Source: Ministeria vibrans ATCC 50519
Lineage: Eukaryota; Protista; Filasterea
Reading direction: 5' to 3'
Assembly: GCA_943704425.1 (NCBI GenBank)
Contig: CALSCP010000642.1
Coordinates: 48,238 to 105,549 of the forward strand
DNA length: 57,312 nucleotides
A program made the position numbers and the translations under genes. A model generated the notes under the pieces. That model ran no database searches and was not told where the DNA came from. It was given only the letters and a program-made list of their open reading frames with translations. Every line of letters starts with the position of its first letter. Position 1 is the stretch's first letter. Positions 1 to 57,312 of the stretch are shown piece after piece.

Positions 1-106
<106 letters not shown>

Positions 107-134
107 GCACTTTTGTTAATTACACAATTAGTAC

Positions 135-809
135 CTTCTGGATGAAAAACTCAGTTTCATGAGCGCGTGCAAGACAGAAGCGAAAGAGTTTCGGAGCATC
201 AAGTGCTACGCCATAATTCAACTGGTGGAGAATGGCCGAGCGCCTCAGCCACATATTGTCGTGAGAAATCCACTGCTCCATGCGATCCGAGCCAATTTCG
301 GGGTGTGCACGTACAAGAGAGCCAACCAGGCGCGACGAGAGGATGTCAACAGTGTCCCACCAGCTTTTCGTTGTGAGCAGCGTCTCGGCGTAGCCAAACG
401 CCGTTGACGCATCGAGAGCGACAAACACTCGCGTGTGTGTCATTGTAGCCAGGTCCACACCACATGCATTGAGCTCGCGTTCGGGCTCGGTGATGAGCTG
501 CAGCGCGAGAGGCACGACAAGTTCGTCGTCAACAGTGAGTTGTTTCAAGATTGCCCGTCGCGTCGGCGTCTTCACGCCAAGAAACGGAAACTGGTCGCGT
601 AGGTACTTTCTCATGGCTACCGCATCGGCTGGATTCCCCACAGCACTCAGGCTGTCTCGCAATTTCCTGACGAGCGACGACGGTTGCTCCAAACGCGTTC
701 GCTTTCTGTCCAAGTCTTCCGCATCGTCCGCTGCACGCTTTCCCGTGTGCGCCGACTGCGCTCTACAAGACAGCCTCGTAGTGGCTACTGAGGCTGCCGC
801 CTTTCGCAT
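135..809 (-). CDS. AlkD-family (HEAT-like repeat) DNA alkylation repair glycosylase, exon 1; 3' end outside window
   Basis: Translation has AlkD-family motifs: MRKYLRDQFPFLGVKTPTRR, PERE, KSWWDTVD, W..HDNMWLRRSAILHQL, EFFIQK. The frame breaks at a GT donor right after EFFIQK, before the expected AIGWxLR. Confidence 0.85.
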
Positions 810-817
810 ACGTCAGG

Positions 818-837
818 AGAGAGAGAGAGAGAGTTCA

Positions 838-863
<26 letters not shown>
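818..863. repeat. (GA)n microsatellite
   Basis: Directly visible, with one short interruption. Confidence 0.9.
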
Positions 864-868
<5 letters not shown>

Positions 869-1823
869 AAAATTGAAATTTTATTCACTGATTTCATGCA
901 TAATAATATTTTTAAAATAAATTCTCAGTTGTCTCACGAAACGTTACAGAACAAAAAAGTAGCACAACAATGAAGAGTGGGTTATGGAAGTAAAACATTA
1001 AAACCATTTAACCAACAACGAGCTATAAAGCACCGGGAGTTATATTGAAACTGAAACACACTCTGAAATTCTTTGTGGTTGTTCTAAAATCGAACTAAAA
1101 TCTAAAATTCTAAATCATCTTTTTTCTCTGCTCATATCAAAGATCCTTTCGACGGTATGCACGCATTGCACCACCTATGCTATTATTTACGAGATTGCGA
1201 TGCGTCATATGCAGCCGCATTTCGCTGAAGCGTAGTCGGTTGTTCGTCGGTTGTCCCTCAGATAAAAATCTGCTCTGCTTCCCACAAAAAATGAAGACGA
1301 ATGAAATCGTCTTCTACATTGCTGCCAATTACTACACACCCCAACTCAGCAATACACGTATAATGCGCGAAAACTCCTCCGCGAAGAATTGCGTTTTTGC
1401 AGAGCACTCTGGGAGTTTTGTGGTTAAGGTCCGTACCTTCTCCAACCTTCCCCGAACTCTGTGCCGCGCGCCATCTCTCTCGAAATCAAGCTCTGCTTCG
1501 CCGCAACACAACACGCTTACGTTTGCGTCCCTACACTGCTTGGCCTACTTGGCATGTGTTGGAGATAGCAATTTTTCGTACGGAACTCGTGACCTCATTT
1601 ATTCGGTGCGACTCGAATCTGACCCCACGTTTTTCTTATCGCGACTATAAGTTCATGAGAGTGTTTGTTGCATACTCAACTTGCGAGTGTACATAATGCT
1701 CCAGTTGCAACGCAGAAGAGGGACTTGCCCTATTAACGCTATTGTAGCAAACGAGCTCTGCACAAAAAAAAAATCAATGCCCACTGATCTCAACTGATCA
1801 CGTATCTCCTCTTTCTAAGTTAG

Positions 1824-4800
1824 ATGACCAATATTCGACTCCTTCTTGTCGTGTTGGCTACTCTACTCTCTGCAGTAGTGGCGGCTCACGCATCCACCGA
1901 ACGCTTGTCTTCTTCGAACGACCTCAGCGAAGCGCTGTCGGACGCCCGCCCTGAAAAGCGTGGCGCCGACGCCGCTCCACTCCACACCGACCGTCGCAGC
2001 AGCATCGAAGTTGTGTCCAGTCTGCAGGCGTCTCTTGATGAGGCCGCTCTCTCTGGCGACACAACTTCCGAGTTGAGCACGTTTGCCAAGCGGTTCATCC
2101 GCCGTCGTCGCCGTCGTCGCCGTCGCCGTCGTCGTCGTCGTCGCCGCCGTCTCATTGTCTGTCCTCCCGGCCAAGTAAGAACTACAAAGAGACCAAAACT
2201 ACAACGAGAACTACAAAGAGACCAACTCTCCAAAAGAGGCGCACAAAAAGAGCAATGATAAACATTGTATCACTCAAAAACTGTCAATATAATTACCCAA
2301 ACAACTTCAACTTTCATTAATCACCTCTTAAAATTAATAATTTTTTCCTCAGTGGCGCAACGGCGACCCAGGCAGCTGTGTCAGCTGTGGTTCTGGTCGC
2401 TACCAACCCTACTACGGACAAGGCGGCTCCGGTGCGTGCCGCTGCTGCCCTGGCGGCCAATACCAAGGGTCGTCCGCTCAAAGTTCGTGCCGTATCTGTT
2501 CGAATGGTACGGCACCAGTAATTAATAGTATCATAAGATTACAATAAATTATTCTTTCGTGCATTTCAGGATACTACCAGGCTGCAACATGCCAAACATC
2601 CTGTCGAGCCTGCGCCGCCGGCACGTACGCGGGTACTTCTGCCACCGCGTGTACCGCGTGCAATCCTATCACGTACACCCCTGGTGCGGGTTACTCAACC
2701 TGCCTTGCGTGCTCGACCGGTCGCTACTACAGCAATGCTCCGTACACCTTTGGTCGCACGTCCAACTGTCCCCATACGTGCCCCATTGGCAAGTACACGC
2801 CGAACAACGCTTGGGTGAACAATGCCTTCTCCGTCCTCACCCTTGCCTACGCCTATGACTACTATCGGGGTTACACGTACTCCTACTACTACTACCGAAC
2901 CCTGTACGCCTACGGTGGCCTCAAGGCGTGTCGCTCATGCACCAAGCCTCAGACAACGCTCAGCTCCGGCGCAGGCTCGTGCACCTACTGCCCCGGTGGC
3001 AGGTACTTCTACTACAACGACGCGCCCACGTCCGGTTGTCGCACCTGCAACGGTGGCTACTACATGCCGTCGAGCTCGTACTACCAGAGTCAAACGCGCT
3101 ACAGTTGCATCGCTTGCCCTCGAGGCCAGTACCAGGGAAGTACACAACAAGTATCTTGCATCAGCTGCCAAACGGGTCGCGCCCAAAGTCTCTACGCCCA
3201 AAAAGCCTGCGTCGCATGCAGTCCGGGCTACTACTCGAGCAGCACCGGCGCGTCGACGTGCAGCACTTGCGCTGGTGGCCGCGTCTCGCAAAAGTCGTAC
3301 TACTCGACCTATTGCTGGACCTGCCCCTCGGGTCGCTACAAGGCCACAACTGCCACTTACCAGTGCACCTACTGCGACTATGGCAAGTACAACCCGTCCA
3401 CCGGTACCACCTCCTGCCCCGCTTGCCCCCAGGGCAAGTTCGCGAACACGCAGGGCCGTACCTCGTGCATCAACTGTCCCGCCGGCCAGTACACCAGTCT
3501 CTGGGGCTCCAAGAACTGCGTCACCTGCCCGACCCTTGGAACGTTCTCCTACTCCGGCTACGCCAGCTGCCCTCTGTGCCCCGCGGGCAAAATCGGTCGC
3601 TCCGACCGCAAGTACTGCGACGCTTGTCCCACTGGAAAGACCGCAAACAGTGCGCGCACCTCGTGTGCTGGCTGCTCCGCTGGCCAATACCTCTCCGGCA
3701 CAAGTTGCCTCAACTGCCCTTCGTACACATCGTCGCCTGCAGGCTCCACCTCCTGCACTAACTGTCCCTCGGGCAAGAAGAGCTCCGCCGGCGGCCTCTG
3801 CACCAACTGTCCGGGCGGTCAGTACAACCCCTCCTCGCGCAGCTACTGCCGCAGCTGCCCTCCCGGCCAGTACCAAAGCTCCACAGGGCAGGTGTCGTGC
3901 CGCAGCTGCCCAACCGGTCGCTACGGATCGCAGTACGCCATGAAGGCGTGTACTCTCTGCACAACGGGTTACTACACAGGCGGCGCCGGCTCGACTTCGT
4001 GCCCCACTCAATGCCAACCTCGCTACCAGTGTCCCTCAGGCGTGCGCAGCCTCTGCGCCAACGGTCGCTACACCAACCAGTACCGCCAGACCGTCTGCAA
4101 GACCTGTTCAGCTGGAAGCTACTGCACCAGTGGCAACACGGCAGTCTGTCCTCTTGGCAAGTACCAGGGTAGCGCGGGACAGAGCGGCTGCCTCAGCTGC
4201 ACCGGCGGCACCTACACCCCTTCGACAGGCTCGGCCAAGTGTACTACGTGTACTGCCGGCTACTACTGCAACGGCGCCAGTCGCACCGGCTGTCCCTCGT
4301 CCAAGTACAGCCCGGCCGGTCGCACCGTCTGCACCACGTGCGCCAGCGGAACGTACACGTCGGTGGCATACAGCACTTCGTGCAAAACTTGCGGCACTGG
4401 CTACGCTTGCTCCGGCGGTGTTCAAACTCTGTGCGCTCGTGGCACCTACACCGACACTGGAGGCCAGTCGGCGTGCAAGACGTGTCCCGCCTATAGCTAC
4501 TGCACAGGTGTGACCGGCACACGCGCTGTCTGTAGCGCTGGCACCTACCAGCACTCGACCGGCCAGTGGACTTGCAACAACTGCGCCATCGGCAGCTACT
4601 GCAGCGGCGGTCAAAGCCGAGTGTGCGGAGCGGGTCGATTCACAGCCGCCACCAAGCAATCGACTTNNNNNNNNNNNNNNNNNNNNNNNNNNNNNNNCGG
4701 CGGCCATCGCACCATTTGCCCCGTGCGCTACTACACTCCCTCAACCAAGGCAACTGCTTGCTCAGTCTGTCCCGTCAAGTACTACTGCCCCACCGCCGGA

Positions 4801-7800
4801 GCGGACCCCAAGCTCTGTGGCGCCGGTACCTACGGCGAGAGCACCGGTCTCTCCGTGTGCGCTACCTGCACCATTGCCTACTCGTGCTCGGGCGACGGTA
4901 CTCGCAAGATCTGCCCCGCTGGCTCCTACCAGGCCTCCACCGGCAAGACCTCCTGTGACACCTGCCCGAAGGCTTACTCGTGCAGCTCGGGCATCCGCAC
5001 CATCTGCGCCGAGGGTCTCCACCAGCCCAAGACGGGCCAGTCGTCGTGCGACACTTGCCCCGCGAACTACTACTGCACTCAGGGTGTCGCTTACCCGTGT
5101 CCCGCCGGCAAGGTGTGCGTCGGTGGCAACCTCGGTTCGTGCGCTGCCGGCACGTACGCCCTCAACAACGCCTGTACCACGTGTCCTACTGGCTATTACT
5201 GCGTTAACGGTATCAAGACTCAGTGCGCCGGCGGCAAGTACACCAGCTCCACTGGCAAGTCGGTGTGCGCCACGTGTGAGGCCAAGTACTACTGTACCGG
5301 CGGCATTCGCCAGGGATGCGCCGCTGGCTACCACCAGCCTAACACTGGCAGGACATCGTGCTCCGCTTGCTCCATTGGCTACATGTGCACTTCGGGTGTC
5401 CAGAGCCTGTGTGGCGCCGGTGTTCACACCGATGCCGTCGCCAAGTCCGTCTGCAGCATTTGCCCTCCGACCTTCTACTGTCCCAGCACCTCGGGACTGA
5501 AGATCCAGTGTCCGACGGGCTCTGGCATCTCGGCGTACTCTGGTGTTGGCGCCAGTTCGTGCACCCTTTGTCAAAAGGGCTACAAGTGCGTGAATGGTCT
5601 TCGCTCAGGCTGCCTTGATGGTACTTACACTTCGTCCACTGGCGCCTATGCGTGCACCACTTGCTCCAAGGGTTACAAGTGCCCCTCGCCGCACACCTCC
5701 CAAACCGCTTGCCCTGCTGCCACTTACCAGAGCCAAACCGGTCAGGCAACGTGCCCCACGTGCCCCTCGGGAACTTACTCAGAGGGCACGGCCAACACTG
5801 GCTGCTTGGCATGCCCCCCTGGCTTGATCTGCGTCGATGGCGTCAAGACCGGCTGCACCACTGGCTTCTACATTTCCGGCACATCGTGCGTCAGGTGCGA
5901 AGCTGGCTACAAGTGTGTCGATGGCGCACGCACCGCGTGCCCCGCCACGCAGTACCAGAACTCGGTGGGTCAGACTGCCTGCAAGACGTGCATTGCTGGT
6001 CAGTACCAAACACAGACAGCGCAGTCCTCGTGCATCTCGTGCCCCGCTGGCAGCTCTTGCGTGGGCGGTGTCAAGACCGCTTGCGCCGCCACGACGTCCT
6101 CTTCGGCGGGTGCCAGTGCGTGCACAACCTGTGCTGCAGGCACAGCCACCACTACCGCTGGTGACGCCACCTGCGATGCTTGTCCCATCAACAAGTATTG
6201 CACTGGTGGCAGCATCAAGAGCTGTTCCGCTGGAACGCATACCAGCAGCACGGGCGCCTCGGTTTGCGCTTCCTGCCCCATATACCACTATTGTGCCGGC
6301 AGCAGCGGCAAGGCTGTCGTGTGCGCCGCTGGTCAGTACCAGCTGGCAACGGGCCAGTCGTCGTGTACCACCTGTACCGCCAACAGCTACTGTGTTGGCG
6401 GCAACCGCCTCACGTGTGCCGCCGGCAAGTACACTGATACCACCGGCAAGTCCGTGTGCGGAGCCTGTCCTGTCCACCACAAGTGCAACAGCGGCGTGCG
6501 TACCCCCTGCCCAAGCGGCCAGTACCAGCCTGCCACTGGCAAGACCTCCTGCATTGCGTGTCCGGCCGGCTCAACCTGCGCCGGAGGCGCTGCGCCCGTC
6601 GTGTGTCCCGGCGGCAGCTTCTCGCCTGCGTCCGCCACTTCGTGCACCACTTGTCCCGTCGCCAATTACTGTGTTGGTGGCATCAAGACTGTCTGTCCNN
6701 NNNNNNNNNNNNNNNNNNNNNNNNNNNNNNNNNNNNNNNNNNNNNNNNNNNNNNNNNNNNNNNNNNNNNNNNNNNNNNNNNNNNNNNNNNNNNNNNNNNN
6801 NNNNNNNNNNNNNNNNNNNNNNNNNNNNNNNNNNNNNNNNNNNNNNNNNNNNNNNNNNNNNNNNNNNNNNNNNNNNNNNNNNNNNNNNNNNNNNNNNNNN
6901 NNNNNNNNNNNNNNNNNNNNNNNNNNNNNNNNNNNNNNNNNNNNNNNNNNNNNNNGCGCTGCGCCCGTCGTGTGTCCCGGCGGCAGCTTCTCGCCTGCGT
7001 CCGCCACTTCGTGCACCACTTGTCCCGTCGCCAATTACTGTGTTGGTGGCATCAAGACTGTCTGTCCCAATGGCCGCTACCAGGACGCCACCGGTCAATC
7101 GGCTTGCACCCTCTGCCCTATCCAGCACTCGTGCACTGCCGGCACCAAGTCACCCTGCGAAGAGGGCCTTCATCAGCCCAACACAGGCCAGGCAACGTGC
7201 CTCGCTTGCGATCCCGGCCACTACTGTACTGGCGGTGTCCAGCAGCCATGTCCCACCGGCCACTCATGCACCGGTGGTGCCAAGACGCCCTGCGGCGCTG
7301 GTCTGTACCAGGAGCAGGCTGCTCAGTCAATCTGCCTTTCGTGTACCGTCAATTACGCATGCGCTGATGGTGTTCGTACCATCTGCGCTTCGGGAACCTA
7401 CACGGCAACTGCCGGCCAGAGCATCTGCAAGCAGTGCCAGGCTCTCAACTACTGCCAGGCTGGAAAGCTCACACCTTGTGCTGCTGGCACACACCAACCT
7501 AGCACTGGGCGCTCTGTTTGCACTGCGTGCCGTGCCAACTACTTCTGCGTCGGCGGTGTCGAGACTGTGTGTGCCGAAGGCAAGTACACATCCACTGCCT
7601 CTCAGTCGGTGTGCGTCACCTGTGAAGCGACCAATTCATGCTCGGGCGGCGTCAAAACGCAGTGCGCTGCTGGTTCCTACCAGGAGTCCACCGGCCAGAG
7701 CTCGTGCGTGACCTGCCCCGCCACCTACTCGTGCAACGCCGGTGTGCGCACCCGTTGCCCCTCCGGAATGTACCAGACTGGCACTGGCAAGTCTTCGTGT

Positions 7801-10800
7801 ATCACATGCCCAGTTGGCCACAAGTGTCTGCTCGGAACGCAGGCCGCGTGTCCTCCGTCAACCGCCCAAGGTAGCACTGGCGCTTCGGTTTGTCCCACTT
7901 GCACCGCCGGCACCTACACGGTCAACTCGGCAAGCACTGCTTGCTCCACTTGTGAGGCTGGTTCCGCGTGTGCCGCTGGTGTCAAGACCCCATGCGCCCC
8001 TGGCTACTACTCGCTCGGAGGAGCCAGCACCTGCACCATCTGCCCCACCGGCTCTAAGTGTGTGAGCGGACACCGCACCGACTGCCCCGCGACCACGTCA
8101 CAGCCTCAGACCGGAAAGACCGTGTGCGTCACGTGCGTACCCGGTACGCACCAGCCTAACTCGGGCGAGGCCCAGTGTCTTTCATGCGACGCGGGCAGCA
8201 AGTGTGTCGGCGGTGTCATGACTGCCTGTGGCATTCACGAAATTGCCGCCACCGGCGGTCTCAGCGTGTGCACAACGTGCGCTGCGGGAACGTACAACCT
8301 GGAGCATGGCCAGTCAAGCTGCTTGCCGTGTATTATTGGATCTGAGTGCACCAACGGTGATATCAGCCAGTGTGTCGAAGGAGAATACACCGACACCGTT
8401 GGTCAATCTGACTGCGCCATCTGCGAGGCTGGAAACGTCTGCTCTGGCGGTATCAAGATACAGTGTCCACCCGGTTTCCATCAGCCGGCTGCCAACCAGA
8501 ACGAATGTCTGCCCTGTTCGGTGAAACACTACTGCGCCAACGGTTTCCAGAACATCTGCGCTCCCGGAGGCTACTCCGACGAGGAAAAGCTGAGCGTGTG
8601 CAAGGACTGCAACACCCAACACTCGTGCAACGGTGGCATCGAGACCGTCTGTCCCAACGGCGAGCACCAGCCCGCTCAGGGCCAGTCTTCCTGCCAGGAA
8701 TGCTCCATTGGCTCGTACTGTCTTAGTGGCCAAGTTTCCCAGGTGTGCCCCGACGGCCAGTACAACGAGGAGACTGGTCGCTTCGACTGCGACACTTGCC
8801 CCATGTTTTACTCGTGCAGCGGTGGCGCTCGCACAATCTGTGCCGAGGGTCTCTACACCAACACCACCGGTGTGGGCCCCAACCCTGGATGCGCTCCGTG
8901 CCTTTCCACCCACTACTGTACTTCGGGTGTGATTCGTCGTTGCCCGGCCGGTGTGTTTCAGCCTGCAACTGGCCAGAACACTTGCGAGCAGTGTCCTGTC
9001 GGTCACTACTGCGTGGACGGTGTTGAGTTCCCTTGCCCGCTCGGAAAGCAGTGCGTTGATGGATTCTTCTCCGATTGTGCTCCTGGTACCTTCCAGGATG
9101 AGCTCGCCAAGAGTGTATGCGACGATTGCGAGATTGGCCACTACTGCGTCAACGGAAACCAGACGGAGTGCCAGGACGGATCGTACCAGCACGAGGCAAA
9201 GCAGCCCGACTGCGACCAATGCGAGCCTACAAACTACTGTACCGGTGGATTTAAGACCCAGTGCGCGGCGGGCGAGTACCAGGAGCAGGCAAGCCAGTCG
9301 GCTTGTGACAGTTGCATTCCGCATTTCTCTTGCACCCAAGGTGTCAAGACTGTGTGTGCTCCCGGTCTGTACACCGATATCGGTGGCCAGTCTGTCTGCG
9401 CTGCGTGTCCCATCGGACACAAGTGTAATGGTGGCCAGCGTGTTGTCTGTGCTGAGGGACTCTACCAGGACAAGACATCACAGACTTCGTGCACTGAGTG
9501 CCCTCTGCGTCACTTCTGTACCGCCGGTATCATTGCAGAGTGTGCCTCGGGTTCGTATCAGGAGGACACCCGCCAGCCCGATTGCGACACATGCCCTGTC
9601 GGCTACGCGTGTGTGTCTGGATCGCGCACCATTTGCGCCGCGGGCACCCATCAGGTGGCCACAGGCAAGAGCACTTGCCCGACTTGTGCGGAGGGTTCCT
9701 ACTCGGTCGGCACTGGCAACACTGCATGTACCACATGCGAGGCTGGTCACTTCTGCACTGGCGGTCACAAAACCATTTGTGCCGAGGGCTACTACTCCGC
9801 CGCCGGTGCCAACGTGTGTACCGAGTGCGAGAAGGGTCACTTCTGCACCCTTGGTTTCAAGACCGAGTGTGCCGCCACGCAACACCAGCCCGCGACTGGG
9901 AAGACTACCTGTCAGACGTGCGCTGAGGGCTCGCACCAGCCCAGCACAGGCGAGGCCAACTGCATCACGTGCCCGCTCGGTCACTACTGTACCGCCGGTG
10001 TCCAGTACGAATGTGCCACACACTCGTACGCCCCCTCCGTCGGCCTCAACGCCTGTCCCATCTGCCCCGCCGGCACCTACAACCTCCTTCCCAAGCAGTC
10101 CACNNNNNNNNNNNNNNNNNNNNNNNNNNNNNNNNNNNNNNNNNNNNNNNNNNNNNNNNNNNNNNNNNNNNNNNNNNNNNNNNNNNNNNNNNNNNNNNNN
10201 NNNNNNNNNNNNNNNNNNNNNNNNNNNNNNNNNNNNNNNNNNNNNNNNNNNNNNNNNNNNNNNNNNNNNNNNNNNNNNNNNNNNNNNNNNNNNNNNNNNN
10301 NNNNNNNNNNNNNNNNNNNNNNNNNNNNNNNNNNNNNNNNNNNNNNNNNNNGCTCGTACAACATTGCTATTGAGCAGAACTCATGTCTCACTTGCAACAT
10401 TCACCACTCGTGCAACAGCGGCGACCAGACTGTGTGCCCGAACGGCAAGCACCAGCCTCAAGCTGGCCAGTCGTCGTGCATCGACTGCTCCATTGGATCG
10501 TTCTGCCTCAGCGGTGTTGACATGGAGGTGTGCGTCGAGGGTGAGTACACCGACGCCACGGGTGCAAGCGTGTGTCTTTCGTGCCCGATTTACAGTTTCT
10601 GCACCAGCGGAATCAAAAATGTGTGTGCCGAAGGTAGCTTCACGGAGCAAATCAAGGCAAACATGTGCACGACATGCCCAGCGACTTACTACTGCACCAG
10701 TGGTGTCAGCCGTGTGTGCCCCCAGGGCACCTACCAGCCCACGGCAGGCCAGAGCGCATGCATCTCGTGCGAGCCAGGCTACTGGTGCGCAGGCGGTATC

Positions 10801-13800
10801 CGTACCGTGTGCCCCACTGGCCACAGCTGCGTGAGTGGAACCCTCTCACAGTGTGTTCCCGGCTACTACTCGGCGGCTCAGGGTAACTCGGAGTGCACAG
10901 AATGTGAAGTGGGTGCCCAGTGCGTCAACGGACACAAGCAAGACTGCGCTCCCGGCTTCCATCAGCCTGCGACAGGTGCCACGNNNNNNNNNNNNNNNNN
11001 NNNNNNNNNNNNNNNNNNNNNNGGTGCTGAGGAATTCTGCCCGGCTGGTCAACACCAAGCAGGTCAGGGTCAGAGCGCTTGCGACACGTGCCTCGCCAAC
11101 CATTTCTGCACCGGCCCCGGTCCCGAAACCCGCTGCCCCGAAGGCACCTACACCAACTCGACTGGCGCTTCCGTGTGCAAAAACTGTCCCGTCGGCTACG
11201 AGTGCACCCAGGGTGCCATTGATCTGTGCGCCCCGGGCACACACCAGCCTCAGGGTTCCCAGACAACGTGCCTGACCTGCACAGCAGGCAGTTTCTGCGT
11301 CAAGGGTGTGCAGACTGTGTGTGTTGCAGGCGAGTATCAGACCAGCACGGGGGCATCTGAGTGCATCACTTGCAGCGCCGGCTGGCGCTGCAACAACGGT
11401 TTCCCCACACAGTGCCCGGCCGGTACGCACCAGCCGAATGGCGACCAGTCGACGTGCATTACCTGCCCCGAGGGTTCCTACTCGGTGGGCGTTGCCAACA
11501 CCGCTTGCCTGCCTTGCGAGGCCGGAAACTTCTGCACCGGCGGCCACAAGACTGCTTGCGCCGTCGGCTCGTGGTCGGATGCCAGCGCCAACGTGTGCCT
11601 CGTCTGCTCCATTGGCAGCTACTGTGTCGATGGTCATACCAGCGTGTGTCCGATCAAGACTAGCCAGCCGGTCGCGGGCCAGACAGTCTGCATCGATTGT
11701 GCTGCTGGCTCGTACCAGCCGTTGACGGGCCAGGCTACGTGCACCCCGTGCGCTGCTGGTTCCTTCTGCGTCGGCGGTGTCACCGCCTTGTGTCCCGCCT
11801 ACACTTACACGAGTCAGGCGTCGGCGTCCGTTTGCATTGCTTGCGCTGCAGGCACGTACAACCACGGCACCGGTGCGACCGTATGCGCCGACTGTACCTC
11901 GACCAACTTCTGCGCTGGCGGCGTCCAGGCACAGTGCCCGGNNNNNNNNNNNNNNNNNNNNNNNNNNNNNNNNNNNNNNNNNNNNNNNNNNNNNNNNNNN
12001 NNNNNNNNNNNNNNNNNNNNNNNNNNNNNNNNNNNNNNNNNNNNNNNNNNNNNNNNNNNNNNNNNNNNNNNNNNNNNNNNNNNNNNNNNNNNNNNNNNNN
12101 NNNNNNNNNNNNNNNNNNNNNNNNNNNNNNNNNNNNNNNNNNNNNNNNNNNNNNNNNNNNNNNNNNNNNNNNNNNNNNNNNNNNNNNNNNNNNNNNNNNN
12201 NNNNNNNNNNNNNNNNNNNNNNNNNNNNNNNNNNNNNNNNNNNNNNNNNNNNNNNNNNNNNNNNNNNNNNNNNNNNNNNNNNNNNNNNNNNNNNNNNNNN
12301 NNNNNNNNNNNNNNNNNNNNNNNNNNNNNNNNNNNNNNNNNNNNNNNNNNNNNNNNNNNNNNNNNNNNNNNNNNNNNNNNNNNNNNNNNNNNNNNNNNNN
12401 NNNNNNNNNNNNNNNNNNNNNNNNNNNNNNNNNNNNNNNNNNNNNNNNNNNNNNNNNNNNNNNNNNNNNNNNNNNNNNNCGGTCAGAAGTGGGCCTGTTC
12501 CGAGGGTACCTACCAGGACGAGGCGGGTCAGTCTCAGTGCGACGCATGCCCCTTCGGACACTACTGTACCGGCGGCAAGGCACTCGAATGTCCCGTGGGC
12601 CATTCGTGCACTGGCGGCGCCAAGACTCTGTGCCCCGACGGCTCGTACACCGACCAGACGGCCCAAGGCTCGTGCGTCACCTGCCCTGTCCACCACTACT
12701 GCGCCAACGGCGACAAGATTGTCTGCCCCGAGGGTCTCTACCAGGACACGACGGGTCAGATTCAGTGCAAGCCTTGTGAGGCAACGTACATGTGTAGCGC
12801 GGGTGTCCGTACTCTGTGCGCTCCGGGCTCGTTCCAGGACATTGCGACGCAATCGTCGTGCAAGCAGTGCGCTCAGTCGTACTTCTGCGTGAGCGGCGTG
12901 CAGACACGTTGCGCTGCAGGCTCGTATACACCGTCGGCTGGCGCCAGCACCTGCCTGACCTGCCCCATTGGCTCGCTCTGCGTCCTTGGCAGTGCCACCG
13001 TGTGTGCTAGCGGCAGCTACCAGGAGCAAACTGGTCAGTCTACCTGTGACACTTGCCCCGCCAACTACTCGTGCCAAGCCGGTGCCCGCACTTTGTGTGC
13101 CGCCGGTAGCTACCAGGATGCCCCTGGTGCCTCGACCTGCAAGACCTGCGCCGCTGGCTCAAGCTGCACCGCGGGTGTTCAGACTGAGTGCGCAGCCGGC
13201 GACCACCAGGAGCTGACTGGCCAGTCGACATGCAACACGTGCCCCGTGGGTCACTCGTGCACTGGCGGCCGCAAGTCACTCTGCGCTGCGGGTACCCACA
13301 CCTCGTCGGCAGGCAACAGCGCTTGTGTGGCTTGTGCCACAGCGCACTTCTGCGTGAACGGTGCTGAAACCATCTGTGCCGCGGGCGAGTACCAAGAGAA
13401 CACGGGTCAGTCGACATGCATCACTTGCCCCGCCGGCCACTCGTGCAACAATGGTATTCGCACCGTGTGCGCCTCGGGCTATGTTCAGTTCAGCACCGGC
13501 AGCGACCACTGTGTGGCGTGTGCCATTGGCTCTGTTTGCTCAGGCAACACTCAGACTGTGTGCCCCGACGGCACCCACACGGACGCGGTCGCCCAGACCA
13601 CATGCCAGACATGTGCAATTGCCAGCTTCTGCACCGGCGGAAGCCAGGTGAAGTGCCCACCGGGCTCCTACCAGGCGCGTGCAGGTCAGTCGAACTGCGA
13701 GCTGTGTGAGGCACAGAACTTCTGTCTCAACGGCGTGCAGACTGTGTGTGCCGACGGCACCTACCAGCCAGAGGCCAACCAGACAAACTGTCTGACGTGC

Positions 13801-16800
13801 CCGGCCAACAACGAGTGTACGCTCGGATCTGCGTCAGTGTGCGCCGCCGGTTCGTACCAGGAGCTCACTGGTCAGTCGGCGTGCATCACGTGTACCGACG
13901 GCTACGAGTGTGCTAACGGCGCGCGGACACAGTGTGACGAAGGCAAGTACTCGGACGCGTCGACTCAGCGTGTGTGTGCCACATGCCTCGACGGCCACTT
14001 CTGCACAGCAGGCCTCATTGCAACCTGTCCCGATGGCAGCTACACGCTCCAGGCGGGCTCGGCATCGTGCACCACCTGCCCCGTCGGCTACTCATGCGCG
14101 AGCGGTGTGGCGACTCTATGTGGTGTTGGCTCCTATGCGGCAAGCACGGGTCAAAGCTCATGCGATGAGTGTGCCGCTGGTCATGCCTGTGCCAACGGTG
14201 TGCAGACGCCGTGTGCCGTGGGAACCTACCAGATCCTCACGGGACAGGAGGAGTGCCTGGGCTGCCCCGCCGCCCACACTTGCCAGGGTGCTACTGCCAA
14301 GCCGATCATCTGCGCTGCGGGTACGCATCAGCCCGACACTGGCCGCTCCAACTGTCTCTCGTGTGACGCTGGCAACTTCTGCGTCCAGGGTGTGCAGGCG
14401 CCGTGCGCCGCTGAGTGGTACCAGGAGCAGGCAGGCCAGTCGGCATGCGTTACGTGTGCGTCCGTCACCTCAAACAAGTACTGTGACAGCGGTCGTCTTG
14501 TGGCATGCCCCTCGGGCTACACTTGCTCGAAGGGCACCAAGATTGACACAAACGAGTGTCTGTCGGCCGCAACCAACGAGTGTGCACAGCTGTGCCTTAA
14601 CAATGACGGCGGCTACTCGTGTGGCTGTCAACTGGGCTACTCAAAGATTGATAATGGCTACTCGACCGACAAGGCAGGTGGTTGTGTGCTCAGCCAGAAT
14701 GTCACCGACGTTCTTGGACCCCAGCCGACGAGCGCCGCCAACCGTGTCATTGATGCTTGGTCGCCCAAGTGGGGCGTGACGACAGACACGCCGACGGTCA
14801 CCTTCAACGCCACCGGATTTGAAGATGCCTCCGTGGTCGAGCTGTACACGTACGACGGCACTGACTCAAGCGCAAACTTTGTCGACTACAGCGTTTGCAC
14901 GTTCCTCGCGGCGACTGGACGTAAGTCTCATTTTGCATGTGAGGTTGCATCGCCCGGCTCGCGCTCGCAGACGGTCTACCTGTACATCAGCGCCGACCAG
15001 GGTGCCAGTCTTGTGGCGACTAACGAGCCGATGGAGTTCACCTTCTTCGCGCCGCCTCCCGGCATGATTGCCGCGCCCTTCTCAAGCACTGGTGGCAGCA
15101 TTGATGTTGTCTTTGGATCGGAGGCACAGGCAGTTGCGACCACCGACTTCGTGGCGGGCGATTGCAACGCCTTCTTTGACTCGGCCACCACGACCAAGCT
15201 TGGTGCTGCAAGCCAGTGCCGGTTTGTCGACTCGTTCACTCTGAGCATTCTGCTCGGCTCAACAGCCACCATCAAGCCTACGGACACGCTCGTCCTTCGC
15301 GATTTCCCTCTTGTGGGCGTCACCCGTGGCGGCGTCGAGGCATACAACCAGACATACGCAATCATTTCCAGTGGCTCGATTGCCGTGACCGCACCCGAGA
15401 CTCTGCCGTCCCCCGTGATTTCGCTGCAAGGACCTGCCCAGCTCGACGCGTGCAACGACTACACGCTCACCGCGTCTGTTCAGAGTGGTGGTGCTGGCCG
15501 CCCAGTGTCCTTCAACTGGGGCTTGGTTGAGTCGTCGGTCAACTCGTCGCTGTCCTTTGACGTCGCTAGCTTTGTCAGCACGGTGACGACCAACCCGTTG
15601 GTGGTGCCACGCCACTTGTTTGTGGACAATGCCTGGTTCCAATTCGAGGTGATTGTCAAGAACTTCTTCGACGGTCATGGTACGTCCACGTCGCCCAAGG
15701 TGACCGTCAGTGCCGACCAGCTGCCCGTCGTAACCATTAATGGCCCGGCGAGCATCTCGGCGCTGCCCACTCAAATTACAACGATTGAGGCGAGCGTTAA
15801 GACCACTTCGTGTCTTGCGGAGCAGGATGTGCCCACCTTCCAGTGGACTTCGTTGCCCGTGATCAGCGGTGGACTGGGACCATCGCAGACGACCACGTCG
15901 CTCACGCTCATGCCTGGTGTGCTCTCTGCGGGCGTTACATACACCTTTTCGCTGCAGGCCACGTCCAAGGACACCACCACGGGCGCTATTGTGCAGCCTC
16001 TGCCGGCCACGGTTGAGGTGGTTGCCGAGCACGCCTCGCTAGAGATCAAGGGAGTGACACAGGAGATTTCGGCGTTCACGTCGCAACAGATCAACCTGGC
16101 GCCTTACTGTAGCGATCCCGATGTTGGACCTAAGGGCGACAGCAATGTCGACCAGTGTGCCTACACATGGACCTGCTCATACACTGTCTTTGGCATCTCG
16201 ACGCCTTGTCCGTCGTTCACTGCCGGCTCGCGTCTGCTGTCGTTCGCCGCCGATTCGTTTGCGGATCAAGGTACCGTTGAGCTTACGGTGACTGCCACCA
16301 AGGACACACGCACCAAGAAGCACACAACGACCATTTCGCTGCTGCTTTCCGAGGAGGGTGGCGAGGCCTACCTCCCCATGGTCGCTGTTGTCGCGCAGCA
16401 ATCCGGCGTGAACCCTACGGACAACATTCGTCTGACGGCGACGCTGTATGACGACGAGGGTGCCGCACTGGACGGCTTCCGCGAGCTCAGCTGGTCCGTC
16501 GACACGGTGGTCAACTACGGTACGGCCGACCTGACTGCCGCGGGCACTGTGTGCTCGGTGAACGGCGTGACGTCGTTGCCAACACTCTGTGTTGCTGCTT
16601 CGACCTTGGGCGCCAACCGTCTTTACCGATTCCGCATGACTGACGTTGCCACAGGCTCGTACGGTTTCGTCGATGTCTATGTCAACAGCGGCCCTACTGG
16701 CGGTGCACTGACGGTGACGCCCGCGTCCGGCGGCGTTGCGATGTCCACCTTGTTCATGCTGTCGGCCGACCAGTTTGCCGATGCGCACTCGCCCATCCAG

Positions 16801-18678
16801 TACCTGATGAGCTTTGTCGATTCGACTGGCGCGGCACACGTGCTGAGCCCGCTGTCGCCGTCGGCGACATTCGAGACGATGCTTCCGGCGGGCTCGTCCA
16901 AGGACAACAAGCTGACGCTGCGCGTGACCGCCGTGGATGCGTTTGGAGCCTCGTCGAGTGTGGACACAACCATCACACTGCTGCCGTGGGAGTCACCGGC
17001 GCCCACTGCAGCCGAGATTGACGCGGAGCTGTGCGACCAGATGGGCGTGGCCGTCAGTGTTCTTGACCCGGCGCAGACTGCAAGTTACGTTTCGGGCATG
17101 TACGGCGTGCTGCAGACGGTGAAGGAAGAGACGGCCTCATGCACGTCGTGCCGGGCGCAGGTGATCAATGAAATTGGCGAGCGCATTGGCCTTGTCTTCA
17201 GCACCATGGCGGGAACCATTGAAGAGCTCCAGCAAGTTGCGGACATGACCGAGCTTGCTCTTTCCATGGGACAGAGCTGCCAGTCGGAAAAGTTGACGAA
17301 CATGGAGTTCTGGTGCAAGAGCATGCAGCTGACGCTTAACGCTTACATGCTCCCGCTGTCGTCGTACTACACGCAAACGGGTGCACTACCCACAAGTCAG
17401 GTTGATCCGGAGACGTCTCAGCAGCTTGTGAACATTTTGAACCTGCAGACGTCACTTGGATGCGAGCAGAACATGGAGGCGATCACTGGCCAGATTGCGC
17501 TGATTTCGTCGTTCCTCATGGCGCCCGGTGACGCGCCTCTGTCGTACGTGAGCGGCAACATGCGCGTGTCGTTCAGCAAAGTCAACCTCATGGTCGACTC
17601 GAACAACGGCACGGTGGGCGGTGTTATGTGTGCTTCGGGCTCAACCTGCCCGTCGGTGACCTTTGACCGTGACCAGCTCGTTGATATTATTGGTGATCTC
17701 CAGAACGTCCTTATTGTGGCCAACATGTACGAGACGGCGCCTTTCTCGGCTGAGTCGTGGGCGGCCATTGCCACGTGCGGCAACTCGCAGACGGTCGAAG
17801 TGCAGCTGATTGACGCTGCCGTGATGGAGGTGGAAGCTCTTGAGATCTCGGGCATGACGCAGCCCGCGGAGATTGTCATTCCGTACCCGAGCAACTGCGC
17901 CTCGACGGTGATTATTGCGGCCAAGTGCGAGTGGTACAACGAGACGTCGAAGACGTGGGTCGAGTCAGGTGTGCAAGGCGTCGTTGTGAACGGCGTCACG
18001 ACATGCGAGACTTCGCACTTGACTGCCTTTCAGATGGTCACCACCTACGACGTTGACGACGGCGCTCAGGGCTCCGGCTCAGGCAGTTCGTCGTCGTCGT
18101 CGTCGATGGTTCTGTACGGCGCCATTGCCGGTGTGGCCATATTCGCCGTGGTCATCATTGCGCTCATTGCGCTGTTTGTGCATCGCAACAGCGAGAAGTA
18201 CAACCGCGGCACAATCTTTAATGTGATGAGCAAGACGGAGAACGAGACGGAGAAGAAGAAGGGATTCAACATGTACATCCTGCAGGAGCACGGTCTGGAG
18301 GTGCCGACGACCGAGAGCGACCGCACCGACGGTCTCTGGGAGAACCAGAAGTCTGCCGAGGACGAGATGTACGGGTCGATCGAGGACAGCGTCTCGCATG
18401 GTGGTGGACTTGCCAAGCAGCCCAGCATGAATTCGCAGTCGTCCTTCTGGATCAACCCGATGCTTCTGCTCGACGGCGCGACCACTGAGGAGTCGACTGC
18501 CGACGGCGCCATGATTCTTGACGACTCGTCGGCCGGCGGGTTCTCGTCGACGGCGAGTGCTGCTGCGCGTCGTCAGAGCATCATTACGTCGCTTGCAAGC
18601 GCCAACATGCTGACAGACCGCGCTCTGCAGCCCATGAACTCAATGATCGAGGACCCCGACACGGAGTTTATGTGTTGA
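1824..18678 (+). CDS. Giant type I membrane protein (~5,540 aa nominal, including N gaps): signal peptide, poly-Arg, GCC2/GCC3 (ephrin-receptor-like) Cys repeats, cbEGF, PKD/REJ-like region, GAIN/GPS, single TM
   Basis: Exons 1824-2174, 2353-2506, 2570-18678, joined by GT-AG introns of phase 0 and 1 that keep the frame. Signal peptide MTNIRLLLVVLATLLSAVVAA. About 12 kb of CxxCxxGxY/CxxGxxC repeats. cbEGF DTNEC...CLNNDGGYSCGC at ~14545. REJ-like VNSGPTGGALTVTP...FADAHSPIQY. GPS CEWY...W...G...CETSHLTAF at 17926-18030. TM at 18106-18180. Confidence 0.9.
6587..7067. repeat. 112-bp exact direct duplication (6587-6698 = 6956-7067) flanking an N gap
   Basis: Identical sequence on both sides of gap 6699-6955, offset 369 nt. 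Confidence 0.9.
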
Positions 18679-18914
18679 GGAAGACAGAACAGAGAGAAAG
18701 AGGAAAGAGAGAAAGAGAGAGAAACAAAGAGACTTTCTTGTGACAATCAACCAGCAGGTGTAATATTGTAGGCGGTTGGTTGACGATCACATGCATGACT
18801 CAATGAATAAAGACTGTTGGCGAATGGCGAATAGATTATAATTATATCTGATCAGAAAGGAAGTTTAAAATTATACACTGATTCAGATTGATTTTCTTTG
18901 TTTTCTTTAAATCA

Positions 18915-20103
18915 ATGAGCCACCTTGCGTATATTATGGACTGGGCCCGAGACCACCCGATTGGAGCGGCGGTGGCGCTTGGAGTTTCAGCGTGGGTGGT
19001 GAAGAAGCATGTTGATTACTATTGGCCATGCAAGTGCTGCTGCAAGAAGCAAGAGACGAGCGACAATGTGTACGAGGGCGACCGGATGCTTGCCGAGTAC
19101 CTTACGCTGCACTATGCGCCCGCGAGCGTCGTCCAGCCGTACTCCTTTGGGCCCCAGGGCGCGACGGACTTCCCGTTGCGCTGTGCCGAGGTACGCGTGT
19201 AAAAGCAAGATTCTTGTCGTGCCACTGGTTCGTGCAGCTGTTGCACTCATGCCTGTGATCGACTGCGAGCCCACTGGTGATTTGTTTTTGGCGTCTTTCT
19301 CATTCCGATGGCGCCACGAAATATGCGCCCAATTTCGCACTGCTCATTTCTGCCCACTCTCACACCCACACTTCCCCTTTCTCTTCCCCTTGCCTTGTAG
19401 CTGTGTGTGAAGCACCAGCCAAAGGGAAAGCGAGCTCGCGCGCTTGATATTGGCTGTGCAGTGGGTCGATCGTCTTTTGAGCTGGCTCGATCATTCGATT
19501 CGGTTCTGGGCATGGATCTGTCGGCGTCGTTCATCAACTGTGCCAACGATCTCAAAGCAAACGGCTCGCGCGACTTCCATCTTACGGACTGTTTTGAATT
19601 GACGACGCCCTGCGAAGCGCGTATTGATCAGGACATTGTAAGCGTCGCTGTGACGGGGTTGCCCTACATGAACCTCTCCCCTAAATTGATGTGTCTTTTT
19701 CGTTTCGTAGGATCGATCCAAGACATCTTTTGCCGTTGCCGACGCGTGTCAATTGAACCTGTCGGCTCTCGGTCAGTTTGATCTGGTACTCGCAGCCAAC
19801 CTCATCTGCCGTTTGCCCGACCCACGCAAGTTTCTCAGCGATGCCGGAGCGCTCGTTGCCTCGGGTGGCCACCTGGTGATCATGAGCCCGTTCACCTTCA
19901 TGACGGAATACACGCCTCGTGACAAGCTTGTGGCGGGCTACATGCGCGACGGAAAGCGCTTTGAGGGCATCGACGGTCTTCATGAGTGTCTTGACGGTGC
20001 CTTTACGCTGGTTCACACCGAAGACATGCCCTTCTTCATCCGCGAAACTGCGCGCAAAAACCAATGGACCGTTTCTCAGGCGACCGTCTGGAAGCGCAAG
20101 TAG
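18915..20103 (+). CDS. SAM-dependent methyltransferase of the OvoA C-terminal type (putative mercaptohistidine N-methyltransferase), stand-alone, ~301 aa
   Basis: Exons 18915-19190, 19401-19637, 19711-20103, both introns phase 0. Motifs NVYE...LAEYLTLHY, FPLRCAELC, RALDIGCAVGRSSFELAR, FDLVLAANLICRLPDP, SPFTFMTEYTP and MPFFIRETARKNQWTVSQATVW match the OvoA methyltransferase domain as I recall it. Confidence 0.85.
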
Positions 20104-20548
20104 CAATGTGTACATATTCCTTGGCCTAATTCAGTTACATTGGGTGATTTGAGACCATACTTATTATTATCATTAGAATAATATTATTAGGAAATTAATA
20201 GAGTAATAGAGAGTAGAGGTAGTGATCAGTAGTAAAAGTCTTTGGTCGCTATATCACGTCACTTGTCTGGCCATCATTCATCAGGCAACCTGTCTTCACT
20301 CCATGAGTCTCCCTCTCGACGCAGGTGTAGTTTAGAAAGTGATTCTGAGCTGTTTTTGTGTGGTGGATAATAAACAAAATTGATAATCTCTTCCGACTTC
20401 TTATTATAAAAATAATTAAAATATAAATTATAACTATTATTATTAATTATTTGCTCTACTCCAGTGAGATGTCATCAGACAGTGACGAGTTTCTACCGAC
20501 GCCGTCAAGCCGGTAAGGGTACATTTGTGTAAAGGGAACAGGACACGA

Positions 20549-22332
20549 ATGCGACTCATGAAAAACGCGATTGCCAGATCGGCTCGAAAGCGCCCCGCAG
20601 CTGTTGTCGTTGTAAGCTCGAGTGGACAAAGTGATAGTGACGACCAACCAGTGATTCCGCGCTCGAAAGTTCGACGAGCGGCGACGAAGAAGCGCACAGT
20701 TGTCGAAACGGTGGACTCGGACGCGATCAGCTCAGCCTCCGAGAGCGAGTTTAACGACGACGCGGGCGACAGCGACGACGACAACGACGACGACGATCTG
20801 TTTGCACCGGTGAGCAAGAAGAAACGTACGCCTGTGAAGAAAGCAGCAGCATCGACAGCGAAAACACCTTCGACGCCCAAAACGACCGCCACAACAACAG
20901 CAAAATCATCCTCATCCAAGCGCGTGATGGCCAACGGCAAAGGCAAGGCGTCCCCATCAACGCCCACCACTACCCCTAAGACAGCTACTGCGCGAGGCTC
21001 CAAGAAGAAGGCGGCCGCTCCAAAGGCACTGGAAGAATCGGAATTGGCTGAGGAGCGCGAGCTGCGTCTGGCGCGTGAGAAGGTCTGCGAAGAGTAAGTG
21101 AGCCCTCAGCTTAATCTTTACGCTCAACACCCACCCCTAATATTATTTCTACGCGCATCTTGTTTTCCATCTCTCTTACTCTCTGTTTCTCAGTCTCAAA
21201 ATGCGCGTGAGAGGACGTACGTTTGCCACCGAGATGCAAAAGGCAGACAAACTGCTGAACCATCCTCCAGGTAAGCGTGTCTGAGACGGACGTGTAGCGC
21301 TCTTTCACGCGAAGTTTATATTACTAATACCTTTACTTTTATTATTATTATTATTATTATTGTTCTTATGACAATAATATTATATTTTTAGAGCTTGTGG
21401 GGTGCAACGGCGGAACGATTGTGAAGCGACAGGACAAAGTGAAAGGGAACTATCTTGTGTCATTTCCCGGGCGGTTCCGGTTGCTGCGTGCGGCGGCAGC
21501 TGCGGCGGGGGGCCGTATAGGCGCCGTCAAGGACATCGACTCGCCCACACCCGTTGTGTATGTGGACTTTGATAGCGGGCGTCTCAAGATGCACGGCGTT
21601 GTGGTGCGCCCGACAACCCGCTTTCATACGCTTGAGTGCAATCCCGACAGTACGAACAACGAAAAATAGAAACACTTTTACTTTGCCATCGGTTTCTTCT
21701 TGTTAAATTGTATTTTGTCTTTGTGTTTCTAGAGAAATCGATTCAGTTTACTGGGTCGTATGACAGTGTGATTGTGTTGTCGCAGTGTTATTGGATTGGG
21801 AGGGCCGAGGATAATCCGGAGGAAAAGGAACTGCCATTGCCTGAGGGACTCATTTCACCCCTTGAGATGTCGGTCGAGGGGACGCCAGTTAAGTCGCAGC
21901 AGCTGCAAGGGGGTGTGAAGCGGGCACGGGGTCAAGAGGAGGGAAATTATCAAAAGGAAGAAGGAATGGAGGAGGAGGAGGAGGAGGAGCTTAGTGCGAG
22001 TCAACGAACAAAGCGCGTGAGACGGAGCATTCTGAATTATGCAGAGCTGGGTGGAGGAAATGATAAGGATGATGATGATGAAGAAGGGGAAGAAGAAGAA
22101 GAAGAAGAAGAAGAAGAAGAAGAAGAAGAAGAAGAAGAAGAAGAAGAAGACGACGAGGAGGAGGTTAATGATAATGATGATGATAACGATGAAGAGGGAA
22201 ATGGAGAGTGTGAAGCCTCACAGGAATCGATTGTACTTGTGAAGAGTTCTCGAGAACGACCGCGGCGAGTTAGAAAGCTTGTGATCGAAGAGGAAGAGGG
22301 CGATGAGGACGAGGACGAGGACCACGATGGCA

Positions 22333-22376
<44 letters not shown>

Positions 22377-22394
22377 GGTTTCAAAGATTTGTAA
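20549..22394 (+). CDS. RHL1: RHL1-like DNA topoisomerase VI accessory protein with an acidic C-terminal tail
   Basis: Exons 20549-21093, 21194-21270, 21392-21649, 21733-22394 (phases 2,1,1, consistent). Core YLVSFPGRF...GRIGAVKDIDSPTPVVYVDFDSGRLKMHGVVVRPTTRFHTL...YDSVIVLSQCYWIGRAEDNPEE parallels plant RHL1 (FLFSFPG...NPVLYLxFPQGRMKLFG...SWWIGTKEENPEE). The start codon could be 20558. Confidence 0.75.
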
Positions 22395-22399
22395 ATAAA

Positions 22400-22506
<107 letters not shown>

Positions 22507-22798
22507 TTTTAATAATTTTTTTTTTTCAATTTCTTATTAATTTCTGGAATCCATCCCCGAACTTCTGGGACGGCAGACGGCCAGAGTGAGCGAGTATCCG
22601 TTTTGTGACTCGTCGCTGAGTAAGATCCACCTCCCACATTTTCAGCCTGACAACATAGCGATTTTCATGTGTCATCTGTTAGAGCAAAGGAAATGTTTTC
22701 AAGTTTTATTCGCCTCCAACCGTCCAACGTAATTTAATTACATTTTTGGACCTCATTCGACATTCAAGTTGGCGTTGTTACCTTTCCCTCATCGTAGC

Positions 22799-24883
22799 AT
22801 GCTGCGGCTCCTTCTCTTGGCCGTTCTTTTGACCGCACTGCAAGGTACCGAATATTGACGTCACTCTTTCGGCGTTGCACTCTCTCGTCGCCTCTGGTCG
22901 TCGCCATGGATACTTCAAAGTAGTCTGTACTGGTGCTCCAGACATCTTCCGAATCGATTTATCCTGCCACCCTTTGTTGTTTCTGACTTTTCCGCATTCG
23001 TTTTCCTTTTTTTCCATTTTTCCATATTTTTTCTTCTTTTGGAACGTGCAGTGTCTGCCCAGTGCCTTAATGACGGCGTCCTGGTGGGCCCTCTATGCGA
23101 AGATCCCTACGAGCTTGTCTTTGGCAGCCCTTCGTCGAACGACACGAGCCCACTGGTGCAAGTAGATACAGAGAGGAACATTCTGTATATGTTTGGTTTG
23201 ACGACGGGCAGTGCTGCTGACGGGCTGCTCGGCGGCACCTTCCTCGTTGCGCAGAACCTGACTGCCAACGAGACGTTGTTTTCTATCAATGTGTTTGGCG
23301 ACGGCACCATAGCGACACCAAAGTACATCCTTGTGCGTCCGTTGGACTCAGACGCGAACACGCTTCGCCTCGCTGCCTTCGACGCCGCCACGAACACCTC
23401 CTTCTACTGCAAGTGCGACGCGCTCACGGGAACGCTTACCAGCGTACAGTCATTGTAAGGCAAACCTATCTTTATTTCATGCGCGACGTCCGTCGACTCA
23501 ATTTGTCTTCTGTTTGGTTTCCAGCGACGGCTTTGAATCTCGTTTGCTCGCCTACGTGAGCACCGACTCGATCATTTCGTTGGCTGTGGAGTCGTCGGGG
23601 AAGGTGCTCCTGCAACTTCACAATACACTCGACGAGGACACCATTCTGGACAGCTGGGAGATCATTGCTGCGGGACTCGACCCGGCCATTGAACCACTGG
23701 CCATGGTGGTTGACACTGTCAACGACAATGTTTACGTCATGTGTTCTACAGACCAACCGGTCACCGGCGTATCCTCGGGTAAAAAGGATATTACCTTCCA
23801 AAAGTTCAGTTTGCAGTCGTTCACCGTCACTGCAAGCCTGCAACTGACCAACTCCCGCGACAAGTTCGCCTGTCAAGGCTGTCTTGCCCTCGACATCATC
23901 GACAACGCCGTTTACGCTGTGGGCTACGGCACCGGCGACATGTTTGACCAGACGACAACCAGCATCGAAGAAAACACAGACTTGTTCCTGGTGCGCCTCA
24001 CCCTCGACCTCAAAGTTGTGTGGTTTCGCTATATCATCAAGATTCCATCGGACCGCCTCGTAGCGTCTGCTTTTGTCTTTGACGCCGTCCTCAACGTTGC
24101 GTACATTGCGAACCATCGATCGTCATCGACTTCCGGATTTTTCTTGCACATTGACACCGACTCATCTTTTGCCATCTACAACGATTTTTTTGACGGTCCC
24201 ACGTCCTCGCTTGCCTTCGATCCAATCCGCAAGGCTATTTACATCGGACGCGCCTCCAACTCGCAGTTATCCGACATCATTGTGACCTATCGCTGCAACC
24301 CTGCCTATCAGTGCGCCTGTACCGCTGGCTACGTTGGCTATTTGTGCGATTCGACTGGCCCCTGCACTGCCACTGCCTCAGCGGACTTTTGCCACTCGGT
24401 GGGCTCGTGTGTCGACACCTCGTCCTGCCTTCCTGCCTCTTCCGATCCTGCCTTTAACAACGCGTCGTACATCAACGGCGCGATGGGTCTCACTGCTGTC
24501 GAGCAGGAGAACCGTCTTTATCGTCACTACTACAAGGCGGCTGTTCCGGGTAGCGTGCAGGTCGATACGGAACGCGTCATCCACGTCTATAGTCTCTCTA
24601 CGGGCACTCTTTTGTCGACGAGCACGCAGCTCTTTGACGCCTACCTCTACGCCGCCGACTTTGCCATCGACGACAACATGTTCCTCGGCTACAACTCGGC
24701 TCACAACCTCTCTGAGCCAGTCGTCTGCACCGTCGTTCATCAGTTGTTCACCCAAACCTCCGATGTCTGGACTCAAGTGTACGCAGAGGGAAGGAACCTC
24801 ATTCGAGCCGTGGCATATGGTCCCGGAAACCAGGAAGTCTATGTCTTTGTCAATTCGAAAGGTAAAAAATTAAAAACAATATC

Positions 24884-24930
<47 letters not shown>

Positions 24931-27900
24931 TAATAATAATAACAATAACAATGATAATAATAACAACAATAATAATAACAATAATCATAATAACAATAAT
25001 AAAAACAACAACAATAGTTATAATACTTATCATATTTTTAATATTTTAATGATTATTGCTTTTTAAAAATTAATACTGTTATGTTTTTAGACAACTTTAT
25101 GGGCTTTGGTGGCGTGACTGACTCCACATACGTCTACGTGGTTGTTCACCAGCCCACACTGTCTGGGAGTGTGCGACAGGTGCTGCGCTATGGCGGTGGA
25201 GTTGATGAGCAAGTGTTTGCTGCCAAGTCCTCGGTACAGCACGCGAGCGTTTTCGCTGTGGGCAGCTCATCGTCGCCGACAGTCGACTCGCACACCAATC
25301 AAGGTGGCATGGACGCCATGCTCTTGCGGATGTCCGACAGTGGAACCAATGTGTCAATGACGGGCGCGGTCTTTGTGGGCGGTCCTTCCGACGAACAGTT
25401 TAATGGGGTGTCAGTGAGTGACGCTTACGACATTGTCTGGGCCGTGGGCACCACTTCCGGTGATATACCGATGTACATGCAAGTCATGGCAAACTCCATC
25501 AGCGCCATGCTTGTTGTGCGCTACAAAGCCAGTGATATGTCCGTCGGCTTTGTTCGTATCGTCGAACTGGATAGTAACAGGTTCACCGAGCGGGGCCTTG
25601 CCATCGCTGCCGACATGACCCTTAACCGTGTATATGTGACCGGCGAGCGTTATAATAGTGGCGAGGTTGATTACATTCTGGCCGTTTTGGATGCTACCAC
25701 CGGTAACCTTGTGGACTTTACCGAGGCCCACTCAGCCCTTGATACGTCGTACACTGGTGTCTACGTGGACACCAACACACATTCGGTGTTTACCACAGGT
25801 CGTCAAGACACCTCTTCGCAGACGTATGCTTTATTTGAAGTGCACTGTGGCGTTGACGACTTCCGCTACAGCATGTGTGAGTGTCCCATAAACTCGTATG
25901 GCGATGGGTGCGCCACGAGTTTGTGCGCCAACCCGAATGTCTTTGGTGCCAACTGCAACCAGTCTCTGTGCGATTCCGATCCCTGTATCAACGGTGGCAC
26001 CTGCATCAGCGAGTCGCTTGTGTCATTTGTGTGCGCATGCAAGACAAACTATGGCGGCTCGCAATGTCAGCTTTCGTGCGATGTGTGCGGCACCAACTCG
26101 ACAGGTTGTGCCTTCACTGACGATGGCCAGGTCGTGTGCATCTGTGATCCGGGGCACACAGGCGACCGTTGTCAAGACAGTGCATGTTCCAGCGACTGTG
26201 GTACCTTGGGTGTTTGCTCAAGCTATCGCTCCTGCAGCTTGGCCAGCAGCAAGATCATTTGGGGTTTGGGAAAAACGCTGAACTCGGGCGATCGCTACTT
26301 CTCGTACTTGGCTCCGACCAGTCTGGCCGAGACAAACGAAATCTTTGTTGTCAACTCACTCGGTGCTGATGTCATGTGGAATGGCATTTTAATATCAGAG
26401 CCCAACGCGTTCTTCTTCTATGTGAACACGCAGACGGGCGTTGCCGCCAACGTGAGCGAGTCCTTGATGCCGTCCCAAGTGCCCCATTCTGCCATCGGCG
26501 TTGCCGTGCGCCACCACCTTTCCACCACCAATCAGTATGTTCTTACGACGACCATCTTTGGGAAAAACTACGGCAATGTCGCTCTTGTGGATACCGTCAC
26601 TCGACAAGTCTCCGTCAGTGCGAACATGTACGCTATAGTTTTTTTTGTGTGTGTGTCTCTCTCTCACACGCAAGCGAATCTTCCTCTCCTTCCCTCTCGC
26701 CTTCTCTTTTTAGTTCAACGTCTTCTGGCCTCGTTGTGACTTCTATCACGTACTCTTCCACAGCCGATTTGGTCGCTGTCAGTCTGTTCTCGCAGGGTAA
26801 GAATCCACATACGATTGGATTTTTTTTGTTCAATCCACTCTCGGGCGGCTTTACATCGTTTTTTTTTTTGACTTTTTTCTTTTCTTCCTTTTCTTGTTTG
26901 TAGCGTCTCAGTTTTTGACACACACTAACGCAGGCACTGTACATGACAGCTACGTTTTGTTCTTGGATCCGCTGAATCTTTCTGTGGTCAGATCAGCGCA
27001 AATTGCGTCCGACTCGGATCACAACGATTGGATCAGGAAAATTGATTCCTCTCCCGAGTTTGTATACGTCGCAGTCGAGACCCAAGGCGACTTGGGTGGA
27101 CCGCTGTCGCTGGGGCGAATTGTTGCCCTTAAAATGGACCCCACGACGGCCACCGTGATCAGTTCGACCAAGTTTGGGACGGACACGTCCGACGTGCATG
27201 CTATGGTAGTCGATGCAACTCGTGATCGTCTCTTTATTGGCGGAAAATCGGGCACCGACATGCCCGAGTGGGGCTTTTACAAGGGGGCCCGCTCTCACTT
27301 TGATTTTGTGGCTATTCTGACGCTGGATGTTGAACTCCTGAAGATAGTCAGTGTCGCCGATGCAGCCGAACCCGCGTCTCAAGTGAACGCCTTTGTTGTC
27401 GACTCGGTGCTCCACACCCTTTACGTCGCTCTCCAGTACTACATCTCATCGACTGAAGCTGCCTCCAAGGTGTTTCAGCTGAGTACCATTACTGGTGAGA
27501 CTCAGAGCGTCGTGTCGCACGTTGATTACGACGAGCCCTACCGCGTCAACTCTATGTTGGTTGATCCCGTGCGTCACTCCGTCATCGAGCTTGGTCTCTA
27601 CGGTGCCTATCGTGAAGAAGACTTCCTCGTCTGGTCCACATGTTTAGCGGCCAACGTCACCTACATTGCGGCCACGTGCCAGTGTCCACTCATTGTCAAC
27701 GGGACCTCGTGCGACAATGCCAACTGCGACTCGAGTCCGTGCATGAACGGTGGCAGTTGTACGATTACTCCACTTGCCTACGATTGTACTTGTCCCGTCG
27801 ACTACGTTGGCAACCAATGCGAAAGCACTCCGTGCGATCCAAACCCGTGTGGTGCCAACTCGACCGCCTGTACAATTGTTGGTGATTCGTTTGTGTGCAC

Positions 27901-30900
27901 CTGTGACGAAGCACACACAGGTCGTGTGTGCCAGCACTATGCGTGCGATTCTGACTGCGGCTCTCTTGGCACGTGCACGCGTTTCTATGCGTGTAACGCA
28001 TCCATAACGGAGGCCATTGCGACGATGAACACATCGGGCATTGGGTTTCGCCGGGAGGCTCTGATCACGCGCTCTAACAGCGACAATTATGCGTTCATTG
28101 CGACTTCAGTTGATGCCGGTATAAGTTGGCTTGGCATCACGAATGGTCCTGCCGCGACCTATTACGGGTTTATCGGTCTCTCCACGCAATGGGCAAATTT
28201 CTACTTGCCGCCAGTGAGTAGCAGTGTTGACCACAGCTGCAAAGGCGTTGCCTACCGTTCGGTTGCAACTCCTTACAACTATGCGCTTCTCATGTTCAAT
28301 GATGGGGGCGTTTATTCTGGGAAAATTGCTGTGTTTGACGCGACGACGAAACAGTATGCGTTTGAGGTCGACTTGTAAGTACTACATGTTGTGTTTATTC
28401 TTATTAACAATAATATAAGTATAATAATTTTATTATTATTATTATTATTATTTTTATTTTGCTACTATTGTAATTATTATTGTCATTATGATAATACTTA
28501 ATAAATTTACTTTATTCTCCTATTTTGTTTTCTCTTGCCTAACATAGCTATCCGAGCACCGAGTGCAATTTTTTTCCCGCCTCTATCGACTATTCTGCTA
28601 CGCAAGATTTGCTTGTGTTTGTGGTTCAATCCAATGGTATCAAAAAGAAAACGTTTTTTTTTTCCCTCTCACTAACTCTTTTACTTTCTTTTCTTTGACA
28701 GACGTAAATTACGCTCCGCACTCCAACCCCGAGGGCAACAACGACGTATACGTGCTCTTCTTGAACCCAATTTCGCTTGCCGTGAGCCATTCCGTGCAAC
28801 TTCGGTCGCTGTCGGGCGGTGACGAGTTTGCGGGCAAGTCGAGCTGTGACGCGACAAGTGACTTTGTCTTTGTCGCCGGACTGACGACAGGCGACTTTGG
28901 CGGTCCTATTCCCGCCTCAGGCGTTGATATTTACATTGTGAAGATCAACCCTCTAAACGCAGCGCCACTCGCATATGGCCGTGCAGGCTCGGTGTCCTCC
29001 CCTGATCAGGTCTACGATGTTGCTGTGGACGCGCCCACGGAGCATGTCTACGTGAGCGGCGCCACCTATGGCGATATTCCTGAGTTTGGTGTTAGGGCAA
29101 CTCCCACGACGAGCACCAACATTCTCATTGTGTTCAACTTGGACTTGCACCTTTTGAATATTCTATCGGTGGCCGGCGACGACGTTTCATACATCATCTC
29201 GCTAGCACTTGACAGTGCGCTGCACACACTCTATGCGAGTGTTGTCAACACGAATCTTGTAAGCCCCAATGCTCTCTACACGACTGTGCACCAGTTTAGC
29301 ACGATCAGTGGGGAGCACATTTCTTTTTCTACGCCGTTGGAGAGCAGTCCCAATACCATTGAGGCGCTCATGGTGGACGCGACGCGTCAGTCTCTTGTCC
29401 AGCTTGCCACCGTGGGACCGTACAACGAAGAAAATTTTATCGTGAGCACTAGTTGCACGACAGCGAGTCTCGTTGACGTCCCGGCCACCTGTCAATGTCC
29501 CATGATCTACAATGCGACGTCATGTGAACCTTTTACCGAGTGCGACTCCAATCCATGTGTCAATGGTGGCACTTGTGCGGCTACGCCTGGGTTCTTAAAG
29601 TGCACCTGTCCGTCGCACTTCATGGGTACATACTGTGAGGATACGCCTTGTGACCCCAACCCATGCGGTGCAAACTCGACGGCATGTACGATTGTCTCTA
29701 CAACATTTGAGTGTACATGTGACGCAGCACACACGGGTCCTGTGTGTGAGCACTATGCGTGCGATTCCGACTGTGGCACCCTGGGCATTTGCACCGATTT
29801 TTTTTCGTGTGATGCTTCGCTGGACGGCACCGCACTCACCTATTCGCTCACAGGCTCGGGCTCGCGTCTCACTGGTCTCCTTTCGCGCACCACTGGTGAA
29901 GACTGGGTGCTACAGATGGTCTATGTGCCCTCGGGAGTCTCGTTTGCCTCCAGCACGTACGCTTATTCGACGGTGTACGTCTACCAGGTGAATTACAAGT
30001 ATGGCATTTACCAGAGCGATGAACAGCCGTTGGTATTGTCGTCGAGCATTCCGGCCGACGTGGCGTACTGTGAGCCAACCGGGTACAACTACGTGTTGGT
30101 GCAAGATTTGAGCGGAGTTTGGTCGGGACACATTGTGACCCACGATGAAACGCAGCAGCGAGACACGACGACCCAATTGTACGGAAAAATTTCCTAATAT
30201 TTTATTATTATTATAATATTAAAATATTATATTTCATACACCATTTTTTTTGTAGCTCTGCTGGGGTCTCCCACAATCTTCATGTGTTTTCCCTTGCCTA
30301 CTCAGCAGTTGCCAATGCACTTGTGATGGTCGTTGGAACGAAAGGTACGAATGATTTAATTTTAATTTTTAATTGATTTAAAATTTCTCTCTCTCTCGTT
30401 AGATCCGGCCTACTTGACACACATCAATACAGGTGGCTCGTTGGACATGTACGCGGTGTTTTTGAACAAGACAGATCTTTCAGTGCTCTATTCGACGCAA
30501 ATAGCGTCGGAATCGGACAACGACGAGGTGGGAATGTTCTCGAGTTGTGACGCCTCGACAGCCTTTGTTTACCTTGTGGGTGCAACCAGTGGCAATCTGG
30601 GTGGTCCGGTAATGGGCGCGAACGTGGATTTGTTTGTGGCCAAACTTGATGCGGTGACGGGCGCAATGACTGCCGTGACCAAGTTGGTTGTTTCAACTAC
30701 CTTGGACGACGTTTGCAACGATCTTGTCGTTGACGCTGCTACGGGTCACGTTTTTGTGGGCGGCTACATCCATGGTGATATGCCAGAGTTTGGCATTATT
30801 GCATCTATGGCACACTCTACTAGCATTGTGGCGGTGTTCGATGTGGACCTGTACTTGTTGCGCGTGATATCGCTTGGGGCAGGCGATGCGACGCGCGTGC

Positions 30901-33900
30901 AGTCGTTTGCGCTCGACAGTGCCATGCATTTGCTGTATGTGGGTGTGCTGAATCGCTATGACTTGTTGCCTGACGTAGCCATTTCGTCGCTGCACCACGT
31001 GAGCACCATCAGTGGCGAGGTAGTCTCCAATGCGACCTACTTTGAGGACGATTCTGGTGGCCAATCTTACATCATTGGTCCAATGGTGATTGATCCGGTG
31101 TCGCGTACGCTTATCCAGGCGGGTCTTTACGGACCGCACACTGAAGAATGGGTGGTGTTGCGCAAGACGTGCTCGTTTGTGAGTCGTACTGACACACCGG
31201 CCTCGTGTCAGTGTCCCATGATTTACAACGGGACGTCATGCTACGCCTACAGCGAGTGTGACTCGAGCCCGTGCATGAATGGCGGCACATGCAGTGCCAT
31301 TCCAGGCTCTTTCACGTGTTCATGTCCCTCTACTTTCGTCGGCACTCATTGTGAATTCTCCGCGTGCAGTTCTGGCTGTGGTACAGACGGCATTTGCACA
31401 GCATTTTTTTCGTGCAACAGTTCGCAGACCACGACGGGATACTCCCTACCGCTCTCCGGCGTCTTTCCTCGCCTCCCGACCCTGGTTTCTCCGAGTTCCC
31501 TTGAGTTGACAGTGCTTCAGTTTTTTCATGTGCCTGCCGGAACCCCGTTTGCTCAGACGACACTGAGCATTCCCACAGTGTACTTTTTCTCCGTGGACGT
31601 CATGAGCGGCATTGCGGCATCCGATTTTCTGCCCTTGGTGTCCGCTGCGACCAGGGCAGCGGATGTTGCCTTTGTCGAGCCAACGAATTTCACCTATGTG
31701 CTTTTACAAGGTGTTGCGGCGCCTGACCGGACCGGATATGTTGTGATCTTCGACGAGTCAAGCGAAAAACAGTCGTTTTCTCAATTGACTGCCTCCTCGA
31801 GTGGAGCAAACCTTGCAATGTACTCCATTGTGTACTCGGCTGCTGCCGATGCTCTCGTGGTGATTCTCAGCACCGAGGACCCTGCCTACTTGACGCACAC
31901 CAATGCTGCGGGCTCCGATGACATGTATGCGGTGTTTCTCAACAAGACGGATTTGTCGGTGATGTACTCGACACAGATTGCATCCGACTCCAACGGAAAC
32001 GAGACGGGATTCTTCTCGACCTGCGATGCATCGTCAAACTTTGTGTATTTTGTTGGGTTGTCCGATGGTGATCTGGGTAGTCCCGTGTCCACGTCAGGCA
32101 GCGATCTGTTCGTGACCAAACTTGATGCAGAGACGGGTTCACTGGTGACCCTCACCAAGTTTAGTACTCCTGGTGGAAAGGACGCTTGTTACGACGTGGT
32201 CGTTGACACAGCCAGCGGACATGTCTTTGTGGGCGGCTCCACGAACGGAAATATCCCCGAGTTTGGCATCGTGGCGTCGGCGATGGCGAACACTGACATT
32301 CTCCTTGTGTTCAATCTTGATTTGCATATGCTTCGGGTTCTGTCGATGGGCACGGGTGATGTTTCGCATGTTCGAGCGCTCGCCCTTGACAGTGCGCTGC
32401 ACCTGCTCTACGTGGGTGTTTTGAACGTCAACTTGGCAAACACCGAACATCCTTTCACGTCGTTGCACCATGTCAGTACCATCAGTGGCGAGGTCATGTT
32501 CAATGTGACCTACTTTGAGGACAGCCCCAACGGCAATTCGTATTCCGTTGATCACATGATCATTGATCCGGTGTCGCGCACGCTCATTGAAGCGGGTCTG
32601 TTTGGCCCAATGAATGAAGAAGCGGTGGTGACGCGCAAGACCTGTGCGCCTGAGAGTCGTATGGATTTGCCCGCTTCGTGTCAGTGTCCCATGATCTACA
32701 ACGGGACGTCGTGCGAGCTCACGAGCGAGTGTGACTCGAGTCCGTGCATGAATGGTGGCACTTGTAGTTCCACGCCAACTTCCTTCTTGTGCGCCTGTCC
32801 GAATGGCTTTGTGGGCACACAATGCGAGCTATTTGCATGTCACTCCGCGTGCGGCACGCTGGGCACGTGTACCGACTTTTACTCGTGTAACGCATCACTG
32901 GCGTTGACTGCACACACGACTGTACTGACCGGTTCGGCCGCTCGTCATCCTGGTGCTATCTCTCCGGCATCCAGCGCAATGTGGGCTTTCCAATTGCTCT
33001 ATGTGCCTGCTGGAATCACTGCGTACCAGAATACGTATGGCTTCTCGACGGTCTACTTTCAGCGAGTGTCGCTCGCATTTGGTATTTCCTCCACCGACGG
33101 CGCGCCTATCGTGTCATCGTTGAGTACGCCTGTGGACCTGGCCTACTGCGAGCCAACCGGCTACAACTACGTGCTTGTACAAGAGGAAAGCTCCCCCATG
33201 TCGGGCTACATTGGAATTTTTGATGAAACTTCCGAGCGAGTTCAAGTGACTCAAATGTAAGAGAGTTATTGTAATAATAATTTAATTAACTTCTATTGTT
33301 TCTTAGGGCCTCTTCATCTGGGCTATTGGATTTTCGAGTGTATTCCCTTGCGTACTCAGCTGCCGCCGATGCTCTTGTGATGTTTGCATCGACGAAGGGT
33401 AATTTTAACACCACAATTTATTATACTTATTATTAATTTTATCGTTATCATTCTTTTGATTTTTTTTATCTGTGCAGACTCTGGGTACTTGACGCACACG
33501 AATCCGGGCGGTTCGGCGGATTTGTATGCTGTGTTTCTCAACAAAACGGACCTTTCTGTGCTCTATTCGACGCAGATTGGGTCCGATTCGGGCGACGAGG
33601 AGTCAGGATTTGTTTCGACGAGCGACGCCTCGACAGCCTTTGTGTACTTTGTGGGGTTGACAAAGGGCGATTTGGGCGGACCGGCAACTGCCACTGACGA
33701 TCTACTTATGATCAAACTAGATGCCAAGACGGGCGCACTCTTTGCCGTGAGCAAGGTTGGGACGCCAGGTATGCCTGCCTTCTGCTCAGACGTGGTCGTT
33801 GACGCTGCGACGGAACGTCTTTTTGTGGGTGGCTATGCATTGGCGGACATGCCTGAGTTTGGCATTGTTGCCTCGTTGAGCAGTCCAACGGGCTTTGTGG

Positions 33901-36900
33901 CGGTGTTCGACTTGGATTTGCATGTCTTGAGGGCGTTTTCAATGGGAACGGGGGATGAGACGCGTGTGCAATCGTTTGCACTCGACAGTGCTCTGCACCT
34001 TCTCTATGTGGGTGTGCTCAACAAGAACGATGTGACGCCGTACGACGCTTTCTCGTCGCTGTACCACCTGAGCACCATTAGTGGCGAGGTTGTATTTAAC
34101 TCGACCTACTTTGAGGACAGTCCTGGAGGTGATTCGTTTTCGATTGGTCCGATGATGATTGATCCACAGACTCGCACCCTTGTGCAAGCGGGTCTGTTTG
34201 GGGCAATCGGCGAGGAAGCGGTGGTGTTGCGGACGACGTGCGCTCCCGAGAGTCGCACGAACCTGGTTGCATCGTGCCAGTGTCCCATGATCTACAACGG
34301 GACTTCGTGCGAGCCGTACAACGAGTGCGAGTCGAATCCATGTATGAATGATGGAAAGTGCAGTGCCATCCCGGGCTCCTTCTCGTGCGCCTGTTCCATT
34401 TTGTTCACCGGCACAACCTGTGACGTGTTGCTCTCAAGCAGCACTGTTGTGTTCAATCTGCCCCCCAACAGTGGAGAGAAGATGGGTGCACTTGTGGGTG
34501 CCGTGGCGAACCTGACGAAGATCAACAATGAGACACTGAGTGTGTTTGTGTCGGCGTTTAACAATGCGTCCTCGACGACCACGAGCGCAAACGAGACTCT
34601 CACGCCCTCGGTGATCAGCAATCTCATTGGGCTGCTCGGGAAAGTTGTGGATGATCTTTCGGATCTCAGTGAAACGGACAATGTCACCTTGGTGGGACTG
34701 GTCGATGTGTTTGAAACGCTGAACAAGGCTCCGCGACTCGAAGAGGTTCTGGACAGTGTCGATGCGCCCGAAACACCCGCGCTTCTGCTTGAGTCTGTGG
34801 CCAAAGCGACCATTCCTGATCCGACAATGTCGTCACAGTCCTGTGGCCAAGTGCGTTTGGTGCGCTCGACGAGCGGCCAAGTCTCGATTGGAGCTCTCTC
34901 GGTAGACGGTGGCAATGTAAATTCGCTGTCGAGCTTCTCCTTGCCCAACGGTACGGCTTTTAGCGTCTCGCCCGAGACGTCGAATGCGGTCTTTTCTGGC
35001 ACAAATTGCACAAGACTTGTGATCAACACGCTCACCGCTGGCGACGCGTTCTTTCAGCCGTCGACACGCAGTGTCCGCAGTGTCATTGCCACCGTCACCT
35101 TTGTCGATGTGTCGCTGCCCAATCCACTTCCCAACGAGGGCACTGTCAGTGTGACGCTCGCCGTCGATCGTCTGCTGTCCGACAGCGAACTACCCCTGTG
35201 TGTGGCGTGGAATCTAACGTCGCGTGTATGGCAGCAGGACGGTTGCAGCGTGACGTCGTACACGGGCACACACGTTACATGCGAGTGCTCTCACATGACC
35301 AACTTTGCTGTGATTTTCGATCCGGACCGCTCGAGTTCGAGCGAAGCGGCGCTCATTGTTGTGTCGTATGTGGGCGTGGCGCTTGCCATTATTGGAAGTG
35401 CCTCGGTGATTGTGGTGTATTTGGTGTTGCGCAAGTTGCGCACCCGTCCTCTTATTCTCATCATGTTGTGTTGCGCTGGCATTCTTGCCACCGAAGTCAT
35501 GTTTGTTGTGGACGCGGTGGCCTCCGCGGCCGCCTATGCCTCTGCAGGCGGCTGCTTTGCTCTCGGCCTTGTGCTGCACTTTACTCTGCTGATGCAATTT
35601 ATTGCGTTGCTCTCGGTGGGCGCCGGCTTCCACTACCTGTTGCACGACGCCAAGCATTTGAGCACGCCGCTGCTTCGTCGTCTCTTCCTTGCCGTGTTTC
35701 TTGTGCCTATGCTCATCATTGCCGTCTATCTTATTGTGTATGCGGCAGTGCCGTCGCTTTCGGTACTTGATGCGTACACCAATGTGTACGGGTCGAGTTC
35801 CACGACAACTTTTTGCTTTGTCCCCTCGGGCGTGTCCATGTGGGTAGTTGTGGTGGCACCTGTCGTCATTGTGCTCCTCGTCAATGTGGTGCTGTACATC
35901 CGAATTACGCTGTCGTTGCGACGCCAACAGAAGTTGATGCCGGCCAAGGCGCGTGACAATCGCAGCATGGTGTTTGTGTCGCTGGCGATGCTGCTGGGAC
36001 TCACCTGGCTTATGGCGTTCCTTGTCATTGCAGTGCGCTCCACCATTGTCCAGTACCTCTTTGTGGTTTCCAATGGCACGCTGGGCGTCTTTCTTTTTGT
36101 CAAATACGTTGCACTTGCCAAGGTGCGTTCGGGCTTTTCCGAGCTGTACTCTACATGGCGCGCACGCCGTGCCAATGTATCGGCACACAACGTTTCTCGG
36201 CAGATAGCCAAGACGAGTGGCACGGGTCGCACAGGGTCCACCTCAGCAACGGGGAGTCTTCCAGGTCGTTCGGGCAGCACGACGCGCACAGGGACGTTGG
36301 TAAGCCAGACAAACTCGGGCGGTCTCAACCGCAAGATCTCAAGTGGTCAACAAGACGTGTCGTTGGTGAGTGGGGGAGGCGCGAGCGACAGCAACAGTGT
36401 TCAGCACAGCTCCATGTCCTTCTCCAAGCTGCGTCTCAAGCGACGCACAAGCTCGTCCACCACGTCACCCCTGGCCGCTCACATGATACAATCGGACGCC
36501 ATGAACAGCATCGGCGGTGCGGAGCTGATGTTCGGCGAAGGGTCCACGATTATCTCGGACGAGAGCAACGTGAGTCTGTCGGGTGCCATGAAGCGCTGGT
36601 TCTCCCGCGGCGCTCGTGCTCTTATGCCCTCCTACTCCAATTCGTCGGGTGCGTCCGAGTGGCTTGCCGCCGAAGAGTCAATAGAACTCAGCAATGACGT
36701 TGCTCCGATGGAAGGTTCCCGTCGAAGGTAAAGTGTTTTGTATTATAATATTATTATTATTTTAAAAATAAATGTAATAAAATTTATTCTTTTCTTTTTG
36801 CGTGCGTAGACTGGTAGAAGACACAGACTCACCCAACGGATCACCTTTGCCGTCGCAGCGGCGGCGGGCGTCTGCGGCAACGACCAAACTGGATTACGCC

Positions 36901-37041
36901 GAGTCTGGCGGCCAATTCTCTTTTGACGACACGACGGGCGACAGCGGTCTTGCGTCCTTCCAGTTCCCGTCGCCTGCGGTCCTTATCCGCGGTCGTCGCG
37001 TCAGCGGTGCGTACACGCTACCCCCTGAGAATTGCATCTGA
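22799..37041 (+). CDS. Adhesion GPCR (~4,319 aa): signal peptide, seven beta-propeller-like modules linked by EGF repeats, GAIN/GPS, 7TM, Ser-rich tail
   Basis: Exons 22799-22844, 23052-23454, 23525-24861, 25091-26627, 26714-26796, 26904-28374, 28548-28636, 28702-30178, 30256-30344, 30403-33256, 33307-33398, 33478-36727, 36810-37041. All introns are GT-AG and the exons sum to 12,960 nt, in frame. Signal peptide MLRLLLLAVLLTALQ. Canonical GPS CVAWN...WQQDGC...CECSHMTNFAVIF at ~35197-35318, then seven hydrophobic segments with family-B-like motifs (LLGLTW; QYLFVVSNGTLGVFLF). Confidence 0.9.
24884..25015. repeat. Degenerate (AAT/AAC)n microsatellite in adhesion GPCR intron 3
   Basis: Lies between the donor at 24862 and the acceptor at 25090. 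Confidence 0.9.
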
Positions 37042-37464
37042 TTTATAATTATGATATGTGTGTTGTATAACATAAGTTTTATATTAAAATAATAATATTA
37101 TTATTTAATTTTTCAATTAATACTTTGTACTCGATTATAATGAACTTGCACAACTTCAGTGAGCTACTTCAAGGTAAATTATATTCGCTCTGAAGGAAAT
37201 AAGAGAAAATTCAATTCACTTCAAATACATTCATTATTAATTTGCAGCACTTTCATCTTAATCTTTTGAGTTTTGAGTTTTGGGGGTTAGTCTATCACTC
37301 ACTCACCTGTCTATGTCTCTGTGGCGCAAGCATTGTATTCTTTATTATATATGAGACAGTATCTTCATTCATGTTTATCTCCTTTTCAAATTTTCAATTT
37401 CAATTTTTTCTCTCTCCTATCCACCTCAGAGCTTCGCTACCCATCTACTGGACTGCACTATACC

Positions 37465-40400
37465 ATGTCTGACACCGAAGGCACCGAAGAGACGTGCGTC
37501 GTGTGCTTTGAGCCGTTGGTTCTCTCGACGATTGGCGAGTGTGGCCATCGCATTTGCGACGCGTGTACGCTGCGCCAGCGCGTGCTCACCAAGAGCCAGG
37601 CGTGCCCCTTGTGCCGCACCGACCTCCCCGTCGTTTACATGTCGGCCAATCCGCTTGCAACCTTCCAGGAGCTCTCCAGAGCGCGTCGCCCACTCGAAGA
37701 CCGTCGCAGCGGCATCGTCTACCAGTCCGCCCAACAGCGCAACGCCGTGGAGAACCTCTTGGCCCTCAGATGCTCAAAGTACGCCCCATGCATCGACGAA
37801 AATACTCTTTGGTTGAGCAATATGTTTCGAAACTGCGACTTGCTTTCAATCCGCTCCTCTTCCGCTCCTCTTCTATTTGTGTGCTGCGCACCTCACCACG
37901 AGTGTGCGTAGTGTTTGTGCGCGTGTCTGTTCTGGCAGATCCAGTCGATGTCTTGCAGCGGATTCTTTGGGATGAGTGATCTTTTCTTGCATAACGGCTT
38001 TTTTTTTTGGGTGCTTTTTTTTTCGCTTCTCAGGTGCACTCACAAGGACGCCTGCTTTGTGTCGCTGGGCAAGTTCAAGGAGCACCTTCGACATGAGCAT
38101 CAGCTGTACCTGTGCGATCTCTGCTATCGCAATGTTCATGTGTTCCCCTCTGAACAAAAGGTATATGTCGTGTGTGTGTGTGTGTGCGACCAGAGTGTCG
38201 CTAACGTCTGTATTCTTGTCAGTTGTACACGAAGGAGGAGCTGAGGACACACAGTAGATTCCGCGAGGATGACAATGGCAAGTGTACCGGGCATCCCGTG
38301 TGCGATTTCTGCTCGAAACGCGCCTTCTTCGACAACGACGCACTTCTTGTCCATTTAAATGACAACCACGAACGTTGCGAAGTGTGCCACATGAGTGGTC
38401 GCAAGTACACATACTTTCCGGGTGTTGCTGATCTGCACCAACACTACGCCACGGACCACTATGTGTGCGGCGAAACGGAGTGTCGCGAGCAGAAGCACTT
38501 TGCATTTGCGACTCAAATTGAGCTGAACGCGCATATGAAGGAAGTGCACGATGACAAGTTTAAGGGCATGCAGCGGTCTACACAACGCCAAGCTCTGCGT
38601 ATCGATCTGCACAACGACCTTCCCGACGCACTGGCGAGCGGCAGTACGGCACCAACGACGGCCGGTCGTGGACGTGGCCGTGGCCGCGGAGGAGCTGGTG
38701 GTGGTGGTGGTGGTGGTGGTGGTGGTGGTGGTGGTCCGCGTGGACGCGAGACGGGGGGTGCCTCGGCACGAGCAGAAAGGGGAGGGGGAGGGTCACGCGA
38801 GCCCGATGGCTCCTTTCGTCCCCCGAGTGCTCTTCCGGCACGCACCCTGCAGCACTCGGTTGACAGCGATGACCTTGAACGCATCATATCGGGTAGTCAT
38901 GTGACGGCGGAGCAACAGCAGCAGCAACAGTTGCAACAGCAGCTTCTTCGACAAGAACAACAGCAAGCAGACGAACCCGAAGAGTTCCCCTCTCTGACGG
39001 CCTCCGACGCACACGCACACGCGCGTGCCTTTGGACGCGGTGGGTATGGCGATGCCCTTGGTATGGGCACTCCTGCGACACCCACGAGCGAAACAGACTT
39101 TCCCGTGCTAGGCTCCAGCGTTACTGCGGCTGCTACTGCTGCGGCTGCTAGTGGTTGGGGGAAAAACGCAGAGCAGAAGAGGGTACCACATGCAGCTACC
39201 GCTGTTGCCTCCGAACAGTATCCCGCATTGCCCAGCAAGTCGACAAGGTCGCAGAAGAAGAAGAAGTCGATGCAGAGTAGCGCTCCGTTGACAACATTTG
39301 CCAATAGTACTCCTGCAGGCGAAGCCGAAGCCATTGAGCAGGACTACCCATCGCTTCCTCGCGGTCGTGGTGCTGCCGCTGCTGTTGTCGCTGCCATGTC
39401 TCAAGCTCCCCCCACTTATACTCCTAGTGTCCCTGTTGCGCCTCGTACAGTTCCTCCTCCCACCACCTCTGCGTTTCCAACCCTTTCTCAGACCCTTGGC
39501 GGCAGCAGCAGCAGCAGCAGCAGCAAAAAGTCCAATAAGAAGCGCACAACCACCACCGCAGCTCCAACGTACGAGTCATCCCATTCTACTGCTCCTACTA
39601 CAACCACAGCTGCTCCATTTGCAACGGCACTTTCCTCGGCACCCACTTCCACACGCGCCGCTACTTCCTCATCCCAACAACGCGCACCCCCCGCCTCACT
39701 CACCTCTTCCGCCGACTACCCATCTCTTCCCTCTTCGAAACCTTCCTCAGTGCGACCCTCCGCACGACCCTCCGCTCCCTCACACACATCTTCTGCTGAC
39801 TATCCGTCACTGCCCATTTCCAAAATGAAGACGGCCAAGGCATCGTACTCGTTGTCCTCCTCCAGCTCCTCGGCTCGTCGTCGCGCAAACCCATCATCTG
39901 CTGCCGCTTCTGCCGCTTTTGCTGACCTTGAAACTGCCAACGAAGAGGCCGTGGCGGCGTTGCGCATGGAGGAAGAGCGCACGGCGGCCGAAGCAGCTCG
40001 CAAGCGTCGCGAGAAACTCGAACAGGCCGAGCGTGAACGGGCGTTTCTTGCCGAACAAGAGCGTGCTGTGCTGACACAGCAGCAGATGCAAGGGCAACAA
40101 CAACAGCAGCAGCGGCAGCAGCAGCAGAAAAGGCTCAGCAAGGGCAATCCAGTGCCGGCCACGTCTGTTGCTGCGCGTGTCGTCCAGAGCGGCGAGTACA
40201 GTGAGAGGCGCGAGGCTGCTCTGGCCTTGATTAGAACGGCTATGACTACGGATACTTTTGAAACGTTCAAGACGCTTCTCTATATGTTCCGCGAAGGCAA
40301 CATGAGCGCCTCGGAGTTCTACGACTTCTTCGTGTCGAGCGTTGGCTCTCAACGTGCTCCGTCGCTCTTCAAGCCTCTCAACGACCTCATCAGCGAGCCG

Positions 40401-40652
40401 CAGCGTCGCTTAGAGTTCCTGCAGGCGCACTCGAGCAGTGTCACGCGCTCTCGGCGCGCCGAAGAGGAACGTCTCCGCCAAGAGATGTCCAACAAGAAAG
40501 CACCTCGCATTGTCGCAGTGAACGCCGCACCTCAATGGCGCGCCCGTGGACCCGCTCCCCCTTCCGCCGCAGCACCCTCCTCACAGACGCAACCCCAGTC
40601 CGACAGTGACGACGCCTTTCCTACTCTTGGTCGAGGCGGTCGTCGCAAGTAA
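37465..40652 (+). CDS. ZNF598: Ribosome-collision E3 ubiquitin ligase ZNF598/Hel2
   Basis: Exons 37465-37778, 38034-38160, 38223-40652. RING CVVC...GECGHRICDACTLRQRVL...CPLCR; LYLCDLC...HVFPSEQKLY; GHPVCDFC..F.D.D.L..HL...HERCEVC; HYVC...CRE...FAFATQIELNAH; long low-complexity region; C-terminal helical domain (FETFK...FREGNMSASEFY). Confidence 0.9.
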
Positions 40653-40769
40653 AGTAAAGTAAAAATAAACAAAAAATATGTGTTTAACAAAACAAAAAAA
40701 ACCAATTGGCAAAGTGATAAAGAGAGGAGCGAAGAAAGAAACAAGATGACAGGGGGCACCAAGATCAAT

Positions 40770-42253
40770 TCACTCTGCCTCAGTGAGATACTGCAGACGG
40801 GCAGTGACCGCCTCGTATGCTGCATCCATTGAACTGCCCTTGGACCGGCGTGTCACCAAATTTGCAATACGATCAGCATCCGCCGATGACAACACATCAT
40901 CCTCCTCCTGGGTCCACAGTGGCTCTACACACAACACAACAGTCATTCTCTCCCTCAATCATTCACACTCATTCATTCGTTCGCGGATAGCCACACGCAC
41001 AAAAAAAAATGAAGTAAAAGAACATAACAATCATAATAAAACATAAGTTCTATACACCACTCTCTCGTTTTTGCTCACGTTGAAGAGACGCCTCTTGTCC
41101 ACGAAGCACACGCTGGACAATGTCGACGCGACCCGACGCGCGGTTGAGCAAGTAGAACACCAACGCACCCAGATTCACATTGAGCGACTCCAGACCGCGC
41201 GTTTCGTCCTCAATAAGCTGCAACACTGCGTCCATGCCTTCTGCGTCCGAATCCATCCCCGCCCCCTCCTCCTCTTCCATTCTTTTGTCTGCCTCCTTCT
41301 TCTTCTCCTTTTCTTTGGCTGGTCCCTTTCCCTTCCTGTCGTGTCGCGGCTTCTTGGCCGCTGACACCTCACCCTGCGTCTCTTCGTCGTCCTGGGTCTC
41401 TCGCTCACGCTTCACCGCTTTCACCGCTTTGACCTTTGCTGCTACCGTTGGGTTTGACGTTGCTGCTGCTGCTGCTACTGCTGTTGTGGTGGTGGTGGTA
41501 GTTGTGGGCAGCACTCTTTTCTTCCGTGGAGACACTCTGATCTTGGACTGACTCGGGTCCTCCTCCACTTCGTCTTCCTTCTCCTCTTCGTCATCATCAT
41601 CGCCGTCCTCCCGTGTTACTTTCTCGACTACCCCAGCCAGTCCTAATGCCTCTGCATCCTTAGCACCGGGCTTTGCCATAAGGGCCGCCTGCTTGGCCTT
41701 CTTCAGCGCACGAATGTCTGCAACACACGCAAAAAAAAATCAACCAGTGCATAAAAAAGAGTGTGCGTACAATTATCGGATTTAAGGACATGATCACGAA
41801 AACGTCGGCGAATGGTGTCAACACTGCGACCGTTTGGATTATACTAGAGCAATACCGTGCGGTGAGGATAAGTAATAGGTGGCGCACTCTCATTCTTTTG
41901 TACCTTGTCGTTCTTCTCGATGGCCATCCACAGCTTTTGACTTGTATCGGGCAGATGAAGATTCATGCATCGCCACTCGGTGAGCTTGTCATCTTCCTCG
42001 ACAGTATACTCTCTTCGAATGAAAAACGAGAAAACAAAAACGTTAGACATCATCAGGATCAACAACAACGTACAATCTCGAACGCTTTTTGGGAGTTTCG
42101 GGAGCTTTGACGACATAGCGCTCCAAGTCGGCAAGCTTGTTGTGTAGACAAGAGTCTCGAAGAAAGGCCAGCTGGTAAAGAGGCCGAGTGCTGGGGAACC
42201 ACTGGAAGAGAGAAAGAGAGAGGGAGAAAGAAAGGAGGGAGAAAGAAACAAAG

Positions 42254-42339
<86 letters not shown>

Positions 42340-42349
42340 TNNNNNNNAC

Positions 42350-42384
<35 letters not shown>

Positions 42385-45300
42385 ATTGTCAGAATCAGGA
42401 AAAAGCGACAGCGCTGCTTCCCCTCTCCACGCACACCCACACACACACACCCACCCACACACCTTGCGGAAGTCCTCCTTCTCGATGGCGTCGTTAAACA
42501 CCTTTTCAATCTGAAGCTTAAACTCAGAGTCAGCCACGACCAGCAGGGGAGCCACGCACAGCAAGGCAGCCACAACCACGATCCTCATTCTCACGGTACG
42601 CAACAAAAACAAATAGTGTAAGAGTAATTTTATTTGTTTTATTTGTATGGTATTAAAATACCGCAGGAAAATTAATCGAAAGGTAAATGATTCTATAATC
42701 ACTCACTTCACAGCCTCTCACTCATGCGGCTGCTACGACTTGCACTGCTGCTTCTTACAGCTTCCTCACTCTGTTCTGCTGCCAAGTAAGGCACCACGCG
42801 TCACAGAACGAGCGCACAGCAGCTCTGACTCGCTTCCGTCTGTTATAGTCGAGTGTCGATCCGAGAAGCAGACGACCGCTCGCAATCCGTCCATTTTGTG
42901 GGCACAGACGGCGAGGCGGTGACTGTGGTGGCGTATGGGGCGGTGGATATTGCGGAGGGGCCGCTCCTGGTGGGCGGAGAGGCGTTGAGCAATATCACGA
43001 AGGGAGTGGAAACACTTCGGACGGCGCTGGACGCTCTTGCGCTCTCCGTTGCGGGTCTGCAGCCCTCGACGGTGTGCAGTCTTGCGTGTGGCCCCCATGG
43101 GTCGTGCGTCGTCGACATAGACGCGTCGCAGCAGTGCATATGCGACGCTTTTTACGCAGGTGAGGTGTGCGACCAGCTCGTGTGTCCGCAGTGCCTGAAC
43201 GGCGCCGCATGCACGCTGGCCTCGTCCGCCCTGCCGACCTGCCAGTGCTCCGACGCGTACACGGGGGTCTTCTGCGAGACGCCTCTTGCGTGTGCCTCCA
43301 ATCCGTGTGTCGCCGGCACTTGTCAGGAGGTGTCACAGGCGGCGGGTCCCAACTCGTTTGCTTGCCTGTGCACTTCCACGACATCCGGTGTCCTTTGCCA
43401 GCACCCGTGTGCTGCAGGATTCGTCAAGACGGCTACTCAGGAGACGGTGGCCGCCTCGTGTGTACCTTGTCCCAAAGGCACTTTTCAAATGGACAACACT
43501 TGTGCTCCCTGCGAAATGGGTATTCGTATGAATCCGGTGTGCGAGTCTGCTGATTCTTTCTCTTTCTTGCAGGACATTACGCCAATGAGACAGGCTTGAC
43601 GGCATGCACTGCGTGTCCTCTGGGTTCGATTGCCGCTGCGCCTGAGGCCCACACGTGCTCACAGTGTCCCATTGGAGCCATCGCGGCACAAACGGGCCTC
43701 TCTGTGTGCACTCCCTGTCCTCTGGGCGACACCACATTTGCTGTTGGTGCATCTGTGTGTGTTGTGCATCCGTGTACATCGCGTCCGTGCTACGACGGGA
43801 GCACGTGCAGTACGAACAGCAACGGGTCCTCCTTTGCCTGCGATTGTGCGCCGGGTCATACAGGCAACCTCTGTGAAAGCGCTCTCGTTTGCTACTCGTC
43901 ACCCTGCCAAAACGATGGCACCTGCCGCGAGCCAGGATCTTCTTTGGCCCAAAGTGGGCTACTAACGGTCCTCTGTGATTGTTTACCTGGCTTCACAGGA
44001 AGTCACTGCGAGACGACCATTGTACCTTGTGATTCGAACCCTTGCCAGAATGGCGGTACCTGCGCGCCCACCTCTTCTTCTATTGCCTGTACCTGTCCCG
44101 CAACGCACACCGGCTTTTTTTGTGACACTCTTCTTGTATGTGCCTCGTCGCCCTGTCAGAACGGTGGCATTTGCCATGAACCAGGAACCTTTACGGGACA
44201 AGGTGATGTGACGCCGAACGACAGTTTCAAATGTGAGTGTCCCTCCAACTTGACCGGGCGCCTCTGTGAGACTCTTATTCATCCTTGCCATTCAAATCCC
44301 TGTGAGAACGGCGGTACATGCGTGGCTGACACGCCGCTTTCATTCACGTGTACCTGTCCAGTGACACATGTTGGCACTCTCTGTGGCACCACTCTTGAGT
44401 GTTTCTCATCGCCTTGTCAAAACGGCGGCCAGTGTCACGAGCCGGGATCACTTGATGTTCAAGGAAGTCCCAACAACGCACTTGTATGTGTTTGCACCAC
44501 CGATTACACCGGTGATGTGTGTGACTCGGAGGCACACACGTGTGTGACGAACCCCTGCTTGAATGGTGCCACATGCATCTCTACGACGCCCACGACGCAC
44601 ACGTGTATGTGTCCGGCGACTCACACGGGCACTCTCTGTGACATCCTTCTCCACTGCCACTCGTTGCCCTGTCAGAATGGCGGCCTCTGTGAAGAACCAG
44701 GATCCGCTGGGAGTGTCATTGGTCCCTCGTGCGTGTGTATGGCCGACTTCACTGGCAAAGTCTGTGAGACGATTATTTCTGACTGTGAGTCGAGTCCCTG
44801 CCTTCACGGCGGGACATGCAAAGTCACCAACTCGAATCTAGGCCACTTGTGCATGTGTGCGGCGGGATTCACCGGTCCCCAGTGCGACTCAAATGTCGAC
44901 GAGTGTGCTTCGTCGCCGTGTCGACATGGTGGCACGTGCACTGATACTACGGACGCCCATAGCTGTGCGTGTGTGAATGGATTCACGGGCACCCTCTGTG
45001 AGACAAACATTGACGATTGCCACCTGCCAAATGCGTGTCTCAATGGTGGTATTTGTCGGGACGGCATTGCTTCCAAGATATGTGTGTGTCTGGCCGGCTA
45101 CACTGGTCCGCAATGTGAACAGGACATTGACGAGTGTCTGTCGTCGCCCTGTGTCAATGGTGGCCATTGTATTGACGCACCCAGCAATTTTACCTGTGAC
45201 TGTCACAATGGTTTTACGGGCACTCTGTGCCAGACTAGTGTTGAAGAGTGTGCATCGAGTCCGTGCTTTAATGGCGGCTCGTGTCATGACCGAGTGGGTG

Positions 45301-47309
45301 CTTTCAAGTGCGACTGCGTGACAGGGTACACGGGAGTGAGATGCCAGCACAATCTCAATGACTGTACGTCATCGCCGTGTCTGAATGGTGCTGTGTGCAA
45401 CGACGGACTCGACTCGTTTGAGTGTGTGTGTGCCATTGGCTACACCGGCACACACTGTGAGTCGACCATTGATGAGTGTGCGTCCAATCCCTGTCAGAAC
45501 TCTGGTAGTTGTGCCAATAATGGCCATTTGTCGTTTACCTGCACGTGTCTTTCGATCTACACGGGCACGCACTGCGAGACGCTGATAAATGGGTGTGCGT
45601 CGAGTCCCTGTATCAATGGCGGCACCTGTAAGTTCCTCTCCTCTTTTCCATTCTTCACTTGCCGCTGTCCAGATGGCTTTCAAGGGACCCGCTGCGAGAT
45701 GAATGCCCCTGTCGAGTGTGTTTCACAGCCGTGTCTTTTTGGCGGCACCTGCACAGCCACGCCAAGCTCTAGCTTCCTCTGTACGTGCCTTAATGGCTAT
45801 ACGGGTACCGACTGCGGCACAGCGGACGCTTGCGCCTCTAGTCCCTGTCACGGAGGACAAACCTGTCAACCCAAACCTCACGTTTTGGATGGTTCTTATC
45901 AGTGTTGTGGCGATACGAGTGCGTGCTTACTGGATCCGACTGTATAGCAGTAGTACAATAAAATAATAATACGTCATGTTTTATTATTATTATTATTATT
46001 CGTTGTATAATAATAATAATAAAAGTATCTTTTATTCTTATTTGCATTCGTATTTGTACTGCATCTCTACACTAACAACCTGACAATGCAACTGTCCCTG
46101 TCGCGTTCGGTCTGAATGTTCGCTAACGACAGACCGGAGTGGTGCGTTCAATGCCGTCCTTGAACGTCTGCATTGCTCGTTGATGAGATCCCCCAATCCT
46201 AAATCCCCTATTTTCTGAATTCCTTTGCCGCCCGGCGCCCGCTGAGGTGCGGAAGCAAAAATCGTCACAAAAACGATTTTTCATTTCGATTAATTTGTGC
46301 AGTCGAACTGATTCATAATAATAATCGTCATTTCCTTTGCTTTCTTTCTTTCTTATACTACTATGCCCCACAGACACGCACGCACTGCCCTACTGGGTCT
46401 TACGGCAGTTTCAGTGTGTGTGCTGCTGTATGTTGGGTCAAGACCGGGTCTGTGGGCCGTAGAAGACGCTGTTTTGCCGGCGGTTGATGTGCGACAGGAC
46501 ACATCGGGACGTGTCGCCCCAACAGCGGAACCAGCGCCACGTCGTCCGCCGGCGCGCGCTCCATATGTCGAACTACCTCCCGGCTATGACGAATGGGTCG
46601 AGCACGAGGAGCAGAACGCGACAGCGTTGCCAGCACGCGCTCCCAAAGTGTTTGAGCAGCGCAAGAAGTGGGTTGCGACGTGCGACCGAATCAAGCACAA
46701 ACACCCACAAGAGCGCTTTCTTCTGCCCATCCTGCCCTTTGGTCCGTCAAATCAATACATGGGCTTTATCGAGTCGGTGAGAGATAGACAGAGAGACGCA
46801 CACGCACGCGGATTGTGAGCACGAATGACACTGATTGGCATTGTGTTTCCTCCATTGTGCCTCGCAGGTGTTGATCGCACGCGCACTTGGGCGCACGCTC
46901 ATTCTCCCTGCATTTCGTGAGCATTACCTTGAAAGCGCGCGCCACAATCGCGTTCACAAGCCGCATTTTCATGATTTTGAGTCGATATTTGAGCGACAAC
47001 ACATTGAAGCGACGAGCGGAATACGGACCATTCTGCTCGACGAGTACCGCCAGCAGCACCCCGAGCACACCATCGACCTTATACTACACTTTCGTGCCGA
47101 GTTTGAGACATCACAACGGCTCTTTGAGGTCGGAACGGGTCTCAATTGGACTGTTCGTCACTCGATGCGCATCGAAAAACATCCCATTGACTTCCACTCG
47201 CCGGAAACCATCAAAGCTGAACTTGGAGAGTGCTCGGACCGCCTCATTGCACTTGGTGCCATATTCCTGAATTTGCAGTATCTCCCAATCATCACTCCGA
47301 AACAAGTAA

Positions 47310-47384
<75 letters not shown>

Positions 47385-48599
47385 AAGAAAGTGATAGAGA
47401 GAGAGAGAGAAACAAATGCTAGTTAGTGGGAGTGAAATTGGCATTAGAAGGGACGTGTGTTACTGTGGGGGTGGGGGTGGTGCGGATGGCTGTGCTGCTG
47501 GGGCTGTAGCAGTAGCAATAGTAGCGGCGGTGGTGGTGGTTGGCTGTACAGTGGCTCCCGTCACTTGCCTATTCACATGGTTCAACATAACAACACACTC
47601 TGAGTAATAATTCTCTCTCCCTCTCGATTACTGTGCAATAATGTGTTTTCGGGCTCTGCGATCTAGTCTGCGGTTGTACATATCAAACAGAGTCAACTTC
47701 AATTCTCGTTCAATATTCCGTCGTCGCTCACTCTCCTTCTCATCCTCCTCCTAAAAACACACAAACAGACAATCAACGCCATCAGTGAGAGCCATAGGAA
47801 GAGAGAAAGAAGAGAAAGAAGGGAGGGAGGGAGGGAGAGAAAAGCAGGAGAAAAAACTTGAATCTTGACCTGTAGGGTAAAGTGAGTGTCGTGGTCGGCA
47901 AACACAATATCTTTGACAAGTGACTCTGCGTGTTCGTCATACTCCACTGCGTAATCATCGCGCAGGGCCAGTTGACCCGCAACGGACACATTTACTGCCA
48001 TCTGATAAATACAAAACACACACACACAGAGGGAGAAAGTAAGAAAGAAGAGAGAGAGAGAGAGAGAGAGAACAATGTGATAGAGAGAACAATGTGATAG
48101 AGAGAACAAAGTGATAGTGAAAACAAAGAGAGAAAGCAAAGTGATAGAGAGAACAAAGTGATAGAACAAAGTGATAGAGAGAACAATGCGATAGAACAAA
48201 GTGATAGAGAGATGGAATGAGCGCGAGCAATGGCAATCAGACGTGTGTGTCGCCGCTACCTTATCCTCGGGGGCCAGTCGAATATCAAACTCTTGGTTGC
48301 TGCTCACTAGAACGCCTCCTCCGGCCTAGCGCAGGCCATTGGTAGCGAAACGGCCCATTGGCGAGGTTGAGACGAAAACGAGTCTTGGGCGCGTTCTCGC
48401 GATTACCTCAACCAATTGACGCGCTTCGGCCTTGTCGTGGCCTCGCTCAATGCCAAACACCAGGGGCTTGCCGTCGACCACAAATAGATCCTACGCCAAG
48501 CCATATGAGAAAAACACAATTGTGCTGCAGTCGAGGCACAACCTTGCGAACGCGCGCCAAATCCAACGCGTCTGCCGAAAGAGTAGCCTTAGTGCTCAT
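40770..48599 (-). CDS. RAP1: Telomeric RAP1/TERF2IP homolog (BRCT-Myb-RCT, ~436 aa), interrupted by an apparent 6,058-nt intron
   Basis: Exons 48599-48543, 48490-48407, 48325-48260, then 42201-42074, 42012-41904, 41843-41771, 41717-41079, 40924-40770; phases are consistent. BRCT: DLFVVDGKPLVF...LVEAGGGVLV...LAPEDK|WFPSTRPLYQLAFLRDSCLHNKLADLERY. Myb: RLEYTVEEDD...QKLWMAIE...GRSVDTIRRRFRDHVL. RCT: LNRASGRVD...PLWTQEEDDVL...AVTARLQYL. Confidence 0.8.
42259..42336. repeat. (GA)n microsatellite next to an N gap and a poly-A run
   Basis: Directly visible; preceded by AACAAAGTGATA. Confidence 0.95.
42463..42588 (-). CDS. Orphan first exon encoding a signal-peptide-like leader (MRIVVVAALLCVAPLLVVADSEFKLQIEKVFNDAIEKEDFRK)
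   Basis: ATG, hydrophobic N-terminus, 42 codons, ending at the phase-0 donor AAG|gtgtgt. It is divergent from the EGF gene, 135 bp away. No matching downstream exons are in the window other than those of RAP1. Confidence 0.55.
42724..45947 (+). CDS. Secreted multi-EGF protein (~1,035 aa; ~21 EGF-like repeats, Notch/fibropellin-like, plus a few GCC2/3 repeats)
   Basis: Exons 42724-42785, 42849-43519, 43573-45947. Signal peptide MRLLRLALLLLTASSLCSA, then a short amphipathic helix, then tandem CxSxPCxNGGTC...CxCxxGFTGxxC repeats, several of cbEGF type (NVDEC, DIDEC). No TM segment. Confidence 0.9.
46363..47305 (+). CDS. O-fucosyltransferase-like (GT-B) type II membrane protein, 5' half only
   Basis: Exons 46363-46776 and 46868-47305. 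N-terminal TM anchor, Pro-rich stem, motif FGPSNQYMGFIESVLIARALGRTLILPAF. Ends at donor CAA|gtaaga with no acceptor or C-terminal nucleotide-sugar-binding (HxR) half found. Confidence 0.7.
47314..47410. repeat. (GA)n microsatellite containing AAAGTGATAGAGA
   Basis: Directly visible; it separates the FucT and ADA2 fragments. Confidence 0.95.
47460..48001 (-). CDS. ADA2: ADA2/TADA2-like transcriptional adaptor, internal exons only
   Basis: Exons 48001-47870, 47750-47632, 47568-47464 (or to TAA at 47460). AGQLALRDDYAVEYDEHAESLVKDIVF and ERELKLTLFDMYNRRLDRR match the conserved ADA2 core (GYMPxRxxFExEYDNxAE...ELKL...YNxRL). ZZ, SANT and SWIRM domains are absent from the window. Confidence 0.75.
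48050..48212. repeat. Degenerate minisatellite of GAACAA(A/T)GTGATAGAGA units
   Basis: About eight imperfect 15-19-nt units following a (GA)n run. Confidence 0.9.
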
Positions 48600-48784
48600 A
48601 CTGGGCAGCGGAGAGATGAGAGAAGCAGAAACCGTTATTTTTGATTTTACAAATCAAAAGTGATTTTTCATTTTGATAGAGTTTTAGGAAACTTTTTAGT
48701 TTTTTTTTGCTTACATTTTGTTGTTGACCTTGTATGAGTTCGTGGCTAGAGGCACAGAATGCGATTAAGAATTCAAAGCACCAC

Positions 48785-51700
48785 ATGACGGCGGCGCAAA
48801 GGTACTGCTGAACTTCAATTGAACTTTTCCCTTTTATGTCTCTGTCCCTGTCCCTCTCGCCGTCTCACTCTGGCGTTCACATGTGCACTGACCTGTCTGT
48901 GTGCCCCCCTCCAGCCTGCTTCCGACCAACTTTCGAGTGTATGGCGGTCGACTTTTCTTTCTCGGTGTTCCGTCCGATGCTCGCGAATACTCGCTCCTCT
49001 ACATCCCCTTTGGCCTTGCAAACACACTCAGTTCCTCAGGTAAGCGCTCATCTAACTACTTTTTTTTACCGTCAAGATATTTATTAGATGGTTAAAAAAA
49101 AAAAAAGAAAAGAAAAAAAAAGAAAAGAAAACAATCATACGTCTCATGTTGACACATCTTAGAGCGGATTCCCTTTGATGACTGTCACTGGCGCGTCTTG
49201 TTGGCGGCACCACCGGGTGGCGGTGGCGCAGGGAGTGCAGCGGCGTCCACGGCGGCTGTGGCGAGTGCGGCCGCAGCAACGCCCTCAGCGCCTGCGTCGG
49301 CTGCCAGTGCGTCCGCCGAAATGAGCCGTGAAGAGCAGCTGCTGCGCGAACGCAAACGCGTCTCGGCACTCGGCATTACCTCCTTTGAGATGATGGGCTC
49401 GTCGATTCTCTTCTCCTGTGCCGGTGCGCTCTATGTTGTCGACTGTAGCCTTCTCGTACGCGACTCGACACACACACCAAACCTCCACTTTTTCCTCTGA
49501 TTTTTTATTTGTTCTTGTTTTTGTTGTGCAGGACACCGCCAACGAAGCGGAAGCAGTGGAGATTCACACCACGGTGCCGGGAAGTCGAATGGATTACAAA
49601 TTTTCGCCCACTTCCTCTGATCTGGTCACCTTTGTCAGGTAGACAGACTGTCAGACAGACTTTCTTCATCACACTATCACACACTCCTTTACGACACATT
49701 TTTGAATTTTTTTTACCCATGTATAGAAATGGAGACTTGTGGGTTGCAAGTGTCTCGCGACAAAGGGAGATTCAATTGACTCACACACGAGAGGGTACAC
49801 ACACCCATGATAGTTTTTTTTGTTTACTTTTCTTTTTCATAAAAATAATAATTATTATTATTATTATTATTATTATTAATTTAATTTTTGTTTGTTTTTG
49901 TGAGTTTAGAACGACCCGATGGAACGCTGACGGCAGGTGTTGCGGAGTTTGTCATGCAAGAAGAGTTTGGACGGTTCACGGGGTATTGGTGGGCGCCGGG
50001 GGCGACGGAGGCCGGGACGCTGAGTGTGCTGTACCTGGAGGTGGACGAATCGTGTGTGGAGGTGACAAGCATTGCGAATCCGACACGCTATGGCGATGTG
50101 GACACATACCGGTATCCACGGGCGGGCACGCGCAATGCTGACTCGGTGGTCAAGATTGTTACGTTTGATTCGACGCTACGTGATCGTCCTTGTGTGTACG
50201 TGCTGGAGCGACACGTGCGCGATCTGTACCCTTGGTGTGAGTATGTGGTGCGTGCGGGCTGGACACTCGCGGGCGACAGTGTGTGGTTGCAGCTGTTGGA
50301 CCGCGTGCAGGAGCGTCTGGTGCTCGTTGAAATTCACTTGTCGTGTTTCCTATGTGTGAACACGGGTCAACCTCTGCGCGACCCTGTCCTTGCGCCCCTG
50401 CCCTGTGTCTCCTCGAGTGTCCGGCCCGGCGTTCAGCTCCCGCGCGGCGTGCTTGAGCTTGTCTATGAGGAGTCGCGCATCTGGGTGAACATGAGCGACA
50501 CACTCACCTTTTTGGATATGCCTCACGGTGGTGGCAGCGATAACAACAACCACAATAGCAGCAGTAGCAGCAACAGCAACAGCGCCGATGGTGGGAATAA
50601 TGGTGACACCGCGGCACCGTGGGCGACGCGCTTGCGTACCTTTTTGTGGACGACAGAGCGCACGGGATTTCGCCATTTGGAGTTGCACACAGTACGACCG
50701 GCACTCTCGCACACAGAAGGTTGCTCGCAAATCACGGCACTTACATCGGGCGACTGGCTTGTGGACGCGTCTGACTTGTGGACCGACCCACATCGCCACG
50801 TTGCCTACTTTACCGCCTCCTACGACTCCCCTTTACAGAAACACCTCTACGCCGTCTCGTACAAGACGGCCCTCCAACACCACCTCAGCGCCGCTTCCGC
50901 CTCCGCCTCTTCCACTGAAGTGCCACTAACACCGACACGCATCACCGAAGCGGGCTTCTCTCACACAGTGTCAATGAGTCCCACTGCGCGTTGCTTTGTT
51001 GCCTCCTCCTCCAATGCACGCCAAGCGGCCCGCGTCTCCGTTTTTTCCCTTGTACCCGCAACAAAGCAAAAAAAGAAGAAGAAGAGAGAGAGACCCAAAA
51101 TTTTAAAACAAAACCATATTTGTCACGTAGTCTGAGGACGCGGTGCGGCCTACAACGGTGGCCCATGTACAGCAGTACAAGCTACCCGATGGCTACATTG
51201 CCCCCGAACTGTTCTCGTTTCGCTCCGACGACGGGCTGCTTTTGTACGGCTGTGCCGTTGCTCCCAGTGCGTCCGTCTTGGGTGGACCCGTAGACCTGTC
51301 CCAGCCACAGCCTACCATTTGTTATGTGTACGGTGGTCCTCAAGTCCAAGTAACGAAAAAAAAAGTAGACTCTTGAACGAAATTGACTTTTTGTATTTTT
51401 GTTTTGTTTTGTGTTTGCAGATGGTGACGGACGAAAGCAAATCGTTTATTCACTCGCGAATGAGTCTTTTGGCGGCAATGGGGTTCGCGGTGGTGTGTGT
51501 AGACGGGCGGGGCAGTGCGCGACGCGGACTGCATTTTGAAGGGTCCCTCAAACATCGTTTGGGTCAGGTTGAAATCGCAGATCAGGTGAGATTTTGTTTC
51601 AGTTTTTTTTTTCATTTTCATATTGGCTGAATTGATGAATAGGTTGCGGGAATTCGGTTTGCGGCTGAGCGGTTTCCGTGGGTAGACTCCACGCGTGTGG

Positions 51701-52710
51701 GAGTGTACGGATGGAGCTATGGGGGCTATTTGTCGCTGTTGGCGCTGGCACAGCGACCCGATGTATTCAAAGTAGGTTTTATCTCCCTCCTATACATTCG
51801 CTGTCAGTCTCTCTCTCTACCACTTTGTTTCTTTCTCCCTCCCTCCCTCTTCTCTCTCTCTTTATCACTTTGTTTCTTTCTCCCTCCCTCCTCTCTCTCT
51901 CTCTACCACTTTGTTTCTTTCTCCCTCCCTCCCTCCTCTCTCTCTCTTTATCACTTTGTTTCTTTCTCCCTCCCTCCTCTCTCTCTCTCTACCACTTTGT
52001 TTCTTTCTCCCTCCCTCCCTCCTCTCTCTCTATCACTTTGTTTCTTTCTCCCTCCCTCCTCTCTCTCTCTCTACCACTTTGTTTCTTTCTCCCTCCCTCC
52101 CTCCTCTCTCTCTCTTTATCACTTTGTTTCTTTCTCCCTCCCTCCTCTCTCTCTCTCTCTACCACTTTGTTTCTTTCTCCCTCCCTCCCTCCTCTCTCTN
52201 NNNNNNNNTCCCCCCCTTCCCTTGATCATGCAGAATGTTTTATTTACTCTTGTTGTTGTGTGGTGTATCTCAACAGGTGGCTGTGTCGGGTGCGCCTGTG
52301 ACGGACTGGCTCGCTTACGACACAGGTTACACAGAGCGCTTTCTGGGGATTCCCGCTGACAACGAAGTCGCGTACATGCAAGGCAGTGTCCTCACGGCCG
52401 CGCGCTCCTTTCCCGACAGGTTTGAATACACAAACGACCTAACGTCTCTTGAACTGACACTCTATCGTTGTCATACGATGCATTTAGTGAGGACCGACTG
52501 CTGATTGTGCACGGTCTCCAAGACGAAAACGTGCACTTTACGCACACTGCAGTGCTGATTGATGCGCTGGTGGGTGCCGGCAAGCCCTATGTGCTCAATG
52601 CGTACCCGTGCGAGCGCCATGGCATCCGCAGCATACGTGCCGCAGACCACCAGGAAACCCAGCTCGTCCGCTTCTTGTACCGTGCCCTTGCAGCTAATTC
52701 GCCATCTTAG
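48785..52710 (+). CDS. Dipeptidyl peptidase 8/9-like serine peptidase (S9B)
   Basis: Exons 48785-48801, 48915-49039, 49163-49455, 49532-49638, 49727-49794, 49910-51051, 51131-51349, 51421-51585, 51643-51771, 52277-52419, 52488-52710. Motifs [49 protein letters not shown] (Ser), [18 protein letters not shown] (Asp), ERHGIR (His). No signal peptide or TM. Confidence 0.93.
51808..52199. repeat. Intronic pyrimidine-rich minisatellite, unit ~CTCTCTA(C/T)CACTTTGTTTCTTTCTCCCTCCCTC
   Basis: About nine ~40-45-nt units in DPP intron 9, ending at an N gap. Confidence 0.92.
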
Positions 52711-52974
52711 AGAACGTTCTCTGAGAGTGCAATTTAATTGGAGGGAGAAGAGCGATTTTATATGCTAGATTGGAGGGGGGGGGAGAGCGATTTTAACGAG
52801 CTGCCGATATTACTTGTTGTAAAGGATTAATCATATATTTTTAATCATGAGGAAAAAAATAATGCTATTGGTCTCGGTGTCAGCTTCTTGTGAACTATAG
52901 ATACAAATCTCTCTATCACTTTGCTTCTCTCTCTCTCCTCCCTTCCTCCTCTCTCAAACACACGTCTCCCATAT

Positions 52975-54084
52975 TCACGTTTGCACTTGTTGGAGTTGCA
53001 AACTGAGCTGGTGCACTTGCTGTTGAAGCTGGGTTGTCAGTGAGCGCAGTTGGTCGTTTTCTTGAATCAACTGCCTTTGAATAGACTGCAATATTGAAAT
53101 GAGACAAAGAAATGGGTTATAATCCAAATATGTGTTGTGTGTGTGTGTACGAGAAGTTCGTCGTTGCGTCGCAGCAAATCATCCAGCTGGCCTTCCATTG
53201 CGCCTACCATCACCTTCTTCTTCTTTCGACACGCCTAAAGGCACACACAAGACGCCACGAAGACGAGAGAGAGCATGCGTGTCAGTCGAACAGTTTAATG
53301 TCGTACGTCTTTCTTTCGTACCTGAGCAGCTTCGCGGTTCTTGACGCGTCTTCGCTGCGACTTGAGTTCACCAAGCTCTTCAATGGTGAGGCCCTGATCA
53401 CTTGCGAGTGCATTGATTTCCTTTGTGGTCAGCTTCATAAGGTCATCTTCGCCGAGGCCAATCTTGGCCAGGGCTGCGGTGCGTCCGGCTGAAGAGCCAC
53501 CGTACTCGTCGTTGTCGTCGTCGTCGTGAGTGCTGCCCGACATACCGCCGCCGCCTCCTCCTCCTCCGCTTGTGACCTGGCCGTGATGGTCGTCATCGTC
53601 ACTGAGTAGGTCGTGTCGCGCTGAATATCGACGGCCCGTCATTGAGCTACGACGTGTGGTCGGTGGGAGTGAAAGCGAGGATGCGGACGACAAGGAGAGT
53701 GTCAGCGGCGGTGACGACAACGACAAGGGTGTGGATATGGAAGTTATCGAAGTTGTGGTAGGGGCAAGGGACGGGACAAGTGGCGGGGAACCGTTTGGCA
53801 AGCTGCCAGTCGACTTTTGTGACTTGAGACGGCGTTGTAAGCGACCGGCGGGCGAGGGCACTGTGGTGGAGATGCGTGTAGCGAGAGGTGAGTGCAGCAT
53901 CAACTCGGCGCTGCTTCGGTCAAGGGGAGGTGAGGAGGTGGTGGAGAAGGAGCTGGCGGAGCGAGCAGAAGGAGGCGGGGGCGACAGAGGGTATGTGTAG
54001 GACTGAAACGACGACGACGAAGTAGCCGACAGTTGCGGGGCGGCGCCCGGCGAACTCACTGGTGGCAGTGAAGAGAGGCTGGGG

Positions 54085-54119
<35 letters not shown>

Positions 54120-55154
54120 TTGCTGTTGTTGGTGGTGCGGATGGTGTTGGCCTGAAACCGCTGCTGCCGTGTGGTTTGCCTCGTACGGCACTTGTGCATC
54201 GTTTGCAAGTGGCATCGGCGCGTGCAGTGCGTCGGGCGTGGACGCTGCGCCGGCAGCCAGCGACAAAAGGACAAGCGCCGAATTGTTGCCGTCATCGGTC
54301 CCTATCAAAAACGGCTCAGAGAGACGCGCGCGTTGTCATGATCCCTCCAGCACGCGCTCACTCTCGTGTCATTTTGCCATGTTGCCATAAAAACGGTCAG
54401 ACAGATCCGCAGGGGTCGCCAAGTAGCGGTTCGCGCATGAAAATGTCTGACATATTTCGGAATAGAAAATTTCGACTTTGCTCTCTCTCTCACTCTCTCT
54501 CTCTCTCGCTCTCCTTTCCGCACGTCAACCACAGCAACGCCCGACCCACTGCGACAAAAATGCGATTCGAAAGGAATAGGACGGCTGCGCGCTCCGCCTC
54601 TGGCCCATCCGTACGCCACAGCCGAAAAAACGTTTGACTGGAACGCTGACGTCCCGTTTTTTTTTTTTCGTTTTCGCCAATTGAAAATCATAGACTATTT
54701 CTTTGCAAAGCGTACGGCTCTTGACATCAAGGATGGGTGTGGCTAGCCATTGGGGCAGGCGCGGTGCGACAGAAACAACAGGGGAATGGATTACTCAGTG
54801 GGTTGAACACGTCAGTCAAAAAAAAAAAAAAAAAAAAAAAGCGCGACCGAGTGACTTTTGGGGTTCATCGGAGGATAAGAGAGAGGGAGAGGGCGCTGTG
54901 ATGCAATGGAGAGCGAGACACACCCACCCACACACACATACACGAGAGGGAGGGAACGGGGAGGGCGTACCGTGGTGCAGGACGGGCATCGAGCCGCGGC
55001 GGGAGCTGCTGCTGCGGCTGCGGCTGCTGCTGCTGCTGTCAAAGGGAACACGAGCGTACTCGCCAACTTCCACAGACCGCCGCCGCTTTAAGCTTGGCCC
55101 CCTTAATCCGGGTGTTGTTGCTGCCGCTGCTGCTGCTGCTACAGCAGTGTCCAT
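52975..55154 (-). CDS. bZIP transcription factor with a Maf/CNC-type extended homology region
   Basis: Exons 55154-54971, 54301-53322, 53234-53151, 53085-52975 (phases 1,0,0). GLGEDDLMKLTTKEINAL...GLTIEELGELKSQRRRVKNREAAQ|ACRKKKK followed by a Leu/Gln zipper; poly-Q and Ser/Pro-rich N-terminus. Exon 1 is less certain. Confidence 0.85.
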
Positions 55155-55971
55155 CTCTAACGTCGGTGCCAGCCAGCGAAAGCGATAATTATTTTGATCA
55201 TTTTGGTGATTTGAAATATTCGAATCATCTCACTCAACAAAACAGGTGCGCCTCAAGAATGTTCAAGCAAGCAGCCATCATGACAACATTAAAGTACAAC
55301 ATCATTCGACAAATACTTAGGTGTGATACAGGAAAGGGGGTCGCTTCAGGTAAGACTGAATTTTTTTCCAAACTAACAAAAAGTAAATAATGAACACGAA
55401 TGTGAAATGTCCCTTGTAAAACACACGCTGAGTCCTCTCTGTGGTTCGCCTATGAGCTGTTACCGTCAGTAGTGACGCCACTGACGTGACAGTACAGTGC
55501 CTCTGCCAAGCACTAACCGACAATGTGGCTACGCTGGATCAACAGACGGCAAGTCGTTCGCTTACGTATTCACACAGTCATATTCGCTGCTTATTCATTC
55601 ACACGCAACTCCCTACGTCTACGTCGCACATATTGGCGAGTCAAATGATAAATCACTCAAATAAATCCTTAGCATGGCGTACGTTCTAGCCAGCGCCCAT
55701 CCCATTTCGTGGCGCGCGCCAGAACTCGCCGAGTTTTTTTTTTTCGAACTTTGCTTCCGAATATGATCTATGATCCTCGGCCAAGCAGCTTGTTTGAAAA
55801 CAAAAACATTATTTTCACTCTCACAAGCTACCCCTCTTCCCTCAACGGAGAATACGGTCCCACGTCCCACCTGTGCGTAGCGAACCGATCTCCCTTGACA
55901 AGACCGACCCAAATTCGCTTCTTTTTTCTTCTCCGACTTCTTCGTCGTCTCTCCGTAACCAAGGACACCCC

Positions 55972-57284
55972 ATGACCCATTATTTGGCCTGGCTTGCGCT
56001 GCTGCTGGCATGGGCGTGCGCTGTCCAGGGCGTCAGTAAGACCCTTCGTCACACATTGTCTTTCCGTCATCGCTTTCCATCTTTCTTCCAATCATCTCCT
56101 CGTGTCGTTTTACGCCTCTGAAACTTCTCAAGCCTTTTGGCCATTCATCATGTGGCATGTATCCCTTTTCCACCCACCCTTTCGCATCTACGGATCTCCT
56201 CGTTTTTTTTTTTTTTTTTTCCTTTTTTTCTTTTTCGCGGTTGTAAAGATTTCGGCAAATCAAACTCAGTTTACATATTCGTCACACGCACTCCATACCG
56301 ACCTCTTGCCGCGGCACATGATTCTCTATTGATCCTATGTGACGTGTGCGAGCCCGATTGGGCGCTCGCAGCCAATTAAGCGCTTCTGGCGAGCAAACGT
56401 GTTGTCGGTCCAAATGTGACGACGAGTCCGATGCGGTTAGCGATCTGGAGATCACGCTCGCGCACAAATTGCTGCATTGGCCGCGCCAATGCAACCACCA
56501 TTGCAGTCGCTCTACTTTCTCGCACTGCCGCCCTGGCACCTCTCCCGCCCCTTGCCACGATACGACTGATTTTCTCACGCGTTCCTAATATAGCCATCAC
56601 CAAAGTTTCTCCTTCTTCCGGCTCCATCAGCGGCGGCACTGAAATCACCATTTTCGGCACGGGGTTCTCGTCCGATCTCTACAATGGCTCTAACATTGTA
56701 ACTCTGGGAAGGTATTTTTTTTTTTTTTTTTTTTTTTGTTGGTTAATAATGATTACTTTGGCTCTATACTCTCTTTACTGTATACTCTCTTTGACTGCAG
56801 TGCTGCTCTTCCACCCCCGATCATCTTCTGCGACGTGATCTGGTTTCACACCACCGAGACGCAGGTCGTCTGTCGCGTGACTGCCCTTCCAGACTCAAAG
56901 AAGTTCCTCATTGGCGAAGCGTTGCCGGTCAACGTACTCGTCGACTCCACCATTCTGGCGACCGGATCGTCGAGCACCACGTTCACTTACACCTACGGCG
57001 CCACGCCCACCATCTACTGGGTGGGTCCGCCCGCTGCGCCTCCCTCCTCCAAGCTTACCATCTCGGGTCCACTCCTCCTCACCGATTACACCTCGGTGGA
57101 GCGTGTCTACGTCGGAAACGATCCCACCGCCACCTGCAATGTCAATGCCAAGGAACTGGGCATTGTCGTCGATGGCGAAGACACCACCATCGAGTGTACA
57201 ACCTCCGTCAACTCCGCCGGTCTCTACAACATCACCGTCGTCATTCCGTCACAGGGAAATTCCTCCAACGTTGGTCACGCACAG
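55972..57284 (+). CDS. Fibrocystin/PKHD1L1-like IPT/TIG repeat surface protein, 5' part; continues beyond the window
   Basis: Exons 55972-56035, 56594-56711, 56801-57284, then donor gtgaga. Signal peptide MTHYLAWLALLLAWACAVQG; ITKVSPSSGSISGGTEITIFGTGFS...CDVIWFHTTETQVVCR...FTYTYGATPTI. Confidence 0.75.
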
Positions 57285-57312
57285 GTGAGACACAAAAAAA
57301 AAAAAAAAAACA

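Follow-up and report, generated by a model that had tools for sequence, protein, structure and literature searches.

Genes nested within introns are well known in animals, with examples within the introns of NF1 in human and of dunce in Drosophila. In ciliates, IESs and the pieces of scrambled genes are flanked by pointers, short direct repeats that are specific to each junction. A third kind of system is technical: repeat-mediated chimeric joins and misplaced small contigs arise in short-read scaffolds from de Bruijn graph hubs at microsatellites and from gap-closing errors. Here we analyze a locus of Ministeria vibrans at which a RAP1-like gene appears divided by a 6-kb block of other genes and gene fragments. 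The window, the whole stretch of DNA that was analyzed, comprises 57,312 nt of contig C642.

The locus resembles a nested gene in that a complete gene, encoding EGF repeats, lies between the exons of another gene. However, nested genes are complete inner genes within a continuous host intron, whereas only one of the four inner units here is complete and the other three are fragments that break off in introns of their own, an N gap interrupts the block, missing exons of one unit (ADA2) lie on contig C1893, and introns elsewhere in this genome are short. As in ciliates, the block has a short direct repeat at either end, and its removal together with one repeat copy restores the gene. In contrast to a junction-specific pointer, the motif forms tandem arrays and has about 4,000 copies (18 in the window; genome-wide, 3,987 exact ones of the core); removal restores an intron rather than a coding junction, and we have no evidence for two forms of the genome. 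Repeat-mediated chimeric joins match the locus in each of the following respects, with no observed difference: all junctions lie in simple repeats or an N gap, the inserts are small and their flanks correctly ordered, a partner fragment lies at the repeat end of another contig, and the assembly has many contigs of 110 to 300 bp and repeats at contig ends. We estimate a probability of roughly 80% that the 6-kb block is an assembly artefact and not a genuine genome feature.

Results

The RAP1-like gene has its exons 1 to 3 (48599-48543, 48490-48407, and 48325-48260) and its exon 4 (42201-42074) on the minus strand, with GT-AG borders. Each of the first three exons has a length divisible by 3 nt, and the splice from 48260 to 42201 joins in phase 0, with 6,058 nt between the end of exon 3 and the start of exon 4. 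Coordinates and splice borders thus agree with the original prediction of two halves on one strand, colinear, in phase 0, and this far apart. Exons 1 to 3 (48260-48599, minus strand) would encode the N-terminal half of a BRCT domain and are present in a single copy in the genome. The 5′ part of intron 3 (48073-48259, minus strand) consists of 47 nt of unique sequence followed by tandem units of the TCTCTATCACTTTGTT minisatellite, whose period here is 13 to 17 nt. The remainder of the gene (40770-42206, minus strand), also single copy, runs from the 3′ end of intron 3 (the motif, a pyrimidine tract, and AG at 42203-42202) through exon 4, the putative C-terminal half of the BRCT, a Myb-like exon (42012-41904), an acidic/basic exon within the open reading frame 41679-41050, and an RCT-like last exon within the open reading frame 40958-40770, all on the minus strand.

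The exons suggest a domain order similar to that of RAP1/TERF2IP, a telomere protein with BRCT, Myb, and RCT domains, and the last exon gave a weak match to Rap1_C (14.9 bits, E = 0.028, profile positions 47 to 74; cut-off, 24.2 bits). Unlike RAP1/TERF2IP, however, no exon here reaches a family threshold singly. The exons are short queries (19 to 42 amino acids), and the Pfam, PDB, and ESM Atlas searches were run exon by exon. Searched singly, the putative BRCT exons (28, 22, and 42 amino acids) had no Pfam match at E ≤ 10, no match in PDB, and no meaningful match in the ESM Atlas, and the Myb-like exon (36 amino acids) had no Pfam match. Profile scans of the genome did not pick up the locus with BRCT_2 and gave no match anywhere with Myb_Rap1 (PF08914) or Rap1_C. 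A presumed similarity to human RAP1/TERF2IP at the level of motifs, in the GGG turn and in the helix at the C-terminal end of the BRCT, is treated here as a lead.

The outer flanks of the gene are intact, with order and orientation kept: the C-terminal half is contiguous with a ZNF598-like gene, and the N-terminal half adjoins a divergent S9-peptidase-like gene that starts near 49198. The ZNF598-like open reading frame had no match at E ≤ 1e-10 in the protein collection searched for an independent version of the locus; it did not match even itself there, so the collection lacks this genome. No small redundant contig with a contiguous version of the RAP1-like intron was found in the assembly.

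The block is composed of two pieces, each cut within introns at (CT)n/(AG)n tracts. The first, of 0.64 kb, is a middle fragment of a gene for the SAGA adaptor ADA2. The second, of 4.9 kb, carries the whole EGF gene together with the starts of two others, the first exon of a signal-peptide gene and an N-terminal portion of an O-fucosyltransferase-like gene. Exon reading and Pfam matches bear out the predicted inventory of one complete EGF gene and three gene fragments, although the fucosyltransferase-like one is supported only weakly. The EGF gene (42725-45947, plus strand) encodes a secreted protein and has its own ATG, a signal exon (42725-42787), introns, and a stop codon at 45947; 18 stretches match Pfam EGF profiles (E = 1e-84). 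The O-fucosyltransferase-like fragment (46363-47305, plus strand) has an ATG at 46363, a TM-like start, two exons, and a GT donor at 47306. It resembles the Pfam O-FucT profile (GDP-fucose protein O-fucosyltransferase) weakly (19.2 bits against a cut-off of 31.5), over profile positions 22 to 85 of 326 only. A search of its exon against a library of 1.84 billion proteins returned no relatives except one spurious repeat protein (P0001), and tblastn detected no paralogues; fucosyltransferase genes on contigs C498 and C372 were considered as paralogues and rejected as unrelated at the sequence level. The signal-peptide-like first exon (42463-42588, minus strand; 42 amino acids, GT donor) belongs to a gene without family assignment, and the intron that follows it enters T28 and then the N gap.

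All three internal boundaries of the block fall in (CT)n/(AG)n tracts. The first junction, J1 (42207-42377), consists of (AG)66, a 7-N gap at exactly the predicted position (42341-42347), and A28. Because J1 is a scaffold gap flanked by simple repeats, continuity across it has no sequence support. The second junction, J2 (47315-47410), is formed by (AG)48 and a single motif copy. Two introns of opposite orientation, that of ADA2 on the minus strand and that of the fucosyltransferase-like gene on the plus strand, collide head-on at this point, and neither gene is followed by its downstream exons. The third, J3 (48053-48072), is a short (CT)n tract at which the RAP1-like intron gives way to the 3′ part of an ADA2 intron, and (CT)n and minisatellite together span 48051-48212 on this side of the block. 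Of the four genes in the block, all but the EGF gene break off within an intron. None of these fragments shows decay: exons are open, splice sites are canonical and intact, and composition matches the surroundings. As had been noted, two same-strand exons of the block, one of ADA2 and the signal-peptide exon, are phase-compatible with the RAP1-like gene. Other introns in the region measure tens to a few hundred nucleotides.

The 18-bp direct repeat occurs exactly at the two predicted positions, 42247-42264 and 48195-48212, and the arithmetic also holds: excision of one copy with the intervening DNA leaves 110 nt (47 + 18 + 45). Its proposed role as a specific boundary of the block does not survive a count of its copies. 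With up to two mismatches, 18 copies are present in the window, including one at 47385 inside the block, six in the array at 48071-48212, and nine in an intron of the neighboring peptidase gene. Across the 29.7-Mb genome, the 15-nt core CTCTATCACTTTGTT has 3,987 exact copies, compared with 1 for the reversed control. The 18-mer is a common intron minisatellite and no specific pointer. A role of the 18-mer itself as a recombination or mis-join site was also considered and rejected: unit structure differs between arrays (13 to 17 nt in the RAP1-like intron versus about 41 nt on C1893), and only (CT)n tracts are common to all junctions. The mis-join sites are likely to be the (CT)n tracts rather than the 18-mer.

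The ADA2 gene is split between the window and C1893. The middle fragment (47411-48052, minus strand), single copy in the genome, begins in the 3′ portion of an intron, runs through exon A (48001-47870) and exon B (47750-47632), and breaks off in the first part of the intron that follows. Exons A and B match TADA2A-like_3rd with 32.5 and 29.3 bits, both above the cut-off of 27 bits, at consecutive profile positions (2 to 35 and 33 to 60), and encode the third helical domain of ADA2. The N-terminal exons are located outside the window, at the very end of C1893 (21,410 bp), as six GT-AG exons totaling 540 nt. They encode an ADA2-type ZZ zinc finger (ZZ_ADA2; 32.8 bits when the genome was scanned and 32.2 bits when the exon was searched, against a cut-off of 27.5) and a SANT-like region split over three short exons, of which one (20 amino acids) matches Myb_DNA-binding below the cut-off (17.8 bits, E = 0.0037). 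The last of these exons ends in phase 0 at C1893:21075, in frame with exon A, which starts in phase 0 and extends the domain order ZZ, SANT, TADA2A-like_3rd. The final 335 nt of C1893 are intron: the same minisatellite and (CT)33, then a CT-rich tail to the contig end. The tail resembles window positions 48041-48052 (with overlap to 48070), a weak, low-complexity similarity.

Since exon A is in phase, in domain order, and single copy, C1893 would have to join into the middle of C642. The location of the in-frame N-terminal exons at the end of C1893 indicates that at least J3, the join of the RAP1-like and ADA2 introns at about 48053-48072, is probably chimeric. Profile scans of the window and C1893 found no C-terminal SWIRM domain of ADA2, and the SWIRM scan of the genome yielded two matches and no others, one SMARCC-like on C2457 and one weak on C386. 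The SWIRM region is probably missing from the assembly or divided among short exons.

The assembly is a draft made up of short-read debris and scaffolds. Among sampled contigs, 9 of 20 were 110 to 300 bp long. Among 31 ends of contigs of at least 1 kb, about 13 were simple repeats, 6 of them of the CT/AG type, against a background rate of 0.9% of 60-nt tiles. The start of C642 itself consists of (AG)n and the motif.

Discussion

The original prediction had offered contigs mis-ordered through a shared repeat as one of three readings of the locus and had rated it at least as likely as the others. This reading gains support from the division of ADA2 at the same repeat and from the presence of a simple repeat or N gap at every block boundary. 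Intron 3 of the RAP1-like gene would then be a few hundred nucleotides long and consist of minisatellite and (CT)n, like other introns here. Scaffolding or gap closing may have threaded two small contigs (0.64 and 4.9 kb) between two true neighbors, the halves of the RAP1-like gene. The contigs involved would all share (CT)n/minisatellite sequence at their ends, and this sequence would serve the assembly graph as a hub. We infer the assembler error itself from the assembled sequence, and so too its exact step, the breakpoints within the repeats, and the true intron length.

Some observations count against misassembly. J2 and J3 contain no N and are continuous assembled sequence. In addition, searches of the rest of the assembly recovered neither the remainders of the fucosyltransferase-like and signal-peptide genes nor, in genome scans with SWIRM and TADA2A-like_3rd, the ADA2 C terminus, which leaves a single documented end among the predicted partners. 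The same observations, except for the ADA2 C terminus, would favor a genuine 6-kb intron in the RAP1-like gene, as would the colinear flanks and the animal precedent for genes within introns. Such an intron would hold a nested EGF gene and dead fragments of the ADA2, fucosyltransferase-like, and signal-peptide genes that had arrived through ectopic recombination or through duplication at (CT)n tracts, with the ADA2 fragment being a second, identical copy collapsed by the assembler. We regard this as unlikely. Dead fragments are hard to reconcile with the undecayed exons, splice sites, and composition described above; the ADA2 middle is present only once, and the N-terminal part of the gene breaks off where its contig ends, within the same repeat. 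Three independent truncations, each exactly at simple repeats, would also be needed, in an intron far outside the size range of its neighbors.

Structural heterozygosity or a strain rearrangement, in which one haplotype or subclone carries the insert in intron 3 and the other has the short intron, appears very unlikely. Microsatellites can mediate rearrangements, which is the sole point in favor of this alternative and nothing direct. However, no alternative-haplotype contig with either half of the RAP1-like gene was found in the assembly, and ADA2 would remain broken.

Truly interleaved or scrambled genes, rejoined by repeat-guided excision, trans-splicing, or exon skipping with the minisatellite or (CT)n as guide, would fit the colinear RAP1-like pieces and the phase-compatible exons but are hardly credible, because partners cannot be singled out by a guide that exists in about 4,000 identical copies, the ADA2 partner sits where an assembly break would leave it, at the end of a contig, the repeat also occurs in introns of uninterrupted genes, and we know of no machinery or precedent outside ciliates and a few other lineages. 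The copy number removes the main prop of both excision and RNA-level rejoining as first proposed, since the 18-bp repeat points to no specific site. Equally remote is a genome-wide version in which segments of many genes would be interspersed at (CT)n/minisatellite tracts, with RAP1, ADA2, and the fucosyltransferase-like gene as local cases, and reunited at the DNA or RNA level with participation of the minisatellite; if true, against the odds, it would be a gene organization unprecedented outside ciliates.

With misassembly as the preferred reading, gene models of this draft can be expected to contain false chimeras, such as the N-terminal half of the RAP1-like gene fused to ADA2 or a signal peptide fused to its C-terminal half. 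False split or interleaved genes are to be expected wherever introns carry (CT)n or the minisatellite, and similar findings in this assembly call for caution. An intron of the neighboring peptidase gene is filled by the minisatellite and a 9-N gap, and the gene is colinear across it; such repeats are thus ordinary intron content and ordinary gap sites.

The RAP1-like gene and the block that divides it

The exons of the candidate BRCT-Myb-RCT gene lie where the original prediction had placed them. Exons 1 to 3 (48599-48543, 48490-48407, and 48325-48260; minus strand) have canonical borders, and each length is a multiple of 3 nt. Exon 4 (42201-42074), preceded by a pyrimidine tract and AG, is on the same strand; the exon ends at 48260 and 42201, separated by 6,058 nt, are compatible in phase. 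Three more exons lie 3′ of exon 4: a Myb-like one, a long acidic/basic one, and the last exon. Searched singly against Pfam, the last exon gave a weak Rap1_C match that fell under the cut-off (E = 0.028). The split exons may encode a BRCT domain, a reading based on motif likeness to human RAP1; the short RAP1-like exons (19 to 42 aa each), searched singly, had no match in Pfam, PDB sequences, or the ESM Atlas, and genome scans with BRCT_2, Myb_Rap1, and Rap1_C did not recover the locus. One contig begins with (CCCTAA)n (L041; C1780:1-300 of genome G000), and the organism therefore seems to have TTAGGG-type telomeres, which would fit with the presence of a RAP1/TERF2IP-like gene.

The block between exons 3 and 4 consists of two pieces, and the unique DNA in each is single copy in the genome. 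On the minus strand, piece 1 (47411-48052) carries two ADA2 exons, preceded by the 3′ end of one intron and followed by the beginning of another; both exons match consecutive parts of the Pfam TADA2A-like_3rd domain over the cut-off. Piece 2 (42378-47314) carries a signal-peptide-like first exon (42588-42463, minus strand) whose intron enters T28 and an N gap; a multi-exon EGF gene on the plus strand, complete from its ATG (42725) to its stop (45947); and an O-FucT-like gene represented by its two initial exons (46363-47305, plus strand), with a donor followed by 9 nt and then (AG)48. This inventory of one intact gene and three gene fragments had also been read correctly in the original prediction. 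The boundaries comprise J1 (42207-42377; (AG)66, N7, and A28), J2 (47315-47410; (AG)48), and J3 (48053-48072; (CT)n plus minisatellite). The window has seven N runs in all, among them the gap in J1 (42341-42347). At J2 the ADA2 and FucT-like introns collide head-on, and downstream exons are missing from both genes. Two open frames traverse the junction regions on the minus strand, one (42043-42702) connecting the signal-peptide exon to RAP1 exon 4 across (CT)n and the N gap, and the other (47699-48307) connecting RAP1 exon 3 to ADA2 exon A across the minisatellite; chimeric protein calls by gene predictors are likely at both.

The presumed boundary repeat is an abundant minisatellite

The block had been thought to be bounded by an 18-bp direct repeat, which proved to be generic. 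The 18-mer is exact at 42247-42264 and at 48195, but when as many as two mismatches are allowed, the window has 18 copies versus 0.01 expected, including one copy inside the block (47385-47402), a tandem array of six (48071-48212), nine copies with an 86-nt period (51808-52199), and one copy at 52908-52925. Exact copies of the 15-nt core, CTCTATCACTTTGTT, number 3,987 (1,929 + 2,058) in the 29.7-Mb genome, versus a single copy of the reversed core used as a control. The 18-mer is thus part of an abundant minisatellite, and a repeat with approximately 4,000 copies can mark no specific excision.

Arrays of the minisatellite have units of 13 to 17, about 30, 41, and 86 nt, with (CT)n adjoining; it was additionally located at L017 (2225-2400). 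In the RAP1-like, ADA2, and S9 peptidase genes, it invariably lies toward the 3′ splice site of an intron, with the pyrimidine-rich strand in sense orientation. It may be a mobile intronic element, a splicing element, or a polypyrimidine tract that has expanded. In the neighboring S9-peptidase-like gene, the array at 51808-52199 takes up an intron and is interrupted by a gap of 9 N. The peptidase exons are colinear on both sides; such arrays thus belong to the usual makeup of introns and are usual places for gaps.

ADA2 is divided between two contigs

ADA2 is a conserved SAGA subunit. A real block would imply a broken ADA2, whereas an artifact would leave the rest of the gene at an assembly break. 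In a genome scan with the Pfam profile ZZ_ADA2, the top match fell on a separate contig of the same assembly (C1893; 21,410 bp), about 870 nt from its end. The final 1.1 kb of C1893 has six GT-AG exons (540 nt in total) that include a SANT-like part and a ZZ finger (32.2 bits versus a cut-off of 27.5). The last of these exons stops in phase 0 at C1893:21075, and the remaining 335 nt are intron, with copies of the minisatellite followed by (CT)33 and the contig end. Exon A in the window starts in phase 0 after minisatellite, (CT)n, and AG, and it extends the domain order (ZZ, SANT, TADA2A-like_3rd) begun on C1893. Together, the phase-0 ends, the domain order, and the shared repeat show that ADA2 falls into two assembly units, with the break precisely at the repeat. 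The overlap of the C1893 end with 48041-48070 is low complexity and carries little weight.

The assembled order of the contig containing the window (C642) could be correct only if C1893 joined the middle of C642. J3, at least, is chimeric. J2 is almost certainly chimeric as well, since no downstream ADA2 exons are found there, and J1 is a scaffold gap with no sequence evidence of continuity.

A misassembly best explains the block

We conclude that the block is best explained as a misassembly and not as a real feature (probability of about 0.8). Misordering of contigs through a shared repeat was one reading in the original prediction, and it is favored here by the split of ADA2 at the repeat and by boundaries that are repeats or an N gap. 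The contig carrying RAP1-C, which continues into a ZNF598-like gene (an ORF with no match in the protein collection), and the contig carrying RAP1-N, which continues into the peptidase gene, would be true neighbors in the correct order, separated by a (CT)n/minisatellite intron too repetitive for short reads to cross. We infer that scaffolding or gap closing took a path via the hub that (CT)n forms in the assembly graph and so brought in two small contigs likewise ending in (CT)n, the exact breakpoints being part of this reconstruction. Without both pieces, the RAP1 intron would comprise about 190 nt (48259-48073), (CT)n, and 63 nt (42264-42202), restoring it to a probable few hundred nucleotides, within the range of other introns. 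Two negative results weaken the case for misassembly: no redundant contig with a contiguous RAP1 intron is present in the assembly, and in genome searches the ADA2 C terminus was not located elsewhere in the assembly, nor were the FucT C terminus and the rest of the signal-peptide gene.

The foremost alternative, a genuine intron of 6 kb that houses a nested EGF gene together with dead fragments of other genes, is improbable: it demands three truncations exactly at simple repeats, fragments without decay, and an identical second copy of the ADA2 piece that has collapsed. We consider a true rearrangement or heterozygosity of the strain less probable again. Genes that are truly interleaved and are brought together by trans-splicing or repeat-guided excision would be remarkable but are the least credible, given a supposed guide repeat with thousands of identical copies and an ADA2 partner located where an assembly break predicts. 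As a misassembly, the block is a warning for gene structures in this assembly.

State of the assembly and the EGF-repeat family

In an evenly spaced sample of 20 contigs, 9 have lengths of just 110 to 300 bp, typical short-read debris. Among sampled contigs of at least 1 kb, about 13 of 31 ends are simple repeats, six of them CT/AG-type, against a background of 0.9% for 60-nt tiles of the window; (AG)n plus the minisatellite motif also stands at the start of C642 itself. Five N gaps (31 to 538 nt; 4667-12479) lie within a highly repetitive cysteine-rich coding region of the window (approximately 3000-17000), where the assembled repeat number and order are unreliable. Two different contigs share an identical first 60 nt (L029, C100:1-300; L067, C31:1-300), a pattern suggestive of a mobile element or dispersed repeat at the ends of contigs.

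The O-FucT-like fragment, which adjoins the EGF-repeat gene, matches Pfam O-FucT under the threshold; a search of its exon against 1.84 billion representative proteins returned one spurious repeat protein and essentially no relatives. Many tiny contigs (C560, C2548, C2051, C1033, C2632, C1089, and others) are EGF-repeat coding sequence 65 to 90% identical to the EGF gene in the block, and this gene family is large and poorly assembled.
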